The position numbers and the translations under genes are program-made. 64,000 nt of DNA, taken from assembly GCA_913053845.1 (NCBI GenBank), contig CAJXGD010000006.1:713-64712 (forward strand), written 5' to 3'. The notes beneath the pieces were generated by a model that saw only the letters and a list, made by a program, of their open reading frames with translations, had not been told where the DNA came from and made no database searches. The DNA comes from an uncultured bacterium. GTDB taxonomy: Bacteria > Bipolaricaulota > Bipolaricaulia > RBG-16-55-9 > DRJF01. Below are positions 1 through 64,000 of the stretch, piece after piece (the stretch's first letter is position 1; each line of letters starts with the position of its first letter).

Positions 1-31
1 TCAGCCCCCAGTCGAGAAAGGAGTTCAAGCC

Positions 32-1030
32 ATGAGCAGAGTCAGGCAGCAAACCCATAGTCGTGGGGAAGAGTCGTTTCGGGTCACCCTGGAGCAGAGC
101 GGGCTCCGGTTGCACCTCGCCCACCTGGCCCCCAAGACGACCGGACCGGTCGAGCAGCACCGAACGGTTCTCTATATCCACGGAGCCACCTTTCCGATTG
201 CCCTATCCATCGGCTTTCGCTTCGACGGCCACTCTTGGATGGACGATCTAGCGGAGGCAGGTTTCGATGTCTGGGGATTGGATTTCTTGGGCTACGGTGG
301 ATCCGATCGCTATCCGGAGATGGAGGCCCCTCCAGAGACCAATCCTCCCCTGGGAAAGGCGGCGGGGGCCGCGCGGCAGATCACCAAAGCGGTGGAGTTC
401 ATCGGCGAGCATCAAGGCACCCGGCATGTCTCTCTCCTAGCCCACTCCAGGGGTACACTGCCCGCCGGCCTCTATGCAACGACGCACCCCGAACGACTTG
501 ACCGGTTGGTCCTCTTTGGACCTGTCGCCCTCCGACGCCAAGAGCAGCCCCCCAAAGGGCAGCCACCTGCATATAAAGACGTGACCGTTGAAGAGCAATG
601 GCAACGCTTCACGGGCTATCTGCCTCCCGGCGAATCTCCTGTACTGGAGAAGCGCCATTTTGATCTTTGGGGCTTAGCCTACCTGGCCAGTGACCCGACC
701 GGCGAGGCCCGCATGCCGCCAAGCGTTCGGGTGCCGAATGGATTTGAGGCAGACTTCGCCGAGGCTTGGAGTGGTCATTTGGCCTATGACCCCGGGAAGG
801 TCCGGACGCCGACGCTCATAGTTCGCGGCGAGTGGGACAGCATCACCACGGATGCCGATGCGCGTTGGCTGTGGAAGGCTCTGGGCTCCGTCCCGCTCAA
901 GCGGGAGGTGCTCATCAGCCGAGGCACCCACGTCTGTCATCTCGAAGCGAGCCGCTTCCAGCTCTATCGTGAAGTGGAAACCTTCTTGAAAGGGAACGAC
1001 TTAGCCCAACCGAAAGGAGTGGCCCAATGA
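32..1030 (+). CDS. alpha/beta-fold hydrolase
   Basis: 332-aa ORF; HGxxF oxyanion-like segment near the N-terminus and a GHSRG nucleophile-elbow-like motif (AHSRGT); stop overlaps the next gene start (ATGA). Confidence 0.55.
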   Translation: MSRVRQQTHSRGEESFRVTLEQSGLRLHLAHLAPKTTGPVEQHRTVLYIHGATFPIALSIGFRFDGHSWMDDLAEAGFDVWGLDFLGYGGSDRYPEMEAPPETNPPLGKAAGAARQITKAVEFIGEHQGTRHVSLLAHSRGTLPAGLYATTHPERLDRLVLFGPVALRRQEQPPKGQPPAYKDVTVEEQWQRFTGYLPPGESPVLEKRHFDLWGLAYLASDPTGEARMPPSVRVPNGFEADFAEAWSGHLAYDPGKVRTPTLIVRGEWDSITTDADARWLWKALGSVPLKREVLISRGTHVCHLEASRFQLYREVETFLKGNDLAQPKGVAQ

Positions 1031-1869
1031 ATCAATACGAGAAGGCCATCGCATTCCGCGATCTCCATCAGGGTCCGCACGTCTTCATCTTGCCCAACGC
1101 CTGGGATGTCGCCAGCGCGCTGATCTTCGCTCAGGCCGGCTTCCCGGCGATCGGCACGACCAGTGCCGGTGTCGCAGCCACCTTGGGCTATCCCGATGGC
1201 GAACAGATCCACCTCAGCGAGCTGCTTCCCATCCTCAAGCGGATGGCGGAACGAGTGAATTTGCCGATCACCGCCGACATCGAAGCGGGTTACGGCCGTA
1301 CGATCACCGCAGTGGCCGAGAACGTCCGTGCGGTGATCGCCACCGGGGTTGTGGGCATCAATCTTGAAGATGCCCCCGGAGAGGAAGGACAACCACTGGT
1401 CACCCTTGCCCGCCAGGCGCGGGTGATCCGAGCCATCCGCCTGGTCGCCAAGGAGGTGAAGGTTCCGCTGGTCATCAATGCACGCACCGACGTATTTTGG
1501 CGGAAGGTGGGCGATCCCGACAATCAACTCACTCAGGCGGTAGAACGAGCCAACGCCTATCGCGAGGCCGGGGCGGACTGCCTGTTCCTCCCCGGCGTCA
1601 GTGACCGGGAGACGATTGCAAAGCTTGTGGACCAAATTCGCGGTCCAGTCAACATATTAGCCGGCCCAGGCGCCCCATCCATACCGGAGCTAGAACGTTT
1701 GGGGGTAGCCAGGGTAAGCGTGGGTTCCGGCCCCATTCGGGCTGCCTTGGCCCTAATGCGCGGCATAGCTCAGGAACTCCTCACAAAAGGAACCTATACC
1801 AGGCTGACTGAGGAGACCATCCCCTATGAGGAACTGGGCGAGCTGCTCGCCAGAGCCGGGGAGCTATAA
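1027..1869 (+). CDS. PEP mutase / isocitrate lyase superfamily enzyme (2-methylisocitrate lyase or carboxyvinyl-carboxyphosphonate phosphorylmutase-like)
   Basis: 280 aa; N-terminus FRDLHQGP..FILPNAWDVASALIFAQAGFPAIGTTSAG is typical of the PrpB/ICL-like TIM-barrel family. Confidence 0.65.
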   Translation: MNQYEKAIAFRDLHQGPHVFILPNAWDVASALIFAQAGFPAIGTTSAGVAATLGYPDGEQIHLSELLPILKRMAERVNLPITADIEAGYGRTITAVAENVRAVIATGVVGINLEDAPGEEGQPLVTLARQARVIRAIRLVAKEVKVPLVINARTDVFWRKVGDPDNQLTQAVERANAYREAGADCLFLPGVSDRETIAKLVDQIRGPVNILAGPGAPSIPELERLGVARVSVGSGPIRAALALMRGIAQELLTKGTYTRLTEETIPYEELGELLARAGEL

Positions 1870-2024
1870 TGGGTCAAGAGATTGTTACCAGGGCCGAGCA
1901 GCCAATCGGTGGAGATGAGAACCGCTCTCAAGCTGGTGCGGCGCATTCGCTTGGTGCTCTATCGCCCACAGGATCTCGAGCTTCACCGGTGAGTCTTGCG
2001 AGAACTCTGGGAAAAGCAAACTCT

Positions 2025-4085
2025 TCACGACGATAGCCCACCCTCCGCGGGCTTTACCCTCTGCGCCACCAGCTCTTCCACCAAACCAGCTTCCGGCTCA
2101 TAGGGCAGGGTGATCTGACCCCGCTCGCCGTTGGCCCGGTTCCAGGCGGCGGCCACCTCGATGGCATTGGGATTCCTGGCCCAGGCGCGCCGCGCCACCC
2201 CGCCCAGCACATCCCAGCTCAGCGCCTCCTCGATGATTCGGTCAACCCGCTCGCTGCCATCGAGCACCAGACCAAAGCCACTGTGGATCGCCTTGCCGAT
2301 CCCCACCCCGCCGCCGTTGCTCATCACTACCATGGTCATCCCCCGCGCGGCGTTCCCGGCGAAATTGTGCGCGGCCATCTCGGCCATCACGTTGGAGCCA
2401 TCCTTGATGTTGGCCGTCTCCCGAAAGGGCGAATCGGCCGAGCCGCAGTCATGATGATCCCGACCGATCATGATCGGTCCCACCTCGCCCCGGCGAACCA
2501 GCTCGTTGAACTTGAGCGCGATCTTCACCCGCAGCTCCGCGTCGGCATAGAGGATCCGTGCCTGCGAGCCCACCACCAGCCGATGGGAGTCGGCTTGGCG
2601 AATCCACTCATAGTTGTCCCGATCCTGAGGGCGCCTAGTGGGGTCAATGCACTCCAGCGCCGCCCCATCGGTCTTGAGCAGGTCCTCATGGGCCCCGGAG
2701 AGACAGACCCAGCGAAACGGTCCATAGCCGTAGTCAAAGCTGAGCGGGCCGATCAGATCCTCCACGTAGGAGGGAAAGATGAAGCCCTGGTTAATATCCC
2801 GACCGTTCTTGGCGATCTCTCGCACTCCCGCATCGAAGACCGCCTTCATGAAACTGTTGCCGTAGTCCCAAAAATGCGTCCCCCGTCCCACCATGGTGCG
2901 GATCAGCTCAAACTGCCGCTGCAGGGAACGATCAACTTGCCCTCTGAAGGCCGCGCGATCTCGCTGGAGCAGTTCTCGGCCCTCGGCAAAGCTCAGCCCT
3001 TGGGGGGTATAGCCGCCGTCGTAGACCGCATGACAGGAGGTCTGATCGGAGGCCAGCTCCACCTCGATCTGCTGCCGGGCCAGATATTGCCATAGGTCCA
3101 CGATATTGCCCTGATAGCCGATCGAGAGTGCCTCGCCTCGTTGTTGGCTCTCCCTCATCCAAGCGACCACCTGGGCCAGATCGGCGGAGGCCTTGCTCAG
3201 CCAGCCCTGTTCCAGCCGCTGCCGGAGCCGTGAGGGGTCCACCTCGGCGATCAGTCCCACGCCGCCGGCGATCTCAACCGCCTTCGCCTGAGCGCCTGAC
3301 ATCCCACCCAGGCCGGAGCTGACGAAGTTATGCCCCCGCAGGTCCTGTCCCGGCGGGACGCCCAAAAACAAGCGCCCGGCATTGAGGATGGTCAGGTAGG
3401 TACCATGCACTATCCCCTGAGGACCGATATACATCCAGCCCCCGGCGGTCATCTGCCCGTAGTTGGCCACCCCCAAGGCCGCTGCCCGGCGAAACCCCTC
3501 CGGATTGTCGCCCAGACCGACCATCAGGCCGTTGGTATTGATCACCCGCGGGCTCTGGGGCCGGGAGGGGAAAAGCCCCAGCGGATGGCCGGAGGCGATC
3601 ACCAGCGTCTGCTCAAGCGAGATCGCTTGCAAATAGGCCTTGATCAGGCGATATTGCATCCAGTTCTGGAAGACCTGCCCGCTCTCGCCGTAGGTGACCA
3701 GCTCATAGGGGTAGAGGGCGACCTCAAAATCCAGGTTATTCTCGATCATCAGTTGCAGGGCTCGCCCCTCCAGAGTCCGGCCCTGATACTCCTCTATGGG
3801 CCGGGCCTTGATCCGGCCGGCCGGCCGATAACGATAGCCATAGATTCTTCCCCGTGTGAGCAGCTCTTCTAGGAACTCCGGCGCCAACTGCTCGTGAAGC
3901 TCATTGGGTATATACCGCAGGGCGTTCTTGAGGGCGATGATCGTCTCTGGGGCAGATAGCTCGAACCCGCGATGGGGCGCCCGGCGGATTCCCGGCTCGA
4001 ACTTTGGCTCAGGGGGAAGCTCAGCGGACAAACCGATGACCAACCTCCCCGCTGCATCGCTGCTCATTTGAGTGCTCATCTTCAA
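2025..4085 (-). CDS. hutU: urocanate hydratase (long form)
   Basis: 686 aa; urocanase hallmark blocks (GGMSGAQ NAD-binding segment, GDNPEGF, IMIGRDHHDCGS..DSPFRETANI) conserved along the full length. Confidence 0.85.
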   Translation of the reverse strand: MKMSTQMSSDAAGRLVIGLSAELPPEPKFEPGIRRAPHRGFELSAPETIIALKNALRYIPNELHEQLAPEFLEELLTRGRIYGYRYRPAGRIKARPIEEYQGRTLEGRALQLMIENNLDFEVALYPYELVTYGESGQVFQNWMQYRLIKAYLQAISLEQTLVIASGHPLGLFPSRPQSPRVINTNGLMVGLGDNPEGFRRAAALGVANYGQMTAGGWMYIGPQGIVHGTYLTILNAGRLFLGVPPGQDLRGHNFVSSGLGGMSGAQAKAVEIAGGVGLIAEVDPSRLRQRLEQGWLSKASADLAQVVAWMRESQQRGEALSIGYQGNIVDLWQYLARQQIEVELASDQTSCHAVYDGGYTPQGLSFAEGRELLQRDRAAFRGQVDRSLQRQFELIRTMVGRGTHFWDYGNSFMKAVFDAGVREIAKNGRDINQGFIFPSYVEDLIGPLSFDYGYGPFRWVCLSGAHEDLLKTDGAALECIDPTRRPQDRDNYEWIRQADSHRLVVGSQARILYADAELRVKIALKFNELVRRGEVGPIMIGRDHHDCGSADSPFRETANIKDGSNVMAEMAAHNFAGNAARGMTMVVMSNGGGVGIGKAIHSGFGLVLDGSERVDRIIEEALSWDVLGGVARRAWARNPNAIEVAAAWNRANGERGQITLPYEPEAGLVEELVAQRVKPAEGGLSS

Positions 4086-4129
4086 TACCCCCCCTGTGGC
4101 TCAGCGCGACTCGCACAATTTCGTCTTAC

Positions 4130-4158
4130 TTGATCGGCCCTGGACCGCGACCTATAAT
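4130..4158 (+). promoter_or_regulatory. sigma70-like promoter (TTGATC-17 nt-TATAAT) upstream of the ABC transporter operon
   Basis: -35 TTGATC at 4130-4135, 17-nt spacer, perfect -10 TATAAT at 4153-4158; leaves a ~210-nt leader before the 4373 start (RBS AGGAGGA at -10). Confidence 0.35.
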
Positions 4159-4372
4159 TGAGCTTACTTCCGCCGGGGGGGTGTGGTCAAATGGCCGGTG
4201 ATCGCCTTTGTTAGCGCCGTACGATACTATCGCTTAGCTTGCTGGGGCCACATCGTCTGCCCTTTCCCCCAACGGACCCTCCTCTACAAAGATTCGCGCT
4301 GTAGCCGGCCGTCTGTCCTAAGCTAGCGACCGAGTTCAAACGGCAAATTTAACTTACCAGGAGGATCAAGTC

Positions 4373-5890
4373 ATGGTTCAATCGCTCTCAAGACGCACCT
4401 TTCTCAAGGGTTTGGCTGTCGGAGCCACAACGCTCGCCCTACCGGGCAGCCTCTGGCAGACCGGCCTTTCCCAGCCCAGCTCGCTGCTGGCGGTGGTCAA
4501 AGCCGGACCGGACACGATGGAACCCACCAGGGATAATGACCCCAACCTGCAAGTAGTGGCCAATATCTTCGACGGCCTGCTGCGCCGCGACCCGACAGGC
4601 AAGCTGCTCCCGGCGTTGGCCACCTCATTTAAGCGCACCGACCTGGACAAATGGGAGTTTACCCTACGGCAAGGGGTCAAGTTCCACAATGGCAACCCCT
4701 TCGATGCCCAGGACGTCAAGTTCAGCCTGGAGCGGCTCAAGGGGGACTTCTCGGAGTTCCAGTCCTTCGGCGGCGCGATCAAGCAGGTCCAAATTCTGAC
4801 TCCCTTCAAGGTGCAGGTGATCACAGACGGTCCGGTACCCTTCTTCGCCAACAACCTGCACCAGATTTTCATCCTCGACCAGGAGTCCAGCGCGACCCGC
4901 TCCGAGGCGGAGATCGCGCAAAAACCCATCGGCACCGGTGCCTATCGTTTCGAGCAGTGGGTCCAGGGATCGTTTGTGGACCTGGAGGCCAACCCGGACT
5001 ACTGGGACGGCGCAGCGACGATCAAGCGTGTGCGCCATCAGGTAGTACAAGACGACTCGACCCGTCTGGCGGCCCTGGAGAGTGGGGATGCCCAACTGGT
5101 GCAGAGCCTGCCGGTGCAGTTCGCTGATCGGGTCCGCGCCAACTCGGCCTTGAAACTGGTGGTGCGTGCCGGGCGGCAGGCGATCTTCTTCTCCCCTAAG
5201 GTGGTAGACTCGCCGCTGGCCGATCTGCGCGTGCGCCAGGCGCTCTACTACGCCATTGACACTCAGGCGATCATCAAGACGGTGCTCGGCGGCTTCGGCG
5301 CGCCGGCGGCGCAGGTGCCGGACCCGCCGACGGTGGGCTTCAATCCCGACATCAAGCGTCTGTCCTTTGACCCAGCGCGGGCGCGCGGGCTGCTCAGCGA
5401 GGCCGGTTTCCCCAATGGCTTTGATCTGACCGTCGATGTCACCAATGACCAGTTCGCCAACGACGTCGAGGTTGGCCAAGCGGTGGCGCAGTTCCTCAGC
5501 CGGGTGGGCATCCATGCCCAGGTGCGGGCCCGGCCCAGCTCGCTCTTCTTCAGTGACGTTGATGCCCACAAGTTGGACTTCTTCATCGTGGGCTGGTTCG
5601 ACGGTGCCTTCGACTTTGGGCGCACGGCCAAAGTGCTTTTGGTGACGGATGCCTACTTCAACGGCTCGCTCTACAGCAACGCTCAGTTCGACGCGCTGAT
5701 CAAGCAGAGCGACGCTATCGTCAATGCCCAGGAGCGGGCCAAGCTGCTCCAGCGGGCCAACAAGCTGGTCATGGACGATGTGGCTCTGGTGCCCTTGTAT
5801 TACGAAGCTCAGGTGTGGGGCACCGCCAGCGGTCTCCAGTTCCAACCGCGCTCGGATAGCTGGACGGTCTATCACGACCTCAGCTTCTAG
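4373..5890 (+). CDS. ABC transporter substrate-binding protein, family 5 (peptide/nickel, DppA/OppA-like), Tat signal
   Basis: 505 aa; N-terminal SRRTFLKGLAVGATTLALPG twin-arginine signal; SBP_bac_5-like composition; RBS upstream. Confidence 0.8.
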   Translation: MVQSLSRRTFLKGLAVGATTLALPGSLWQTGLSQPSSLLAVVKAGPDTMEPTRDNDPNLQVVANIFDGLLRRDPTGKLLPALATSFKRTDLDKWEFTLRQGVKFHNGNPFDAQDVKFSLERLKGDFSEFQSFGGAIKQVQILTPFKVQVITDGPVPFFANNLHQIFILDQESSATRSEAEIAQKPIGTGAYRFEQWVQGSFVDLEANPDYWDGAATIKRVRHQVVQDDSTRLAALESGDAQLVQSLPVQFADRVRANSALKLVVRAGRQAIFFSPKVVDSPLADLRVRQALYYAIDTQAIIKTVLGGFGAPAAQVPDPPTVGFNPDIKRLSFDPARARGLLSEAGFPNGFDLTVDVTNDQFANDVEVGQAVAQFLSRVGIHAQVRARPSSLFFSDVDAHKLDFFIVGWFDGAFDFGRTAKVLLVTDAYFNGSLYSNAQFDALIKQSDAIVNAQERAKLLQRANKLVMDDVALVPLYYEAQVWGTASGLQFQPRSDSWTVYHDLSF

Positions 5891-5954
5891 CCGGAACCGG
5901 GTAGGGGCGAGTGCTCACTCGCCTCTACCCCTTTCTGGACAGCTAGTCCGATAG

Positions 5955-6923
5955 ATGGCCGGTTATCTGCTGCGGCGGTTGCTGCAAAGCGTGGTGGTGC
6001 TCTTCAGCGTCTCGCTGATCTCCTTTGTGATCTTCCAGTACCTGGGTGATCCCATTCGCACCAACTACAATCCCCAGGAGCTGACCAGGCAGCGTGTGGT
6101 GCAACTGCGCCGGGAGCTGGGCCTGGACCAACCTTTTTATCTGCAATACGCACACTGGCTGGAGCGCGCGCTGCACGGGGACTTCGGCCTGTCCTATCGC
6201 CAGCGCCTGCCGGTGATGCGGCTCATCTTAGCGCGCGCCCCGGCCACGCTGGAGTTGGCGACGCTGGCGCTCTTCAGCGGCACATTATTGGGACTGCTGT
6301 TGGGAATCTGGTCCGCGCTGCACCCTCGTTCTTTGTCGGCCAAGAGCGCGATAGTCACCTCGCTGCTGGGCATCTCCACCCCTACCTTTGTGGTGGGCTT
6401 GCTCTTGATCCTGCTTTTTTCGGTGAGTTGGCACTGGTTGCCCCCCTTCGGTCGCGGCACCACAGTCAGTTTGGGGGCGTGGAGGAGTGGCCTGCTCACC
6501 CTCAGCGGTTGGCAGCACCTGATCATGCCGGTGATCACTCTGGGGCTCTTTCAGGTGGGGGTGATGGCCCGGCTTACCCGCAGCGGGATGCTGGAGGTAC
6601 TGGCCCAAGATTACGTCCGCACCGCCTGGGCCAAGGGGCTGAGCAGCACGCAGGTGGTGGGCAAACATGCCTTGCGCAACGTGCTCATCCCGGTGATCAC
6701 CGTCTTGGGGATGAGCTACGGGGAGTTGATCGCCTTCTCCATTGTGACCGAGTCAATCTTCCAATGGCCTGGCCTGGGGAATCTGCTGCTGCACGCGGTC
6801 TTCTCCAGCGACCAACCCATTGTGGTCGCCTATATCGTGTTGACCTCTTTGCTCATCTTGAGCCTCAATCTTGTGGTTGACCTGCTCTACGTGGCGCTCA
6901 ATCCTCGCATCCGTTATGGCTAA
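5955..6923 (+). CDS. ABC transporter permease (DppB/OppB-like)
   Basis: 322 aa polytopic membrane protein with the binding-protein-dependent transport inner-membrane-component layout; follows the SBP gene. Confidence 0.8.
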   Translation: MAGYLLRRLLQSVVVLFSVSLISFVIFQYLGDPIRTNYNPQELTRQRVVQLRRELGLDQPFYLQYAHWLERALHGDFGLSYRQRLPVMRLILARAPATLELATLALFSGTLLGLLLGIWSALHPRSLSAKSAIVTSLLGISTPTFVVGLLLILLFSVSWHWLPPFGRGTTVSLGAWRSGLLTLSGWQHLIMPVITLGLFQVGVMARLTRSGMLEVLAQDYVRTAWAKGLSSTQVVGKHALRNVLIPVITVLGMSYGELIAFSIVTESIFQWPGLGNLLLHAVFSSDQPIVVAYIVLTSLLILSLNLVVDLLYVALNPRIRYG

Positions 6924-7791
6924 ATCCCGGCAACAGGGCTCAGAGTGGTGGCAGAGCTTGAGCCGCAGCCCCTTGGCCCTGATCAGCGCCATCTTGATCC
7001 TGCTCTTGGGCTTAGCGGCGCTCTTTGCCCCTTGGCTCTCACCCCAAAACCCCTACGACCTGGCTACGCTCAACCTGAGCGATGCCTTCCAGCCACCGCT
7101 CTGGCTGCCCGGAGGTCACTGGCCCTACCTGCTGGGCACGGACAACCTGGGTCGCGGCATTCTGAGCACGATACTCTATGGCTTGCGCATCTCGTTCGTC
7201 GTGGGCCTCAGCGTGGTCCTGCTGGCAGGAGGGATGGGCATCGTCACCGGGCTTTGGGCCGGCTATCGCGGCGGCTGGCTCGATGCGCTGCTGATGCGCT
7301 TGGCCGACACCGTCTTCTCCTTTTCTACCACTCTGATGGCCATCCTGATCATGGGCTTGCTCAAGGCGCGCGGCGTGGGTGCGGTGGTCTTCGCCATTGC
7401 CATCACCGACTGGGTGCGCTATGCCCGCACGGCGCGCGGCAGCACGCTGACGCTCAAACCGGAGGAGTTCGTCAGCGCCGCTCAGGCGCTGGGTGCCGGT
7501 AGCTGGCGCATCCTCACCCGGCATATCCTGCCCAATGCCCTGCCGCCCTTACTGGTGATCGCTGCGGTGGATTTTGCCGTGGTGGTCATCCTGGAGGCGA
7601 CGCTGAGCTTCTTGGGGATAGGGGTGCCCATCACCCAGCCGTCGCTGGGGATGATGATCGCCATCGGCAGCAAATATCTCTACGCCGGGTATTGGTGGAT
7701 GATCGTCTTCCCCTGTGCGGTCTTGATCTTGCTCACCATGGCGGTCAACCTGCTGGGCGACTGGTTGCGCACCGAGCTGGACCCTCATTGA
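6916..7791 (+). CDS. ABC transporter permease (DppC/OppC-like)
   Basis: Start chosen at MAKSRQQ (ATG overlapping the previous stop; the ORF track begins earlier at 6871); polytopic permease ending ..LLGDWLRTELDPH. Confidence 0.75.
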   Translation: MAKSRQQGSEWWQSLSRSPLALISAILILLLGLAALFAPWLSPQNPYDLATLNLSDAFQPPLWLPGGHWPYLLGTDNLGRGILSTILYGLRISFVVGLSVVLLAGGMGIVTGLWAGYRGGWLDALLMRLADTVFSFSTTLMAILIMGLLKARGVGAVVFAIAITDWVRYARTARGSTLTLKPEEFVSAAQALGAGSWRILTRHILPNALPPLLVIAAVDFAVVVILEATLSFLGIGVPITQPSLGMMIAIGSKYLYAGYWWMIVFPCAVLILLTMAVNLLGDWLRTELDPH

Positions 7792-7848
7792 TCCCTGTGC
7801 GCCTCGACTTGATCTGGCCCACTTGCCGGGGTACATTTACATAGATAT

Positions 7849-8970
7849 ATGGCTCAACCGACCAAGGAGACGATTAAGGACTGGCAAGCGCACTGGCAAG
7901 ATGAGGGCGAATCGGCCTATCGCTATCGCACCCTGGCCTCGCTGGAGGGCGATGAGGCCCGCAGGAAGCTCTATCTGCGCCTGGCCGAGGTGGAACTGCG
8001 CCACCGGGCAGTATATGAGCGGCTCCTGCGCGAGCAGGGCGTCACGCTGGGGTCATTCCGGCCTAGGCGTTGGACGCGGATTCAAGGTTGGTTGGCCCGG
8101 CACGGGGGTGCGCAGACCGTCCTAGCGATAGGCATTCAGGATGAGATCAATGAAGTCAAAAGTTATCTCAATCAACATCAGTCTCGGGATGACTCACCTG
8201 CTGACTCCGATAGCACCGCCAGGCAGATCGCCCGCGATGAGGCGGCGCATGTGGAGCTACTCAAGCAGCTCTCCGGTGGTCAGGGCGAGCCTTGGCATCG
8301 CACCGCCTCCGGTGGGATGCTGCGCGATGTCATCTATGGCTTCAATGACGGGCTGACGGCCAATTTCGGCCTGATCATGGGCATGATCGGCGCGGCAACG
8401 CAGCCGGAGCTGGTGCTGCTGGCTGGCTTGGCCGGCCTGGTGGCCGACGCGCTCTCTATGGCCGGCTCCGGCTATCTGGCGGCCAAGAGCGAGCAGGAGG
8501 TCTACCAGCATGAGCTCCATCTGGAGCGGGGCGAGCTGGAGCTGATGCCGGAGCTAGAGCTAGAGGAGCTGGCCCTGCTCTATGAGGCGAACGGCATGCC
8601 ACCGGAGACGGCGCGCCTGGCCGCCTCGCACGTGATCAAGGACCCCCAGTTGGCGCTCAAAGAGATGGCTCGCCAGGAGCTGGGCATCTCCGGCGTGGCC
8701 AGCTCACCCCTGCGTGAGGCGCTCACCACCGGGATCGCCACCGCCATCGGGGCGCTGATTCCCCTGTCCTCCTTCTTCTTTATCGGCGGAGCGGCAGCGG
8801 TCTGGAGTGCCTTCGCCATCAGTATGATCTCCCACTTTGCCGTAGGGTCGGCGCGCAGCCTCTTCACCGGGCGCGGCATCTTCCGTAGCGGGCTGGACAT
8901 GTTCTTGATCGGCCTGGGCGTGGCCGTATCCGGCTATCTGGTCGGCTCGCTGATCACCGGGAAGCTATAA
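7849..8970 (+). CDS. membrane-bound ferritin-like / VIT1-CCC1 family iron transporter (MbfA-like: N-terminal ferritin-like/rubrerythrin domain fused to a VIT domain)
   Basis: 373 aa; N-terminal four-helix ferritin-like region with E..H pairs (EVELRHR, DEAAHVELL), C-terminal VIT1 signature FNDGLTANFGLIMGMIGA plus TM helices. Confidence 0.65.
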   Translation: MAQPTKETIKDWQAHWQDEGESAYRYRTLASLEGDEARRKLYLRLAEVELRHRAVYERLLREQGVTLGSFRPRRWTRIQGWLARHGGAQTVLAIGIQDEINEVKSYLNQHQSRDDSPADSDSTARQIARDEAAHVELLKQLSGGQGEPWHRTASGGMLRDVIYGFNDGLTANFGLIMGMIGAATQPELVLLAGLAGLVADALSMAGSGYLAAKSEQEVYQHELHLERGELELMPELELEELALLYEANGMPPETARLAASHVIKDPQLALKEMARQELGISGVASSPLREALTTGIATAIGALIPLSSFFFIGGAAAVWSAFAISMISHFAVGSARSLFTGRGIFRSGLDMFLIGLGVAVSGYLVGSLITGKL

Positions 8971-10155
8971 GCCGGCCCGGCGCAGATAGCCGGTCAGTCG
9001 GCCGAGCCCCGCGGCAAACCGATCCGGCGGGGTGAGCAAGCTCAGCACCAGCAAGGGCTCCTGGCTGAAATCGAAAAAGTAGCCGGGATATATGTAAACT
9101 CCTTCGTCATCCAAAAGCCCTAGGACCAACTCCTCCTCATCGCGCCCCGGTGGCAGGCGTAGCACAGCATACCAGCCGCCTTGCACTGGCAGCAGCCTCC
9201 AAGGGGCCGGGCCGCTCCTGCCGGCCAACTCTTTCAGCTTGGCCAGATTGCTCCGGAGCCGCTCGCGAATGGACCCTTGAATCGGCAGGCGTAGCTCCAG
9301 CAGGCGAGGGAGCGCCAGTTGCACCGGCGTGTTCACCGACAAGAACGTATCGGCGATGATCTCTAAGCGCCCCAACGCGGCCTGCAGCAGCTCCGGCGGG
9401 CCGGAGGCATAGATCCAGGAGAGCTTGAGCTGGGGCAAGCCCAGCGTCTTGGAAAGGCCATTCAGCCGAAAGAGCAGAGTCGGCGGCTCGGCCGGCCAGC
9501 AGGGGGGCTCGATCCGCTCATCCAGCGAGTAATCGGCGAATACTTCGTCAACTATCAACGCCAGACCGCGCTCGGCGCAGAGTGCCAAGAGAAAGTCCCG
9601 ATCGGCTGATGCTAGAAACGAACCGGTAGGATTGTTGGGGCTGACAGCCAGAATCGCCCGCGTGCGCTCTCCTAGCCCTGCCAGCAGGCTGGAGCGCTCG
9701 ATCCGCCAGCCCCTGGTAGCAGCCAGGGCATAGCTCACCGGCTTGAGATCGCAGATCTGAGCCAGAAAGTCGAAGAGGGGATAACCCGGCCGGGGCACCA
9801 GCAGCTCATCGCCCGGCTCGGCCAGCAGCCGAAAGAGATACGCATAGGCCTCGGAGGTGCTGGCCGTGAGCAATAGCTGCTCTGGCTTCACCTCTTCGCC
9901 CTTGGCTCCATAGTAGGAGGCAGCTATGGACTGGCGGGCCGCCGCCAGGCCGCGCGGGTCAGGCGAATAACGCAAAAGGGCCGGCGAGTTTAGCGCGGCA
10001 CGTATCTGAGCCTCTGGATAGGCCAGCCGGCAGCGGGTGGGATTCGACTCGGTCAGGTCGAGCAGGGGCAGACCCGCAGCCCGGCGGGCGCTCAAACGGC
10101 GCGCCAGCTCGTTGGGCTGGAGTTGCCAATCGGTGCGGCGGGCAAAGCTTTTCAA
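8965..10155 (-). CDS. class I/II PLP-dependent aminotransferase
   Basis: 396 aa; aminotransferase class I/II fold blocks (..LLTASTSEAYAYLFRLLAEPGDELLVPRPGYP.., SKTLGLPQLKLSW lysine region). Confidence 0.7.
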   Translation of the reverse strand: MKSFARRTDWQLQPNELARRLSARRAAGLPLLDLTESNPTRCRLAYPEAQIRAALNSPALLRYSPDPRGLAAARQSIAASYYGAKGEEVKPEQLLLTASTSEAYAYLFRLLAEPGDELLVPRPGYPLFDFLAQICDLKPVSYALAATRGWRIERSSLLAGLGERTRAILAVSPNNPTGSFLASADRDFLLALCAERGLALIVDEVFADYSLDERIEPPCWPAEPPTLLFRLNGLSKTLGLPQLKLSWIYASGPPELLQAALGRLEIIADTFLSVNTPVQLALPRLLELRLPIQGSIRERLRSNLAKLKELAGRSGPAPWRLLPVQGGWYAVLRLPPGRDEEELVLGLLDDEGVYIYPGYFFDFSQEPLLVLSLLTPPDRFAAGLGRLTGYLRRAGL

Positions 10156-10228
10156 CTTCAGTCTCCTCGCTTGGCAGGGCCGCTTGACCTTGGGTTTTTC
10201 AGGCGTTAAAGTTAGGCTAGCTAGGCGG

Positions 10229-10305
10229 ACGCCCGTAGCTCAGCTGGATAGAGCAGCGGTTTCCTAAACCGCAGGTCGGAGGTTCGAGTCCTCTCGGGCG
10301 TACCA
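10229..10305 (+). tRNA. tRNA-Arg (anticodon CCT), CCA encoded
   Basis: Manually folded cloverleaf: acceptor ACGCCCG/CGGGCGT, D arm GCTC..GAGC, anticodon stem GCGGT/ACCGC with loop TTCCTAA (U33, CCU, A37), T arm GGAGGTTCGAGTCCTCT, 3' ACCA. Confidence 0.85.
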
Positions 10306-10349
10306 GTAGGGGCAAAGCATTCATAGCTAGAAGCGGAACGTGAATGCTT
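10306..10349. repeat. palindromic element GTAGGGGCAAAGCATTCA..TGAATGCTTCGCCCCTAC (REP-like; member of the GTAGGGGC/GCCCCTAC family)
   Basis: 18-bp inverted repeat (one mismatch) with 17-nt loop immediately 3' of tRNA-Arg and 3' of the convergent peroxiredoxin gene; the same arm sequence recurs at 41285-41356. Confidence 0.5.
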
Positions 10350-10363
10350 CGCCCCTACGTTAT

Positions 10364-10951
10364 TTATTTGTAATGCTGCTCGAAGTAGCTGTGTGAGGCT
10401 TGCGGATCACCCTTCATCGTATCCTCGCCCGGATGCCAGTTGGCCGGACAGACTTCGCCGGTACGCTTGACCGTTTGGATCGCCTCCAGCAGGCGCAGCG
10501 TCTCGTCAATGCTGCGCCCGATGCCCAGGTTATTGATCGTCACCTGCTGCACGATGCCCTCATCGTCTATGATGAATAGGCCGCGCAGTGCTACCCCCTT
10601 GTCTGCGATGAGCACATCGTAATCCCGGGCCATCGTCCTCCGGAGGTCCGATAGATGAGGGAAAGGCACCCGGCCTATCCCACCTTCTTTGCGAGGGGTG
10701 TTCTGCCAAGCGAGATGCACATATTGGCTGTCCACCGAGACGGCCAGCACCTCGGTATTGAGTCGCTTGAACTCCTGATGACGATCGGCGAAGGCGATGA
10801 TCTCCGTGGGACAGACGAAGGTGAAATCCATCGGATAAAAGAAGACGATCAGATATTGGCCCCGGTAGTCTGAGAGCTTCACCCGTTGAAACTGACTATC
10901 TACTACGGCGTCCAATTCAAAATCGGGCGCCTTTTGACCGACTAGACTCAT
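10364..10951 (-). CDS. 2-Cys peroxiredoxin (AhpC/Prx1 family)
   Basis: FTFVCPTEI peroxidatic-Cys motif and EVCP resolving-Cys region; start set at [11 protein letters not shown] (the ORF track extends to 10996). Confidence 0.85.
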
Positions 10952-11073
10952 GGGAACCCCCTTTAATCTGTCAGTTGATCGAGGTGGTCGGCCCAACTAG
11001 CGTCTACCACCGCTGGCCGATAAAATAGCACTCCGAAGCATATCTTGCAAGCTGCAGATCCTGAGCACCGCCC

Positions 11074-12489
11074 ATGAAGCTGATCAAGCAAGCCAGAGAG
11101 ACGATCGAGCGCTACCGGATGCTCCGGCGAGGCGACCGGGTCCTGATCGCCCTCTCCGGCGGAGTTGACTCGCTGAGCCTGCTGGAGGTGCTGAGCGAGT
11201 TGCGCGCTGAGCTGGGGCTTTGGCTGGCGATCGCCCATCTCGATCACCAACTGCGACCCGGCTCGGCCCATGATGCGGAGCTCGTGAGGCAGATCGCTCA
11301 GCAGCACGGCCTGCCAGCCATCATCGAGGCGCAAAACGTGCCGGAGTATATTAACAGCCGGCACTGCTCGCCGGAGGAGGGCGCCCGCCAGGTGCGCTAT
11401 CGCTTCTTAGAACGGGCCATGCGGCAACTGGGGGCCAACCGGATCGCCCTGGGCCACAATCGAGACGATCAGGTGGAGACCTTCTTGCTGCGCCTGATCC
11501 GCGGCGCCGGCCCGGCGGGGCTGGCCGGGATGCCGCCGGTGCGCGGTCCCTTCATCCGCCCCCTGATCACCTGCTCCCGCGCAGATATCCTGGCCTTCGC
11601 TCGGCAGCGTCACCTGTCTTACTGCCAGGATCCCACCAACCGCGAGCTGGGACCCCTGCGCAACCGGGTGCGCCAGCAACTGCTGCCCCTGCTGGCCGGC
11701 TATAACCCCCAGATCCGGGAGACGCTCTGGCGCACTCAGCAGCTGCTCGGCCAGCTCGATCGTGATCTGGAAGCGCTGGCCCGACCCTTGCTGGCACGGG
11801 CTACTCTGGTCACGCGACCGGGGGAACTGCTCTTGGACAAGCAGGCCTTGGCTGAACAACCGGATAGCCTGAAGCTACAGACGTTGCGCGCTGCCCTGCG
11901 GCAGGTCCGAGGCGACCTGCGCGGCATCGAAGCGGTCCATCTGGAAGCGCTGCTCGCCGAGTTCAAGCGGCGGCGCTCCGGCGCCCAGATCGAGCTGCCC
12001 GGCGGTTGGCTGGGGGTCAACCGGGGAGCTAAATTCCTGCTGACCCGCGCCGCGCCCAGCGCCCCGGAGCCGCCCGATAGCGGCGAATATTCCTTGCGTG
12101 TGCCCGGCGAGACGGTGTTGCCAAGCCTGGGTTGGCGCTTCCGGACGACGCTGGACCGCCTGGACCATTCGGCGGCAGCCCTGCGATTCAGCGAGCCGGA
12201 GCGGCGTTTGGAAATCGCTCTGGATTACGCTAAGATTAAAAAACCCCTGGCGGTGCGGCTGCGCCGCCAGGGAGATCGGTTTCACCCCTTGGGAATGCAA
12301 GGGACGAAGAAATTGCAGGATTTTTTCGTCGATGAGAAGCTGCCACGGAGCGAGCGGGATCGGACTCCGCTGTTGGTTGATCGCAGCGGGATCGTCTGGG
12401 TGGTCGGCTGGCGCCTGGACGAGGCTTACAAACTCGAGGCGACTACCAGACAGGTCCTGCACATCCGGGCTGCGCTCCTGAGCGCTTGA
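11074..12489 (+). CDS. tilS: tRNA(Ile)-lysidine synthetase
   Basis: 471 aa; PP-loop SGGVDS near the N-terminus (RVLIALSGGVDSLSLL), TilS-length C-terminal substrate-binding region. Confidence 0.8.
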   Translation: MKLIKQARETIERYRMLRRGDRVLIALSGGVDSLSLLEVLSELRAELGLWLAIAHLDHQLRPGSAHDAELVRQIAQQHGLPAIIEAQNVPEYINSRHCSPEEGARQVRYRFLERAMRQLGANRIALGHNRDDQVETFLLRLIRGAGPAGLAGMPPVRGPFIRPLITCSRADILAFARQRHLSYCQDPTNRELGPLRNRVRQQLLPLLAGYNPQIRETLWRTQQLLGQLDRDLEALARPLLARATLVTRPGELLLDKQALAEQPDSLKLQTLRAALRQVRGDLRGIEAVHLEALLAEFKRRRSGAQIELPGGWLGVNRGAKFLLTRAAPSAPEPPDSGEYSLRVPGETVLPSLGWRFRTTLDRLDHSAAALRFSEPERRLEIALDYAKIKKPLAVRLRRQGDRFHPLGMQGTKKLQDFFVDEKLPRSERDRTPLLVDRSGIVWVVGWRLDEAYKLEATTRQVLHIRAALLSA

Positions 12490-12514
12490 GCTAACTTAAG
12501 CTAAGAGGTTCATT

Positions 12515-14158
12515 ATGATGATACTACAGACGATTATCGCTTTTTTTGTCGCGATCAGCTTTCTGGTCTTCATCCACGAGGGAGGACACTTCCTGGTGGC
12601 CAAATGGGTCGGCGTTTGGGTCCATCAGTTCGCCATCGGCTTCGGGCCGGCTTTCCTCCGCTGGCGGGGCCGGGAGACCGAATACTCGTTGCGCATCTTC
12701 CCTGCGGGCGGCTTCGTGCGCATGGCCGGCGATGAGGAACCGGCCGCCGGAGCCAAGAAAGGCTCTGAGCAAGAGCCGGCAGAAGAGCCAGCAGAGCCCC
12801 AGGTGCCTCCGGACCGACTCTTCTCCGCCAAGTCGCCCTGGCAACGCATGGCGATCATCGCCGCCGGGCCGACGATGAATATCATCGGTGCGGTGGTGAT
12901 GATCATCCTGCTGGCCGGTCTGGCCGGGGTGCCTAGCGTGCAGGTCGCCGGCTTCTCCGAGAACTCGCCCGCGGCGGCCGCAGCGATGCAGCCGGGGGAT
13001 ATAATCGTAGCCATCAACGGGCAGCAGATCTATTTCAGTCAACAGGTCAGCCAATTGATCCAGAGCGCCCAAGGCCGTCCACTGACCATCCAGGTGGCGC
13101 GCGGCGCGGAGCGCCGGCAGTTGACGGTCACGCCCTACTGGGACAAGGACCGCGGGCGCTATCTGATTGGCATACTGTTCAACGGCATCCTACTGAACCA
13201 GATCGGGCAACTGGCGACCGACGCGCCCTTGGCCCGGCAGGGCTTGCAGCGCGGCGATGTGATCCTCTCGGTCAACGGGCAACCGATTGATGACTGGTTC
13301 GAGTTTGCCCAGGGTCTGCGCGTGGCCTTGCAAGCCGGAGCAGCCCAGGCCCACCTGCGACTGCTGCGGGGCTCCCAGCTAGTGAAGCAAAGTTTGGACC
13401 TTTCCGCCGGGCCTGCCGATCTGGCTGGCTGGCTGAAGGGCGCCAATCCGGCGCTGATCTCGGTCTATCCCTCGGACAACGTGGTTCAAGAGATAGGTGC
13501 CAAATCGTTTCTGGCCCAACAGGGGCTGCAAAAGGGCGATCGCCTGCTGTCGGCCAATGGGGAGCCCTTGCACAACTTTGTAGACCTGATCTATGCCTTC
13601 GAGCGCACCGGCCAAACCGGGGGGCGGCTGGCGCTGAAGCTCCAGCGTGCAGGCGGCGAGCGGACGCTCCAGTTTAATATCCCTGACCGCAATCCTCAGG
13701 CGATCCTCAAGCTGCTAGGCGGGATGCAGTTGCAGTTGGCGCTGCGCAAACCCTCCGGCCTCTGGCAGAGTCTGGTGGTGGGCTTCCGCGAGACCTGGGA
13801 CATTCTGGTAACTTTCTATCAGGGGATGCGCTCCATCATCGTGGGTAAGACGCCGGCCAGCAAGGCGCTGAGCGGCCCGGTAGGAATAGCCAATATTCTC
13901 GGCAAGAGCCTGCAGCAAGGGCTGGTGAGCTTCCTCTTCCTGATCGCGCTGCTCAGCCTCAATTTGGGCATCATCAACCTGGTGCCCTTTCCGGCACTCG
14001 ACGGCAGCCGGATTCTCTTCATCTTCTACGAGCTGGTGCGCGGCAAGCCCATCCCGGCGGAGAAGGAAGGGTGGATACATGCGATAGGCTTCTTCGTGCT
14101 GATTGGCCTATTGCTGCTGATCACCTATAACGACATTTTGCGCCTGTTGGGCCAGTGA
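12515..14158 (+). CDS. rseP: RIP zinc metalloprotease (site-2 protease, RseP family) with PDZ domains
   Basis: 547 aa; HEGGH zinc motif in the first TM helix, two or more PDZ-like repeats in the middle, C-terminal LDG motif (PFPALDGSRIL). Confidence 0.8.
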   Translation: MMILQTIIAFFVAISFLVFIHEGGHFLVAKWVGVWVHQFAIGFGPAFLRWRGRETEYSLRIFPAGGFVRMAGDEEPAAGAKKGSEQEPAEEPAEPQVPPDRLFSAKSPWQRMAIIAAGPTMNIIGAVVMIILLAGLAGVPSVQVAGFSENSPAAAAAMQPGDIIVAINGQQIYFSQQVSQLIQSAQGRPLTIQVARGAERRQLTVTPYWDKDRGRYLIGILFNGILLNQIGQLATDAPLARQGLQRGDVILSVNGQPIDDWFEFAQGLRVALQAGAAQAHLRLLRGSQLVKQSLDLSAGPADLAGWLKGANPALISVYPSDNVVQEIGAKSFLAQQGLQKGDRLLSANGEPLHNFVDLIYAFERTGQTGGRLALKLQRAGGERTLQFNIPDRNPQAILKLLGGMQLQLALRKPSGLWQSLVVGFRETWDILVTFYQGMRSIIVGKTPASKALSGPVGIANILGKSLQQGLVSFLFLIALLSLNLGIINLVPFPALDGSRILFIFYELVRGKPIPAEKEGWIHAIGFFVLIGLLLLITYNDILRLLGQ

Positions 14159-14261
14159 AGCAGAGATCTGGAAATATCGTACAAGTTTAGCGTTCATCAG
14201 TCACGGGAATTCAACCTCCAGGGGTGACTGCTGGAGTTGAAGCGGTGGTAGCCTACCGGCG

Positions 14262-14624
14262 GTGGTAAGCACCTGCATCTTCGAGTTCATTCGGCAGAAT
14301 GTCAACCAAGATGCCGTTGATGTGATCTACTCTGACGAATGGGGCGGTTACCGGATGCTGAAGCGCTATATGCCTCATAGGATGATCCACCACCGCATCA
14401 CCTTCGTTGACGGTCCAATCCACACTAACACTATCGAGAGCTTTTGGTCGCTCCTGGAGCGTGGGATTGTTGGGGTGTTTCATCATATCTCTATCAAACA
14501 TCTTGATCGCTACCTCGCTGAGTTCTCTTGGCGGTTTGATAACCGCAAGGCTGAGGACATTCTCGATGCTATCATGTGCAACGTCGAAAGAAAGCACTCG
14601 GGATATGCAGAGCTAATCGCGTGA
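14262..14624 (+). pseudogene. IS1595-family (ISXO2-like) transposase, C-terminal fragment only
   Basis: 120 aa matching the C-terminal DDE_Tnp_IS1595 region (..HTNTIESFWSLLERGIVGVFHHISIKHLDRYLAEFSWRFDNRK..); the N-terminal ~200 aa of a full transposase are absent. Confidence 0.6.
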
Positions 14625-14885
14625 CTTGCTTGCTGCCCTAATACTGATGACGCCGACTAACGCCCCAATGATCAGTTCTACTGCGTTGGTGAGAACGATG
14701 ATTAGAGTGTTCTGGTTGGGAGTGGGACCCTTCCACCACTCATCCAATATGACAAGAAGGACGACGAGACCAACGGCGAGCCATTGCAGAAATCTAATTA
14801 CACTCTTAGCTTCTGGGGGAAGTGTCGGCTCGATGTCGGGACTCATATTGCTCTTTTGTATAGACTGTCGCGTGCTCATGATCAA
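14613..14885 (-). CDS. hypothetical small membrane protein
   Basis: 90 aa with two clear hydrophobic helices (LQWLAVGLVVLLVIL; LIIVLTNAVELIIGALVGVISI); competes with overlapping plus-strand ORF 14626-15072, which looks less protein-like. Confidence 0.3.
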   Translation of the reverse strand: MIMSTRQSIQKSNMSPDIEPTLPPEAKSVIRFLQWLAVGLVVLLVILDEWWKGPTPNQNTLIIVLTNAVELIIGALVGVISIRAASKSRD

Positions 14886-15239
14886 TAATGCTCTCAGTAT
14901 GAGGATACCGGAAAGAATGCCACCATATAAGCCCCATCATTTTCAGCATCTTAGCTATGGATATGAAGGGCCTAGCAATCACGGTATCGCCCTCTTGTCC
15001 CCTTGGGGAAGGCTTGGGGATGGGGTTCTGCAAGAGCGTGACCCGTCCATTGTAAGATGGTGGAGACTTTGAGAGTCCAGTCTCAATCTGATCGTATATT
15101 CCCATGAATGACGAGGCTTCATAGCAGATCCCCGACAAACTTGGAGAATCCGAAGCTGTGGTTAGTCCATCTCTTAGCAATGCAGTCCCATTTTTCATCT
15201 TGGCGGCGGTGCAGGTGGTGGCCCGCTATCCAGCAACCG

Positions 15240-15590
15240 CTAATGCTCCTCTTGATATTGGTTCCAATAGCTCTGAAGCACATCCATAATCTCTCGCATC
15301 GTTTGAACAGACACGTGGATTCGCGCGACACACTTGGCATCCACAGTAACATTGGGGTTCTCTCGAAGTATCTTGCGCTCCTCTGCGGTGCTCGCAAGTG
15401 GAGGATACAGCTCGAAGAACGAGAGAATGAAATCGGCATCGCTTGACTGAATAGCAAAATGCGTCGCGTATTTCCCTTCAAGACCATCAGGAAACACGAA
15501 TTCAATAGGCCTCATCACTTGAACAGCCTTCTTTTTCTGAACAACTTGGGAAGCTGTCCTTTCCTCTGCTGATTCAGCCATCCTAATCAC
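15240..15590 (-). CDS. DUF3467-family protein (hypothetical)
   Basis: 116 aa; blocks EGKYATHFAIQSSDADFILSFFELYP and AKCVARIHVSVQTMREIMDVLQSYWNQYQ match my recollection of the DUF3467 pattern (G.Y.N.A.I.HS.SEF.LDF ... A.V.SRI.LTP.HAKRLL.AL..NI.KYE). Confidence 0.45.
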   Translation of the reverse strand: MIRMAESAEERTASQVVQKKKAVQVMRPIEFVFPDGLEGKYATHFAIQSSDADFILSFFELYPPLASTAEERKILRENPNVTVDAKCVARIHVSVQTMREIMDVLQSYWNQYQEEH

Positions 15591-15598
15591 CTATAATT

Positions 15599-15628
15599 AG
15601 TATACTGCAGGCTGCTAGGCGTTGTCAA
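15599..15628 (-). promoter_or_regulatory. sigma70-like promoter (minus strand TTGACA-18-TATACT) for the DUF3467 gene; would give a leaderless or very short leader mRNA
   Basis: Plus-strand TGTCAA at 15623-15628 and AGTATA at 15599-15604. Confidence 0.3.
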
Positions 15629-15763
15629 TACGTACAAAGTTATGCCTCCCCTTCATAAACCTGACTAGCCCGACAGACATTCATCACCTCGCGCCTAGCA
15701 CGCTTGCAATCGGCGCTCCCGTGCGTCAAAAAGAATTTCCAAATCTCTGCTAAAATTGGGGCG

Positions 15764-15792
15764 TTGACAACTGGCCGGCTCGCGATTATCAT
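15764..15792 (+). promoter_or_regulatory. sigma70-like promoter for tRNA-Gln (TTGACA-17-TATCAT)
   Basis: Perfect -35 TTGACA at 15764-15769, 17-nt spacer, -10 TATCAT at 15787-15792, ~13 nt before the tRNA 5' end. Confidence 0.45.
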
Positions 15793-15805
15793 AAGGGCAG
15801 TTCAG

Positions 15806-15879
15806 TGGGAGATCGTCTAATGGCAGGACGACGGGTTCTGGTCCCGTTAGTGGGGGTTCGAATCCTCCTCTCCCAGCCA
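15806..15879 (+). tRNA. tRNA-Gln (anticodon CTG), CCA encoded
   Basis: Acceptor TGGGAGA/TCTCCCA (U1-A72 as in bacterial tRNA-Gln), anticodon stem ACGGG/CCCGT loop TTCTGGT (U33, CUG, G37), T arm GGGGGTTCGAATCCTCC, GCCA 3' end. Confidence 0.8.
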
Positions 15880-15890
15880 GAGTGATACTG

Positions 15891-17645
15891 ATGACCCAGT
15901 TAATCCAAGGAGAAGTCTTCGTCGTCGGTGATGACGTCAACACCGATGAGATCATCCCTGCCCACTACTGTACCACCACCGATTTAGACAGCCTGGGCAC
16001 CCACGCCCTGGAAGACCTGCACCCGAGCAAAAACCCCTCAGGTGAGCCCTTTCGCCCCGGACGGTATCGGCTGCTGATCGCCGGGGAGAACTTCGGCTGC
16101 GGCAGCTCGCGCGAGGTGGCCCCCATCGCCTTGGCCAAGGCTGGCATCGAGGTGATCTTGGCCAAATCGTTCGGCCGGATCTTCTATAATAACGCGATCA
16201 ATTGGGGCCTAGCCATCTCCCGCGCCCGCCACTTGGTCCCGGACGACGTCCGGACCGGCCAAACGGTCGAGATAGACTTGGATGATGAGACTTTCTGGCA
16301 GGATATGGCCCCTCTCCACCGCCAGATCATCCAGGCCGGGGGACTGACCGCCTTTAATAAGCAGGGCAAAGAGATCCATCAGCCCAGCGCCCCGCCGCGC
16401 CCCATGACCCTGGCAGAAAAGATCCTGGCCCGAGCGGCCGGGGTCCAGTATGTCCAGCCCGGGATGCTTCTCTCCGCCGAGGTGGATCGGGTGATCACCC
16501 ATGAGCTGACCCTGCCGGTCGCCGCCGAGCAGCTCTACCAGGCTTACGGAGCAGATTTTCGCGTTAAAGATACGGAGAAAATCCTGTTCGTCGCCGATCA
16601 CACCCTCCAGATTCCCCTGGTCCGCGACGATTGGGAATCCCAGCAGATGGTGCAAAAAGCCTTGGTCTTCGTCAAGGAGCAAAAGCTGCCCCACGCCTTC
16701 CTGCCCCCGGCGCCCTTCATCAGCCAGGGTATTTGTCACGTGCTCTTTCCGGAAAAAGGGCTCATCAGACCGGACACGCTGGTAGTGGGGACCGACTCGC
16801 ATAGCTGCACCTACGGAGCCTTTGGCTGCTTCGCCTTTGGCATCGGCAACACTGATTTAACCGAGATCATGGTCTCCGGCAAGCTCTTGGTGAACGTGCC
16901 GCAGACGGTTCAAGTGGAGCTCAGCGGCCGTCTGCCGCGCGGGGTCTACGCCAAAGATGTAATTTTATATATCCTAAGCGAAGTGGGACAGAACGGTTTT
17001 ACCAACTCGGTGGTGGAGTTCAGCGGACCGGCCTTGGAGTTCCTCAGCAGCGACGATCGCTCGACCATCGCCAACATGACGGTGGAAGGTGGGGCAAGTT
17101 GTGGGATCTTTCCCGTAGGCCGGTTGCGCTCCGACCCCGATGCCGTATATCTGAAAAAGCTTTCCTTCGATCTCGCTGGGCTGGTACCCTACGTGGCCCC
17201 GCCCTACAAGCCGGATAACGGGATGCCGCTGAGTGAGCTGGACCATCCGGTGAAGATAGACACGGCCTGGGTGGGTAGCTGCACCGGAGGCAAGCTGGAG
17301 GATGTGGCGGCGGCGGCAGCTGTGATGAGCGGCCGGCGAGTTGCATCCGGAGTGCGTTTCATACTCTCGCCGGCGACGATGGGCATCTGGGAGGAGGCCG
17401 GCCGCCGGGGCTATTCGCGCGAGCTGCTGGCCGCCGGAGTGCAACTCTTCCCCTCCTCCTGCGGGGCCTGCATCGCCATGGGTCCGGGGGCGCTCAGCGA
17501 TGAGCAGCAGGTGGGCGTCTTCGCCTCCAATCGCAACTTCAAGGGGCGCGCGGGCAAGGGGCGAGTTTACCTGGCTTCACCGGCCACGGTGGCCGCTTCG
17601 GCGATCGCCGGTGAGATCGCTGACCCGCGGCAGTATTTGGCTTAG
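15891..17645 (+). CDS. aconitase-family hydro-lyase with fused small (LeuD-like swivel, N-terminal) and large (LeuC-like, C-terminal) domains
   Basis: N-terminus VVGDDVNTDEIIP..GENFGCGSSRE (LeuD/swivel signature); C-terminal part with VGTDSHSCTYGAFG, VGSCTGGKLED and ASNRNFKGRAG Fe-S cluster-binding motifs of the LeuC/aconitase catalytic domain. Start taken at the ATG (MTQLIQ); an upstream GTG at 15882 is possible. Confidence 0.7.
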   Translation: MTQLIQGEVFVVGDDVNTDEIIPAHYCTTTDLDSLGTHALEDLHPSKNPSGEPFRPGRYRLLIAGENFGCGSSREVAPIALAKAGIEVILAKSFGRIFYNNAINWGLAISRARHLVPDDVRTGQTVEIDLDDETFWQDMAPLHRQIIQAGGLTAFNKQGKEIHQPSAPPRPMTLAEKILARAAGVQYVQPGMLLSAEVDRVITHELTLPVAAEQLYQAYGADFRVKDTEKILFVADHTLQIPLVRDDWESQQMVQKALVFVKEQKLPHAFLPPAPFISQGICHVLFPEKGLIRPDTLVVGTDSHSCTYGAFGCFAFGIGNTDLTEIMVSGKLLVNVPQTVQVELSGRLPRGVYAKDVILYILSEVGQNGFTNSVVEFSGPALEFLSSDDRSTIANMTVEGGASCGIFPVGRLRSDPDAVYLKKLSFDLAGLVPYVAPPYKPDNGMPLSELDHPVKIDTAWVGSCTGGKLEDVAAAAAVMSGRRVASGVRFILSPATMGIWEEAGRRGYSRELLAAGVQLFPSSCGACIAMGPGALSDEQQVGVFASNRNFKGRAGKGRVYLASPATVAASAIAGEIADPRQYLA

Positions 17646-17651
17646 GGCACC

Positions 17652-18140
17652 ATGCGCCTGGCAATCTATCCCGGCAGTTTCGATCCGATCACCAACGGCC
17701 ACCTCGACATCATTCGGCGGGCCCAGCGGCTCTTCGACCGGCTGATCGTGGCGGTGATGGCCAACCCCAGCAAGCATCCTCTCTTTACGCTGGAGGAGCG
17801 TCGCCGGTTGGTGGAGCGCTCGCTCCAAGAGAGGAACATACACGAGGTGGAGGTGATCGCCCGCGACTGTCTGCTAATTGGCCTGGCGCGGGAGCTGGGA
17901 GCGGCGGCGATCATCCGCGGCCTGCGCATCACCTCTGACTTCGAGAACGAGTTCCAGACGGCGCTGACCAACCGGGATTTGGACTCGAGCATCGAGAGCG
18001 TCTATCTGATGACCAACCGGGATTATTCATTCATCAGCTCCAGCATCGTCAAGGAGGTTAAGCGCTACGGCGCAGAGGTCTCGCGCTTCGTGCCGCAGGT
18101 CGTCGAGCGGGCGCTGGGAGAGAAGTTCCAAAAAGTTTAA
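17652..18140 (+). CDS. coaD: phosphopantetheine adenylyltransferase
   Basis: 162 aa; YPGSFDPITNGHLDII nucleotidyltransferase HxGH-class motif at the N-terminus. Confidence 0.85.
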   Translation: MRLAIYPGSFDPITNGHLDIIRRAQRLFDRLIVAVMANPSKHPLFTLEERRRLVERSLQERNIHEVEVIARDCLLIGLARELGAAAIIRGLRITSDFENEFQTALTNRDLDSSIESVYLMTNRDYSFISSSIVKEVKRYGAEVSRFVPQVVERALGEKFQKV

Positions 18141-18182
18141 TAGAGCGTTTCCTCTCCCAGGTAGATCAGCTAACCGGTGCTA

Positions 18183-19184
18183 TTACCAGCGCAGCACGAC
18201 CGCCCCATAGGTCACTCCGGCGCCAAAGGCGTTGAGTACAATCAGGTCCCCCGGCTTGATCCGCCCGTCGGCGACGGCCTCGCTGAGCGCCAGTGGGATC
18301 GAAGCGGTGGAGGTGTTGGCGTAGCGGTCAATGTTGACGATGATTTTGGCCATCGGGAGGCCATAGCGCTTGGCAAAGGCTTTGATGATGCGCAAGTTAG
18401 CCTGATGCGGTACCACCCAGTCCACTTCATCTTTGGAGCAGCCGGCGGCCGCCAATGCTTGGGTGGTGCTCTGCTCCATCATCTCTACCGCACTTTTGAA
18501 GACCCCTCCGCCGCTCATCTTGAGATAGTGCATGCCCTTGGCCAGGGTCTCCGGGCTGGCGGGATATTTGATGCCCCCACCGGGCATGTGCAGCAGATCC
18601 CATTTGGAGCTGTCGGCCGCCAGTGCAGAGGCTAAGATCCCACGTCCCTCCGGCATGAGCTCCACCACCGCTGCACCGGCGGCGTCGCCGAACAGCACGC
18701 AAGTAGAGCGATCGCTCCAGTCGGTAAAGCGCGAGAGCGCCTCGAGACCCACGACCAGCACTCGGCGGTACTGGCCGGCGGAGATCAGCCCGGCAGCCAC
18801 GCTGAGAGCGTAGATGAAGCCGGTGCAACCGGCGATCAGATCGAAGAAGGGCACCTTGCGCTCCATTTGTAACCCCTGGCAGATAAAAGCAGAAGAGCCG
18901 GGCACCGGCATCTCCGCCAAGTTGGTCGCGGTGATCAGCAGCTCGATCTCTTCCAGGCCGACTCCGGCCCGAGCGATGGCCTGCCGAGCCGCTCCCACAC
19001 CCAACTGGGCCGGGTCCTCATCTTTTCTGAGAATATGGCGCTCATGGATGCCGGTGCGGCTGACGATCCATTGGTCGGTGGTAGCTACCCGCTTTTCCAG
19101 ATCGGCATTGGTCAGGACCAGCTCCGGGACGGCCGCGCCGATGCCGGCTATGCCGGGACGCAGTGAGGGAGCAGCACGGCTCAC
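18183..19184 (-). CDS. fabH: 3-oxoacyl-ACP synthase III
   Basis: 333 aa; active-site Cys in AGCTGFIYAL, His in VPHQANLRII, Asn in NTSTASIP; directly downstream of plsX on the same strand. Confidence 0.85.
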   Translation of the reverse strand: MSRAAPSLRPGIAGIGAAVPELVLTNADLEKRVATTDQWIVSRTGIHERHILRKDEDPAQLGVGAARQAIARAGVGLEEIELLITATNLAEMPVPGSSAFICQGLQMERKVPFFDLIAGCTGFIYALSVAAGLISAGQYRRVLVVGLEALSRFTDWSDRSTCVLFGDAAGAAVVELMPEGRGILASALAADSSKWDLLHMPGGGIKYPASPETLAKGMHYLKMSGGGVFKSAVEMMEQSTTQALAAAGCSKDEVDWVVPHQANLRIIKAFAKRYGLPMAKIIVNIDRYANTSTASIPLALSEAVADGRIKPGDLIVLNAFGAGVTYGAVVLRW

Positions 19185-20236
19185 GAAGGGAGCTCCTCGC
19201 TGAGGGCTAGGCCCGCCGCCGAGCTTGGTGCGCCGAGGCCGCGCTCGATCTTGGCGATCAGCTCTGAACGAACCGAGTTGGCCGCCACGCCGATGGCGCT
19301 GCGAATCGCCTCGGCATCGGAGTTGCCATGGGCGATGATCACCACGCCGCGCACTCCCAAAAGCGGCGCGCCGCCGAAGCGGGCCGCGCTCAAGGAACGG
19401 CGGAAGTTTTTTAGAGCCGGCACCAGGATGAAAGCCCCCAGCCGGGCGAAGAAGTCGTGGCTGATGGCCTGTTTGAGGAACTTGACCGTGGCCGCCGCGC
19501 CGCCTTCATAGGCTTTGAGCAGCACGTTGCCCACGAAGCCGTCGCAGACCACCACGTCCACCGCGCCTTCCAGTATCTGGTGACCCTCCACGTTGCCGGC
19601 GAAGTTGCCCAATTGCTCCAATAAGAAAAATGTCTTGAGCGCCAGGACATTGCCCTTGCGACGCTCGGAGCCGATGTTGAGCAGCCCCACCTTGGGCTGG
19701 GCCACTCCCAGGATCTGACGGGCGTAGACGCAGCCCATCAGGGCGAACTGCCGCAGGTTCTCCGGGGCGCAGTCCACGTTGGCACCCACGTCGATCACCA
19801 GCACCTTCTTGCCCGTGATCGTGGGGATGATCGCCCCGATGCCCGGCCGGTCAATGCCCTTGATCCGCCCCAGCTTGAGCAGGGCTGCGGCCATCACCGC
19901 CCCGGTGTTGGCCGGGCTGACGAAGGCCTGGGCCTCGCCGTGGCGCAGGTACTCGATACCTCGCACCAGCGAGCTCTCCGGTTTGTGGCGCACCGCTTCA
20001 ATAGGCGAGTCGGCCATAGTGATGATTTGCGGTGCGTGAATGATGATATGGCGTTGCTTGGCCCGCAGGTGCCGTTGCTTGGCTCGCCGGCTTATCTCGC
20101 CCTCGATCAGGGCCCGATCGCCGGCGAAGATGACCTCCAGGCCCAGCCCTTCGGCGGCCTGGAGCCCACCGGCAATCAACTCGCTGGCCGGCCGATCGCC
20201 GCCCTGCACATCCAGGATGATTCTCATTTTTTCCAC
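19181..20236 (-). CDS. plsX: phosphate acyltransferase
   Basis: 351 aa; MRIILDVQGGDRPASELIAGG PlsX N-terminus and overall PlsX layout; classic plsX-fabH order; contains a 7-aa in-frame tandem duplication (RAKQRHL RAKQRHI). Confidence 0.85.
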   Translation of the reverse strand: MEKMRIILDVQGGDRPASELIAGGLQAAEGLGLEVIFAGDRALIEGEISRRAKQRHLRAKQRHIIIHAPQIITMADSPIEAVRHKPESSLVRGIEYLRHGEAQAFVSPANTGAVMAAALLKLGRIKGIDRPGIGAIIPTITGKKVLVIDVGANVDCAPENLRQFALMGCVYARQILGVAQPKVGLLNIGSERRKGNVLALKTFFLLEQLGNFAGNVEGHQILEGAVDVVVCDGFVGNVLLKAYEGGAAATVKFLKQAISHDFFARLGAFILVPALKNFRRSLSAARFGGAPLLGVRGVVIIAHGNSDAEAIRSAIGVAANSVRSELIAKIERGLGAPSSAAGLALSEELPS

Positions 20237-20264
20237 TGAGGGTCACCTCTTGAACCCCTGCTGC

Positions 20265-20351
20265 TGGTGCCGAGGGGGGGACTCGAACCCCCACGAGCGC
20301 TTGCCCACACGCCCCTCAAGCGTGCGCGTCTGCCTATTCCGCCACCTCGGC
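20265..20351 (-). tRNA. tRNA-Leu (anticodon GAG), type II with long variable arm, CCA encoded
   Basis: Reverse complement folds as acceptor GCCGAGG/CCTCGGC, anticodon stem CACGC/GCGTG loop TTGAGGG (GAG, G37), long variable arm, T arm GGGGGTTCGAGTCCCCC, ACCA end. Confidence 0.8.
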
Positions 20352-20400
20352 CCATCGCTGGGGCCGGCAAGGACAATTGAGCAATCAGCCGGCCGTTTTT

Positions 20401-20429
20401 ATCTTAGTCGCACCTCCTTCACCTGTCAA
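20401..20429 (-). promoter_or_regulatory. sigma70-like promoter for tRNA-Leu (minus strand TTGACA-17-TAAGAT)
   Basis: Plus-strand TGTCAA at 20424-20429 and ATCTTA at 20401-20406; overlaps the 3' end of the upstream GNAT gene. Confidence 0.35.
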
Positions 20430-20970
20430 GGCAGGGTGATGATTGAAAGCACTTCCTCATCAGATAAGCGTCCTCCCCCTGCTGATAATAGTAGCGAGGC
20501 AAGCGGGCGACGATCTGAAAGCCGAAGTTGCGGTAGAGCCGGAGTGCCGCCTCGTTGTTCACCCGCACCTCCAACTCCACGCAGCCGGCCCGGCGCTGCC
20601 GCAAATATGCCAGCCCCGTGCGCAGCAACACCCCCGCGATGCCCCGCCGCCGATAGCGGGGAGCGACCGCCAGGTTCAGCACGTGGCCATAGGGCTCTGC
20701 CCGCTTGCCCGCTCGACCTAGCCAACTTTGCAGTTGCTGCCGGAGCTGCTCCCAGGGACGGGGAGGCCGAAGACCGATGATGATATACCCCCGGATGACC
20801 TGGGCCTCCTCGTAGACGAAGAAGCTGCCTTGCTCCAAGCGGCGTCCGAGCAACTCCGCCGGCCAAGGTTGGGCGAAGCAAGCGGCCTCAATGGCCAAGA
20901 TTGCCTCTAGGTCTTGCTCGTCTCCGTAGCGGATATGCTTCGTCTGCGGCCGCTGGCCCGGATGCCCCAT
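20419..20970 (-). CDS. GNAT family N-acetyltransferase (RimI-like)
   Basis: Acetyl-CoA binding motif region (..VAPRYRRRGIAGVLL.., NNEAALRLYRNFGF); start set at MGHPG (the ORF track extends to 20997). Confidence 0.7.
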   Translation of the reverse strand: MGHPGQRPQTKHIRYGDEQDLEAILAIEAACFAQPWPAELLGRRLEQGSFFVYEEAQVIRGYIIIGLRPPRPWEQLRQQLQSWLGRAGKRAEPYGHVLNLAVAPRYRRRGIAGVLLRTGLAYLRQRRAGCVELEVRVNNEAALRLYRNFGFQIVARLPRYYYQQGEDAYLMRKCFQSSPCLDR

Positions 20971-21072
20971 AGGGTTCTCGATACCGCTGCTGCGCATCTT
21001 GCGATTATAACTTGGAGATGAGTTTGACCCAACTCTTGACCTTTTGCCACGCTTATGCTATGATAGCTTACC

Positions 21073-21615
21073 TTGCCTATGGAGATCAAAGTCGTCGAGA
21101 GACATAGAGAATGGGGCGCTGAGCTACGGGATTATGCTATCGCTAAGGTGCAACATTTGAGCCACTACTACGACGGGATCATCAACGTGGACATCGTCTT
21201 CGATCTCGAAGGTGAGCGGCAGAGTTGCGAGTTGATAGCTAACTTGGCCCGTAAGAAGATCATCAAGGCCCACGAGGAAGCGGACGAGATTTACGCTGCC
21301 ATTGACGGCGCGACGGCCAAGCTCAAACGCCAGTTGCGGCGCTATAAGGGTCGGCTGCGCGAGAACAAGCGCGGCCGAGGCCCGGTGGCGCTGACCGCAG
21401 AGCTGGGGCCGGAAGATGGGGTCACTGAGGTGGCGCCGCGCATCCTGCGCACTCCCTTGAGCTTGAGCAAACCGATGACCCCCGAAGAGGCCATCCTCAA
21501 GCTGGACTCTTCCCCACGGGCCTTCCTACTCTTCCTGGACGCCGAGCGTCAAAAACTCAGCGTGCTCTGGCGCGTGGACGACGAGCACTATGAGTTGATC
21601 GAACCGGAATATTAG
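21073..21615 (+). CDS. hpf: ribosome hibernation promoting factor, long form (RaiA/HPF)
   Basis: 180 aa; N-terminal sigma-54-modulation/YfiA fold block (IKVVERHREWGAELRDYAIAKVQHLSHYYDGIINVDIVF..) plus C-terminal dimerisation extension typical of long HPF. Confidence 0.8.
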   Translation: MPMEIKVVERHREWGAELRDYAIAKVQHLSHYYDGIINVDIVFDLEGERQSCELIANLARKKIIKAHEEADEIYAAIDGATAKLKRQLRRYKGRLRENKRGRGPVALTAELGPEDGVTEVAPRILRTPLSLSKPMTPEEAILKLDSSPRAFLLFLDAERQKLSVLWRVDDEHYELIEPEY

Positions 21616-21632
21616 CCTTAGGGAGGGATGGA

Positions 21633-22658
21633 ATGAGCAAGGCGGTTGCTCTCATTTCCGGCAGCTTGGCCAGTTTGGTGGCCGCCCGGCTGGTGCTGAA
21701 TGAGCCGGAGGTTTCCGCGGTCAAACTACTGCATTTCCGTTCTCCCTTCTTCCGCGATTACGAGCAGAGCAAAGATCTGGCCCGACGCTTTTTCCGCGAT
21801 TCTTTCCGCAGTCAGAGCGTCAAGAAAGACTTCAAAGAGCTGACCAATATCCCCGAGCAGGGCAGTTATACCATCAAGCATTGTTGCACCGGCTGCCGGC
21901 AACTGATGCTGCGTAAGGCCTGGCGTCATATGAAAAAAGTCGGGGCCGACTTTATCGTCAGCGGTGAGATCGTGGGCATGCGTGGCCTGGAGACCGCCGA
22001 TATCACCCAACTAACCGAGCAAGTCGGCCTGGCAGAACGGGTGATTCGCCCCCTCTCGGCGCAGTACTTGCCACCGACGCTGCCCGAGCGACAGGGCTGG
22101 GTCGATCGGGCTCACCTGTTGGACCTCACCGCCGAGGATCGGCAGTCCCGCCTGCCGCAGCTGGCCCGGCAGCTGGGCATAGATTGCCAAGGCTTCCCGG
22201 CGGAGCAACGCTGCAAATTGACCCATCCTCATTTCGGCAAACGGCTAGAAGACCTGCTGAAAGAAGAGTGTTTTACCATGAATACTCTGGAGCTCCTGGA
22301 GTTCCCCCGTTATTATAAGCGACCTCCCGATGTCAAGATCGTCTTGGGCTGTGATGACGAGGAGAAGCGTCGCTTGCAGAACTTCTTTCTCCCCGAGGAC
22401 CTGCGGCTCTACGTGCCGGCCCATCGCGGCCCGATGGCGCTGGTGCGCGCCAACTGGAAGTCCAAGAGCGAACCGGAGATCGTGGAGATCATCGAGCTAG
22501 CCGCGCGGATCACCGTTACTTATAGCCAGGCGAGCCACGCGCAGCGCATCCAGACCAACTATCGCTTCGAGAACTCCCAGCAGACCCATCGCATCAACGT
22601 CTCCCCCTTCCGCTCGGAAAGCGAGTTGGAGCAACACTGCTCCAAGCCCGATTGCTGA
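21633..22658 (+). CDS. MnmA-like PP-loop ATP pyrophosphatase homolog with degenerate PP-loop (SGSLAS instead of SGGxDS)
   Basis: 341 aa; block-wise resemblance to tRNA 2-thiouridylase MnmA (VALISGSLASLVAARL vs MnmA VGMSGGVDSSVAA; KVGADFIVSGEIV vs LGADYIATGHY; RQLGIDCQGF..RCKL vs the ICF catalytic-Cys region), but the PP-loop Gly and Asp are replaced. Confidence 0.45.
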   Translation: MSKAVALISGSLASLVAARLVLNEPEVSAVKLLHFRSPFFRDYEQSKDLARRFFRDSFRSQSVKKDFKELTNIPEQGSYTIKHCCTGCRQLMLRKAWRHMKKVGADFIVSGEIVGMRGLETADITQLTEQVGLAERVIRPLSAQYLPPTLPERQGWVDRAHLLDLTAEDRQSRLPQLARQLGIDCQGFPAEQRCKLTHPHFGKRLEDLLKEECFTMNTLELLEFPRYYKRPPDVKIVLGCDDEEKRRLQNFFLPEDLRLYVPAHRGPMALVRANWKSKSEPEIVEIIELAARITVTYSQASHAQRIQTNYRFENSQQTHRINVSPFRSESELEQHCSKPDC

Positions 22659-22689
22659 GCCGGCGCAGCCTGGTTCTGCGAGACTAAAG

Positions 22690-24687
22690 ATGACCACCCA
22701 TGCAGCCGAGGAGCAACTGGTCCAGGCGATCCTTGCCCCCCTGAACGAGGCGCAGCGGGCGGCGGTCACCTACCTCGAAGGGCCCCTGCTGGTGCTGGCC
22801 GGACCCGGCTCAGGCAAGACCAAAGTGATCACCCACCGCATTGCCTATCTGCTACGCTCCACCGGCGTTGCTCCAGAGCAGATCCTGGGAGTGACCTTCA
22901 CCAATAAGGCGGCCGAGGAGATGCGCACCCGCCTTCGCCCGCTGCTGGACACCGGTAGCCCGCTGCCCTGGATTCGGACTTTTCACGCCAGCGGCGCCCG
23001 GATTTTAAGGGCGCACATCGGAAAATTATCGCCTAAGTACAACTCGAACTTTACTATTCTCGATCAGGCCGATCAGCGTGAGGCGCTAAGCCGGACGATC
23101 AAAGCGCTGGATCTGTCCAGCGAAGAGGTCAAGCCGGCTATACTGGCCGGGCTGATCAACCGCGCCAAGGACGAATTGATCGGTCCGGAGGAGTTTCGCG
23201 TCAGGCGCGCCGAGCAACTGGCCCCTTTCACCCTGGACATCGCCGCGCGGGTCTATCAAAAATATCAGCGCCTACTCGAAGAGAGCAATGCGCTGGACTT
23301 CGCCGACCTGATTCGCCTGACGGTGAAGCTTTTCCAGACTGACCTGCAGCTCTTGGCCCGCTACCGGGAGCAGTTTCGCTATCTGTTGGTGGACGAATAT
23401 CAGGATATCAATCAGGGGCAATATCTGCTGGTGCGCCTGCTGGCCGAGCGTGACGAGAACCTCTGCGTGGTGGGCGATGAGGATCAGGCCATCTTCAGTT
23501 GGCGCGGCTCCGATCCGGCCTATATCCTGCGCTTCAAGCGTGACTTTCCCCGCACCCGCCAGATCGAGCTGGTGCAACACTACCGCTGGCCACAAGGGCA
23601 GCGCATCCTGCGCGCCGCCTCCCGCTTGATCGAGCATAACCACGGTCGGGTCAAGGGTGTGCGCCGCGAGGAGAGCTTCGGGCGTTTGGGCCTGCCGATC
23701 CGGCTCTATCCTGCCAGAGATGAGCGGGATGAGGCCGAGTTCGTGGCCCGTCAGATCGAGCACCTCTGGCGCAGCGAGGGCACGGAGTTGGGGCAGATCG
23801 CCGTGCTCTACCGGGTGAATACCCTCTCGCGCGTGCTGGAAGAGGCGCTGATCCGCTGGGGTATTCCCTATGAGGTGGTGCGCGGCCTGCGCTTCTACGA
23901 GCGCCTGGAGATCAAAGACCTGCTGGCCTACCTGCGCCTGCTGGTCAACCCCGCCGATGATATTAGCCTGCTGCGGGTGATCAATCGCCCCCGCCGGGGG
24001 ATCGGCCGGCAAACTATCCAAGCGTTGCAACGTTGCGCGGTCCAGCACGGGATCGGCCTGCTGGAGGGCCTGCGGCTCTTGGTCGGCCAACCGGAGGCCG
24101 CGGGGCTCAAGGCCGGCCCGCAGAAGCGGTTGGCCGCTTTTCTGGACTTGATCGGCGGGCTGCAACAGCTCGCCCGGCAGGCCTCTCCCGCGGAGCTGGC
24201 TCAGGCGGTGTTGGAGCGCAGCGGCTACTGGCGCGAGTTGGGCGACCGTTCCGCCGAGGCGGAGGAGCGGCGGGGTAACCTGCGGGAGTTTCTGGCCCAG
24301 TTGCAGGACTACCAGCAGCGCCGGGAGGGGGAGGCTAGCCTGCGTGACCTGCTAGAAGAGATCGCCCTGGTCTCCGAGAGCGACCATGAGGCCGGCGAGT
24401 CGGGGCAGGCGCTGCTGATGACCCTGCATGCTTCCAAGGGCCTGGAGTTCGAGCAGGTCTTCATTATCGGCCTGGAGGAGAACCTGCTGCCGCACGCCCG
24501 CTCGCTGGCCGAGGGCACGATAGAGGAGGAGCGACGACTCTGCTACGTGGGGATGACCCGCGCCCGGATGGGGTTGACGCTCAGCTACGCCAATCAGCGC
24601 TCGCTCTATGGCCAGGTGCTGCTGGGCGGCCACTCCCGCTTTCTGGAGGAGCTGCCGCCGGAGGACCTGGAGATCCTCAGCGCCTAG
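22690..24687 (+). CDS. ATP-dependent DNA helicase, UvrD/PcrA family
   Basis: 665 aa; Walker A LVLAGPGSGKTKVITHRIAYLL, helicase motifs II (VDEYQD) and VI (VGMTRAR) in order. Confidence 0.85.
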   Translation: MTTHAAEEQLVQAILAPLNEAQRAAVTYLEGPLLVLAGPGSGKTKVITHRIAYLLRSTGVAPEQILGVTFTNKAAEEMRTRLRPLLDTGSPLPWIRTFHASGARILRAHIGKLSPKYNSNFTILDQADQREALSRTIKALDLSSEEVKPAILAGLINRAKDELIGPEEFRVRRAEQLAPFTLDIAARVYQKYQRLLEESNALDFADLIRLTVKLFQTDLQLLARYREQFRYLLVDEYQDINQGQYLLVRLLAERDENLCVVGDEDQAIFSWRGSDPAYILRFKRDFPRTRQIELVQHYRWPQGQRILRAASRLIEHNHGRVKGVRREESFGRLGLPIRLYPARDERDEAEFVARQIEHLWRSEGTELGQIAVLYRVNTLSRVLEEALIRWGIPYEVVRGLRFYERLEIKDLLAYLRLLVNPADDISLLRVINRPRRGIGRQTIQALQRCAVQHGIGLLEGLRLLVGQPEAAGLKAGPQKRLAAFLDLIGGLQQLARQASPAELAQAVLERSGYWRELGDRSAEAEERRGNLREFLAQLQDYQQRREGEASLRDLLEEIALVSESDHEAGESGQALLMTLHASKGLEFEQVFIIGLEENLLPHARSLAEGTIEEERRLCYVGMTRARMGLTLSYANQRSLYGQVLLGGHSRFLEELPPEDLEILSA

Positions 24688-24698
24688 GTGCTGCTTCA

Positions 24699-24727
24699 TT
24701 GCTCTACGGCTCCCCTTCCGCTATAAT
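24699..24727 (+). promoter_or_regulatory. candidate sigma70-like promoter upstream of tatC (TTGCTC-17-TATAAT)
   Basis: Perfect -10 TATAAT at 24722-24727 with a weak -35 17 nt upstream. Confidence 0.3.
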
Positions 24728-24763
24728 CCAAAGCATCTTGAGAGTGAGTAGCGCTCCATCGCT

Positions 24764-25663
24764 ATGGCAGACGTGCAAATGACCCTGATCGAGCATCTCG
24801 ACGATCTACGCAGTCGACTCATTCGTGCCATCGTGGTCATCGCTCTTTTGGCGGTAGGCGCCTACATCTTTCGCAACGAGATCATGGCCGTGCTCACCAG
24901 GCCGCTCGGTCTGGGACCGTTGCTCCCAACTGTCGAGCTGACCCAGTTGATGAGCAAGATTCGCCAAATGTTGGCCGGTACGACCTGCAATGGGCAGCCC
25001 TGCTTCACCCAGCCGGAGATCCAGGCGCTGATTCAGGTCTCGCGGCGGTCATTTAGCGCCGCAACCGGCCTGATCTTCATCCATCCTGCCGAGGCCTTCT
25101 TCGGATATATCAAGCTCTCGCTCTATACCAGTGTGCTGGTCGGCGCGCCCTTCTGGCTCTATCAGCTGTGGAAGTTCGTCGTCCCCGCCCTCTATGCCAA
25201 GGAGAAGCGCTATGCCTTCGGCGCCGTGATCTCCGGCAGCGCGCTCTTCTATGGTGGCGCGGCCTTCTGTTACTTCGTCGTCTTGCCGGTCGCGCTTCGC
25301 TTCTTGATCTCGGTTGGCCAACCTTATCTGGAGCCGACCTTCACCTTGAACAACTATATCTCGTTTACCATGCTCTTCCTGATCGGCTTTGGCGCCAGTT
25401 TCGAGTTGCCCTTGAGCATGTTCGTCATAGTCAAGCTGGGGTTGGTGCAACGGCAGACGCTGTTTAGCAAGTGGCGCTATGCGATCGCAGGCGCCTTTCT
25501 GCTGGCCACCATGCTGCCCTCACCCGACATTTTCAGCCAGGTGGCGATGGGCAGCGCTTTGACGGTATTATATCTCCTGGGCCTCTTAGTGACCCGCTTC
25601 GCGGTCGGGCCGGAAGCCGGAGAGCTCACCGAAGGCGGCGCGGCGGATAGCCCAGAGAACTAA
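24764..25663 (+). CDS. tatC: twin-arginine translocase subunit TatC (with an extra periplasmic-loop insertion)
   Basis: 299 aa; LIEHLDDLRSRLIRAIVV TatC N-terminus, six predicted TM helices; ~50 aa longer than typical TatC because of an insertion after TM1. Confidence 0.8.
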   Translation: MADVQMTLIEHLDDLRSRLIRAIVVIALLAVGAYIFRNEIMAVLTRPLGLGPLLPTVELTQLMSKIRQMLAGTTCNGQPCFTQPEIQALIQVSRRSFSAATGLIFIHPAEAFFGYIKLSLYTSVLVGAPFWLYQLWKFVVPALYAKEKRYAFGAVISGSALFYGGAAFCYFVVLPVALRFLISVGQPYLEPTFTLNNYISFTMLFLIGFGASFELPLSMFVIVKLGLVQRQTLFSKWRYAIAGAFLLATMLPSPDIFSQVAMGSALTVLYLLGLLVTRFAVGPEAGELTEGGAADSPEN

Positions 25664-25678
25664 ATCAATCAGGAGGAA

Positions 25679-26257
25679 TTGTCTGTGGGCGTCAACGAAT
25701 TGGGACGAGGAAAGACGATCGAATGGCAAGGTGAGCTCTATTTTATCGAAGCCTATTCGCACATGAAGAAGGCCAAGGGTCGGCCGGTGGCCCAGACCAA
25801 GCTGCGCCATCTCGCGAGCGGCCGGGTGCTCTTCCACAACTTTACCGGTGCCGAGCCGCTCAAGATCGTGCGTTTGGAAGAACGGCTGTTGCAGTTCCTC
25901 TATCGTGCCGGTGAGCAGTTTCACTTCATGGACCGGCAAAGTTACGATCAGTTTGCACTCAGTCGCCCGGAGCTGCACGGCGTGGAGAACTATCTGCCTG
26001 AAAACATGGAATTGACCGGGCTTTATTATCAAAACCGGCTGCTTAAGCTGGAGCCGCCCTTACAGGTGGAGCTGAAGGTGACCCAGACCGAGCCTGGCGC
26101 GCGGGGGGACACGGTGAGCGGTGGGGAGAAGCCGGCCGTCTTGGAAACCGGTCTGGAGCTGCGGGTCCCGCTCTTCATCCGGCAAGGAGATTACATCTTG
26201 GTGGATACGCGCAGCGGAGCGTATCTCTCCCGGGTAGTCGGCCGCTCGGCCGACTAA
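25679..26257 (+). CDS. efp: elongation factor P
   Basis: 192 aa; EF-P domain order (KOW-like N-terminal domain with the modification-loop Lys region HMKKAKG, then two OB domains). Confidence 0.8.
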   Translation: MSVGVNELGRGKTIEWQGELYFIEAYSHMKKAKGRPVAQTKLRHLASGRVLFHNFTGAEPLKIVRLEERLLQFLYRAGEQFHFMDRQSYDQFALSRPELHGVENYLPENMELTGLYYQNRLLKLEPPLQVELKVTQTEPGARGDTVSGGEKPAVLETGLELRVPLFIRQGDYILVDTRSGAYLSRVVGRSAD

Positions 26258-26275
26258 GACCAGCGAAAGGAGCCG

Positions 26276-26665
26276 ATGCAGATGACCGAAATGCAGGATG
26301 TACAACCGTTACCGGTGGCAGGAGGTCAGATGAGCATTACTGAGCAGGTGATCGCCTCGATTGCCGGGATTGCGGCCACGCAGGTGGAGGGGCTGGCCGG
26401 GATGCGGGGGGGCATGACCGATGACCTGGTGGCCATCTTGGGCGAAGATCGTCAGCGCAAGGGGGTGTTAACCCAGCGAGGGGACGGCTCGGTGCAGTTG
26501 GCACTGAATGTCGTCGTGCAGTATGGCTACCCCATCCACGAGGTGGCCCGCCAGCTCCAAGCCAGGGTCAAGACCGAGGTGGAGGAGATGACCGGCCTGA
26601 CGGTCAGCGCGGTGGATGTCTACGTGCAAGACCTGCAATTGCCGCCGGGAGAAGAGCTCAAGTGA
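26276..26665 (+). CDS. Asp23/Gls24 family envelope stress protein
   Basis: 129 aa; IASIAGIAATQVEGLAGM Asp23 family N-terminal signature; an alternative start at MSITEQ is possible. Confidence 0.7.
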   Translation: MQMTEMQDVQPLPVAGGQMSITEQVIASIAGIAATQVEGLAGMRGGMTDDLVAILGEDRQRKGVLTQRGDGSVQLALNVVVQYGYPIHEVARQLQARVKTEVEEMTGLTVSAVDVYVQDLQLPPGEELK

Positions 26666-27321
26666 GCCGCTGGAACGCGCTGCTGCGCGGTGGGGGCTAT
26701 TTGATATCGCTGTTATATCTGCTGCTCATCGCCGCGGGTCTGCTCGGCCTGCGCTTCGGGGCGATCAGCCCGGCCGAGCTGCTGGCCCTCCTGCAGCGCC
26801 GCTGGGGTGTACTGGCGCTCTATATTTTGGCCGCTCTGGCGCTGGTGGGGGCAATATACTGCGCGCTGCGCTTCATCGGGCTCTATCGCCAGCGACGGCG
26901 GCTGATCGAATACCAGAGCACCCGGGGGCTGATCCAGATAGCTCCGCTGGCCCTGCGCGACTTCGCCCAGCAGTTTTTGGAGCGCGAGTTAGGTTTGACC
27001 CGCTGCCGGGTGCAACTGGAGCAGAGTGCCCAGGGCGGCCTGCGGCTGCGGGTCCAGGCTCAACTGCCGGCCTCCGGCAACCTGATGGAGCTGGGCGAGC
27101 AGATTCAAGCGCGGCTCAAGGAGCGGGTCGAGCAGCAGATCGGCATCACGGTGGACGAGGTGGCGGTCTTCGCCCCGCGCATCGGAGCGCCGGCGACCCA
27201 GGCCGAGTCCGAAGCTGTCCCGGCTGAACCAGGTGCTGACCTATCGGAGATAGCGGCACCTCCAGCCCCGAAGGGTGAAGATCAGCCGGAGGAAAATCAG
27301 GAGGAAACAGAGCGTGATTAA
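26662..27321 (+). CDS. Asp23-family membrane anchor protein (AmaP-like)
   Basis: 219 aa; N-terminal TM helices followed by an Asp23-like soluble region; follows the Asp23 gene with a 4-nt overlap. Confidence 0.5.
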   Translation: MSRWNALLRGGGYLISLLYLLLIAAGLLGLRFGAISPAELLALLQRRWGVLALYILAALALVGAIYCALRFIGLYRQRRRLIEYQSTRGLIQIAPLALRDFAQQFLERELGLTRCRVQLEQSAQGGLRLRVQAQLPASGNLMELGEQIQARLKERVEQQIGITVDEVAVFAPRIGAPATQAESEAVPAEPGADLSEIAAPPAPKGEDQPEENQEETERD

Positions 27322-27505
27322 ACTCTCTCCGGCGGTGCTAGGCGGCCTGATCGCGATGGCATTGGGGCTGGTGGGCCTATTCCTCGGCTGGGGCAAGCTG
27401 TTCATCTTGCTGGCTCTGGGACTGCTGGGTTATGGCGTGGGCAAGCTGCTCGAATCGGGCGAGCTGCGCGATAAACTGCGCGAGATCTTCTCGCTGTTCC
27501 GCTAG
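27314..27505 (+). CDS. DUF2273-like small integral membrane protein
   Basis: GTG start after a GGAGGA RBS; two TM helices (LGGLIAMALGLVGLFLGW, LFILLALGLLGYGVG); this family is typically found with Asp23 genes. Confidence 0.4.
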   Translation: MIKLSPAVLGGLIAMALGLVGLFLGWGKLFILLALGLLGYGVGKLLESGELRDKLREIFSLFR

Positions 27506-27506
27506 C

Positions 27507-27893
27507 ATGCTCAGCCGGCGCCGGGCGCGCGAAGCCATCTTGAAAATACTCTTTCAGCAGGATTTCCGACCACTGGATTATCGAGAACTGCTGGCCGGTC
27601 GCAATCTGGATGACTACGTGCCTCAAGTCTTAGCCGGGATCACCGAGCATCGCGGTGAGCTGGATGCGCTGATCGTGGCCCATACGCGGGGTTGGCGGCT
27701 GGAGCGGCTGCATAGCGTGGACCGCAATCTGCTGCGCTTGGCCATCTATGAGCTGCGCTATCGTCCTGATGTGCCGCCGCAGGTGGTGATCGACGAGGCG
27801 GTCGAGCTGGCCAAGAAGTACGGGGGGGAGCATTCCGGCAGCTTCGTCAATGGGATGCTGGACCGCATCTGGAAGGAAATACCCTCCGGCTGA
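27507..27893 (+). CDS. nusB: transcription antitermination factor NusB
   Basis: ARREAILKILFQQDF..NLLRLAIYEL..VVIDEAVELAKKYG NusB family blocks; start at the ATG immediately after the previous stop. Confidence 0.8.
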   Translation: MLSRRRAREAILKILFQQDFRPLDYRELLAGRNLDDYVPQVLAGITEHRGELDALIVAHTRGWRLERLHSVDRNLLRLAIYELRYRPDVPPQVVIDEAVELAKKYGGEHSGSFVNGMLDRIWKEIPSG

Positions 27894-28007
27894 GCGACCG
27901 TTGTCCCTTGAGCCTCAGACAAAGCGGCTAGGCGGCTCCGACAGGCTTCCTTGGGCCGGGGCAGGCCCTAGCCTACTCTGAGCTTAATAGTCATCTATCA
28001 GCCAAGC

Positions 28008-29303
28008 ATGAGCCAGGGAGGGTGCATGAAGTTAATGAAACATACTATGAGACTGCTAAAGCTAGGGAGAAAGGCGAGCTTGACGCTGGGGCTAGGTCTG
28101 CTGGCTGTGGTGCTGGCCGGTTGTGCGGCCTTCTTCGCTCAGGCGCCGATCGCGATCATCTCGGCCACACCGACCAGCGGTGAAGCCCCTCTATTGGTCG
28201 GTTTTGACGGCTCCGGCTCCTTCGACCCCAATACCAACGGGGTGCTCACCAAATACCAATGGGATTTCGGTGATGGCAGCGCCCTGGCCCTGGGAGTGAC
28301 TCAGAGCCACTCTTATAAAGCCAATGGGACCTTCATCGCCACCCTCAAAGTGACCAATAATTTCGGGAAAGTTGGGGTTGATCTGCTGCCGCTCACCGTA
28401 GGCAAGCCGAGCATCTTCTTCAGCAGTGATCGCGGCGGGAACTACAACATCTTTCGCATGGATACCAACGGGGGCAACCAAGCTCAGGTTACCAACTACG
28501 CTTCAAGAGACGCCCTCTGGCCGGCTCTGCTGCCCAATACGCGCGACCGCCTGGCCTACTCCCACGAGGTGCAAAACCCTGATCTTACCACTCGTTTCCA
28601 GCTCTTCACCTCCCAGGTTGATGGCACCTTGCCGGCCCAACTCACGACCCAATCGAGCTCCAACAGCATTCAACCCTCCTGGTCACCCAATGGGAGCAAG
28701 ATCGCCTTCGCCTCCGACCGGGACAAGGCCAGTTGCGGCTGCTGGGGGATTTATCTCATGAACTCCGACGGCACAGGAACGGTGACCCTACGGGTGCAAT
28801 CGGGGAGCAACAACTTCGCCCCGGCCATCTCGCCCGATGGGAAGAAGATCGCCTTCGCTTCCAACAGCTCCGGCAATTATGAGATATATACCATGGATTT
28901 GGATGGCACGGGCGTGGTCAACATCACTAATAATACGCACAATGACGGTGGACCGCAGCTCACCGACTCCGACGGCCTGCCGGGCGCTCCCTCGGCGGTG
29001 CCCTTCTCCGGGCCGAGTTGGTCCCCCGATGGCACCCAGATCGCCTTCACTTCCAATCGCGACGGACCGGACCTGGACGTCTTCATCATGAACGCCGACG
29101 GCACTAACGTCATTCAACTGACCTCGAGCAGCGCGGACGATTACGATCCCTTCTGGCTACCCGGCGGCGGCGAGGTGGCCTTCGTCTCCACCCTCTCCGG
29201 CGGCTCGCCGCAGCTCTGGAAGATCAACACTACTAGCCATGCTCAGGTGCAATTGACCTCAACCGGCACCAATCTCAACGCTGCCGGTGCGAAGAATCCG
29301 TAG
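28008..29303 (+). CDS. secreted lipoprotein with a PKD domain and TolB-like beta-propeller repeats
   Basis: Lipobox VVLAGC; PKD signature (ATPTSGEAPLLVGFDGSGSFDPN..YQWDFGDGS); repeated IFFSSDRGGNYNIF / IAFASDRD / IAFASNSSGNYEIY / IAFTSNRDGPDLDVF blades. Confidence 0.65.
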   Translation: MSQGGCMKLMKHTMRLLKLGRKASLTLGLGLLAVVLAGCAAFFAQAPIAIISATPTSGEAPLLVGFDGSGSFDPNTNGVLTKYQWDFGDGSALALGVTQSHSYKANGTFIATLKVTNNFGKVGVDLLPLTVGKPSIFFSSDRGGNYNIFRMDTNGGNQAQVTNYASRDALWPALLPNTRDRLAYSHEVQNPDLTTRFQLFTSQVDGTLPAQLTTQSSSNSIQPSWSPNGSKIAFASDRDKASCGCWGIYLMNSDGTGTVTLRVQSGSNNFAPAISPDGKKIAFASNSSGNYEIYTMDLDGTGVVNITNNTHNDGGPQLTDSDGLPGAPSAVPFSGPSWSPDGTQIAFTSNRDGPDLDVFIMNADGTNVIQLTSSSADDYDPFWLPGGGEVAFVSTLSGGSPQLWKINTTSHAQVQLTSTGTNLNAAGAKNP

Positions 29304-30894
29304 ACGGGCGTGAAGGCTTATCAGGTAGGGGCACGGCATGCCGTGCCCCTACGGTCATGATCCAGAGCCCGGCCACGCCCAGCAACCCCAGCGCCAGATA
29401 GATGAACCAATCGCCGTAACGCACATAGGGTGTCAAGTCAGCCCTCAACTGCACCTGGCCGCGCAACAGAGCGGCCTGAGCGACCGCACTACGCCTCACG
29501 ATGCGCCCACGCGGGCCGACGATGGCTGAGAGGCCGGTATTGGCGGCCTGAAGAAAATAGCGATCGGTCTCAATGGCCCGGTAGACCCCGAAAGCCAAAT
29601 GCTGCGGCAAGGCCCAGCTGCGCTTGAACCAGGCATCGTTGGTGATGGTCACCAGCAGGCCGGCACCGCGGCGCACCAGCGCTCGGCCGATGCGGGGAAA
29701 GATTGACTCGAAGCAAATGTCCACCCCCAGGCGTCCCCAGGGGGCCTCCAGGGGGCGAAAGCCGGCACCGCGCTTCAGCTCACCCAATCGCCCGATGGGT
29801 AGCCAGCGAGAAAAACCCAGCCGGTTGAACAGGCCGATTCCCGGAAAGTACTCGGTGCTAAAGGGCACCAGTTGCACTTTATCGTAAGTTCCCAGCAGCG
29901 TACCCCCGGAGGAGAGCAACGCGGCGGTATTATAAAATCCTGTGGGCCTGGCATCTATCGTCCCCAGCAGCAGGGCAGTGCGCCGCTCGCGAGCGTAGCG
30001 CTCGAAGTAACCCAAGATCAGCCGGTCATGCAGCACGTAAGTAGGCAGAATAGACTCCGGCAAGATGACCAGATCGGTTGACCCTACTGGGATTCGCGCC
30101 AGCAATTTCTGATATTGCGCCAAGAAATCGCTCAAGTAGGCCCGGTCGCCCCGCAGGCGCTGGGGGATGTTCGGCTGGATCAGCGCCACCCGCAGCGCCG
30201 GCTCCTGGGACAAGGGCCGGCCGAGGCGCGCGGCTCCCCAGCCCCAGACCAGGCCCAGCACGATCAGGGCCAGCGCCGGATAGCGCCAGCGGTGCCGGCT
30301 CAAGCCCAGATAGAGCAGATAATTTATTAGCAATATCAAGAAGGAGATGATCCAGATGCCACCGAGCGCCGCGGCCTGAATCAGCGGCAGCTCCCGGTAG
30401 GTCGCTTGGGCCAGTTGGCCCCAGGTGAAGCCGAAAGGCCCCAGGGCGCGCAGGAACTCCAGTAGAGTCCAGAGGGCCGGTGCGATTAAGACCATCGCCC
30501 AAACGGGCAATCTCCGGTTAAACCAAGCATAAAAACTGCCGAAGGCACCCCAATAGAGGGCCAGATAGCCCACCAGCAGGAGATAGCCGGGGATGATCAG
30601 CAGGCCAGCCCAGTCCCAGAGGGTGTAGAGCCAGTATAGTAAGAAGGCGAAGAAGCAGGCTCCGGCGACGGCACCCAACTGAAGGCCGCGCCGCGGCCTC
30701 TGGCCCTGCAGGGCGAAGCAAAGCGGGACAAGCGCGACCCAGCTTAAGAAACCCAGCCCTGGGCCGGGCATGCTCAGCGCACCCAGCACCCCGGAGAGAC
30801 CGGCCAACAGCCAGGGCAGCACACTCATGCTGAAGGTCGCGGCTCTTCGGCCCGGTGGGGCGCTCGGCCGTGTGAGGGGGTCCTCAACGCTCAT
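29275..30894 (-). CDS. lnt: apolipoprotein N-acyltransferase
   Basis: 539 aa; N-terminal polytopic region plus C-terminal CN-hydrolase domain with catalytic E (ILPESI), K and C (VDICFESIF). Confidence 0.8.
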   Translation of the reverse strand: MSVEDPLTRPSAPPGRRAATFSMSVLPWLLAGLSGVLGALSMPGPGLGFLSWVALVPLCFALQGQRPRRGLQLGAVAGACFFAFLLYWLYTLWDWAGLLIIPGYLLLVGYLALYWGAFGSFYAWFNRRLPVWAMVLIAPALWTLLEFLRALGPFGFTWGQLAQATYRELPLIQAAALGGIWIISFLILLINYLLYLGLSRHRWRYPALALIVLGLVWGWGAARLGRPLSQEPALRVALIQPNIPQRLRGDRAYLSDFLAQYQKLLARIPVGSTDLVILPESILPTYVLHDRLILGYFERYARERRTALLLGTIDARPTGFYNTAALLSSGGTLLGTYDKVQLVPFSTEYFPGIGLFNRLGFSRWLPIGRLGELKRGAGFRPLEAPWGRLGVDICFESIFPRIGRALVRRGAGLLVTITNDAWFKRSWALPQHLAFGVYRAIETDRYFLQAANTGLSAIVGPRGRIVRRSAVAQAALLRGQVQLRADLTPYVRYGDWFIYLALGLLGVAGLWIMTVGARHAVPLPDKPSRPSTDSSHRQR

Positions 30895-30941
30895 GCGCCC
30901 ATGCTAGCGCAGCCGGGCCGGCGCAAGCAAGCAGGTGGGCT

Positions 30942-32267
30942 CTAACTCTGCCGGCTCAGCCAGATAATGCGCCGCAGCACTTCTAAGTGGTTGAGCAGAG
31001 CCAGGGTTACTAGGGTGAAAAACGGCAAATTGAGCAACGCGCCCAAGGAGAGCAGCAACAGGCGCAGGTCGCGACCCAATCTCAAGGGCCGTCGGCCTTG
31101 CTCTAGGCGTTTCTTGAGGAATTGATCGTACTTATCGGCCGTATAACTGTTGAGCAGCACCCCAGAGAGAGCGGCCAGCGCCCAGAGCCAGCTAGCGGCC
31201 GATGGTGCAATCAGCCAGAGATGATAGCTCAGGCCGCCGATGAGCAGGCCATCGGCGTAGCGGTCGAGCACCGCATCCAACCAGCCGCCGAACTCGCTGG
31301 CCTGGAACTTGAGCCGAGCGATCTCGCCGTCGCAGCCGTCGCTGATCGAGGCTATCTGGGCCAAGAGGCCGCCAGCGGCCAAGGCGGCGTAGCCCGGTAG
31401 GGCCATGAGCAGCGCACCCAACAGGGCCAGCCCGAAGGAGAGCAGCGAAAGATGATTGGGCCGCAGTCGTCTAGATCGAACCAGCCAGCGGCTCAGTTGC
31501 AGGGAGAACGGTCGATTGAGATAACGGGAGACCGGCCCATCGGTCGGCTTCTTGAGTTGATCCAGCAGCGCGGCTTCGGCGGCGCGCAAGGCCTGAGGCG
31601 TGTCCACATCGAGCCAGAAGCGGCCCTTGACCTCCAGGGCCTTGGCGCGTCCGGCCTGGGCCAAGCGTCGCACGCCGGCCGAGAGCGATCCATCCTCCGG
31701 CAGCGTTGCAGCCAGCGCCGGGAATATCCGGGGCGAACAGAGGAAGATGCCAGTATCAAAAGCATCATAGCTCGGCAACTCCTTGCCGATATCAACGATG
31801 CGGTCGCCCTGGAGTCGCACCTTGGTCGCGTCGTCCAGGTCGCAGTATCCTGCCGGCGCGCGGTCCACCGCCAGCAGCAGGTCCGCGCCGTCGAGCGAAG
31901 CGGCCTCGAGCTCGGTGATAATCTGGGGATCGAAGAGATGATCGCCCATCAGCAACAAGAAAGGCTCTTCCAGCAGGTCTTGGGCGGCCAAGACGGAGCT
32001 GCCGTTGCCCTGCTGCCAGTGGGGGTTTGCCAGATAATGCAGTTGCACGCCCCAGCGCCGGCCATCCCCCAAGGCCTGCCGGAGCCCGGCACCCTGGTAA
32101 CCGGTGACCAGGTAGAAGTCACGCAGACCCGCTTGCCTGGCCGTGCGGATCACTCGCTCGATCAGCGGCAGGCCCAGCAGGCGGGCCAGCGGTTTGCTCT
32201 GTGCTTTAGCCCGCAACCTCCGCCCGGCCCCAGCGGCTAGGACCAAGCACTTCGTCGCTCTCTTCAT
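30942..32267 (-). CDS. bifunctional CTP:inositol-1-phosphate cytidylyltransferase / di-myo-inositol-1,3'-phosphate-1'-phosphate synthase (IPCT/DIPPS)
   Basis: N-terminal sugar-phosphate nucleotidyltransferase fold (CLVLAAGAGRRL..KPLARLLGLPLIERVI); C-terminal membrane domain with CDP-alcohol phosphotransferase motif DGEIARx8GGWLDAVLD; adjacent to the MIPS gene. Confidence 0.75.
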   Translation of the reverse strand: MKRATKCLVLAAGAGRRLRAKAQSKPLARLLGLPLIERVIRTARQAGLRDFYLVTGYQGAGLRQALGDGRRWGVQLHYLANPHWQQGNGSSVLAAQDLLEEPFLLLMGDHLFDPQIITELEAASLDGADLLLAVDRAPAGYCDLDDATKVRLQGDRIVDIGKELPSYDAFDTGIFLCSPRIFPALAATLPEDGSLSAGVRRLAQAGRAKALEVKGRFWLDVDTPQALRAAEAALLDQLKKPTDGPVSRYLNRPFSLQLSRWLVRSRRLRPNHLSLLSFGLALLGALLMALPGYAALAAGGLLAQIASISDGCDGEIARLKFQASEFGGWLDAVLDRYADGLLIGGLSYHLWLIAPSAASWLWALAALSGVLLNSYTADKYDQFLKKRLEQGRRPLRLGRDLRLLLLSLGALLNLPFFTLVTLALLNHLEVLRRIIWLSRQS

Positions 32268-33366
32268 CGGCCAGTTCTCCCATGATGAAGCGCTCGACCA
32301 GCTCCTTGGCCCGGTGGTCCGGCAACTGGAGTGGCGGGTGCTTCATGAAATAGGCTGCAGGTCCCTCGAGGGCACCACCGATCCCCCGCTCCAGGGCCAG
32401 CTTGATCACCCGGATGGCGTCGATGACGATGCCCGCCGAGTTGGGCGAATCCTCCACGCTGAGCCGCAGCTCCAGGTTCATGGGGACGTCGCCGAAGAGC
32501 CGCCCTTCCATGCGGATGAAGGCGATCTTATTGTCCTTCTGCCACGGCACGTAGTCGCTGGGGCCGATGTGAATATCCTCGGCCGGCAGCTGCTGGGCCA
32601 GGACCGATTGCACCGCCTCGGTCTTGGAGATCTTCTTCGACTGCAGGCGCTGGCGGTCGAGCATATTGAGGAAATCGGTGTTTCCTCCGGTATTGAGCTG
32701 ATAGGTACGGTCGAGCTGCACCCCGCGATCGGCGAAGAGCTGACCGAGCAGCCGGTGGGTGATGGTCGCCCCCAGCTGGGACTTGACGTCGTCACCGATG
32801 ATCGGCAGACCGACTTGGCGGAAGCGTGCCTCCCAGGCGGGGTCGGAGGCGATGAAGACCGGCATGCAGTTGATGAAGGCCACCCCAGCTTTCAGGGCGC
32901 ATTCGGCGTAGAAGCGCACGGCCTTCTCCGAGCCCACCGGCAGGTAGTTCACCAAGATCTCGGCGCCGGAGCGCCGCAGCTCCCGGACGATCTGGGCCTG
33001 GCCGGGTTCCGGCTCGTCGGCCGGCAAGAAAGTTCGTGAGTCGTCATAGTCAGCCATGTGCGGAGAGACCCCGTCGAGCACCTGTCCCATCCGCACCGTC
33101 ACCCCGCTGGGGGGAAGATCAGGAGAAAAAACAGTAGTACAATTGGGCGGCGCAAAGACAGCTTCGCTCAGGTCCCGACCGACCTTGCGCGCGTCTATGT
33201 CGAAGGCGGCCAGCACCTCGATATCCGAGGGCAGATAGCCACCCAACTCCCAATGCATCAGGCCGATGGCCCCTTCGGGGTTCTTGTGGCGATAGTAATG
33301 GATGCCTTGGACTAAGGCACTGGCACAGTTGCCCACACCACAGAGGGCAATCTTGATCTTATCCAT
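32206..33366 (-). CDS. ino1: myo-inositol-1-phosphate synthase (archaeal/thermophile type)
   Basis: Rossmann N-terminus MDKIKIALCGVGNCASALVQG, conserved NAD/catalytic blocks (..TGGNTDFLNML.., SKKISKTEAV..); start set at MDKIK (the ORF track extends to 33399). Confidence 0.8.
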   Translation of the reverse strand: MDKIKIALCGVGNCASALVQGIHYYRHKNPEGAIGLMHWELGGYLPSDIEVLAAFDIDARKVGRDLSEAVFAPPNCTTVFSPDLPPSGVTVRMGQVLDGVSPHMADYDDSRTFLPADEPEPGQAQIVRELRRSGAEILVNYLPVGSEKAVRFYAECALKAGVAFINCMPVFIASDPAWEARFRQVGLPIIGDDVKSQLGATITHRLLGQLFADRGVQLDRTYQLNTGGNTDFLNMLDRQRLQSKKISKTEAVQSVLAQQLPAEDIHIGPSDYVPWQKDNKIAFIRMEGRLFGDVPMNLELRLSVEDSPNSAGIVIDAIRVIKLALERGIGGALEGPAAYFMKHPPLQLPDHRAKELVERFIMGELADEESDEVLGPSRWGRAEVAG

Positions 33367-33468
33367 TGATCTTCTCCTTTCGTCATTTGAGCAACACAAA
33401 TCTCCCCAGACACATTCCCTAGCGTCTGGGTATGCACCCAGCTTCCCGCGCGACCGTCTAAGGTTCAG

Positions 33469-33760
33469 GTGGTTGTGAGATTAACCAGAATGACACGGCC
33501 TAACTTCACTATAATACCTTGGCAGGAGCGTGTCAAGCCTGCCAAGCTGTCGTTGGGGAGCCGGGCGATCTACAAGCTGGTCAAGCACCTATTGGGCGAG
33601 CAGCGCTATGAGGGCAACCTCGCACAGCAATCCCTCAAGGGTAGGCCCATGCTTGACGGTTAATCATGACTTGCTATAATGACGCCGAGCGGCTTTCCGT
33701 GGACCCTGCCATGCGGCACGTGGTGGGCGGCAGGGCCAAGGAGCGGAATGGCGGAAAATT
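33469..33760 (+). pseudogene. possible IS5-family transposase N-terminal remnant (frameshifted, truncated)
   Basis: Two frames carry fragments resembling the IS5 transposase N-terminus (TIIPWQERVKP..GNL in one frame; AERLSVDPAMRH in the next), recalled from the IS5 pattern ILPWQ...ARLSLDSALPD; no DDE domain follows. Confidence 0.25.
33653..33680 (+). promoter_or_regulatory. candidate sigma70-like promoter (TTGACG-16-TATAAT) directed toward the DUF211 and VIT-like gene pair
   Basis: -35 at 33653-33658, -10 TATAAT at 33675-33680. Confidence 0.3.
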
Positions 33761-33837
33761 GGCGATAAAGCGCACTAAAACACAGGGAAACTATTAGGTA
33801 GCCACACTCTGAGATATTTAGTCAGGGGGTTAATCCT

Positions 33838-34176
33838 ATGCAATACGGCTTTAAAAAACAAAAAAGTGATCCTGAAACTGGGAACACCTCAATGAATATC
33901 CGTCGCCTTGTACTTGATGTGGACAAAAGCTTTTCTCTCCCCTCGCTTCTGGACATCGCCAGGAGTATAGACACGGTCGCCGGGGTAGAGGCCTTTAATA
34001 TCACGGTTGAGGAGATAGATATGGAGACGGTGGGCACCGTCATAACGGTCGAGGGCAACAACATCGATTATGCCGGTCTGGTAAAGGCCATCGATGCAAC
34101 TGGCGCGGTAGTGCATTCAGTTGATGAACTGGTAATTGGAAGTCACATGGTCGAATTTGTCAGGCGCCATCGGTGA
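33838..34176 (+). CDS. DUF211-family protein (hypothetical)
   Basis: 112 aa; IRRLVLDVDK..AGVEAFNITVEEIDMETVGTVITVEGNNIDYAGLVKAIDATGAVVHSVDELVIG fits my recollection of the DUF211 pattern (RRLVLDVLKPH..VEGV..V.V.EVD..TE...ITVEG..ID...I...IE..G..IHSIDEVV.G). Confidence 0.45.
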   Translation: MQYGFKKQKSDPETGNTSMNIRRLVLDVDKSFSLPSLLDIARSIDTVAGVEAFNITVEEIDMETVGTVITVEGNNIDYAGLVKAIDATGAVVHSVDELVIGSHMVEFVRRHR

Positions 34177-34700
34177 GAAACTACCTCTTATTCCCCCTGT
34201 CAGTCGGGCTCGCGGACGGAATCATTACTGCGCTGATACTTACGGCGGGAGAGATCCTGCATGTCGGGGGCCATATCGGTTTCGGTCTGGCCCTTCGCAT
34301 CGCTGTTGGAGTGGCTCTCCCGAGCGTCTTTACCTTCTTCGTTGCTAACTATGCCAGGCTCCGCCGGGAGTTGGTACATGCCTCGAGGGAGCTCAACTTG
34401 GACTCCCCCATGCACTTGATAGATAGCCACCTGGGCCGAATCATCGTCCGTAAAGCGCTTATAGTGACCTCGGTCGGAGCTGTCTCCGGCTTTGCCGGTG
34501 CCCTCTTACCACTCCTGGTCAGCGTTCTGATACCGAGTCCCGCGTGGCTCACGATCGCTGCAGCTATCCTGGCATTAGGCGTCTTCGGGGCGAGTCTTGC
34601 AATCTCCGTGCGTGGAAATCCTGTATATTGGATGGTTGCTCTAGTGCTTGCAGGGGCACTGGTCACGATTATTGGCAGTGTACTTCACATCGTGAGATAG
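34173..34700 (+). CDS. small polytopic membrane protein, VIT1/CCC1-like (putative Fe/Mn transporter)
   Basis: 175 aa, ~5 TM helices; N-terminal LSVGLADGIITALILTAG resembles the VIT motif FNDGLTANFGLIMG of the MbfA-like protein at 7849; 4-nt overlap with the DUF211 gene. Confidence 0.35.
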   Translation: MRNYLLFPLSVGLADGIITALILTAGEILHVGGHIGFGLALRIAVGVALPSVFTFFVANYARLRRELVHASRELNLDSPMHLIDSHLGRIIVRKALIVTSVGAVSGFAGALLPLLVSVLIPSPAWLTIAAAILALGVFGASLAISVRGNPVYWMVALVLAGALVTIIGSVLHIVR

Positions 34701-34743
34701 TGTCTGCAAGGTGATTGTAGAGAGGTTAAGAGGCGATCCGATC

Positions 34744-34999
34744 ATGCGCATCCGTGTTCAGCTTATAGCGCAACAACTGCCCTCTGAAGAAGTACGCGTT
34801 GCTGCATGGCGCCTGGCCTGCCTGCTCCGATTTGACATTGAGTCTCGACCAGGCCTATATTGCGCGTAGAGGGGGCAAGATCTACAAGCTGATCACGCTG
34901 GGTCATGAGGCAGGCTTGGGGAAGAAGAACTCGATGGGCTTTGGAATGGTGGAGGTGGTTTTAGCCCAGCAAGGAGGGAGAGCGAATGGCAAGCGCTAA
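34744..34999 (+). pseudogene. possible cas6 relic (N-terminal ~40 codons and C-terminal glycine-rich-loop fragment in different frames)
   Basis: Frame 1: MRIRVQLIAQQLPSEEV.. (Cas6-like N-terminus) ending at an in-frame stop; overlapping frame 2 ends ..ITLGHEAGLGKKNSMGFGMVEVV, matching the Cas6 G-rich loop consensus GhGxxxxxGhG near the C-terminus. No CRISPR array in the window. Confidence 0.3.
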
Positions 35000-36395
35000 A
35001 CAGGCCCGGATGGTCAAGGCGGTGGAACGAGCAATGCGCCGGGTGGGCCGCCAGGTGCTCCAGGGAGCGGCCTGGGAGGGCTGCATGAAGATGTGGCGGG
35101 ATTTCAGCGACCAGACCGACATCAGCCGCACGCGCAAACCCGAGGCCTGGGCCGCGGCGCTGGCCTATACCTACGAGCGGATGCGGCTGGGACTGACCAG
35201 TCAGGAGGAGGTGGCCCGCACCTTTAAGGTCTCAGCCATCACCGTAAGCCAGAAGTACCGTCAGATCACCGAGACGCTCAAGCTGCTGTTGCTCGATCCG
35301 CGCTACATCCCCGCGGCGATGCGCAGCCGGATTCGGCGTGAGGAGGGACCCGTACCGGAGGATCTGCCGCTCAGGGAAGCTCCACCCTGGGGCGGATGGG
35401 GCTGGCAACCGCCGATTGATTCTTTCGAGGAGTGGTTGGCAGAGCTAGAGACTGGACCATTGCGTCGAGCGCAGGACTGGGTCTATCAGGGGTGGGACTC
35501 CTGCGATGACCTGGAAGAGGCCGAGCGTTGCTTCCGCGAGGCGCTGCGGCTGGATCCTACTCTGGCCGATGCGCATAACGGCCTGGCCGAGGTGGCGCTG
35601 ACCGGCGATCATCTCGCTGCGGCTGAGGCCCATTTCCGGCGGGCTTATAGCCTGGCTCGCGAGGCGTTGGGGAGCGAATCCCCGCAAGCATGCCACTGGT
35701 GGGGGGAGTTGGAGACACGGCCCTATATGCGGGCACGGGAGGGGCTGGCCCGGGTCTACTGGAGCGAAGAGCGCTATCGGGAAGCGATCGCCGAATATGA
35801 AGCGCTCTTGCACCTGAACCCCAATGATAATCAGGGAGCGCGCTATCTCATCGGTAGCCTGTATCAGCTTGCCGGCGATCTGGAGGGCGCTTTGTGCGCC
35901 TATCAACAGTATGAGCAGGACTACCCTGATGACACGGGCGATCCGCAGCAGACCTTTTGTTGGGGTCTGGCGCTCCATGAAGCGGAGCGCTACGCAGAAG
36001 CGATCAGCCGCTGGCGTCAGGCGATCTTCCAGAATATCTACATTGCGCCGCTGCTGCTGGCAGAACAGCCGCCGCAGGAGGATATTTGGCTGTTCACCGA
36101 TCTGGCTTGGCCGGCTTACGCGGAGGACTATCTCGCAAATTATGGCGAGTTGTGGGAGCGGGCACCACGAGCGCTGGAGCGTTTACGCCGCCTGTGGCAT
36201 GATAAAGAGCTGCAAGCGGAGCTGAAGCGCTGGTTGGCCTTGGGAGAGCGATTGCAGGAATTGTCGGATGCTGTGCGGCAGTCAGACGATGAGAATTCTC
36301 CTCGCAGGCAAGAGTGGAAACGCCTGAGTGCCGAGCAGCGTAAGATCGAAGAACGCGCTGCCAGTAAGGAATTACTGCGGCGGGTAGGGAGATGA
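34986..36395 (+). CDS. TPR-repeat protein with N-terminal HTH-like segment
   Basis: 469 aa; HTH-like TSQEEVARTFKVSAITVSQKYRQI, then several TPR-like helical repeats (..AEAHFRRAYSLA.., ..YREAIAEYEALLHLNPNDNQGARYLIGSLYQLAGDLEGAL..). Confidence 0.55.
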   Translation: MASAKQARMVKAVERAMRRVGRQVLQGAAWEGCMKMWRDFSDQTDISRTRKPEAWAAALAYTYERMRLGLTSQEEVARTFKVSAITVSQKYRQITETLKLLLLDPRYIPAAMRSRIRREEGPVPEDLPLREAPPWGGWGWQPPIDSFEEWLAELETGPLRRAQDWVYQGWDSCDDLEEAERCFREALRLDPTLADAHNGLAEVALTGDHLAAAEAHFRRAYSLAREALGSESPQACHWWGELETRPYMRAREGLARVYWSEERYREAIAEYEALLHLNPNDNQGARYLIGSLYQLAGDLEGALCAYQQYEQDYPDDTGDPQQTFCWGLALHEAERYAEAISRWRQAIFQNIYIAPLLLAEQPPQEDIWLFTDLAWPAYAEDYLANYGELWERAPRALERLRRLWHDKELQAELKRWLALGERLQELSDAVRQSDDENSPRRQEWKRLSAEQRKIEERAASKELLRRVGR

Positions 36396-36405
36396 ACCCG
36401 GTCTA

Positions 36406-36461
36406 GGTCCTGATTTGACATCAGGGTTGAGCTGAAGGACCATATCCTATAAGGTTGCACT
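36406..36461. repeat. direct repeat DR-L flanking the HEPN/MNT cassette
   Basis: ~56 bp; core TCAGGGTTGAGCTGAAGGACCATATCCTAT is 31/32 identical to the copy at 37363-37392; ends 1 nt before the MNT start codon. Confidence 0.6.
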
Positions 36462-36926
36462 ATGGACATCGAAGCCCTCGCAGCCAAATTACACCCCGTC
36501 CTATCTACCCGGCCGGAAGTGCGACTGGCCTATCTATTCGGCTCGGCTGCCCAGGGCCGCACAAAAAATAAGCTCAGCGATCTTGATATCGCCGTGCTGG
36601 TGGACGAGGACTATTACGAAGCTCACAAGGGAGGCTTTGCCTATGAAGCGGATTTGATCAACGATCTAGTCCAGGCACTGCGAATGAACAGGATAGACCT
36701 CGTCCTGCTGCACAAATCTCCACCCCTGCTGGCTCACGAGGTCATCCGCAAGGGCCGGTTGCTCTTCTGTCGCGACGCTCACGAGCGTGTCATCTTTGAG
36801 GTGGAGGTTATGAAGCGCTACTTGGATACCCAGCCGCTACGTCAGATCAAGCGCCAGTATCTCTACGAACGCATCGAGCGCGGCGCATTCAGCGAGGTGA
36901 AGCTACCATTGTCAACCGAGAGGTAA
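36462..36926 (+). CDS. minimal nucleotidyltransferase (MNT/MntA-like antitoxin of a HepT/MntA-type TA pair)
   Basis: 154 aa; GS..x9-13..DxD pol-beta NTase motif (LFGSAAQG..LSDLDIAVLVD). Confidence 0.75.
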   Translation: MDIEALAAKLHPVLSTRPEVRLAYLFGSAAQGRTKNKLSDLDIAVLVDEDYYEAHKGGFAYEADLINDLVQALRMNRIDLVLLHKSPPLLAHEVIRKGRLLFCRDAHERVIFEVEVMKRYLDTQPLRQIKRQYLYERIERGAFSEVKLPLSTER

Positions 36927-36958
36927 TCGAGGCGCACCTGGGGAACATAGCGCTTCAT

Positions 36959-37336
36959 GTGGCCCATCTGAAGTCCTTGCGTACTCGTTCTCTGGTGGAA
37001 TTCTCGCGGGATTGGCTAGCCTTTTACGCTGCCGAACGAGGCATCCAAATTGCCGTGCAGAATCTGTTGGACATTGGTGCGCATATCCTGGCCGATTTTG
37101 GGGATTCACAATGGGACGAATACAAGCAAATCCCGGTGGAGCTGGCCCGCTATGGCGTGGTTCCTCAGGAGTACGTAGAACGAGCTCAGCGGATGGCCGG
37201 AATGCGTAACCTGTTGGTCCATCAGTACACCGAAATTGACGTAGATCAAGTCTATGAGGTGCTCAAGAACCATCTGGATGACTTCGACCGCTTTGCTGCT
37301 TATGTTAAGGCCTACTTGGATCGGTCACCACCTTGA
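36959..37336 (+). CDS. HEPN-domain protein (HepT/DUF86-like toxin)
   Basis: 125 aa from a GTG start (the reading frame is open from 36902, so the true start may overlap the MNT stop); Rx4-6H motif RNLLVHQY near the C-terminus. Confidence 0.75.
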   Translation: MAHLKSLRTRSLVEFSRDWLAFYAAERGIQIAVQNLLDIGAHILADFGDSQWDEYKQIPVELARYGVVPQEYVERAQRMAGMRNLLVHQYTEIDVDQVYEVLKNHLDDFDRFAAYVKAYLDRSPP

Positions 37337-37346
37337 GCCTACCCTG

Positions 37347-37404
37347 GGTTCCGATTTCGATCTCAGGGTTGAGCTGAAGGATCATATCCTATGAGAGTTG
37401 CAGT
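37347..37404. repeat. direct repeat DR-R flanking the HEPN/MNT cassette
   Basis: Second copy (~85% identical over ~56 bp) beginning 11 nt after the HEPN stop and abutting the stop codon of the convergent FG-GAP gene. Confidence 0.6.
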
Positions 37405-39060
37405 TCAAAGATCGTTGGTAAACAGGGTGATCTCATCCGTGCCGAAGCCGATGACCGCCAAGTCCGGGAAACCCTCGCGGTCGAAATCTCCCAGCGCAAT
37501 GCCCGCCGGAGTGCCTCCGGCATGAAGCAGCTTGCGCCCACCGGCCAGAAATTCCCCGCTCGCATCGCCTAGCAGCACCGCCAGCGTGTCGTTGCCCCCG
37601 TTGGCCGTCACCAGGTCAAGCTGCCCATCACCGTTCAGATCGGCACTGGCCACCGCACGGACCTGTGAGCCCACCGGGATGATCACCCGCTGGTTAAAAT
37701 GGCCGCCGGGAGCACCGTGCAAGATGGTCAGATCGCCATCGGCAGAGTCGGCCACCGCCAAGTCCAGCCACCCATCGTGGTTGAAGTCGCCGGCAGCCAA
37801 CGCGGCCGGCCCACGGCCCACCGCCGTCTCCAGCGGCGCGGCAAAGTCGCCCCGACCGTCACCGATCAAGATGGCTACCGTATCGCCGAAGAAGTCGGCC
37901 ACGGCCAAATCCAGTCGCCCATCACCGTTGAAGTCGCCTGAGAGCAGCGCACTGGGCCAGCGGCCGGCCGGGGCATAGCGGGCCGGGGCGAAGCCACCTT
38001 GCCCATCTCCCAGCAGCAACCCGATGCGATTCTGCGGGGCATCGGCCACGGCCAGATCGAGATGGCCATCGTCGTTGAAGTCCCCCCAGCTCAGCGCCGA
38101 GACCGCTCCGGCCACCGGGAAATAGCGCAGTGGCTGAAAGCGCCCGGCCCCGCTGCCTAGCGCCAGGGAAATTTCTCCGGTCTCGAAGCTGCCGCTGGCC
38201 AGGTCCGGCAAACCGTCCTCATTGAAATCGGCCACTACCAGCGAAGAGGGCGCGTGGCGCACCGGGATATTGCCGATCTGGCTGAAGCGGCCATCGGGTT
38301 GCTGGATCAGCACCGAGATGTCGTTGCTGGCGATATTGGCCACTGCCAGGTCGAGTCGCCCGTCGCCGTCCAGATCGGCGCTGACCACTGCCACCGGCGA
38401 GCGACCCACCGGCTGGACCAGTTTCTCGCTGAAGCCGAGCGCCTGAATCTCCACCACGGCGCGATCGCTCAGGTCGGCCGCGCCGGTGACCGTCAGTGTG
38501 GCCCGGTAGCGCCCCCCACGGGCGTAACGGTGGCTCACTCGCATACCGTCGGCTCCACTGCCATCGCCAAACCCCCAATGATAGCCGATGATAACCCCGG
38601 CGTTGGGGCCGTCGGCCGGCCCCAGGGAACCGGAGCCGTCGAAGGTGACCGTCAGGGGCGCCCAGCCCCCGGTGGGACTGGCGATCAGCAGCGCCCGGGG
38701 CACCAGGTCTCCCACGGTGATGGTCAGCGCGGCCGCCCCGCTGCGCCCCCGATCGTCGCTGACCAGCAGGCGCACCCGATAGCGGCCCTTGCGGTTATAA
38801 CTGTGGATCACCTGGGAGCCTTGCGCTTGGCTACCATCGCCCAAACTCCATTGATAGCGCACCAGGGTTGCTCCGGCCGTGCCGCTCACCGAGGCTGAGC
38901 CGTCCAGATGCACCACCAGCGGCGGGGGCCCGCTGATCGGCGAGGCCTTGATCACCGCCAGCGGTGCCCCTGGCGGGCCCATCAGGCCACAGCCGCTCAA
39001 TACCAGCACCAGGCTGGCGCAGATGAGCATCAGTTTGAGCCAATTGGCAGCTTGTTTCAC
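37405..39060 (-). CDS. secreted lipoprotein with two PKD domains and FG-GAP/VCBS (integrin-alpha-like) repeats
   Basis: Lipobox LVLSGC; two PKD signatures (PLVVHLDGSASV..YQWSLGDGS; PLTVTFDGSGS..YHWGFGDGS); seven or more repeats of DFNxDGxLDLAVA. Confidence 0.7.
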   Translation of the reverse strand: MKQAANWLKLMLICASLVLVLSGCGLMGPPGAPLAVIKASPISGPPPLVVHLDGSASVSGTAGATLVRYQWSLGDGSQAQGSQVIHSYNRKGRYRVRLLVSDDRGRSGAAALTITVGDLVPRALLIASPTGGWAPLTVTFDGSGSLGPADGPNAGVIIGYHWGFGDGSGADGMRVSHRYARGGRYRATLTVTGAADLSDRAVVEIQALGFSEKLVQPVGRSPVAVVSADLDGDGRLDLAVANIASNDISVLIQQPDGRFSQIGNIPVRHAPSSLVVADFNEDGLPDLASGSFETGEISLALGSGAGRFQPLRYFPVAGAVSALSWGDFNDDGHLDLAVADAPQNRIGLLLGDGQGGFAPARYAPAGRWPSALLSGDFNGDGRLDLAVADFFGDTVAILIGDGRGDFAAPLETAVGRGPAALAAGDFNHDGWLDLAVADSADGDLTILHGAPGGHFNQRVIIPVGSQVRAVASADLNGDGQLDLVTANGGNDTLAVLLGDASGEFLAGGRKLLHAGGTPAGIALGDFDREGFPDLAVIGFGTDEITLFTNDL

Positions 39061-39128
39061 CGCTCACTCCCCGTGACTCGATTATGCCTATGATAATGAT
39101 TGATCGTCCCGGTGGCAATTCAACCCTC

Positions 39129-41339
39129 TCAGCGCCTGACTGCCAGCTTCTGCACCCCGCTGCTGACCGTCTGCCCCTGGGCGGTGTCAACCGTGACCAG
39201 ATAGAGATAGACCCCCGTGGCCACCGGGGCGCCCAGCCGATCCTGCTCTGACCAGACCAGCGCTCGCCTGATCGTGGCGCTGAAGCTGAAGACCACCCGC
39301 CCGGCCAGGTCGAATACCTGCAAGTGCCAGCCCCTCCCAGCCGCGCCGGGGGCCATAAGCGCCGACCAGAGATATCCTGAGGCCCGGCGCTGCGGTCTGA
39401 GCGCGGCCAGCTCGGCCCGCAGGGTTCGGCCCTGGCCGACCACTATCAGGCTGTCCCCCTCGACCGGCCGGCCATTGATCGTGCCCTTTAAGCGGTAGCG
39501 TCCTGGCTTGATCTCCGAGGAGAGCACCAGCGCGTAACGCAGCCAGATCGTCCGGCCCGGCGCGGCGGCCGGCCAACTCCAGGCCGAGCTTCCGGGGTCA
39601 AACTCTCCCCCGCCATTGTCCAGCGGCACGATGCGAAAACCCGCAGGCGGCTTCTCCTGCAGTCGCAGGCCGCCGAAGCGCCCCAGTGGCATTTGCAAAT
39701 TGATCGAGACGACCAGTCGCTCGCCAGGTCGGACAGCGGAGCCCGTATGCTGAACGTGACGTGCGGCGCTGGGCCAACCTAGGATCAAGTCTAGCTCGCC
39801 GGCCCCATAGGTGACGTCGGGACCGGGCGGGCCCAGATCGGTGGCGTCCCCGCGCAGAGCGGCCTTCAGTTGGGCGGTGCTCCAGCCGGGATGCTGCGAG
39901 AGCAGCAGTGCGGCCGCTCCGGCCACGTGCGGCGCGGCCGCCGAGGTCCCCAAGAAACCGCCGAATCTATTAGAGAAGAAAAGATTGTCTACCCCATCGG
40001 GTCCGACTAAATCCGGCTTGATGCGCCCATCGAAGGTGGGCCCCAGGGCGCTGAAGCTCTCCTGAGGGCCGCTGGACCAGCGCTCGCGATTGACCGCTCC
40101 CACGGCCAGCGTGCAGCTGCAGTCGGCCGGAGCGACGAGGCTGCCGTGGGGTATGGGCTTCTCAAAATATGCTCCCGACTCGATCTGAAAGAGCCGCAGC
40201 CACATCGGCCGCGTGGCCCAGTGGGCGCGGACCCGCACGAAATAGACACCGGGATGGTCAGCCACATATTGCAGCTCCTCGCGTGGTGGCTGGGTCCCCG
40301 TCTGGCGATTCTGAGAGCTGGCCAGCACCTTGCCACGGGCATCGGTGAGATAGAGATCGTAATCCTGATCGGTCGTCGGCCAGTCGTTCCAGACCAGCAC
40401 CAGGTCAATCAGGCCGCCAAGCGGCACTTTCAGCGCTAGCGACTGCTTCCCCAGGGCGAACTCGGCCCAACCGTCGTGGTTGCTGTCGCGGAAGCGGCCT
40501 ATCCAGTGCGCCTGTGCTTGATTGCCCGCCGCGTTGACCCAAAGGATCCCCGCGGCACGAGCTCGACGCGCTATCTCATTGATCAAACCCGTCCCGTCGT
40601 CGAAATCGGTATCGAACCAACCGAGCGAGCAATTGATCACCCGAACACCTAGCCGAATCGCATCATCCACGGCGTTCTCTAAGTCAACCTCATCGCCGAT
40701 CTTCATCAGATATAGCTGAGCACGCGGGGCCATCTCATGGACGATCTCGGCCACGGCGCTGCCATGCTCGCCGCCGGTCAGCAGTCCTTTGCCGGTATAG
40801 TCTTTTTTGAAGACGATCGCGCCGGCCGCCAGCACCCGGTGCTTCACCGCCCAGTAGAGCCCGGAGAAGCCGGCATCTATGATGGCTACCTTGACCCCTT
40901 GACCTTGGAAACCCTGGCTCTGGAAGAGCAGGCCACCGGTGGGCAGCAGCCCTTGGCTGAGCTGCAACTGACCCAGCGGCGCCCAGCGGTAGGGCCGACG
41001 GATATATCTGATGCCGGGGACACGGGTGGCGATCTCATTCAAGCGATCCAGCGGCAGGCGGGCGCGCAGCAGGTCGGATGAGCGCGCCTCGATCTGGGCG
41101 CCCAACTCTCGCAAGGCCGCTTGATCTATCGCGCCGCTCGCGCCTCCCAGGGGTTCGATGATCGCCGTGACAGAAGCACCCGGCCGGCTTGTGGCAGCCA
41201 GCCGGGCCAGCGAGCTCTCCAATTTGCCGCTCGGCGGAGGAGGGCCGGCTAAAGCGATGAAGGAGAGCGCAGCAAAGAGCAGCAGTAGGGGCGAAGCATT
41301 CGCAAGCCAAGAACGGCGTATCTTCTTGAATGCTTGCAC
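39129..41339 (-). CDS. subtilisin-like serine peptidase (S8) with T9SS-type C-terminal sorting-domain-like tail
   Basis: 736 aa; catalytic D (VAIIDAGF), H (HGSAVAEIV), S (GTSAAAPHVAGAAALL); C-terminal ~80 aa LQVFDLAGRVV..GVYLYLVTV..GQTVSSGVQKLAVRR shared with the three downstream paralogs; GTG start. Confidence 0.8.
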   Translation of the reverse strand: MQAFKKIRRSWLANASPLLLLFAALSFIALAGPPPPSGKLESSLARLAATSRPGASVTAIIEPLGGASGAIDQAALRELGAQIEARSSDLLRARLPLDRLNEIATRVPGIRYIRRPYRWAPLGQLQLSQGLLPTGGLLFQSQGFQGQGVKVAIIDAGFSGLYWAVKHRVLAAGAIVFKKDYTGKGLLTGGEHGSAVAEIVHEMAPRAQLYLMKIGDEVDLENAVDDAIRLGVRVINCSLGWFDTDFDDGTGLINEIARRARAAGILWVNAAGNQAQAHWIGRFRDSNHDGWAEFALGKQSLALKVPLGGLIDLVLVWNDWPTTDQDYDLYLTDARGKVLASSQNRQTGTQPPREELQYVADHPGVYFVRVRAHWATRPMWLRLFQIESGAYFEKPIPHGSLVAPADCSCTLAVGAVNRERWSSGPQESFSALGPTFDGRIKPDLVGPDGVDNLFFSNRFGGFLGTSAAAPHVAGAAALLLSQHPGWSTAQLKAALRGDATDLGPPGPDVTYGAGELDLILGWPSAARHVQHTGSAVRPGERLVVSINLQMPLGRFGGLRLQEKPPAGFRIVPLDNGGGEFDPGSSAWSWPAAAPGRTIWLRYALVLSSEIKPGRYRLKGTINGRPVEGDSLIVVGQGRTLRAELAALRPQRRASGYLWSALMAPGAAGRGWHLQVFDLAGRVVFSFSATIRRALVWSEQDRLGAPVATGVYLYLVTVDTAQGQTVSSGVQKLAVRR

Positions 41340-41356
41340 GAATGCTTCGCCCCTAC
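41285..41356. repeat. perfect 19-bp inverted repeat (AGTAGGGGCGAAGCATTCG / CGAATGCTTCGCCCCTACT) spanning the S8 gene start
   Basis: Arms at 41285-41303 (inside the signal-peptide codons) and 41338-41356 (start codon, RBS region and 3' end of the upstream gene), with a ~34-nt loop; same arm sequence as the element at 10306-10349. Confidence 0.5.
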
Positions 41357-41358
41357 TC

Positions 41359-43113
41359 TTATCTGAGGACGACCAGCTTTTTGACCCGACTGCTGAAGCT
41401 CTGTCCGTCCGCGCCCCGGACCGTCACGATATAGAGATAAACCCCGTTGGCCAGCGGCCGACCGGAGCGATCCAGCGGCCGGAAACGCAACCGGTTGCCG
41501 CTCCCTTGTAGGTCTGCGAGGGGACGGCCGTTCAGGCTGAAGAGCTGTAGCCTGACGTCGGCGATCCCCGCTCCTCGGACCTGCAATTCCGCCCGGCCAC
41601 CTGACAGCGAGCGCAGGCCGATGGAGCTTATCGCTAGAGGTGCCGCTGCCGCTGTGGGCTCTCTCATCATGCTCTGGCTGACTCCCAGGAAGCGGAGCAG
41701 GTCGCCCCAGAGGCCACCTACTGCCAGACTGGGCGGGCCGGGGGGCAGAAGCGAATTGTCCCAGCGGTTACGGTCCAGACCGGCGCTGAATAGCTTGCAA
41801 CTACCGGCCACTTTGACCCAGTAGCCCTTAAAATCATTGAGCGGCTCGCTGGGATCAATCGGCGCGTACTTGCTGCCATCGTACCACCAGGGCCCCGATT
41901 GCAGTTGACAGCCGCGAAAGATCGAGCCAATACGATTCCAGCTCTTGGAGGAGGAGATCAGATTCCAACCCTGATGCAACTCCAGATCCTGACGGACATT
42001 GGTGCCGGTCGCCTGCAGGGTGCAGGCGTTATCCACCTTGAGCCAATAACCCTTGGCCGGCTCCAGCTTGTTGGCCTGGATATAGCGGCTGCCGGTCCAC
42101 TCCCAAGGGCCGCTGGCGAACTGACAGGTGCCCTTCAGATCAGCCGGTGCAATGGTGCCCACCGGTGAGGAGATCATGTTCCAGCCGGCGTCGAGCCGCA
42201 AGATCAAGCCGGAGATCGGCACTGGAGGAGGCGGCGGCGCACCGGAGGTGGGCGGGCCGGACTCGCTGATGATGCTAAAACTGTCGGTGAGTGGGCGGTC
42301 ACTCAGGAAATTCGAGCCACAGTTGATCGGGATATCCCGTTGGCAAGGGCCGTTCTCTTTCAAAGGCGTATCGTCGGCCACCGCCAGCCGCAGCGAGACG
42401 TTAATCCGGCCGGCTGGAGCGTTGGAGCCGATGTCCACAGTGAAGTAGAGCAGCAGCGGCGTCGTCTCGCCACCCAGGCCGGCGGCGTAGACCGGCTGTA
42501 GGTTTTGGCTGGTCATGATCCAATCTTGCTGGCGCCCGAAGCGGGCGACGGCCTGCCCATTGCTGTTGGTAAATTGAACCGGCACCCGGGCTATCAGCTC
42601 GTTGGCCTGGAAGAGGATGCCATCTCCACCTCCACTAAAAGGAGGGAGAGGGAAGCCATCGGTGTAGACACGCAAAGTCTTGAGTGCCTTGGCGCCCGGT
42701 CCGCTAAAGGTGATCACCCCGCCCTTGATGCCGGTGGCCAGGCCATCGGCTCCGCCGGTCTTGGCCGGCTTGGGCGTGCAGCCTAAGATCGCCAAGCCGC
42801 CGGAGATGGCCATCGGCGTGCCCGGCAGAGAAGGGACGATCTTAGCGGTAGTATTATTCAGCACTCCGCCGTCACAGATGCCCACCACAATGGCCAGCGC
42901 CTCATCGGTGCCCGGGTTGATCTGTCGCGCTTGATCCCGTGTCAGCAGGTTGGTCAGGTGAATCACCTGGATGTCGCTCTCCGCTAGGCCGCTGCCGGCC
43001 AGATAGCCTGGTAAAGGCGCCGCTGAGGCCCTCCCGCCGCCGGTCCCAAATCCCACCAGCAGCAGGACGGACGACAGCAGCGCCACCAGAACAGTCCGCA
43101 TGCTATACTTCAT
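41359..43113 (-). CDS. secreted repeat protein, paralog 1 (shared N-terminal domain, 2 Trp/Cys-rich modules, T9SS-type CTD-like tail)
   Basis: 584 aa; signal peptide; N-terminal domain ~65% similar to paralog 2; two modules of the form GWNMISSPV..C..GPWEW.G..Y..A..LEPAKGYWLKV..C; CTD ..GVYLYIVTVRGADGQSFSSRVKKLVVLR. Confidence 0.6.
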   Translation of the reverse strand: MKYSMRTVLVALLSSVLLLVGFGTGGGRASAAPLPGYLAGSGLAESDIQVIHLTNLLTRDQARQINPGTDEALAIVVGICDGGVLNNTTAKIVPSLPGTPMAISGGLAILGCTPKPAKTGGADGLATGIKGGVITFSGPGAKALKTLRVYTDGFPLPPFSGGGDGILFQANELIARVPVQFTNSNGQAVARFGRQQDWIMTSQNLQPVYAAGLGGETTPLLLYFTVDIGSNAPAGRINVSLRLAVADDTPLKENGPCQRDIPINCGSNFLSDRPLTDSFSIISESGPPTSGAPPPPPVPISGLILRLDAGWNMISSPVGTIAPADLKGTCQFASGPWEWTGSRYIQANKLEPAKGYWLKVDNACTLQATGTNVRQDLELHQGWNLISSSKSWNRIGSIFRGCQLQSGPWWYDGSKYAPIDPSEPLNDFKGYWVKVAGSCKLFSAGLDRNRWDNSLLPPGPPSLAVGGLWGDLLRFLGVSQSMMREPTAAAAPLAISSIGLRSLSGGRAELQVRGAGIADVRLQLFSLNGRPLADLQGSGNRLRFRPLDRSGRPLANGVYLYIVTVRGADGQSFSSRVKKLVVLR

Positions 43114-43199
43114 GTTGACCTCCCCTTGGATTCATGTTGAGGGATAAATGCCTCGCAGCTTCTTTATACCTCAACCGGATAAGGGGAGGCACGACGGTC

Positions 43200-45425
43200 C
43201 TAACGTAATAGTAGGAGTTTCCGCACCTCGCTGCTGGTCGCCTGTCCGTCCGCGCCCTTGACCGTCACGATATAGAGATAGACCCCGTTGGCCAAGGGTC
43301 GCCCCTGCCGGCCGAGGGTGGCCAGATGCAACCGGTTGCCTCTCCCGCGCGCCTGGGCGACCAACGTGCCGGCCAGATCATAGAGGCGCAGCTCACTGTG
43401 CCCGATGCCTCTGCCAAGCACCTGCAGCTCAAGGCCTGACCCTACCTGACTGAGCCGAACGCCTTCCAGACGCAAGGGCACAGCCTGCTGTGCTATAGAG
43501 CTGAATTCAGAGGCCGGTGCTGCGCCCTTGCCGGACAGTCCTTGGCTGTTCACGTTGCAGCCCTGGCTCACCTTGGCCCAGTAGCCCTTAAAGCCGTTTA
43601 GCGGCGTGCCAGGGGCGATCTGCTTATACTGCTTGCCATTCCACCACCAGGGACCGGAGAGCAGCGTGCAGCCGCCGGTATTGAGCTGGTTCCAGCTCCC
43701 GGAAGATGAGATCAGATTCCAGCCGGGGCTCAGGGCCAGGCTCTGGGGAAAGCTCCCTGACGAAGGTGGAGTTTGCAGGGTGCAAGGCACTCCAACCTTG
43801 ACCCAATAGCCCTTAGCCGACTCCAGGGTAGATGCTTGCTCGTAACGGGTTCCGGTCCACCACCAGGGGCCGCTGCTGAAGAGACAGTCGCCCTGCACTG
43901 CCGAGAGGGGCACCGAGCGGATCGGAGAGGAGATCATGTTCCAGCCGACATGTAATTTGAGCGTGGGGCTCAAGCCGCCGGGAGGGGCGGGGGGTTGCGA
44001 TTGTAGGGGCGAAGCATTTTCAACTGGCAGCCGGGGTATGGGGTTGAGCTCAGGGACCCATGCTGCGCCCTTATCTTGCCCCTGCGCGCTCTGGCTGCTG
44101 ACGCTGCAACCGGCCCCGACCTTGACCCAATAGCCCTTGAAATCCTCCATGGAGGTGCCGGAAGCCACCTGCTGGTACCGGGTGCCGTCGTACCACCAGG
44201 GACCGGAGAGCAGCGTGCAGCCACCGGTATTAAGCTGGTTCCAACTCCCAGATGACGAGATCAAATTCCAGCCGCCGACCAAGCTTAGACTCTGCGGGGC
44301 GTTGCTGCCTGAGGCCTGCATGGTGCAAGCTCCGGCCACTTGGACCCAATAGCCCTTGGCCGGCTCGATGGTGCCCGCCTGCTGGTAGCTGGAGCCGCTC
44401 CACCACCAGGGGCCACCGGTGACGCTGCAGTTGCCTTGCAGCGAGCTGAGCGGCACCGAGCCCACCGGCGAGGAGATCATGTTCCAGCCGGCGTGCAGAC
44501 TCAATGAGAGCCCTCCGCCTGGCGGCGCCGGCGGCGGGGTTCCGCCACCTGGAGCGGCCCCGCCGACGATCTCGAAGCTGTTCATCTCCGGGCCGCTCTT
44601 CATGAAGTTCGAGCCACAGTTGATTCCTAACAACAGGAACCGAGCACAGATGCCGCCGGCTCCTTGCGCGGTATCATCGCCGGCGCCAACTCCCAAGGCG
44701 ACGTTGACACGGCCGCTGGTGGCATCTTGCCCGATGTCCACGGTGAAGTAAAGTAACTCCGGTCGCGTCTGACCGTTTACCCCAAATGCAACGACGGGTG
44801 CGCCGTTGCGGGCGGAGAGGATCTGCTCTTGAGTGCGACCGAACTGGGCGATCGCCTCGCCGGTGCCCGTATTGAACCGGGCGGTCACCTGTTGGATCAG
44901 CTCCGCCGGCTCAAAGAGCCGCCCATTGCCGCCGCCCTTGTAGGGACCTACCGGTGGCAGGACCGGGGCATCCACATACATACGCACGGTGCGAATGAAC
45001 CTGGCTCCCGGTCCGCTGAAGACGAGAATCGCGCTGTTGACTCCGGTGGCTAGCCCGTCCGAGCCACCTGTCAAGGCGCCTCCTGAGGGTATGCAGGGAA
45101 TGGCTGCCAGGCCGCCGGCGATGGTCGCGGTGGCTCCGGCGACCGGCACCAGCAGGGTGGCGCTGGTGTTGGCCAGTACGCCCCCGTCGCAGATGCCGAC
45201 CATGATGGCCAGCACCCCGCTGGTGCCAGGTGTGATCTGGGTACCGCGATTTCGGGTGAGCAGTCCGGAGATATGAATCGTCTGAATGTCGGACTCGGCG
45301 TTGCCGCTGCCGTTGGAGAGATTCGGAATGGGTGAGGCCCCGGCAGTTGCAGCCGGACCGAATGAGGTAATGATTAGTGCCAATACTACGAAGGCTAAGC
45401 TGAACGCCTTGAGTTTGAGATTCAT
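43200..45425 (-). CDS. secreted repeat protein, paralog 2 (4 Trp/Cys-rich modules, T9SS-type CTD-like tail)
   Basis: 741 aa; signal peptide; the same N-terminal domain as paralog 1; four modules (two near-identical pairs separated by Pro/Gly linkers); CTD ..GVYLYIVTVKGADGQATSSEVRKLLLLR. Confidence 0.6.
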   Translation of the reverse strand: MNLKLKAFSLAFVVLALIITSFGPAATAGASPIPNLSNGSGNAESDIQTIHISGLLTRNRGTQITPGTSGVLAIMVGICDGGVLANTSATLLVPVAGATATIAGGLAAIPCIPSGGALTGGSDGLATGVNSAILVFSGPGARFIRTVRMYVDAPVLPPVGPYKGGGNGRLFEPAELIQQVTARFNTGTGEAIAQFGRTQEQILSARNGAPVVAFGVNGQTRPELLYFTVDIGQDATSGRVNVALGVGAGDDTAQGAGGICARFLLLGINCGSNFMKSGPEMNSFEIVGGAAPGGGTPPPAPPGGGLSLSLHAGWNMISSPVGSVPLSSLQGNCSVTGGPWWWSGSSYQQAGTIEPAKGYWVQVAGACTMQASGSNAPQSLSLVGGWNLISSSGSWNQLNTGGCTLLSGPWWYDGTRYQQVASGTSMEDFKGYWVKVGAGCSVSSQSAQGQDKGAAWVPELNPIPRLPVENASPLQSQPPAPPGGLSPTLKLHVGWNMISSPIRSVPLSAVQGDCLFSSGPWWWTGTRYEQASTLESAKGYWVKVGVPCTLQTPPSSGSFPQSLALSPGWNLISSSGSWNQLNTGGCTLLSGPWWWNGKQYKQIAPGTPLNGFKGYWAKVSQGCNVNSQGLSGKGAAPASEFSSIAQQAVPLRLEGVRLSQVGSGLELQVLGRGIGHSELRLYDLAGTLVAQARGRGNRLHLATLGRQGRPLANGVYLYIVTVKGADGQATSSEVRKLLLLR

Positions 45426-45448
45426 CTATGTTCCCCCTTGATTATACG

Positions 45449-45565
45449 CCGGGGATTGAAATCCCCGGCTACGGTGAGGCATAAAACCCCTACGGGGTTC
45501 CAGGTCGTGAACCCTCGTGAGAGGGTTTCCCTGACGTCACGTAGCCGGGAAATTCATTTCCCGGT
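45449..45565. repeat. structured intergenic element, copy A (four hairpins plus a closing long-range helix)
   Basis: Hairpins CCGGGGA-TTGAAA-TCCCCGG, CCCC-TA-GGGG, AACCCTC-GTGA-GAGGGTT, CCGGGAAA-TTCA-TTTCCCGG; CCGGCTACG pairs with the distal CGTAGCCGG; ~80% identical to copy B at 61361-61474 with compensatory changes. Confidence 0.45.
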
Positions 45566-45568
45566 CTC

Positions 45569-47197
45569 CTATCGCAGCACGACCAGCTTCTTGACCTCAC
45601 TGGTGATCATTTGTCCGTCCGCGCTCTTGACAGTCACGATGTAGAGATAGACACCATTGGCCAGCGGTCGTCCCTCGCGACTCAAAGCCATCAGGCGCAG
45701 CCGGTTCCCTGTCCCTTGGGCCTGCACGATCAACCGGCCGGCCAGAGTGTAGAGACGCAGCTCGGTGCTCTCGATGGCGCTGCCAGCCACTTGCAAGCGG
45801 ATGCTGGAACCCTGAGCGCTCAAGCGCACGCTTTGCAATTGCAAGGGTGCGGCGCCGGCTGAGGGAGGCCTGGGGAACCCTCCAAATGCAGGGGGCATGC
45901 CGTTACTCCTCTCCTGAACCACCGCCGACTGGCTGCTCACGGTACAACCGCCGCCCACTTTCGCCCAATAACCCTTGAAGCCCTCCATCGGCGTGGCAGG
46001 AGGCACCTGCTGATACCGCGTGCCATCGTACCACCAGGGGCCGGAGAGCAAGGTGCAGCCTCCAGTGTTCATCTGGTTCCAGCTCCCGGATGAAGATATC
46101 AGGTTCCAGCCGCTCACCAAGCTCAGGCTCTGCGGAGATGAGCTGCCGCCCGCCTGCATGGTGCAAGGGCTACCCACTTTGACCCAGTAGCCTTTGGCCG
46201 GCTCCAATACAGAAGCCAACTGATAGGCGGTACCATTCCACTCCCAGGGGCCGCCGCTGAAGGAGCAGTTGCCCTGCAGTGAAGAGATAGGTGAGGAGCT
46301 GACCGGGGTGGAGATCATGTTCCAACCGGCGTGCAAGCTCAGTGAGAGTCCACCTGCGCCCGGCGGAGGTGGCGGAGCCCCGCCACCCGATCCACCACCA
46401 GGCGCGGTTCCACCGATGATGTGCAGCGTGATATTACTCCCTTGCGGATTGGCCGAGGCGCCGAAGCTGTCGCTCACCCGCGCCCCGCCTACCGGTCCGC
46501 CTCCGGCCAGCGCTCCGGGGATGTCGCCGGCCACCGCTTCCAGTTGTAGGGCAAAGTCCGAGCCGCTCACCGGGTTGGGTCCAATCTTGACCACGGCCAA
46601 CAGCGAGACGGCACAGAAGTTAGCCCCTGCCACCCCCACCGTCCTGCACAATGTTCCTCCTCCCACCGAAGTGAGCGTAAAGACTGGACTGGCCCCACCG
46701 TTGGAGAAGAGCGCCTTGCCGGCGTCCAAATCGGCACCGGTGTAGGTTCTGCCCACCGGCAGGTCAATGCCGGGGTCGAAGCGTCCGTTGAAGTTGCTGT
46801 CCTGATAGATGGTCATCTCTTGGATATCGGCATCGCGGGCGTTGGTAATGGTCGTGGTGATCAGCGCGCCCATCACGTTGAGCGGCCACATACTCCCTGG
46901 GGTACAGTTGCCTGATGCCACGACGCCGGTGTGGGCCACGTAGTCATTGGCCAGCACCCAGGCGCCGGCCACCGCCGTGCTATTGGGACTGACGGTGAGC
47001 GAAGAGGGTATGCCGGTGGTGGTGAACTGATCGGTGGCCAGCACTGCGCCGGTGGGACAGCCGCTGGCGGGGACGAGCCCCGGCAAGCTGAGGTAGGCCG
47101 AGCCGTTCACCCCCAACAGGAAGGTCGCCAGCAGTCCAACCAGCAAAGCAGCCATCGGCCATCTCAGTCGGGAACGGTCTATCATCTTGAGCCTCAT
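45569..47197 (-). CDS. secreted repeat protein, paralog 3 (distinct N-terminal domain, 2 Trp/Cys-rich modules, T9SS-type CTD-like tail)
   Basis: Start set at MRLKMIDRSRLRWPMAALLVGLL (signal peptide; the ORF track extends to 47290); different N-terminal domain but the same module pair and CTD ..GVYLYIVTVKSADGQMITSEVKKLVVLR. Confidence 0.6.
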   Translation of the reverse strand: MRLKMIDRSRLRWPMAALLVGLLATFLLGVNGSAYLSLPGLVPASGCPTGAVLATDQFTTTGIPSSLTVSPNSTAVAGAWVLANDYVAHTGVVASGNCTPGSMWPLNVMGALITTTITNARDADIQEMTIYQDSNFNGRFDPGIDLPVGRTYTGADLDAGKALFSNGGASPVFTLTSVGGGTLCRTVGVAGANFCAVSLLAVVKIGPNPVSGSDFALQLEAVAGDIPGALAGGGPVGGARVSDSFGASANPQGSNITLHIIGGTAPGGGSGGGAPPPPPGAGGLSLSLHAGWNMISTPVSSSPISSLQGNCSFSGGPWEWNGTAYQLASVLEPAKGYWVKVGSPCTMQAGGSSSPQSLSLVSGWNLISSSGSWNQMNTGGCTLLSGPWWYDGTRYQQVPPATPMEGFKGYWAKVGGGCTVSSQSAVVQERSNGMPPAFGGFPRPPSAGAAPLQLQSVRLSAQGSSIRLQVAGSAIESTELRLYTLAGRLIVQAQGTGNRLRLMALSREGRPLANGVYLYIVTVKSADGQMITSEVKKLVVLR

Positions 47198-47319
47198 ATC
47201 TGCCTCCTTTGCGTAGAGTTGATGATCACGAGATTCGGCATGGAGCATTCTAGCAGAGAGATGGGGAGAGGACCAAATAGCTAAAATCAAGAGCAGAGGC
47301 TACCTATGCGGTGCCCCGC

Positions 47320-47349
47320 TTGACCCTGCTCCGGGATTTCCACTATACT
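47320..47349 (+). promoter_or_regulatory. candidate sigma70-like promoter (TTGACC-18-TATACT) for the tRNA-binding protein gene
   Basis: -35 at 47320-47325, -10 at 47344-47349. Confidence 0.3.
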
Positions 47350-47421
47350 GCGCTTGTCCCGCCGCCGCCCGGCGGCGCGCGAAGGAGGTCCGGTCAAAGT
47401 CAAATACCTTGGCAATTCCTC

Positions 47422-47769
47422 ATGGATGAACCAGAGACAGCGCCGCAGATAAGCTACGCAGAGTTCGCTAGGCTGGATATTCGCATGGGCCAGATACTCG
47501 CTGCCGAGCAGGTCCCCAACACCGACCGACTCCTGAGGCTGGAGGTCAAGATCGGCGACCAAACCCGCCAACTGGTCGCGGGGATCGCCGCGGCATACCG
47601 ACCGGAAGAGGTGATCGGCCAGACTATACCGATATTGGCAAATTTAGCACCCCGGGTGATCCGGGGCATAGAGAGCCAGGGGATGATCCTCTGCCCCCGC
47701 GACGAGAACGATCTGCCGGTGCTGCTCATCCCCGAGCGCCCGGTGCCTGCCGGCGCGGCGGTCAAATAG
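47422..47769 (+). CDS. tRNA-binding domain protein (CsaA / MetG-C-terminal / EMAP-like)
   Basis: 115 aa from MDEPE; F..LDIRVG.I-like block FARLDIRMGQILAAE and ..KIGDQTRQLVAGIA.. typical of the tRNA_bind OB fold. Confidence 0.6.
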   Translation: MDEPETAPQISYAEFARLDIRMGQILAAEQVPNTDRLLRLEVKIGDQTRQLVAGIAAAYRPEEVIGQTIPILANLAPRVIRGIESQGMILCPRDENDLPVLLIPERPVPAGAAVK

Positions 47770-47795
47770 CAGCCTTCGTCCCCTAGCCCCCGCCT

Positions 47796-48710
47796 ATGAA
47801 GCGCCGAGATCTTTTCCGCCTAGCTGCCGGATCGTTGCTGCTCTGGCCCGCTTGGCTCCTGTCTGGCTGCTCAGACCAACGGAGCCGGCTGGAGTTGCTC
47901 TATGCCGCCAGTCTGATCCGCCTGATCGAGCAGGAGTTGGGTCCGGCTTTCGCGCGTCAGACCGGGATAAAGCTTGAGGGCGAGGCGCGCGGCTCGCTGG
48001 CCGCTGCCCGGTTGGTTCAAGACGGCTCCCGCCGCCCTGACCTGCTGATCGTGGCCGATCCCCGGGTGCTGCAGACGGTCTTGACTGCCGCCCAGGTCCC
48101 GCGGTACGCTCTCTTCGCCGCCAACTCCATGGTCATCACCTATCGGCCGGGCTCGGCCTATGCACTGGCCATAAAAGCGGGACGCAGTTGGTATCAGGCC
48201 CTCCAAGCGCCAGGGCTGAGGCTGGGGCGCTCCGACCCGGAGCTGGATCCTTTGGGCTATCGAGCGCTGCTGGTGCTGCAGTTGGCCCAGCGCTACTATC
48301 GGCAGCCGGGGCTGCTGCGCAAGATTATCAAGCCGGATCAGCTCTATCCGGAAGCACAGTTGATGGCCCAACTGGAGAGCGGCCAACTGGATGCGGCTTT
48401 TGTCTATCGCAACATGAGCAGCGATCATCACCTGCCCTTCAGCGCCTTGCCCCCGGAGATAGATCTCTCCGACCCGGCCCGGCAGGCCGAATATCGCCAG
48501 GCAGCTTATACCGACCGGCAGGGCGTGATCCATCGCGGCGCGCCGATCATCTATGCCGCCGCGCCACTGGCCAAAGCACCCCACCCGCAGGCCGCCAGGC
48601 GCTTCACCGACTTCTTGGGCTCGGAGCCGGCGCAAAAGATCATGACCCAGAATGGCTTTCTCGTCTGGCCGGACTTCCCACTTTGGCGGAGCTGGGGCGA
48701 GTTCTCCTGA
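47796..48710 (+). CDS. molybdate/tungstate ABC transporter substrate-binding lipoprotein (ModA/WtpA-like)
   Basis: 304 aa; lipobox LLSGCS; type-1 periplasmic binding-protein fold; followed by a matching permease and ATPase. Confidence 0.65.
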   Translation: MKRRDLFRLAAGSLLLWPAWLLSGCSDQRSRLELLYAASLIRLIEQELGPAFARQTGIKLEGEARGSLAAARLVQDGSRRPDLLIVADPRVLQTVLTAAQVPRYALFAANSMVITYRPGSAYALAIKAGRSWYQALQAPGLRLGRSDPELDPLGYRALLVLQLAQRYYRQPGLLRKIIKPDQLYPEAQLMAQLESGQLDAAFVYRNMSSDHHLPFSALPPEIDLSDPARQAEYRQAAYTDRQGVIHRGAPIIYAAAPLAKAPHPQAARRFTDFLGSEPAQKIMTQNGFLVWPDFPLWRSWGEFS

Positions 48711-49501
48711 TGAGAGTCTTTTTCCACGAGCGCTGGCCCGCTCTGGCCCTGGGTGCATTGCTCCTGGGCTACTATCTCTACCCCTTGGCGGCCATGCTGG
48801 CTGCCACCTCTCCTGCAGAAATTCTAGCCGCGCTGGGCGATCCCCAGACCCTGAGCGCCCTGTGGGTCTCTTTGGCCACGGCCACGGTGACCACGCTTTT
48901 GGCTCTGCTCTTGGGTGTGCCGCTCGCCTGGTGGCTGGCGCGGGCGCCGCTGCCGGGCAGGCGCCTGCTGGAGGCGCTGATCCTCCTGCCGCTGGTCTTG
49001 CCGCCCACCGTGGGAGGTGTAGCCCTCTTGCAGGTCTTCGGGGCTAGCAGCAGCTTGGGTCGGGCCGGGGCCTCGTTGGGCCTGCCGCTGACCCGCTCCT
49101 ATCTGGCAATAGTGCTGGCGCAGCTCTTCGTCGCCTCGCCCCTGCTGATCATCACCGCTCAGGCAGCTTTTTCCCAAGTAGATCGCCGCTTGGAGCAGGC
49201 CTCGCGCACGCTGGGAGTGGGCCCCTGGCAGACCTTTTTTCGGGTGACGCTGCCGCTGGCGCGCGCAGGGATACTGGCCGGCGCGCTGCTCACCTGGGCA
49301 CGGGCGCTGGGCGAGTTCGGCGCGACCCTGATGATGGCCTACAACCCACGCACCATGCCGGTCCAGACCTGGGTGGATTACTTGAGCCGGGGCCTGAGCA
49401 GCGCTCTGCCCCTGGCAGTGATCATTCTGGCCATCGCCCTGATCGCCGTCCTGAGCCTGCGTGCGCTGGCCGGCAAGGAAGCGCGTCAACATGAGCGCTG
49501 A
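48710..49501 (+). CDS. molybdate/tungstate ABC transporter permease
   Basis: ATG overlaps the SBP stop; EAA-loop region ..ASRTLGVGPWQTFFRVTLPLARAG.. typical of ModB/CysTW-type permeases. The 48188 start in the ORF track is an out-of-frame overlap with the SBP gene. Confidence 0.75.
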   Translation: MRVFFHERWPALALGALLLGYYLYPLAAMLAATSPAEILAALGDPQTLSALWVSLATATVTTLLALLLGVPLAWWLARAPLPGRRLLEALILLPLVLPPTVGGVALLQVFGASSSLGRAGASLGLPLTRSYLAIVLAQLFVASPLLIITAQAAFSQVDRRLEQASRTLGVGPWQTFFRVTLPLARAGILAGALLTWARALGEFGATLMMAYNPRTMPVQTWVDYLSRGLSSALPLAVIILAIALIAVLSLRALAGKEARQHER

Positions 49502-50534
49502 GCTGGAAATCTGCAGCTTGACCAAGCGCTTCCCCAGCTTTGTCCTCGGTCCGCTTGACCTGAGCCTGGGAGCTGGGATCAGCGTCCTGTTGGGACCTTC
49601 AGGCGCGGGGAAGAGCACGCTGATTCAACTGATCGCCGGTCTGCTCGCGTCTGACGCCGGGCAAATCAGCTTGGGAGGACGGGCAATCGAGAAACTACCA
49701 CCGGAGCGGCGGCAGGTGGGGTTGGTTTTTCAGGATGGGGCGCTCTTTCCCCATCTGTCGGTGCGGGATAATATCGCGTATGGTGCGCGCACCCCATACG
49801 CTCCTATCGTCGAGCTCCTGGATATCGAGCAGCTATTGGCGCGACGGGTGCAGGGGCTGAGCGGCGGCGAGCGCCGTTTGGTGGCTCTGGCCCGCGCGCT
49901 GGTCACCCAGCCGCAGGTATTGCTGCTCGATGAGCCCTTCTCCAGCTTGGACACGCCGGCCAAGCGACGGCTGGCCGGCCGGCTGCGCCGCACGCTCGTC
50001 GCCCTCGACATCCCGATCATCTACGTCACGCACGACCACGAGGAGGCGCGCCGCATGGCCGACCGGCTGATCATCCTGCGTCAGGGCCAGGTGGTACAAT
50101 CTGGCGCCTTCCCAGAGGTTTTCGCCCATCCGGCCACCGCGTTTGTCGCCGAGTTCGTGGGCATCGAGAATGTGCTGAGTGGCCGGGTGCGCTTCGTCGA
50201 GGCCGGGCTGTTGCATGTCGAAGTAGGTCAGGTGTTGGTGCAGATCGCCGGCGAGGCTCGACCGGGCCAAGGGGTGGCGCTGGTGCTTCATCCGGAAGAG
50301 GTAACTTTGCACTTGGAGAGAGGTGCGCCTTCCAGCGCGCGTAACCTGCTGGCCGGGGTGATCCGCGAGCTGCTCCCTTCAGGCCGCTCCACCTGGCTGG
50401 TCCAACTGGACTGCGGCTTCGAGCTGGCGGCTCAGGTGACCGAGCGCTCGCGCCAGGAGCTCAACTTGACGGTCGGCAAGCGCGTCTATGCGGCCTTCAA
50501 GGCCACCGCGCCGCTGGTGGTGCCGCGCGACTGA
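49491..50534 (+). CDS. molybdate/tungstate ABC transporter ATP-binding protein with C-terminal TOBE/Mop domain
   Basis: Walker A GPSGAGKST, signature LSGGERR, Walker B LLLDEPFS; C-terminal ~120 aa regulatory TOBE-like domain. Confidence 0.8.
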   Translation: MSAELEICSLTKRFPSFVLGPLDLSLGAGISVLLGPSGAGKSTLIQLIAGLLASDAGQISLGGRAIEKLPPERRQVGLVFQDGALFPHLSVRDNIAYGARTPYAPIVELLDIEQLLARRVQGLSGGERRLVALARALVTQPQVLLLDEPFSSLDTPAKRRLAGRLRRTLVALDIPIIYVTHDHEEARRMADRLIILRQGQVVQSGAFPEVFAHPATAFVAEFVGIENVLSGRVRFVEAGLLHVEVGQVLVQIAGEARPGQGVALVLHPEEVTLHLERGAPSSARNLLAGVIRELLPSGRSTWLVQLDCGFELAAQVTERSRQELNLTVGKRVYAAFKATAPLVVPRD

Positions 50535-50536
50535 GA

Positions 50537-51148
50537 CTAGATCAGCTCCAACTCTTTGAGCACCTGGAGCAGCGGGGGCAAGGGCTGCTGCCACAGCCAG
50601 TCCAAGCACAGCTCCAGTCCGGTCAGCACCGACGAGCTATACCGGCCTTGCTCCGTCTTCCGGCGATCATAGCGCCCATCGTCCCCCAAAAGATAGAAGT
50701 CGGCACGGTGCTCTTCAGGATCGAGCAGCCAATATTCGCGCACCCCTCCCGCCTCATACTCGGCGAACTTGGCCCCGCGGTCGCGCAGGCGGCTTTCAGG
50801 AGAGACGATCTCGACCGCCAGATCCGCCGGACCCTCCAGATAAGTGGGCTGGAGCCGCTCCAGGTGCTCTTGAGCAATAAAGAGCAGATCGGGCTCGCGG
50901 CCGCGTCGCTGCTCACCCAGGTGCATCTGGAAGGGCGCTGAACGCACCGCCCCCAACTGTCGTATCTCGGCGTAGAGCCGCAGTATAACGGCCAGAAAAC
51001 CGGACAGATCTTGATGCCGATCGGATGCCGGCGTCAATACGACCACCTCCCCATCTACCCATTCGGCCCAGCTGTCCTCGCTGCAGCGCTCGAGAAACTG
51101 GGCGTAGCTCAGTTGTGTTTGTGTTCTAATCTGGGTACTTTGCGTCAT
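50537..51148 (-). CDS. Uma2 (DUF820) family putative endonuclease
   Basis: 203 aa; Uma2-typical blocks (..PDLLFIAQEHLERL.., ADLAVEIVSPES.., KFAEYEAGGVREYWLLDP..). Confidence 0.7.
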   Translation of the reverse strand: MTQSTQIRTQTQLSYAQFLERCSEDSWAEWVDGEVVVLTPASDRHQDLSGFLAVILRLYAEIRQLGAVRSAPFQMHLGEQRRGREPDLLFIAQEHLERLQPTYLEGPADLAVEIVSPESRLRDRGAKFAEYEAGGVREYWLLDPEEHRADFYLLGDDGRYDRRKTEQGRYSSSVLTGLELCLDWLWQQPLPPLLQVLKELELI

Positions 51149-51166
51149 ATATGCTCACCTCCTAAC

Positions 51167-53029
51167 TCAAGCTGGCCGGCGACGGACCCACTCGAAAGCC
51201 GTCCAGCCGACCAGGAGGAGCAGCACCACCAGCAGAACGGTCAGCGAGTCGCGGCTGCCCAGTGGCTGCCCTGCCTCGGAGCTCTGGCCGGTACTCTGGA
51301 GCGTTTTGACCTGCTGGCTGAGCGCAGTTAATTGGGTCTTGGAGCGCTTTTGCTCCTGAGTCAGTTGGCCGGAGAGTGCCTGCACTTGCCGTTGCAGCGC
51401 GGCCAGTTGGCCAGAGAGCACCTCCACTTGCCGTTGCAGCGGTTGCAGCGCGGCCAGTTGACTAGAGAGCGCCTGCTGGGTTTGCAGTTGCTCTTGCAAG
51501 CTCTCTTCGAGCTGTGTCAGCCGCTCCGGCAGCTTTTGCTCAGCCAGACCCTGTAAGGCGGCCAACTGTCGGCGCATGACCTGCAGTGCGATGCTGTCGC
51601 TTTGGGGAAAGCCCCAACTAGGCCTGGAAAACTCCTGGCCCTGCCAGCGGCCGATCCAGTTCAGCCGGGCGGCCAGATAGAGCGCGCCGCCGCTGACAAA
51701 GCGCCGGTTGACCGGTTGCCAACGGCCGCTTGTGGGGTCAAACCGCACCGAGGCCGTGAAGACCGGCGCGCGACCGAACTTGCTGACGATGGCCCCCGAG
51801 GGGCTCTGAGGACGGGCGGCCTGCAGGGCGCCGTTGAAGAATTTGGCATACTGGCTCTGAACCTTGGCTCTGTCCTGCTTATTCAGTTCTGCCAGATGGA
51901 TGATCGCGTTGAAGGCGCCGACCGCATCGCCCAGCTCTTGGACCGAATAGAGATAAACGGGTGCATCGCCCGCGCGGGAGGCGAATAGCTCAGCTTGGGG
52001 GTCCCAGAGCTTTTGCAGCCCCTTCCACTGCCGCAGCGCCTCCAGGAGCACCGTCCGCTCACCGCTAAGCCGATAAACGCTGAGCAGCGCGGTCACCGCC
52101 TCGGCCTGCGCTGACCAGTCGCCCTGAGCCGAGCTGAGCCGGGGCAGCATCTCGCGGATGAGCTGCAATACCGGCCTGATCTCCTGGGGGCTGCTCAGCG
52201 TGGCGGCATAGGAGACCAGCGCCTCGACCCCCAGGCCGGCCTCGCGGGGGCTTAGCTCAGAGGCCCGGCGCAGCAGCCCCTGGCCGCCGCTCAGAGCGCT
52301 AAAGAGCTGCCGGGCCATTTGCCGGGCTTGCTCAGGCGAGACCAGGATGTTCCCACCCGGCGGGCTGGCGGTGGCCAGCTTGGACCAGGCCCAGAGCAGG
52401 GTGATCTGATCCAGCGGCAGAAAAGCACGATCCACGATGGCCCCGCCGCGCCAGCCGTGAAAATACAGGCCAGTCTGGGGATCGCGCAGGTTGGTCTGAG
52501 CGAAGAGCGTCCCCAGTAGGGCCAGCCGCCCCAAGAGCCGGCCCTCCCAGCTTTGTACTGCCCGGCGCTGGACGTCCGGTGCGGGCTCTCGCTCGAAACG
52601 CTTGACCCAAGCCAGCTCGTTGATGATGGCCCAGGCCAGCGCTTGCGGGCTGACCGTGCGGTCCATCTTCGCCGGGTCCCAATGTAGGGTCTGGGCATTG
52701 ACTGGCTCAGGCTGTTGAACGTAAGCGGGATCCCCCGAAGCGTAAGGTGCCTGCACCAGAAAGGCGTTGCGCCACGGTGGTCTGTTCAAGCCGGCCTGGC
52801 GCAGCAGCGCGGCAGCCGCCGGGGCGGGCAGGCGAAAAGCCACGCCCATACCGGACTGCAGCGTCAAGGCCAGGAGGTTATCCAGTGCCGCTTGGGCCGA
52901 ATCCTCTTGAGCGCTCTGCCAGGAGCTCTGCTGCGACTCTAGGGAGAGCGCCGGCAGGGCCGATGAGCTTAACAGTGCTATCAGCACCGTCACCATCACC
53001 AATGAGCGCACGGCTATCTTGGCTCGCAC
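51167..53029 (-). CDS. membrane-anchored protein with large N-terminal domain, coiled-coil heptad repeats and C-terminal TM anchor (hypothetical)
   Basis: 620 aa; signal-like N-terminus; ~100 aa of LAALQ..LSGQLAALQRQVQALSGQL repeats; C-terminal LTVLLVVLLLLVGWTAFEWVRRRPA. Confidence 0.5.
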   Translation of the reverse strand: MRAKIAVRSLVMVTVLIALLSSSALPALSLESQQSSWQSAQEDSAQAALDNLLALTLQSGMGVAFRLPAPAAAALLRQAGLNRPPWRNAFLVQAPYASGDPAYVQQPEPVNAQTLHWDPAKMDRTVSPQALAWAIINELAWVKRFEREPAPDVQRRAVQSWEGRLLGRLALLGTLFAQTNLRDPQTGLYFHGWRGGAIVDRAFLPLDQITLLWAWSKLATASPPGGNILVSPEQARQMARQLFSALSGGQGLLRRASELSPREAGLGVEALVSYAATLSSPQEIRPVLQLIREMLPRLSSAQGDWSAQAEAVTALLSVYRLSGERTVLLEALRQWKGLQKLWDPQAELFASRAGDAPVYLYSVQELGDAVGAFNAIIHLAELNKQDRAKVQSQYAKFFNGALQAARPQSPSGAIVSKFGRAPVFTASVRFDPTSGRWQPVNRRFVSGGALYLAARLNWIGRWQGQEFSRPSWGFPQSDSIALQVMRRQLAALQGLAEQKLPERLTQLEESLQEQLQTQQALSSQLAALQPLQRQVEVLSGQLAALQRQVQALSGQLTQEQKRSKTQLTALSQQVKTLQSTGQSSEAGQPLGSRDSLTVLLVVLLLLVGWTAFEWVRRRPA

Positions 53030-53131
53030 AACTGACCAGCCCCCTTAGCTGAATGCTCTTGATCAGAGTAATAACTTAAACTCCCCTTGTCAATCGGGCG
53101 CAGCCCGCCGGCCCCTGCCGGTCCTCTGGGG

Positions 53132-53161
53132 TTGACAGGGGACTCGCCCCTCAGTTATGAT
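53132..53161 (+). promoter_or_regulatory. sigma70-like promoter for tRNA-Lys (TTGACA-18-TATGAT)
   Basis: Perfect -35 at 53132-53137, -10 at 53156-53161, ~10 nt before the tRNA 5' end. Confidence 0.4.
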
Positions 53162-53171
53162 AGGGTCGCTG

Positions 53172-53248
53172 GGGTCGCTAGCTCAATTTGGTAGAGCATC
53201 CGGCTCTTAACCGGAGGGTTGTAGGTTCAAGTCCTACGCGACCCACCA
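53172..53248 (+). tRNA. tRNA-Lys (anticodon CTT), CCA encoded
   Basis: Acceptor GGGTCGC/GCGACCC, D arm GCTC..GAGC, anticodon stem TCCGG/CCGGA loop CTCTTAA (CUU, A37), T arm GTAGGTTCAAGTCCTAC, ACCA end. Confidence 0.85.
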
Positions 53249-53252
53249 CCGC

Positions 53253-53471
53253 TCAGTGACGATAGACGATGCGACCGCGGCTGAGGTCATGAGGCGAGAG
53301 CTCGACGGTGACGCGATCCCCTACCAAAATACGAATGCGATAACGGCGGACCTTCCCTGAAGAATAACACAAGATCTCTGGGCCTTCGTCCAACTGCACC
53401 CGATACATCAGGTGATTCAGCGCGTTGACCACCTTTCCCTGACGGATGACCAGCTCTTCCTGTTTGGGCAC
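53253..53471 (-). CDS. infA: translation initiation factor IF-1
   Basis: 72 aa; S1-like OB fold sequence VIRQGKVVNALNHLMYRVQLDEGPEILCYSSGKVRRYRIRILVGDRVTVELSPHDLSRGRIVYR. Confidence 0.85.
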   Translation of the reverse strand: MPKQEELVIRQGKVVNALNHLMYRVQLDEGPEILCYSSGKVRRYRIRILVGDRVTVELSPHDLSRGRIVYRH

Positions 53472-53578
53472 TATGCTATCACCTCCTCCTCTATTGATAA
53501 ATCGGTTGAAAATAGCTTTATCTCAGCGGGATACTCCCTATGGTAATGATCTGGCAAGGGCGCGTCAAGCAAGCAAGA

Positions 53579-54319
53579 TCACTTCTGCAGTATCTGGGAG
53601 AGAAACAGCTTGGTGCGATCGTGCTGGGGGTCGGTGAAGAAGTGCTCTGGCGTGCCGATCTCCACGATCTGTCCCTCATCGAAGAAGATCATCCGATCGG
53701 CCGCCTGGCGGGCGAAGCCCATCTCATGGGTGACCACCACCATGGTCATGCCGCTCTCGGCCAGCTCGACGATCACATCCAGCACCTCTTTGATCATCTC
53801 CGGATCGAGCGCGCTGGTCGGCTCATCGAAGAGCATGATCTTGGGCTGCATCGCCAGGGCGCGGGCGATGGCCACCCGCTGCTGCTGGCCTCCGGAGAGC
53901 TGGCCGGGGAATTTATCGGCCTGTTCAGGTATGCCCACCCGCTCCAGCAGGGCGCGGGCGATCTTCTCCGCCTTGGACTTCTTCCACTTACGCACCCAGA
54001 TCGGGGCTAAGGTGACATTTTGCAGCACGCTCAGATGGGGGAAGAGATTGAACTGTTGGAAGACCATCCCGATCTCGCGGCGAATGGCTTCGATATTCTT
54101 CAGATCGTGGGAGAGCTCGATGCCATCAACCACTATGCGCCCGCGCTGGTGTTCTTCCAAGCGATTGATCGTACGGATGAAAGTAGATTTGCCGGAGCCT
54201 GAGGGCCCGCAGATGACCACCACTTCGCCGTGCTCAACCGTCATATTGATCCCCCGTAGCGCGTGGAAATCCCCAAACCATTTATGGACATCTTCCGCGA
54301 TGATCATCGGTTCACCCAT
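53579..54319 (-). CDS. amino-acid ABC transporter ATP-binding protein (GlnQ/AapP-like)
   Basis: Walker [11 protein letters not shown]-loop, signature [15 protein letters not shown], Walker [13 protein letters not shown]-loop. Confidence 0.85.
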
Positions 54320-54373
54320 CAGCCTACCTCACTTTCAGTTGCTCCCGATTTTAGCGGCTTATCCGGCAAAGGT

Positions 54374-55591
54374 CTAGCGCTCCCCCACGCCCAAGTTCTT
54401 CTCGATTCTGCGGCTGATATAGGAGAGCGAATAACAAAAGATCCAAAAGATAAAGCCAATAAAGATGTAGAGCTCAAAGATCGTTCCCCGCCACTGCAAG
54501 TTGCCCAGCACGCTATCTACCATGCCTAATAGCTCTAAGATGGCGATGAAGCCAAAGAGAGTGGTGTCCTTAAAGAGCGAGATGAGCTGCCCCACGATCG
54601 CCGGGATGACCGCCCGCAAGGCTTGGGGCAGGACGATCAACAGGGTGGTGAGCATCCTACCCAGGCCCACGGCATAGGCCGCTTCGAATTGACCCTGGGG
54701 AATGGCCTGCAAGCCACCGCGCACGTTTTCAGCCATGTAAGCCGCGGAGAAGGCGGTGATGGTCATCATGGCCCGGATCACGATGTCCGGCCTAAAGGTA
54801 GTGGGCACCAATAAGGGCAGCATATTGCTGGCCATGAAGAGTAGGGTGATCAGAGGCACACCGCGAATCAGCTCGATATAAAGTGTGCTGACCAGCCGCA
54901 CCGCCGGCAGGCTGCTGCGCCGGCCCAGGGCCAAGAGGATGCCAATGGGCAGCGAAAGGGTGATTCCCACCACCGCGCCCAGCAGGTTGAGCATGAAACC
55001 CCATTTGTTCCATCCTCCCACATTGTGCGCTTCTCCCACGACGGGCAAGAAGAGACCTCCCTTGAGTAGGACGAGGGTGAGGGGGAAAGAGAGCAGCCAA
55101 AGGCTGATCTCCAGCCACCTGCTCGTGCGGCTCTGCCGGGTCAGCCGTCCCAAACCGAAGCCGACCAGAGTGGAGAGCGCTGTGGCGAGAATCCAAAGAC
55201 GGGTGGCCCATGCGAACGGCAAGAGGGCCAGCAGCACCGTCGCCGCAGCCACCATCAGCGCAATCTGCAAAATAAGACCCCGGTGCAGTCCACCGCTGAA
55301 GCCCAGAAACAAGGCAACCATGTATAACGTCGCCCAAATGCGCCAGAGTTGGTCCAGAGGATATGTGCCTACGAAGAGCAGTTTCAGGTTGGCCGGGATG
55401 ACCGCCCAATGCGCTTCAGTCAACGCCCAATGGCCGAACAAAACGGCGAGCAAGAGGGCGATGGCCAAGCTCCCCACCGTCAAGAGCGTGTTGTACCAGG
55501 TGCTAAATAGGTTTTCCTTCAACCAACGAAGCGGACCGCTGCGGATCACCGGGGGGCGATCTATCTCTATCGTTGTAGCCGAACGGCTCAT
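54374..55591 (-). CDS. amino-acid ABC transporter permease (long AapM-like)
   Basis: 405 aa polytopic; polar-amino-acid permease (HisM/GlnP) C-terminal core with EAA-like loop (..AYMAENVRGGLQAIPQGQFEAAYAVGL..). Confidence 0.75.
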   Translation of the reverse strand: MSRSATTIEIDRPPVIRSGPLRWLKENLFSTWYNTLLTVGSLAIALLLAVLFGHWALTEAHWAVIPANLKLLFVGTYPLDQLWRIWATLYMVALFLGFSGGLHRGLILQIALMVAAATVLLALLPFAWATRLWILATALSTLVGFGLGRLTRQSRTSRWLEISLWLLSFPLTLVLLKGGLFLPVVGEAHNVGGWNKWGFMLNLLGAVVGITLSLPIGILLALGRRSSLPAVRLVSTLYIELIRGVPLITLLFMASNMLPLLVPTTFRPDIVIRAMMTITAFSAAYMAENVRGGLQAIPQGQFEAAYAVGLGRMLTTLLIVLPQALRAVIPAIVGQLISLFKDTTLFGFIAILELLGMVDSVLGNLQWRGTIFELYIFIGFIFWIFCYSLSYISRRIEKNLGVGER

Positions 55592-55592
55592 C

Positions 55593-56750
55593 TCAATGCT
55601 CCACCAAGCTGATGCGCCGGTTATAGTAGTTCATGAACAAGGAGGTGAGCAGGCTCATGATCAGATAGCTTCCCATGATCATCAGGAGCACCTCCACCAC
55701 GCGTCCCGTCTGATTGAAAATCGTCTCCCCGATGTTGACCAGGTCGTAGTAGCCGATCAAGATGGCCAAACTGGAGTTCTTGGTCAGATTTAGGTACTGG
55801 CTGGTGAGTGGGGGAATAATCACCCGCAGCGCCTGGGGCAGGATGACCAGGCGCAGGATCATGCCGGAGCTGAAACCGGCCGCTTTGGCCGCTTCGGTTT
55901 GGCCCTTGTCCACCGACTGGATGCCTGCCCGCACGATCTCGGCGATGAAGGCACCTGTATAGGTGACCAAGCCTACGAAGAGGGCGAAGAAAGAGGCGGA
56001 AAACTCAATCCCTCCTGAGAAATTATATCTGCCGAGCAGCGGAATATCCCAGCGCAGGGGAGCCGCTGAGCTGAGAAACCAACCGAGGGTCGCGATGGCG
56101 ATAAAGCTTGCCAGTGCCCAACCGAGGGGGAATCCTGGCCGACCCACCCGTTTGAGTTGCATGCGCCGGAAAAGGTAGCTGGCGCTGGCGACGATTAGCC
56201 CCACGATCAGAAACCATCCCCAGCGCTGGAACGAAGCGGTGGGGAGCAGCCAGGGCAGGTCGAGGCCGCGCTTGTTGATATAGATGAACCCCGGTAAGGC
56301 GATGCTGTTTTTGACCAGCGGGAAGGCAGAGAGGAAGACCGCAAAATACCAGAAGAACAGTTGCACCAAGAGGGGAATGTTGCGAATCGTCTCGACGTAG
56401 AAGCCGGCCAGCTTGCGGATCAGCCAGTTGCCGGACAGTCTGGAGATCCCAATGACCGTTCCCACCAGGGTGGCAAAGACGATGCCCACCAGCACCACCC
56501 GCAGGGTATTGACCACTCCGACCAAGAAGGCGTAGCCATTGGTGTCGGTGGAGGTATATTTGATCCCTTCTGAGATGGGAAATCCCGCGGTATTATTGAG
56601 GAAGCCAAACCCGATCTTCAGCCCGATGGCCTGTAAATTGCTCTCAAGGTTGTGGTAGAGCCACCCCAGGCCGGCGGCGACCAGTGCCAAAAAGACCACT
56701 TGACCAATGACCCTCAGCACCCGCACATCACGCAGGAAGGCGGGGATCAA
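55593..56750 (-). CDS. amino-acid ABC transporter permease (AapQ-like)
   Basis: 385 aa polytopic; EAA-like loop ..AFIAEIVRAGIQSVDKGQTEAAKAAGF.. Confidence 0.75.
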   Translation of the reverse strand: MIPAFLRDVRVLRVIGQVVFLALVAAGLGWLYHNLESNLQAIGLKIGFGFLNNTAGFPISEGIKYTSTDTNGYAFLVGVVNTLRVVLVGIVFATLVGTVIGISRLSGNWLIRKLAGFYVETIRNIPLLVQLFFWYFAVFLSAFPLVKNSIALPGFIYINKRGLDLPWLLPTASFQRWGWFLIVGLIVASASYLFRRMQLKRVGRPGFPLGWALASFIAIATLGWFLSSAAPLRWDIPLLGRYNFSGGIEFSASFFALFVGLVTYTGAFIAEIVRAGIQSVDKGQTEAAKAAGFSSGMILRLVILPQALRVIIPPLTSQYLNLTKNSSLAILIGYYDLVNIGETIFNQTGRVVEVLLMIMGSYLIMSLLTSLFMNYYNRRISLVEH

Positions 56751-57205
56751 GGTTTGTCCTTTCCCGGATTATTCCACTGATCCACGGAGATGGGCTCAAA
56801 TTGAGCGTTCAGCAGTTCGCCGGGGTCGGGGCTGCAATTACGGTTGCGATCGTACCAATAGCCTAAGAGATGCTTGGCCTTGACAAACGACCCGCTGGTG
56901 GCGAGGCCTTCTCTGATGTTGCCAAAGCTGGCGACCAGGTAGCGGACGCGTAGCAGCGGGCACTTTTCCTGACCGTACCAAGCCTCTAGGAAGGTCCGCG
57001 ACTGATCGGAAGCCGGTGAGAGGATCACCAGGCGGTATTGAGCGAGCTGAGAATAATCCAAGGCGGGGAGTTTGCCGCTGGAGTTGAAAGTGGAGCGAGA
57101 CAGGTTATAATAGAACCACCCTGCACCTAGTACAACCAGCAACAAGAGGAGCAACAAGCCGATAGCTCTCAAGCCATGCGCATTCTGAAAGCGGGCAAAC
57201 ATCAA
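56747..57205 (-). CDS. hypothetical membrane-anchored protein inserted in the amino-acid ABC operon
   Basis: 152 aa; N-terminal TM anchor (AIGLLLLLLLVVLGAGWFYY) then a soluble ~110-aa region with no family I recognise; 4-nt overlap with the downstream permease. Confidence 0.4.
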   Translation of the reverse strand: MMFARFQNAHGLRAIGLLLLLLLVVLGAGWFYYNLSRSTFNSSGKLPALDYSQLAQYRLVILSPASDQSRTFLEAWYGQEKCPLLRVRYLVASFGNIREGLATSGSFVKAKHLLGYWYDRNRNCSPDPGELLNAQFEPISVDQWNNPGKDKP

Positions 57206-57306
57206 GATATCTCCTTGGCTAGCAGCGATGAAAAAGGAGCACAGCCTGAATCAACCAGGCTGTGCTCCCCTGTTCATTGGTCAGCTGACTAATGCGGCTG
57301 TGGCTA

Positions 57307-58338
57307 CTATCTCCAAGCGGGAGCGTAGAGCAAGCCGCCGTTCTTGAAGCTGGCGTTCAAGCTGCCGGCGCGAGGGATCGCTAGCCCGTTGGGTCCCAGG
57401 TTTCGCGTGTAGATCTCGCCGTAATTCCCTACCGCTTCGATGGCCTTAACCGCCCAATCCTCATTGAGGCCCAGCTTGGCGCCCAGGCCGCCTTCCTTCC
57501 CCAGGAAGCGCAGGATCGAGGGATTATCGCTCTGGAAGCTGGAGACGTTGGCTTGGGTGATCCCCTTCTCCTCAGCGAAGAAGGTGGCGAAGACGGTCCA
57601 CTTGACGACGTCGAACCACTTGTCGTCACCTTGGCGGGTCAAGGGCCCCAAGGGCTCCTTGGAGATCGTCTCCGGCAGGATGGTCAGGTTGCTGGGATCT
57701 TTGGAGATGGTGCGCAGCGAGGCCAGCTGAGACTTATCGCTGGTGTAGGCATCGCAGCCCCCATCGTCGAAGGTGCCGAAGGCTGCCTCAGTCTTGGCGA
57801 AGACCTTGGTCTTCAGGGTGAGACCGGCCTCGCGAAAGGCATCGGCCAGGTTGCCCTCGGTGGTCGTCCCGGAGGTCACACAGATGGTCGCGCCGTTCAA
57901 ATCCTTGAGGGATTTGATATTGTCGCTCTTGCGGACCAGGAAGCCTTGCCCGTCGTAAAAGGTCGTCGGCGCAAAGATGGCCCCGAGCGCTTGAGAGTCG
58001 CGGGTGAGCGTCCAGGTGGTATTGCGGATCAAAACGTCAATCTGACTGGTCTGCAGGGCGGTGAAGCGCTCACCGGCGGTCAGGGGAACGAAGTCAATGT
58101 CATTCCCAGGATCCAGGCCGATGGCGGCCGCCAACGCCTTGCAATAGTCGACGTCGAATCCACTGAATTGCCCAGTGGCCGAATCAAGGAAACCGAAGCC
58201 GGGAAGCGTAGAATTGACCCCACAGATCAGCTTACCTCGGGTCTGGACGTCAGAGAGGGTGTCGGCACTGGCAATGAGCGGCAGCACTACCGCCACAACC
58301 AATAGAACAACACCGAGGACCTTCAAGATGCTACGCAT
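57307..58338 (-). CDS. general amino-acid ABC transporter substrate-binding protein (AapJ-like)
   Basis: 343 aa; signal peptide; type-2 SBP (family 3) fold blocks (..LICGVNSTLPGFGFLD.., ..DVLIRNTTWTLTRD..). Confidence 0.8.
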   Translation of the reverse strand: MRSILKVLGVVLLVVAVVLPLIASADTLSDVQTRGKLICGVNSTLPGFGFLDSATGQFSGFDVDYCKALAAAIGLDPGNDIDFVPLTAGERFTALQTSQIDVLIRNTTWTLTRDSQALGAIFAPTTFYDGQGFLVRKSDNIKSLKDLNGATICVTSGTTTEGNLADAFREAGLTLKTKVFAKTEAAFGTFDDGGCDAYTSDKSQLASLRTISKDPSNLTILPETISKEPLGPLTRQGDDKWFDVVKWTVFATFFAEEKGITQANVSSFQSDNPSILRFLGKEGGLGAKLGLNEDWAVKAIEAVGNYGEIYTRNLGPNGLAIPRAGSLNASFKNGGLLYAPAWR

Positions 58339-58461
58339 GTCTCTACCTCCTGTTTTCTGATTCTTCTAATATACCAGAAGAATCTATGCTTGTCAAACCC
58401 AAAGGAGTTGGCACGCCAAGAGATCGTTACCAGGGGGAGACTGTAGGGGCGTATGGCCATA

Positions 58462-58685
58462 CCACTGGTCACAACTTAAGGCATTAAATGGTGATTTCAA
58501 GGCGTTTTCCCCACAGCTCCTTCTCCCTCAGGGAGAAGGTTGGGATGAGGGTGTGCAAGCCGTTTGCTTCACCCAACAGGACCAACCCTCACCCCGACCC
58601 TCTCCCAAACATGGGAGAGGGAGCAAGCACACGCCGCTAAAATGATGTTCCCAACGGGATAAACACCCTTAAGTTGTGACCAGTG
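58462..58685. repeat. MITE-like element: ~185-bp structured core bounded by 19-20-bp terminal inverted repeats (CCACTGGTCACAACTTAAGG .. CCTTAAGTTGTGACCAGTG)
   Basis: Terminal inverted repeats at 58462-58481 and 58667-58685; internal hairpins CCCTCAGGGAGAAGG and CCCTCTCCCAAACATGGGAGAGGG; no coding capacity. Confidence 0.4.
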
Positions 58686-58699
58686 CTCAGGGCGTCCAG

Positions 58700-58933
58700 C
58701 TAAAATCCTGGGGTTATTTTCTCTAATCGTTCGGCAATCCATACTTTAATGATTGATTGGCGGGTGACTCCTAGGCGTTTTGCTTCTCTATCCAGTGATT
58801 GGATCATCCAAAGGGGGAAGTCTACATTGACCCGCTTTTGTTCCTGGGCGGGTCGGCGTGCCTTGGAAAGATCCAAATGCTTGGAGATATCCTGTCCTTC
58901 ATCGAATGCACGATCGAACTCTTCAGCCTTCAT
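58700..58933 (-). CDS. CopG/ribbon-helix-helix DNA-binding protein (BrnA-like antitoxin; no cognate toxin found)
   Basis: 77 aa from MKAEEFDRAF (the ORF track extends upstream to 59191); C-terminal block VNVDFPLWMIQSLDREAKRLGVTRQSIIKVWIAERLE is the BrnA/CopG RHH signature. Confidence 0.55.
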   Translation of the reverse strand: MKAEEFDRAFDEGQDISKHLDLSKARRPAQEQKRVNVDFPLWMIQSLDREAKRLGVTRQSIIKVWIAERLEKITPGF

Positions 58934-59022
58934 AAAGATAGACCTCCTCCCTACGAGATCGCCTGACGGAGATGATGCGCACCCCTCTCTGTTTCGCGGA
59001 AGGGACGAGGGAGGGGTCTTCT

Positions 59023-59517
59023 CTACCCCCCCGGCGCGCAGGGCACCACCGCGCTCAAGTGCCACCCTGCCCCATACTCGAAGCGATTGGCCAGATTGCC
59101 TTTGGCATCGTAGAGATAGGCCGAATCGCCGTTGGAGTCGCACCAGACGTACCTGAGCGTCCAAAAGAGGTCGGGCGTCTTGCCTTGGCATTTGGTGCTC
59201 GAATGGCCCAGCGCCTCCGGCCCGGAATGCACTCGAATCATCTGCTGGCTCTTGAGCACACAGTCCTGCGGGAACCGATAGGCGATGCCTATCGTCTTAT
59301 TCGGCCGATGCGCCCAGAGCGTCCAGCCGGAGATATCCACCGGCTTGTCGCCCTGGTTGGCGATCGAGACCATCTCGTCTCGGCTGTACTGGCGAATGGT
59401 CACCACGCGCACCGCGTAGTGAGGCGCGTTCTTCTCCTGCGGCTTGGGTCCCAGCAGGAACCAACTGCCCAGGGTGATGGCCAGCAGCACAAGGGCGAGA
59501 ACTAATATTTTGGTCAT
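59023..59517 (-). CDS. secreted lamin-tail-domain (LTD) protein
   Basis: 164 aa; signal/TM N-terminus; LTD-like block EMVSIANQGDKPVDISGWTLWA..YRFPQDCVLKSQQMIRVHSG. Confidence 0.5.
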   Translation of the reverse strand: MTKILVLALVLLAITLGSWFLLGPKPQEKNAPHYAVRVVTIRQYSRDEMVSIANQGDKPVDISGWTLWAHRPNKTIGIAYRFPQDCVLKSQQMIRVHSGPEALGHSSTKCQGKTPDLFWTLRYVWCDSNGDSAYLYDAKGNLANRFEYGAGWHLSAVVPCAPGG

Positions 59518-59533
59518 AGACCCTCCTTAAGCC

Positions 59534-61147
59534 TTACGGCCCCTTGGTGATCGTGGCCGTATATATATTCTGGTTGCGGCAGCCTTGGGTGAGCGTCTCC
59601 AGCTTCTTCGGATCGCAAGGCGGATTGGTCACCGGCTGCGGCTTGACGTCCCGATTGTCCGTCCAGATGACATGGGTCTTCCCTCCAGCCGAAGCGATCG
59701 AGATGTAGTCGCCGATGAAGGGCACCCGGCCCCCGCCAAACATCTTCAAGTTAGGGTCGAAAGAGCGATCTGTGACCCGGATGCTCTCAGATGCCGGGAA
59801 GTGGACCGGGCAGCCGACGGGCGCCTCGGCATAATAAACGTCCAAACGCCTCATCAAGGGGTTCTTGGGCGAGAATTGCGGATCGTTGCGGCTGTCATAC
59901 CAGGCGACCTTGACCAGGCCGTCGGCCACGGTCACCGTGGGCATGACCTGGTAGCCGGTCGTTGCCGGAGCCACCACTGCCGGCTTGCTCCAGCGCAGGC
60001 CCTGATCGGCCGAGCAGGAGATGACTATCTGGGAACCCTGGTCGGTCAGCTTCTCATCCCAGACGATATAAACGTTCTGGCCATCGGAGGCGGCGCTGGG
60101 GAAGCTGCGATGACGAAAACCCGGCGGCACGGTGGCATCCTCGAACACCTGATCGAAGGGCCGGATCTTCTGAATGGGAAAGACCGCCAAGAATGACCGT
60201 CCTGCGTCATTGGAAACGGACATGCTGATGCTCTCCCGCTGGTCGCCGGCCAGCTCCTGGCAGCCCTTAAAGCTGCGTACGAAATCGCAGATATTCTGGT
60301 CGCGCCAGAAGAGATAAACGTTGCCCTTGGCGTCGGTGGTAATGGTGCAACCTCGCGCCTCGGCGGGGAAACCGGCCAGGCTGGTCTTGGGAGCCAGGAC
60401 CACCTGAGGGGGTGAAAAGGTCTTGCCGTGATCGGTGGAGCGACTGAAGAGGATGACCGCCGGACTGCGTGTCCAGCCAACATAGATGTTCCCGTCGCTC
60501 GGGCCGCCGGAGTTGTCAATGGCCATACAGGGCTTGTCGCTGAAGGCGGTGGTCGGCTCGAGGGTCACCAGAGCAGTCCCCATATATTTGGCGCCATGAT
60601 CGGCGTAGCGGGCGACGATCACCCCTTCTTTGGAGGAGTTGCCGTAGCCGAAATTGGCCGGGATGATCAGGCCCAGATAGAAAGCGTTGCCCTGACTGTC
60701 GAAGGCCAGGACGGGATCACTCATGCCCTGGAAGCCATGAGCCGGCGAGTCGCGGCCTTCAGATGAGATGTCTCCCGGGTAGCCGGGGACGAAGCTGTTG
60801 TTCCAAGTCTTGCCTCCGTCGGTCGAGCGATAGTAGCCCATCCAGACGGTGTATTTGAAGGACCGTGATAATTCCAAGCGATAGTCATTGGCACCGGCAA
60901 CCAAGATATTGGGGTTGGTGGGATCAACGGCGATGGTGGGCTCGTTCTGCGGAAGATTATTGCAATCGAAATTGGGGCCGAAACCGGTATGACAAGGCTG
61001 ATCGTTGTTGTCATGGATAACCTTGATATTGGGACCTACGATCAAAGCACTGCTGCCACCATATAGAGGGGCACTGCCGAGCCCCAGGCTAACGGCAGTG
61101 ATCAAGAGGACCAGCGTCAGCCAGCGCCAACTGGAGATATGTTGCAT
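59534..61147 (-). CDS. secreted BNR/Asp-box repeat protein (sialidase-like beta-propeller)
   Basis: 537 aa; signal peptide; Asp-box motifs STDGGKTW, STDHGKTF, SNDAGRSF, SADQGLRWS spaced ~60-100 aa apart. Confidence 0.7.
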   Translation of the reverse strand: MQHISSWRWLTLVLLITAVSLGLGSAPLYGGSSALIVGPNIKVIHDNNDQPCHTGFGPNFDCNNLPQNEPTIAVDPTNPNILVAGANDYRLELSRSFKYTVWMGYYRSTDGGKTWNNSFVPGYPGDISSEGRDSPAHGFQGMSDPVLAFDSQGNAFYLGLIIPANFGYGNSSKEGVIVARYADHGAKYMGTALVTLEPTTAFSDKPCMAIDNSGGPSDGNIYVGWTRSPAVILFSRSTDHGKTFSPPQVVLAPKTSLAGFPAEARGCTITTDAKGNVYLFWRDQNICDFVRSFKGCQELAGDQRESISMSVSNDAGRSFLAVFPIQKIRPFDQVFEDATVPPGFRHRSFPSAASDGQNVYIVWDEKLTDQGSQIVISCSADQGLRWSKPAVVAPATTGYQVMPTVTVADGLVKVAWYDSRNDPQFSPKNPLMRRLDVYYAEAPVGCPVHFPASESIRVTDRSFDPNLKMFGGGRVPFIGDYISIASAGGKTHVIWTDNRDVKPQPVTNPPCDPKKLETLTQGCRNQNIYTATITKGP

Positions 61148-61232
61148 AGCAGGATGCCTCCTTTGCTCTTCTGCGTGATGCTATACCGATGTACATTGAT
61201 CATATCGCATGTTTTTTGTAGGGGCAACCCCC

Positions 61233-61303
61233 CGTGGTTGCCCTGAATCCTGGGCGAGCGCCCTGGGCAGGCACAGGGGCCTGCCCCTACAAATTGGGTT
61301 CAC
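61233..61303. repeat. composite palindromic element bounded by GTAGGGGC .. GCCCCTAC with internal hairpins
   Basis: GGGCAACC-CCCCGT-GGTTGCCC and GGCAGG..CCTGCC hairpins; GCCCTGAATCCTGGGC occurs twice within 100 bp; related copies at 63880-63962 show compensatory changes (CAGCC/GGCTG vs CAACC/GGTTG). Confidence 0.4.
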
Positions 61304-61360
61304 CATGTCCCATTCGTTGTGGGGGCGAATCTTGTATTCGCCCTGAATCCTGGGCTAACA

Positions 61361-61474
61361 CCGGGGATTAAAATCCCCGGCTACGGTAAGGCAGAAAACC
61401 CCTACGGGGTTCCGGCCGTTAACCCTCAAAGAGGGTTTCCCAGCTTTTCGGTAGCCGGGAGATTTATCTCCCGG
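61361..61474. repeat. structured intergenic element, copy B (same four-hairpin architecture as 45449-45565)
   Basis: CCGGGGA-TTAAAA-TCCCCGG, CCCC-TA-GGGG, AACCCTC-AAA-GAGGGTT, CCGGGAGAT-TTA-TCTCCCGG; the fourth stem differs from copy A by compensatory pairs (GAAA/TTTC vs GAGAT/ATCTC). Confidence 0.45.
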
Positions 61475-61493
61475 TTCATTTAACCGTCCCTCA

Positions 61494-61533
61494 CACAAAA
61501 ACAAAAGCCCCGGATCGTACCCGATCCGGGGCT
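61494..61533 (-). terminator. Rho-independent terminator of the 61554-62897 gene
   Basis: Minus-strand stem AGCCCCGGATCG-GGTA-CGATCCGGGGCT followed by TTTGTTTTTGTG, 20 nt after the stop codon. Confidence 0.6.
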
Positions 61534-61553
61534 TGTCATGCACGTTTGAATGG

Positions 61554-62897
61554 TTAGAAGTTGATGCCGGCGCCGAAGACACCCTCCCACGCTGGGACGG
61601 CCGTCACGTCAGCAGTAAGGTTGACCGCGCCCGCCGTGGCGGTGACGATGAACTCCAAGCCACTTAGGGTAACGGTGCCAGACCCTGACAAGGTAGTCAC
61701 CGTCTCGAAGGTCACGCCGGAGCGCTGTACCGATAGATCGGCTGACAAGCTGGTCAGGCCGGTACCACGAGCGGCATTAGCTGTAAGCGTCAGCGAAGCC
61801 GGATTGCTATCCGGATTGAGCGTAGTAGCCAACGTGACGCTTGTGGTGGTCGGCGTCAACGTCGAGTTGAAGTTCTGGACGATGGTCAAGCCACCACTGG
61901 AGAGCGTCAGGCTGACACCGCTGAAGAGCTGCTCCGTGATGTTGGTGGACGTCAGAGTTGCGCTCACTGCGCCCAGTGCCGTGTTGAAGCTCAGGCTGGT
62001 CATTGAGGAGAACGGGCTAGCCGCTAGACCCGTGCAAGCGTCGGGGTTGAAGCGGAATTCCAGGTACTCGTTCACGTTGACCGGACCGACCGGGATGCCC
62101 TCGACCTGGATCTTCTCTACCGCGAAGGTCAGTGGTACACCAGCTGCACCAGCCTCAGCGCAGACCACGCCTGGGAAGGTGTGATGCTTGATGATGTTGT
62201 ACCCCTGCGGATCCATGCCGATGCCGGTGATGTTGCGCACGGTGATCCCGCTGACCGTCTGGCCTTCAATCGTGATGGTGTCGCCGAAGTTGAAGGTCTG
62301 TGAGGCAGCCAGGTAGATTGCCGGTTGCGCTGCTGACGGGCTGGGGAAGCTCGTGTCCTCCAAGATCGCCAGGTTGGTCAAGGTGATTCCGGCGATGGAG
62401 ATGGAGGCCGAGACCCGCTTCTTGACGAAGAGCAGGCTAGAACTGCCGTCGCTGTTCGTAGGAATGAGGGTGTAGACCGTCTGCGAGTGGGTCTGGGTAC
62501 CGGCAGTATTATGGATTAGCAGTGTATCGCTGCCGAAGGGCATCGCGAAGACGAACTGGTCGGTGATGTTCAGCGCGCCCAGGGTCGCCTGCAGGTTGGT
62601 GATGACATCTTCCAGACCGGTGAAGCCGGCATGAGCGTGGAACCCCAGCGTCAGACCGCTGATCGTCCAGTTGATGTTCATCTCGGTCACGAAGTCGGTC
62701 TTGGTCATCGTCTTCTCACAGTTAAAAGTTGTGTTTTCTGAGCCGGGGAAGCTTACGAACGGTAGAGCACCACAAGCGATGGGCTCGACGGTGACGCTAG
62801 CGTTGAAGTTTCCGGTGACGTCGGCCCTGGTCACGAAGGACGCAAAGCCTACAGCAAGAATGAGCGCGAGTGCGACTGAGAGAATCTTCCTAGACAT
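61554..62897 (-). CDS. beta-rich secreted protein with outer-membrane-protein-type C-terminal signature (Omp-beta/porin-like, hypothetical)
   Basis: 447 aa; signal peptide; Thr/Ser/Gly-rich alternating pattern; C-terminus ..VFGAGINF (terminal Phe, hydrophobics at -1,-3,-5,-7); AAGGAGG RBS; downstream of the SLH gene on the same strand. Confidence 0.45.
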   Translation of the reverse strand: MSRKILSVALALILAVGFASFVTRADVTGNFNASVTVEPIACGALPFVSFPGSENTTFNCEKTMTKTDFVTEMNINWTISGLTLGFHAHAGFTGLEDVITNLQATLGALNITDQFVFAMPFGSDTLLIHNTAGTQTHSQTVYTLIPTNSDGSSSLLFVKKRVSASISIAGITLTNLAILEDTSFPSPSAAQPAIYLAASQTFNFGDTITIEGQTVSGITVRNITGIGMDPQGYNIIKHHTFPGVVCAEAGAAGVPLTFAVEKIQVEGIPVGPVNVNEYLEFRFNPDACTGLAASPFSSMTSLSFNTALGAVSATLTSTNITEQLFSGVSLTLSSGGLTIVQNFNSTLTPTTTSVTLATTLNPDSNPASLTLTANAARGTGLTSLSADLSVQRSGVTFETVTTLSGSGTVTLSGLEFIVTATAGAVNLTADVTAVPAWEGVFGAGINF

Positions 62898-63023
62898 TGA
62901 GGAGAACCTCCTTTAGAGTTTTGGATCTAGGTGTTGCCGCCTGTGCACAGAGAACGCTTTAGACCCTTATGTAATACCCATCACCTCCGTTTCCGTAGTC
63001 TTGCTGACCAGCATTATAACACA

Positions 63024-63755
63024 TTACCGCATCGTTGCCAAGGCTATGCCGATGATCCCGAAGATCAGTCCCACGATCGAGATGATGAAATTCCCGTTGG
63101 CTTGCCGCTTAACCCCTTCGAGCTGCTGCTCGGAGGTCGTAGAGGATCGCACCTGGAACTTGCTGATCTTGCTCTGCATCTGGCGGATGGTTTGCTCTTG
63201 CTGGTCCAGCCGCCGCTGCATGGCCTGGATCAGGCCCGACTGGCTCTGCAAGTTCTTGATCTGACTGACCAGCTCGGGGTTGGTGCCCGTCTTGGCCTGG
63301 ATGGCCGCCACCGTGCCCTTGAGCTGATCGAGCTGGCCGTTGCTCTTCTGCTGTTGGTCCGAGACCTGGAAGAGCAGGTTCTGCAGGGCCTTGATGTCCT
63401 GCGGCGAGACCTGACTGGGAGCGGGGGCAGAGGCCTTTTGACTCACCTGACCGCCGGTGTTTTTGAAGATATAACGAACGGTGCGGGCGACCATGGTGGC
63501 CGCCTGATAGCGGGTGAGCGGTTTATTGCCATTGAAGCGTCCGCCGGGCAGGCCGGTGATGATCCCGCGCTCGACCAGATATTTGATGTCGGCGGCAGCC
63601 CAATGGCCGGCCGGCAGGTCCACGAAGAGTGTGCTCGATTTGGCGGCAGATGTGTTCTGCGGCTGATGCACCGGTCCGTCGGCGACGCCGATCGCGCCCA
63701 GCCCCCAGACCAACAGCCCCCCTACGAGGATGATGGCAAAGATTCTGGCCTTCAT
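63024..63755 (-). CDS. SLH-domain / coiled-coil / C-terminal TM anchor protein (Omp-alpha-like envelope tether)
   Basis: 243 aa; signal peptide; SLH motif FVDLPAGHWAAADIKYLVERGIITG..RYQAATMVAR; ~100 aa Gln-rich coiled coil; C-terminal IISIVGLIFGIIGIALATM helix. Confidence 0.7.
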   Translation of the reverse strand: MKARIFAIILVGGLLVWGLGAIGVADGPVHQPQNTSAAKSSTLFVDLPAGHWAAADIKYLVERGIITGLPGGRFNGNKPLTRYQAATMVARTVRYIFKNTGGQVSQKASAPAPSQVSPQDIKALQNLLFQVSDQQQKSNGQLDQLKGTVAAIQAKTGTNPELVSQIKNLQSQSGLIQAMQRRLDQQEQTIRQMQSKISKFQVRSSTTSEQQLEGVKRQANGNFIISIVGLIFGIIGIALATMR

Positions 63756-63879
63756 AACTTATCAATCTCCCTTCCCGCGTGATGGGTATTACCTTCGGAA
63801 TGGTAGGTGCGGAGGGCGGGCAGGGTCAAGGGCGGTTGTCCCTTGGAGGGTTGACACGTGTACGGGTTGACCCGGTCCT

Positions 63880-63962
63880 CAGGGCGACCACGTAGGGTCG
63901 CCCCTACATTGTTTACGGTGGTTGTGTTTTTCTGTAGGGGCAGCCCTATGTGGCTGCCCTGC
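63880..63962. repeat. palindromic elements of the GTAGGGGC/GCCCCTAC family upstream of the SLH gene
   Basis: GGGCGACC-ACGTAG-GGTCGCCC followed by CCCTACA, then TGTAGGGGCAGCC-CTATGT-GGCTGCCCTG; co-varies with the 61233-61262 copy. Confidence 0.35.
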
Positions 63963-64000
63963 CATCTAGCGTCGTCACGGCACACTCCCCAAATACCCGT

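Follow-up and report, generated by a model that had tools for sequence, protein, structure and literature searches.

The 117-nt element at positions 45449-45565 of a 64,000-nt stretch of DNA from an uncultured bacterium (the whole stretch is called the window here) is very probably a REP-class repeat, non-coding and non-autonomous, built as a tail-to-tail dimer with its GTAG tags inward (REPIN/BIME-like). We observed its anatomy, its dispersal, its linkage to the gene of a Y1 enzyme in three lineages, the joint change of repeat and enzyme, and the absence of the window's second copy from a syntenic relative. By analogy with E. coli TnpA-REP and IS200/IS605 TnpA, a resident IS200-type Y1 enzyme most likely spreads this GTAG-hairpin dimer. 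A reading of the window made from the sequence alone (the sequence-only reading) had taken the element for a candidate structured RNA or, alternatively, a REP/MITE-like repeat; the second option is supported by the GTAG-REP anatomy, the dispersal and the flanking of Y1 genes.

Anatomy and place of the two copies in the window

The two copies (A and B) lie, to the nucleotide, where the sequence-only reading had put them, and the features used below are as follows (R1 denotes the covariance model of the element; satellites are the small inner hairpins).

45449..45565, plus strand: copy A, whole REP dimer of 117 nt (R1 score 143.8 bits), between genes 45569-47290 (minus strand) and 43200-45425 (minus strand)
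45449..45472, minus strand: copy A left REP, GTAG plus palindrome GTAGCCGGGGATTTCAATCCCCGG (0 mismatches; -11.4 kcal/mol as single-stranded DNA, z -4.8)
45485..45499, plus strand: copy A inner hairpin 2, AACCCC-TAC-GGGGTT, satellite of the left module (stem invariant in 14 copies, loop varies)
45510..45527, plus strand: copy A inner hairpin 3, AACCCTC-GTGA-GAGGGTT, satellite of the right module (stem 100% paired, loop varies)
45541..45564, plus strand: copy A right REP, GTAG plus palindrome GTAGCCGGGAAATTCATTTCCCGG (0 mismatches; -8.4 kcal/mol as single-stranded DNA, z -4.4)
61361..61474, plus strand: copy B, whole REP dimer (R1 score 120.5 bits, with the R1 match ending at 61475), also present in strain contig L099
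61361..61384, minus strand: copy B left REP GTAGCCGGGGATTTTAATCCCCGG (pattern match, perfect hairpin, single-stranded DNA fold)
61397..61411, plus strand: copy B inner hairpin 2 (from the sequence and the alignment with copy A)
61421..61437, plus strand: copy B inner hairpin 3, loop AAA (from the sequence and the alignment with copy A)
61451..61474, plus strand: copy B right REP GTAGCCGGGAGATTTATCTCCCGG, bearing the compensated A-T to G-C pair (pattern match, single-stranded DNA fold)

Copies A and B are collinear and match at 96 of 118 aligned columns (81%, in agreement with the ~80% reported before), and model R1 found no third copy in the 64-kb window. The sub-blocks of 18-19 nt common to A and B occur at only these two places in the window (~0.01-0.04 expected by chance). 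Copy B is also carried by L099, a contig that is 99.2% identical to window positions 58593-61604.

Both ends of the element consist of a GTAG tetranucleotide and a 20-nt perfect palindrome, and the two ends are mutually inverted with the GTAGs facing inward. The left unit reads GTAG-CCGGGGATTTCAATCCCCGG on the minus strand and the right unit GTAG-CCGGGAAATTCATTTCCCGG on the plus strand. The four palindromes have perfect stems of 8-9 bp; folded as single-stranded DNA, the four REPs reach -8.4 to -11.4 kcal/mol (z -4.4 to -5.6) and leave the GTAG unpaired. The degenerate pattern GTAGCCGGGRAWTTNAWTYCCCGG matched four times in the window, at both ends of both copies, and nowhere else (0 matches expected). 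Since this one pattern fits all four units and only these, the long-range helix of the sequence-only reading is formed by two facing GTAG tags: the four hairpins of that reading stand, and its helix is CTAC(G) pairing with (C)GTAG, an invariant tag that shows no covariation. The left half aligns with the reverse complement of the right half, and the element is an inverted pair of one ~55-nt module, with the order 8-bp hairpin with a 4-nt loop, CTACG, 9-11 nt, and a small AAACC...GGTT hairpin. A scan of the window for GTAG followed by a perfect hairpin returned 13 sites vs. ~1.5 in shuffled sequence; a second REP family, GTAG-GGGC...GCCC, is among these 13 sites.

The folding of A and B is far better than that of shuffled sequence on both strands (z -4.8 to -7.2), and the fold scores are equal on the two strands, as expected of DNA palindromes. 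The claim that differences between A and B are compensatory holds for a single pair. Seventeen of the 20 differences fall in loops and linkers (the hairpin-3 loop is indeed GTGA in A and AAA in B), two make up one compensated pair of hairpin 4 (A-T in A, G-C in B), and one is uncompensated, namely CGTAG in A vs. GGTAG in B, with the long-range helix 9/9 paired in A and 8/9 in B.

Both copies are intergenic and flanked by minus-strand genes, as had been read before, and the element is antisense to these genes. Copy A nearly fills its gap: it starts 23 nt upstream of the ATG at 45425 (gene 43200-45425, minus strand) and ends 4 nt past the stop codon of gene 45569-47290 (minus strand). Copy B is placed in a 406-nt spacer and is separated by 213 nt from the start of the downstream gene at 61147, so that the earlier statement that the copies sit directly upstream of genes is right for A and not for B. 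A terminator-like hairpin of the upstream gene (61505-61534, minus strand) precedes copy B, which lies downstream of it. No promoter-like site was found at copy A, and the sole promoter-like site of the copy B spacer (61227-61199, minus strand) is located downstream of copy B. GC skew shows no trend across the window. A coding reading of the copies was rejected: the ORFs over them run on opposite strands (45438-45644, plus; 61355-61582, minus), and copy lengths vary by 1-3 nt within loops.

Minus-strand transcripts that cross the copies would be predicted to carry very stable hairpins as a side effect. Effects of E. coli REPs on mRNA decay or translation have been reported. Because copy A lies 4 nt past one stop codon and 23 nt before the next start, it could by analogy affect mRNA decay or translation, which is speculation.

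Stem conservation and dispersal of the repeat

Representative genomes (185,579) and viral contigs were scanned with patterns for the left half of the element and gave 0 matches each. The same kind of scan of metagenome contigs recovered five true loci, all in sediment assemblies; a sixth match (L001) was rejected as a chance match inside a coding region. A covariance-model scan for further copies had been proposed in the sequence-only reading: model R1 together with BLAST revealed about 20 copies in those ~13 kb of contigs. In 1.33 Mb taken from 80 GTDB representative genomes, model R1 found 0 copies, so that the family is confined to a narrow lineage.

The copies in the metagenome contigs are full, single, 3'-truncated without the closing (long-range) helix, or arranged in head-to-tail arrays with a 140-bp period. 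Among full-length copies from four different metagenomes, the whole 117-nt unit, spacer included, is 86-95% conserved. The inner hairpins and the 67-nt spacer are strictly conserved, an observation for which known REP recognition offers no reason. In contigs with at least two copies all copies are co-oriented, some of these contigs being versions of one locus. Orientation relative to genes is mixed: in L003 and L004 the element immediately precedes DUF433-like genes in the sense direction, whereas it is antisense at the Y1 gene and lies between convergent genes elsewhere in L004. The metagenome copies lie between plausible genes, and some mechanically listed ORFs run into copies. The neighbouring genes are unrelated to one another and encode secreted proteins, toxin-antitoxin proteins or a transposase.

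In the main alignment (MAFFT, 14 full-length copies), the local hairpins are 100% paired; of their four compensated pairs, hairpin 1 holds two and hairpins 3 and 4 one each. Variation is concentrated outside the stems (9/58 variable columns in stems vs. 33/50 in loops and linkers; Fisher p about 1e-7). The four GTAG/CTAC pairs of the long-range helix are invariant in the 14 copies; its fifth pair is broken, without compensation, in 5/14. In the lineage whose Y1 protein is 75% identical (L015, see below), compensated changes were found in hairpins 1 and 3, with C-G replaced by T-A in hairpin 3. An alignment fitted to the covariance model (A4) yielded nine "compensated" pairs; it was discounted because three rows with non-homologous 3' parts had been forced onto the model, and the MAFFT count was used. 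By minimum free energy, copy A folds with its two arms paired to each other. As a structure for the family, this one long hairpin fits less well than the local hairpins: across copies it is 82.6% paired and shows no covariation above that of shuffles.

Covariation thus exists but is modest, and it fits hairpins recognised as single-stranded DNA. The stems are constrained, but with strand-symmetric pairing and a closing helix that is a sequence tag they provide no evidence for RNA over DNA. The sequence-only reading had argued for selection on structure, and this part is borne out by the protected and compensated stems; the cis-regulatory leader or sRNA that it derived from them is not. Most simply, and by analogy with known Y1 systems, the structure under selection would be a single-stranded DNA hairpin recognised by a Y1 transposase.

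Y1 transposase genes flanked by the repeat, and the host lineage

On metagenome contig L005, a 137-aa ORF (343-756, minus strand) matches the Pfam family Y1_Tnp with 78 bits and has arrays of the element on both sides. Its protein scores 71 bits with the NCBIfam IS200/IS605 model NF033573 (cutoff 55) and 24.5 bits with the REP_Tyr_transpos model NF047646, below the cutoff of 80. The RAYT motif NP(L/V)(R/K)xG is absent from the protein, in which VNRQKEHH follows Y115. Residues H55, H57, Y115, Q119, H122 and H123 are invariant in 13 homologues (HUH and Tyr-x3-Gln-x2-His-His). The best PDB matches are the TnpA proteins of ISDra2 and IS608, and no chain with a RAYT-type name is present among the matches at E<=1.

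Among 5.8 billion proteins, the search at E<=1e-10 yielded just 28 homologues, nearly all of them known from 1-2 contigs. To evaluate the prediction that Y1 genes of this kind are flanked by the repeat, homologues were picked by protein alone and their flanks were then checked for the element. The same element is present on both sides, within ~25 nt, of the genes for a 91% identical protein (L008) and for 75% identical proteins (L015/L016), which come from other metagenomes. The REPtron layout, a Y1 gene between repeats, is therefore seen in three lineages (L005, L008/L009 and L015/L016). The Y1 contigs of this clade (at least 75% identity) that carry the repeat are ~1 kb each and end in or near repeats.

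In three assemblies (L007, L010 and L017, among them an NCBI contig of 500 kb), homologues of 59-65% identity are all encoded downstream of a common DUF348/G5 gene; in L007 and L010 the Y1 homologue is in turn followed by a Wzy_C gene. This shared locus suggests vertical inheritance. The flanks of these distant homologues hold the same module with CTACG kept and with the stems CCGGGGAT/ATCCCCGG changed to GCGCCGGAC/GTCCCGCGC; the satellite stem AACCCC/GGGGTT is changed to AACCGGC/GCCGGTT (L010/L007). The flanking repeats are also found away from the Y1 gene. The GC content of the Y1 genes is lower than that of the surrounding chromosome. From these sequence comparisons, the Y1 transposase appears to behave like a fixed, single-copy gene even though it is IS200-like. 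No Y1 gene was found in the 64-kb window; L099, the strain contig with copy B, and Y1 contig L005 belong to the same WGS set (VAOU01).

Eight MAGs, five of which carry the label Candidatus Bipolaricaulota, encode proteins with 68-73% identity to the window's amino-acid ABC-transporter binding protein; Chloroflexota and Poribacteria come next (52-59%). A homology search with the BNR protein retrieved named relatives that bear the labels Fraserbacteria and Acetothermia. To judge from these two proteins, the host would be an uncultured lineage nearest Bipolaricaulota. An exact-sequence look-up of two flanking proteins gave no match, the BNR protein being matched by homology search.

One relative (L104) is syntenic with the copy B locus: the two genes beside the spacer have orthologues there at 65% and 42% identity, and the LTD gene downstream and the terminator hairpin are conserved as well. 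Its spacer is 151 nt long vs. 406 nt in the window and contains neither the element nor the second REP family. Contigs L100-L103 hold the BNR orthologue next to a different upstream gene, and L104 is the only syntenic one; among the 80 GTDB loci, the ABC-transporter operon alone is common with the window, and no orthologue of a flanking gene was found. No pair of filled and empty sites was found in close strains; the empty site is that of a relative at 65% protein identity.

Mechanism, rival readings and comparison with known systems

By analogy with E. coli TnpA-REP and IS200/IS605 TnpA, the Y1 enzyme would bind each REP folded as a hairpin on single-stranded DNA, and the GTAG left unpaired at the hairpin's foot may be part of what it recognises. 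The enzyme would cut and rejoin single strands and would in this way disperse and amplify the dimer in trans. Recognition of the folded hairpin would account for the conservation and compensation of stems rather than loops. The two copies of the window would then be products of such spread by a Y1 enzyme, placed in intergenic spacers.

Very stable predicted folds and stems that are protected and compensated could also belong to a structured RNA (a cis-regulatory leader of the secreted-protein genes, or an sRNA), and copy A does lie 23 nt from a start codon. We nevertheless regard this reading as very improbable. The folds are very stable on either strand, and both strands fold equally well; the closing helix is an invariant GTAG/CTAC tag whose sole variable pair is broken without compensation; and copies occur 3'-truncated without that helix or in 140-bp tandem arrays. 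The genes next to the copies are unrelated and the orientation to them is mixed. Copy A has no promoter-like site, copy B lies just past the terminator-like hairpin of the upstream gene with the only promoter-like site of its spacer downstream of it, and in L104 the orthologous gene has no element upstream. A weak, sub-threshold resemblance of the left half to Acido-Lenti-1 (20.9 bits vs. 37) speaks for an RNA, but no Rfam family reaches its gathering score and the element flanks a Y1 transposase gene in three lineages. Dispersal, orientation, tandem arrays, L104 and Y1 flanking together count against the leader or sRNA of the sequence-only reading, which came nearest in its aside on a recombination site.

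Recombination sites of another kind, the integron-like attC sites, separate gene cassettes and are bound by an integron integrase as folded single-stranded DNA; they resemble the element in length and in their imperfect dyad symmetry. Vibrio cholerae repeats of this kind are 123-126 nt long, and attC sites have the core sites RYYYAAC (R'') and GTTRRRY (R'). The copies are co-oriented within each contig, and in L003 and L004 they separate small toxin-antitoxin genes in the manner of a cassette array. The flanks of 14 copies, however, contain GTTRRRY at the 3' end in 0/14 and a fitting 5' heptamer in at most 1/14; the window copies are separated by 16 kb and have large chromosomal genes on either side; head-to-tail arrays with no gene between the repeats are not cassette-like; and the linked gene is that of a Y1 HUH transposase, with no integron integrase among the called genes. 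An attC site is thus an extremely remote prospect.

The reading closest to ours is a MITE derived from an active, autonomous IS200/IS605 element (a palindrome-associated transposable element), made of the fused left and right ends of an IS that continues to transpose as a unit, with no domesticated REP/RAYT-like system. It involves the same chemistry as a dimer spread by a resident enzyme, and the two differ solely in the autonomy of the transposase. The Y1 protein passes the IS200/IS605 model (71 vs. 55) and fails the RAYT model, it is without the RAYT-specific motif, its best solved relatives are the TnpA proteins of ISDra2 and IS608, and its genes are lower in GC than the chromosome around them. 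On the other side, complete dimers or arrays flank the Y1 gene on each side where a single left end and a single right end would be expected, Y1 protein clusters are found on 1-2 contigs each and not on many, the 59-65% homologues occupy the same chromosomal locus in three assemblies, and GTAG plus a palindrome is the REP signature (PMC3733652). On balance we judge the MITE reading unlikely and prefer a REP dimer served by a resident Y1 enzyme.

Within the preferred reading of a REP dimer, we suggest tentatively, and as a possibility rather than an expectation, that an IS200-type TnpA was domesticated independently, that the unit recognised is the ~55-nt module with an obligatory satellite hairpin and not a bare REP, and that the satellite, as its strict conservation and covariation would then indicate, serves as a second recognition or regulatory element, perhaps at the RNA level. 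If so, orphan "sRNA motifs" like Acido-Lenti-1 could be substrates of Y1 transposases.

These data suggest that (i) what had the appearance of a four-hairpin riboregulator with covariation is a REP-type repeat, which removes a false lead, as compensatory changes arise also in DNA hairpins recognised by HUH enzymes; (ii) REP/Y1-transposase systems, studied mainly in Proteobacteria, extend to an uncultured lineage that appears close to Bipolaricaulota; and (iii) a case is now documented in which the partner enzyme is IS200-like in sequence and appears to behave as a fixed single-copy gene. The repeats fragment metagenome assemblies and could serve as lineage markers. Current understanding is not overturned by this REP dimer family.

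None of the Rfam 15 families reaches the gathering threshold in the element, in line with the earlier failure to match it to any known RNA family; in the window only four tRNAs reach threshold. The best sub-threshold match is RF01687, Acido-Lenti-1 (20.6-21.4 bits vs. a gathering score of 37), and at such scores the element is not a member of that family. The likeness is confined to the left half, where the order of parts agrees: an 8-bp stem closed by a 4-nt loop is followed by CUA, about 9 nt of linker and a second hairpin of 5-6 bp; the related modules of L010 gave no match to Acido-Lenti-1. In Weinberg et al. (2010; PMC2864571), Acido-Lenti-1 is represented by a table row only. Given this likeness, Acido-Lenti-1 might itself be a REP-like module, which is a lead only.

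The closest described relatives are the GTAG-tagged REP dimers and BIME clusters; of the GTAG REPs, Di Nocera et al. (2013; PMC3733652) catalogued 24 families in Escherichia coli, Pseudomonas, Stenotrophomonas and others. In these, an unpaired GTAG adjoins one end of a 6-13-bp stem, and inverted dimers with units 20-100 bp apart are frequent, including heterodimers and the TT type with GTAGs inward. Spacers may hold stem-loops, dimers are reiterated in tandem, and Y1 genes are flanked by repeats ("REPtron"); the REPs are extragenic, mostly between unidirectional or convergent genes, and show complementary stem changes within a family (PMC3733652). The tag, dimer, heterodimer, spacer stem-loops, tandems and REPtron of that description are all present here, as are the extragenic location and the complementary stem changes. 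The stem and loop of our family are CCGGGGAT-TRAA-ATCCCCGG, and its likeness to the 24 families rests on the described anatomy and not on stem sequence. Two differences were noted: the TT dimer has a conserved, structured spacer of 67 nt, whereas TT spacers are variable as a rule of thumb (PMC3733652), and the host is uncultured, with one placed protein nearest Candidatus Bipolaricaulota, and is not a proteobacterium. With regard to recognition, binding and cleavage of single-stranded DNA by E. coli TnpA-REP depend on the hairpin and on every base of the GTAG (Messing et al., PMC3479197).

The enzymes of IS200/IS605 elements recognise sub-terminal hairpins on single-stranded DNA together with a 5' guide tetranucleotide. 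The Y1 partner is, like the IS608 and ISDra2 enzymes, a Y1 HUH enzyme with the His-hydrophobic-His and Tyr-x3-Gln motifs, and the strand-specific insertion of IS200/IS605 would agree with the shared orientation of the copies on any one contig. The ends of IS200/IS605 elements, in contrast, are not mutual inverted repeats and bracket the gene once, whereas inverted dimers or arrays lie on both sides of the gene here.

In REPIN-RAYT systems (Bertels & Rainey, 2011; Bertels et al., 2017; PMC5581495), a transposase that is single-copy and vertically inherited copies REP doublets (REPINs) as units. The present system differs from REPINs in that covariation favours two independent REP hairpins over one long hairpin, and from RAYTs in that the Y1 partner lacks NP(L/V)(R/K)xG, the RAYT-specific motif (Nunvar et al., 2010; PMC2817692), and scores as IS200-type. 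By description, this partner resembles the exceptional "IS200 Group 3", which has no duplicates and abundant flanking 16-mers (PMC5581495). The likeness to REPIN-RAYT systems lies in the organisation: inverted REPs and their spacer form the copied unit, the flanked transposase gene occupies a conserved locus, copies without the gene are dispersed, and repeat and transposase change together.

The bipartite module and its Y1 genes

The element (45449-45565 in the window) consists of a ∼55-nt bipartite module present twice in inverted orientation. The module comprises, in this order, a hairpin with a TGAA or TAAA loop, CTACG, a linker and an AAACC..GGTT hairpin; the latter, inner (satellite) hairpin is conserved. 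Y1 transposase genes of only 59-65% identity are flanked by the same module, in which CTACG and the TGAA loop of hairpin 1 are kept and the stems are wholly different:

L010 1751-2990, module with different stems beside a Y1 gene
L007 9740-10520, module with different stems beside a Y1 gene
L017 3892-4100, module with different stems beside a Y1 gene

The GC content of the Y1 genes is 4-13 percentage points below the chromosomal background (0.48-0.57 vs. 0.60-0.62), even at a conserved syntenic locus. The genes compared were:

L005 343-756, Y1 gene
L008 354-767, Y1 gene
L007 9879-10309, Y1 gene
L010 2205-2618, Y1 gene

The L007 gene (GCA_030603665.1, contig JAUVXJ010000001.1) is annotated as just 102 aa. 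Its frame seems to continue upstream as far as an ATG near 9879, which would give a full-length protein, and the short call is probably a gene-call start artefact.

Genes around copy A and elsewhere

Copy A lies between two of four tandem paralogous genes:

39129-47290, minus strand, four tandem paralogues (736, 584, 741 and 573 aa)

Their products have signal-peptide-like N-termini and share a C-terminal segment that ends in ...VKKLVVLR; in L008, the gene lying upstream of the Y1 transposase gene ends in the same C-terminus. No Pfam family was found for the three paralogues tested.

On the same strand, the ORF at 37405-39060 contains a 56-nt segment that occurs five times (37601-38391) at intervals of 147 or 294 nt. 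At the protein level it is a 49-aa tandem repeat, which may be FG-GAP-like, as in the large protein of L003. The ORF at 30942-32267 (minus strand) resembles the Thermococcales bifunctional inositol-1-phosphate cytidylyltransferase/CDP-inositol:inositol-phosphate transferase with a score of 271 bits, which falls short of the cutoff (580). The resemblance is a hint that di-myo-inositol-phosphate-type solutes are made.

In two related metagenome contigs (L004 299-2811 and L003 4430-5118), co-oriented repeats alternate with small toxin-antitoxin-type genes, assigned by eye as PemK/MazF-, RelE-, AbrB-, DUF433- and HEPN-like, and the arrangement looks like a cassette array.

A second palindrome family and the 5′ border of copy B

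The window also carries a second GTAG-tagged palindrome family, GTAG-GGGC(N)...GCCC, which was found in the related contigs L002 and L008 as well:

5901-5928, 29325-29352, 61218-61290, 61319-61343 and 63882-63959, family members
10306, 41285 and 44003, degenerate sites

The singleton form is self-complementary and tagged at both ends (GTAG...CTAC). The family also forms a dimer with the GTAGs outward (HH), directly adjoining copy B, and one with the GTAGs inward (TT).

The contig of a 99.2% identical strain (L099 270-285) differs from the window (61349-61361) precisely where copy B begins on its 5′ side, with CTAACACTAACA vs. CTAACA in the window. TAACA also precedes the element in 5 of ∼12 independent copies. 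Simple slippage may account for this, or the sequence may serve as a target or cleavage site comparable to those of IS200/IS605 elements.

Follow-up and report, generated by a model that had tools for sequence, protein, structure and literature searches.

The window, by which we mean the entire 64-kb stretch of DNA that was analysed, carries on its minus strand two neighbouring genes for envelope proteins of 243 and 447 amino acids (aa), separated by a gap of 126 bp (Table 1). Both open reading frames (ORFs) have exactly the coordinates given in a preliminary description of this DNA, and the longer protein ends, as described there, in VFGAGINF. Because homologues are matched with E-values reaching 1e-140, and because the third-position GC content (GC3) of the 447-aa gene, 0.77, is in line with that of other genes in the window, both ORFs are real genes. 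An antisense ORF at 62931-63782(+) is, with 283 aa, longer than the gene it covers; we rejected it as a shadow ORF, since its GC3 is 0.57, whereas real genes have about 0.77, and every homology match falls on the minus strand. The overall GC content of the window is about 0.62, in agreement with the description of a GC-rich genome. The genes ffh and lepB, which belong to inner-membrane secretion, adjoin the pair.

Table 1. Genes and predicted features at the locus (positions refer to the window).
Feature	Position	Strand	Basis and remarks
LTD (lamin-tail) protein, 164 aa, N-terminal hydrophobic helix	59023..59517	-	Pfam LTD, 50.7 bits
Secreted BNR/sialidase-like beta-propeller, 537 aa	59534..61147	-	Pfam BNR_2 and BNR
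Predicted intrinsic terminator	61505..61534	-	20 nt past barrel stop codon; 13-bp stem with 9 GC pairs, then T-run
Gene for outer-membrane beta-barrel protein (Omp-beta-like)	61554..62897	-	ORF, homologues, model, strand pattern
Shine-Dalgarno sequence GGAGG	62907..62911	-	9 nt 5' of barrel ATG; conserved in four aligned loci
Predicted sigma-70-type promoter of barrel gene	63013..63041	-	TTGGCA, 17 nt, TATAAT with TG extension; 11/12 matches
Gene for protein with SLH domain, rod and TM helix (putative Omp-alpha-like tether)	63024..63755	-	ORF, Pfam SLH 36.6 bits, alignment A2, PDB profile matches
C-terminal transmembrane (TM) helix, aa 221-242, NFIISIVGLIFGIIGIALATM	63030..63095	-	Hydropathy, alignment A2
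Q-rich helical rod, aa 118-204	63144..63404	-	AF2 secondary structure at low confidence, periodicity, SlpA coiled-coil alignment, weak coiled-coil family matches
Single SLH domain, aa 44-86	63498..63626	-	Pfam, alignment A2, PDB profile matches
Signal peptide, about aa 1-25, probable cleavage at MKARIFAIILVGGLLVWGLGAIGVA/DG	63681..63755	-	Hydropathy peak 2.4; conserved 'ADG' next in alignment A2

The 243-aa protein, referred to below as the SLH-rod protein, begins with a hydrophobic signal (Kyte-Doolittle scale, 19-residue window), followed by one stretch that matches the SLH family (PF00395) well above the cut-off of 20.8 bits. Seven residues of this domain are invariant in alignment A2: H51, G68, P70, G72, F74, G76 and R82, the last being part of a 'TRY' motif at the position of the 'TRAE-like' motif. 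At the opposite end lies a hydrophobic helix with a Kyte-Doolittle value of 2.6, which is the most highly conserved segment beyond the SLH domain: I224, G236, I237 and L239 are invariant, and G229, L230, G233, I234, A238 and A240 are conserved to at least 90%. The helix shows small-xxx-small spacing, and in most homologues R or K comes directly after it. The single SLH domain and the terminal helix of the preliminary description are thereby borne out, and its coiled coil of about 100 aa in part. The region between both elements is predicted to be helical and heptad-like over some 87-100 residues, and two heptad-like stretches of roughly 35-40 residues each can be recognized; they are interrupted by a G-T-N-P break near residue 159, so that one continuous coil does not emerge. 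Because the global periodicity test is marginal (3.5-residue hydrophobic periodicity, p of about 0.013 in the window protein), we call the rod a coiled coil only with caution; its signal is modest for the window protein and becomes weak among the shorter homologues, many of which show no significant periodicity. As the AlphaFold model of the monomer has a pLDDT of 48.7, secondary structure alone was taken from it.

The 447-aa protein is predicted to be an all-beta protein of 26 strands (pLDDT 84.1, pTM 0.73), without a plug domain in the model. Its strands alternate between hydrophobic and polar residues (z = 4.0), a value reached by none of 2000 shuffled sequences. The connections follow a regular scheme, with two-residue turns on one side and the long loops all on the other, the even-numbered connections having six residues or fewer. 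A topology of 25 strands, obtained by merging the DSSP strands 219-226 and 228-236, was rejected because it would break this alternation of short turns and long loops. Throughout the family, a signal peptide and the mature N-terminus 'ADVTG' are conserved, and 121 of 163 sequences end in Phe, as the window protein does. Signal peptide, even strand number, short turns and a C-terminal aromatic beta-signal are features of outer-membrane proteins that depend on BAM; structure prediction thus agrees with the outer-membrane protein that had been proposed from the beta-rich sequence and its terminus. All structural matches of the model are transmembrane outer-membrane barrels. The closest classes have 22 to 26 strands, i.e. 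TonB-dependent receptors, ushers, LptD-LptE and MtrB-MtrA, all with a plug or partner; no solved equivalent of a plug-less 26-strand barrel was found among these matches, whose TM-scores are 0.49 or less. A profile of the family retrieves no match among the PDB chain sequences, and the family is absent from Pfam and NCBIfam.

The barrel gene appears to possess its own expression signals. A promoter is predicted from its match to the sigma-70 consensus, and its -35 element sits inside the final codons of the SLH gene. Its extended -10 element, TGTG(C/T)TATAAT, is kept in three related loci (L036, L001 and L037), while the remaining spacer has diverged. The terminator behind the gene folds as RNA with -31.1 kcal/mol (z = -5.1). 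Given a strong predicted promoter and a predicted terminator of its own, the barrel protein is probably made in excess over the SLH-rod protein.

The order of the two genes is conserved. We surveyed the related loci that contain an SLH orthologue and enough downstream DNA, and in 13 out of 13 the orthologue is followed by one to three genes of the barrel family, even where the proteins have diverged to about 32% identity; a strain with 98% identity (L036) was used together with these related loci for context. All 13 belong to metagenome-assembled genomes (MAGs) of Fraserbacteria, Bipolaricaulota or Acetothermia. The barrel family as a whole is limited to MAGs with these three names and two labelled 'uncultured Thermotogae'. 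Up to eight or more paralogues occur per genome, including tandem triplets. The proteins of the window cluster with entries of Candidatus Fraserbacteria, to which the host organism belongs. Downstream of the barrel gene lie the BNR propeller and the LTD protein. L003 and L004 carry, 3' of a barrel paralogue, an orthologue of the BNR protein with 65% identity, and L006 and L007 carry a distant one in this position; in L001, L003, L004, L008 and L022, the LTD protein is again encoded downstream of the barrel gene. Most paralogue loci and the three-barrel operons lack both neighbours, whose membership in the module is uncertain.

Two experimentally solved trimeric tethers between outer membrane and cell wall, SlpA of Deinococcus radiodurans and OmpM1 of Veillonella parvula, allow a comparison at the sequence level. 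The A2 profile of the SLH-rod protein matches SlpA (7zgx) with E = 3.2e-23 over profile positions 32-201 and OmpM1 (8bym) with E = 1.9e-14 over positions 10-164. By sequence, the SLH-rod protein is homologous to the SLH and coiled-coil stalks of both. In SlpA and OmpM, a trimeric coiled coil gathers single SLH domains, and the barrel doubles as a pore. The SlpA barrel has 30 strands and is narrowed by its own loops; the barrel predicted here is also very large. Stalk and barrel are fused in one polypeptide in SlpA and OmpM, whereas here a stop codon, the intergenic gap and a predicted promoter stand between them, and the stalk ends in the TM helix instead of a barrel.

In its division into two genes, the locus resembles the Omp-alpha/Omp-beta pair of Thermotoga. 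In Omp-alpha of Thermotoga maritima, too, a signal peptide precedes one N-terminal SLH domain, and a helical rod leads from there to a hydrophobic segment at the C-terminus; the second of the two neighbouring same-strand genes encodes a Sec-exported beta-barrel. Several barrel paralogues per genome and a related lineage reported to lack LPS genes are further points of similarity. The Thermotoga toga contains several Omp-alpha proteins with SLH domain and coiled coil, which are enriched in the toga fraction, as well as diverse barrel trimers. The differences lie in the rod, which in T. maritima is about 45-50 nm long and here about a third of that, in the conserved promoter and the terminator predicted for the barrel gene, and in the GC-rich genome. 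The resemblance is one of architecture: the homologue searches for either protein returned no true Thermotoga protein, and hence no sequence link to Omp-alpha or Omp-beta, and a profile search with the SLH-rod protein (with word pre-filter) recovered the same small clade only, without any Thermotoga Omp-alpha or OmpM. Omp-beta is poorly conserved even inside the Thermotogae.

The split arrangement itself is already known for this group, and the locus is therefore not new. Split Omp-alpha/Omp-beta systems in Bipolaricaulota and Fraserbacteria were reported in the survey of Witwinowski et al. (bioRxiv 10.1101/2021.05.31.446380), which describes the same configuration of SLH protein and neighbouring barrel in the same lineage; the present locus is one instance. 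According to that survey, csaB adjoins the pair in Bipolaricaulota, whereas it does not in the Fraserbacteria-type loci examined here: we found no csaB within about 10 kb of the pair in L001, L036 and L037. The text of the survey gives no rod length, strand number, conservation of the TM helix, paralogue operons or promoter. What was previously undescribed is thus anatomy and no new principle: the short rod, the plug-less giant barrel, the conserved promoter and the terminator predicted for its gene, the expansion of paralogues into operons with one to three barrels, and the recurrent LTD and BNR neighbours. Such details could steer structural or expression work on an uncultivated lineage. As a clean and compact example from Fraserbacteria, the locus supports the published claim that the entire clade of Thermotogae, Bipolaricaulota and Fraserbacteria has tethers derived from OmpM. 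How the outer membrane is fastened to the wall in deep-branching Terrabacteria also bears on the gain or loss of the second membrane.

We propose, with a probability of roughly 0.7, that the locus is a two-gene version of the SlpA/OmpM tether, of the type of the Thermotoga toga, in Candidatus Fraserbacteria. The architecture, the stalk homology to SlpA and OmpM1, the pairing in all 13 loci and the literature on the lineage support the Omp-alpha/Omp-beta-like pair put forward in the preliminary description. According to this model, the 243-aa protein would be exported, and its rod would probably trimerise, uniting three single SLH domains in one head that binds the wall. By analogy to SlpA and OmpM1, this head may bind peptidoglycan or a pyruvylated wall polymer. 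The rod, about 13-15 nm long if fully extended (13 nm at the lower end), would span the distance from the wall to the outer membrane, where the conserved C-terminal helix may lie in the membrane or against the barrel. The 447-aa protein would be the Sec-exported barrel, with about 26 strands and no plug; the conserved Phe signal at its C-terminus points to BAM as the insertion machinery. In this model it is the founding member of a family with many paralogues, which probably provides the principal pore or sheath protein of the outer membrane.

What is more delicate is the location of the C-terminal helix. When a protein exported by Sec ends in a hydrophobic helix with Arg or Lys behind it, the cytoplasmic membrane is its default location, and for this reason we place the helix at the outer membrane by analogy only. 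One specific version of our model has the helix dock on the plug-less barrel, at the trimer axis or in the lumen, and thereby rebuild an SlpA-like complex non-covalently. Such docking is consistent with the conservation of the helix, with its small-xxx-small spacing and with a gene order that is maintained at all loci examined, but we regard it as a tentative and rather doubtful refinement; in a variant of it, the recurrent small LTD protein may be a third partner that serves the barrel as plug or cap. Docking of this kind, if it occurs, would show by what means a bacterial outer membrane can hold an alpha-helical segment, and it would offer a concrete intermediate for the splitting of fused OmpM-type tethers or the fusion of split ones.

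The alternative that survives best takes the default at face value. The SLH-rod protein would then be a type I protein of the cytoplasmic membrane, its helix a stop-transfer anchor with the terminal Arg in the cytoplasm, and the role of the protein would be to connect the inner membrane with the wall or to position the latter; the proximity of the barrel gene would reflect nothing but a shared envelope cluster. The helix is indeed a classical alpha-helical TM segment, with R or K behind it in the majority of homologues; no route is known by which this lineage would insert alpha-helices into the outer membrane, and the pair adjoins ffh and lepB. In addition, co-expression with the SLH gene is not required if the barrel gene has, as predicted, a promoter and a terminator of its own. 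We nonetheless consider this location unlikely: the SLH-rod protein shares homology with the SlpA and OmpM1 stalks, which enter the outer membrane at their C-terminal ends, and Thermotoga Omp-alpha proteins of the same architecture are enriched in the toga fraction. Moreover, barrel genes follow the SLH gene at every one of the 13 loci in spite of the divergence of the proteins, and the helix is conserved far above the need of a plain lipid anchor.

A second alternative concerns the barrel, which could be neither a general porin nor the partner of a tether but a dedicated translocation channel in the manner of ushers, LptD or MtrB. It would export or hold the LTD protein, the BNR protein or the proteins with a shared tail mentioned below, and a periplasmic partner would plug it. 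This reading draws on the nearest structural classes, all of which have a plug or partner, on the lack of a plug domain in the barrel protein itself, and on the recurrence of the LTD protein and the BNR propeller downstream. It is contradicted by the fact that most paralogue loci, like the three-barrel operons, have neither neighbour, and up to eight or more paralogues per genome with tandem triplets look more like porin families than like a single machine. SlpA of D. radiodurans, furthermore, is an example of a very large barrel whose own loops narrow it. A dedicated channel therefore appears improbable to us.

The tether proposed here presupposes a second membrane. No gene for BamA, LptD, CsaB or other factors of outer-membrane biogenesis was found in the 64-kb window, nor were bamA and lptD found among the neighbours of the related loci, and we infer the diderm envelope of the host from the barrel family itself and the literature. 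Phylogenomic surveys treat the lineage as an atypical diderm. A related Acetothermia genome has been described as combining monoderm and diderm gene signatures and as lacking LPS genes; the same genome encodes a BamA-like surface antigen. That the host is a monoderm, with the SLH protein anchoring an S-layer-like coat and the beta-rich protein being a secreted surface protein, would fit the missing biogenesis genes and the mixed signatures, but it is already disfavoured and highly improbable in view of the confident barrel model matching transmembrane outer-membrane barrels only, its lipid-facing alternation and conserved beta-signal terminus, the BamA-like antigen, the classification as diderm in surveys, and the single SLH domain, where a classical S-layer anchor has three in tandem and a large crystallisation domain instead of a 243-aa protein whose remainder is rod and TM helix. 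Two further observations that had been connected with an outer membrane were confirmed. An Lnt gene is present at 29275-30894(-); because Lnt is also found in some monoderms, it lends weak support to a diderm envelope. Finally, four neighbouring proteins share a common C-terminal tail.

Both members of the pair lie on the minus strand, separated by a gap of 126 bp (coordinates are listed in the table). We regard the two ORFs as real genes, because the SLH protein and the barrel protein each have dozens of homologues, with E-values to 1e-140, and because the GC3 of the barrel gene (0.77) is like that of the remaining genes of the window. An antisense candidate was rejected as a shadow ORF (GC3 0.57, without homology); it overlaps the whole SLH gene and is longer, and a naive longest-ORF caller would take it instead.

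The SLH protein has a single SLH domain (residues 44-86; Pfam, 36.6 bits versus a cut-off of 20.8), and hydropathy places a signal sequence at the N-terminus and a helix at residues 221-242. An alignment of 25 homologues shows invariant positions in the SLH domain (H51, G68, P70, G72, F74, G76, R82 and R91, among others) and in the C-terminal helix (I224, G236, I237, L239), where G229, G233, A238 and A240 are also conserved in at least 90% of the sequences; the stretch in between varies in both length and sequence. The AlphaFold monomer is of low confidence (pLDDT 48.7), with helices predicted at 118-158, 160-204, 210-219 and 222-242. Together, these results bear out the architecture of SLH domain, rod and transmembrane helix that had been read from the sequence. 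The coiled coil of about 100 aa that was part of this reading is plausible but not proven: residues 116-220 show a hydrophobic periodicity of 3.5 residues (p about 0.013), and two heptad-like stretches have 75-88% hydrophobic a/d positions, but a G-T-N-P break separates them and the periodicity is weaker in shorter homologues. The rise of an alpha-helix is 0.15 nm per residue; if fully extended, the 87 helical residues would form a rod of about 13 nm. Elsewhere in the window, a 620-aa protein combines a signal sequence, a long Q/S-rich region resembling a coiled coil, and a C-terminal transmembrane helix with RRRPA after it. This protein lacks an SLH domain and matches the rod part of the alignment profile weakly (E = 0.035); perhaps it is a further rod-shaped protein of the envelope, in this case with a tail that is clearly positive-inside.

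When the profile of the SLH-rod-helix family was compared with all PDB sequences, the best match was SlpA of D. radiodurans (E = 3.2e-23), with an alignment that covers the SLH domain and continues in the coiled-coil stalk; OmpM1 of V. parvula was matched as well (E = 1.9e-14). In both proteins, a trimeric coiled coil gathers single SLH domains and runs into an outer-membrane barrel.

The 447-aa protein matches no model in Pfam or NCBIfam and no PDB sequence. Based on an alignment of 23 sequences, AlphaFold yields a confident model (pLDDT 84.1, pTM 0.73) with an N-terminal signal helix and 26 beta-strands, mostly joined by 2-residue turns. Foldseek agrees with this model, retrieving ushers, porins, LptD, TonB-dependent receptors and OmpM1; with a highest TM-score of 0.49 there is no close solved equivalent, although the fold class is certain. 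Hydrophobic and polar residues alternate along the predicted strands (z = 4.0; the observed value was reached in 0 out of 2000 shuffles). Even-numbered connections all have at most 6 residues and the long loops are odd-numbered without exception, which is the classical topology of outer-membrane proteins. Since nearly all residues belong to the barrel wall, the model has no plug domain. The signal peptide is kept in the family, as is 'ADVTG' at the start of the mature protein, and 121 out of 163 available sequences end in Phe, the exceptions being mostly fragments.

Every fetched locus was scanned with HMMs of both families. In all 13 loci with DNA downstream of an SLH-rod-helix orthologue, at least one barrel-family gene comes next on the same strand; the window agrees with this order, which gives 14 instances altogether. 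One barrel gene follows in the window, L001, L005, L008, L031 and L036 (a 98%-identical strain), two in L022, and three in tandem in L027, L029, L030, L032, L034 and L035; the contig of L037 ends 72 codons into the gene after the SLH gene. The three-barrel loci belong to more distant Bipolaricaulota and Acetothermia genomes, and their divergent barrel genes (about 500-560 aa each) form a tight operon-like block after the SLH gene. Other barrel paralogues occur at sites without an SLH gene (L002, L003, L006, L012 to L020). Directly upstream of the pair, L036, L001 and L037 carry the conserved block ffh-rpsP-KH-trmD-rplS-lepB, from which we conclude that the window ends (64000) just after lepB. 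Downstream, an LTD (lamin-tail) protein of about 165 aa (164 aa in the window) with an N-terminal helix recurs in the window, L001, L003, L004, L008 and L022 (41-70% identity), and a BNR-propeller protein of about 530 aa, 537 aa in the window, recurs in L003 and L004 (65%), with a distant relative in L006 and L007. Both are possible additional components of an envelope module.

Coordinates of features in the window and in related loci (L numbers)
Feature	Sequence	Positions	Strand	Details
SLH protein gene	window	63024-63755	-	ORF, 243 aa
Barrel protein gene	window	61554-62897	-	ORF, 447 aa, C-terminus ...VFGAGINF
Predicted extended -10 promoter	window	63041-63013	-	TTGGCA, 17 nt, TATAAT preceded by TG; 11/12 matches, near-consensus
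Shadow ORF	window	62931-63782	+	283 aa
LTD and/or BNR genes just downstream of barrel-family genes	window	59023-61147	-	
Same	L001	12702-13199		
Same	L003	6244-8401		
Same neighbour region	L008	9544-9981		
Same neighbour region	L022	12184-12573		
ffh-lepB block	L036	330-1433		SRP protein, signal peptidase I
ffh-lepB block	L001	2101-7028		
ffh-lepB block	L037	2538-7007		
Three-barrel locus (example)	L030	3233-8855		
620-aa rod-like protein	window	51167-53029	-	
Lnt	window	29275-30894	-	
Four tail-sharing proteins	window	39129-47290	-	ORFs 39129-41339, 41359-43113, 43200-45425, 45569-47290
Fused transferase	window	30942-32267	-	
Myo-inositol-1-phosphate synthase	window	32206-33399	-	
Low-GC segment	window	14001-16000		small ORFs 14262-15505; tRNA-Gln 15806-15879

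The predicted promoter of the barrel gene straddles the SLH stop codon. Its TGTG(C/T)TATAAT and a GGAGG ribosome-binding site are kept in L036, L001 and L037, with the remaining spacer divergent, and a GC-rich hairpin of 13 bp with a T-run behind it lies 20 nt beyond the barrel stop codon (-31.1 kcal/mol, z = -5.1). Judging from these signals, the barrel gene is probably an independent, strongly expressed unit, with read-through from the SLH gene possibly adding to its product.

We presume, with a probability of roughly 0.7, that the pair is a bipartite tether derived from OmpM/SlpA, composed of a wall-binding trimeric SLH-rod protein and an outer-membrane barrel. The trimer would bind the wall and extend to the outer membrane, which would hold its conserved C-terminal helix, and the paired barrel would be the copy from which the lineage's main family of outer-membrane barrels was founded. 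An unlikely extension of this model is specific docking of the helix onto the barrel or into it, by which the two proteins would rebuild an SlpA-like complex with no covalent bond between them. By default, the cytoplasmic membrane retains a Sec stop-transfer helix that has Arg or Lys after it, and the helix of the SLH protein could be such an anchor; however, the homology of the SLH-rod part to the outer-membrane-directed stalks of SlpA and OmpM1, and the synteny intact in every locus examined, make this unlikely. The size class of the barrel would also suit a dedicated translocon plugged by a partner, a reading that the porin-like expansion of paralogues renders distinctly improbable. A monoderm with an S-layer anchor is contradicted by the barrel evidence and hardly credible. 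The preliminary description, which had located both ORFs, noted the C-terminal Phe of a beta-rich protein as an outer-membrane signature and compared their adjacency to omp-alpha/omp-beta of Thermotogae as a sign of a diderm envelope, was essentially right in observation and interpretation.

An exhaustive search of 1.84 billion representative proteins with the barrel-family profile retrieved only 203 clusters at E < 1e-3. In the species genomes of GTDB, the family is confined to MAGs bearing the names Bipolaricaulota, Acetothermia or Fraserbacteria and to two labelled 'uncultured Thermotogae'; at least eight paralogues are present in one of the Fraserbacteria MAGs. The BNR protein and Lnt of the window fall into clusters of at least 90% identity with NCBI entries of 'Candidatus Fraserbacteria bacterium'. 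When about 45 ORFs of the window were scanned with Pfam, Lnt was found but no BamA, LptD, CsaB or Lpx genes. Likewise, csaB was not found near the pair in L001, L036 and L037 (to a distance of about 10 kb) or in the surroundings of the three-barrel operon in L030.

Split Omp-alpha/Omp-beta systems have been described in Bipolaricaulota and Fraserbacteria (Witwinowski et al., bioRxiv 10.1101/2021.05.31.446380), so that this kind of system is already published for Fraserbacteria, the same candidate phylum. The toga of T. maritima holds three Omp-alpha homologues, predicted trimers that combine SLH with a coiled coil about 50 nm long, together with several trimeric barrels; Omp-beta itself is poorly conserved (Sexton et al., PMC10160955). 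In a closed Acetothermia genome, a BamA-like gene but no LPS genes were found (Hao et al., PMC6092417), and in a later survey Fraserbacteria and Bipolaricaulota are placed alongside Thermotogae among the diderms whose envelopes are atypical. Previously undescribed details are increments: the short rod, the highly conserved helix, the predicted separate promoter, the barrel with about 26 strands and no plug, outside Pfam and NCBIfam models, the operons of one to three barrels, the recurrent genes for LTD and BNR proteins, and the lack of csaB nearby.

A C-terminal domain of about 65 aa (...RPLANGVYLYIVTV...KKLVVLR) is conserved among four secreted proteins encoded one after another; it resembles sorting or Ig-like tails known from surface proteins in other phyla. 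An S8 subtilase is among the four, and the remaining three are without a Pfam match; the four are probably the 'CTD-tailed proteins' of the preliminary description. A nucleotidyl-transferase fused to a CDP-alcohol phosphatidyltransferase adjoins myo-inositol-1-phosphate synthase; together they are the gene set for di-myo-inositol phosphate, a compatible solute of thermophiles, and this hints at a hot habitat. The low-GC segment (0.505 versus about 0.62 elsewhere in the window) contains only small ORFs of low GC3 and may be a small foreign insert beside a tRNA.
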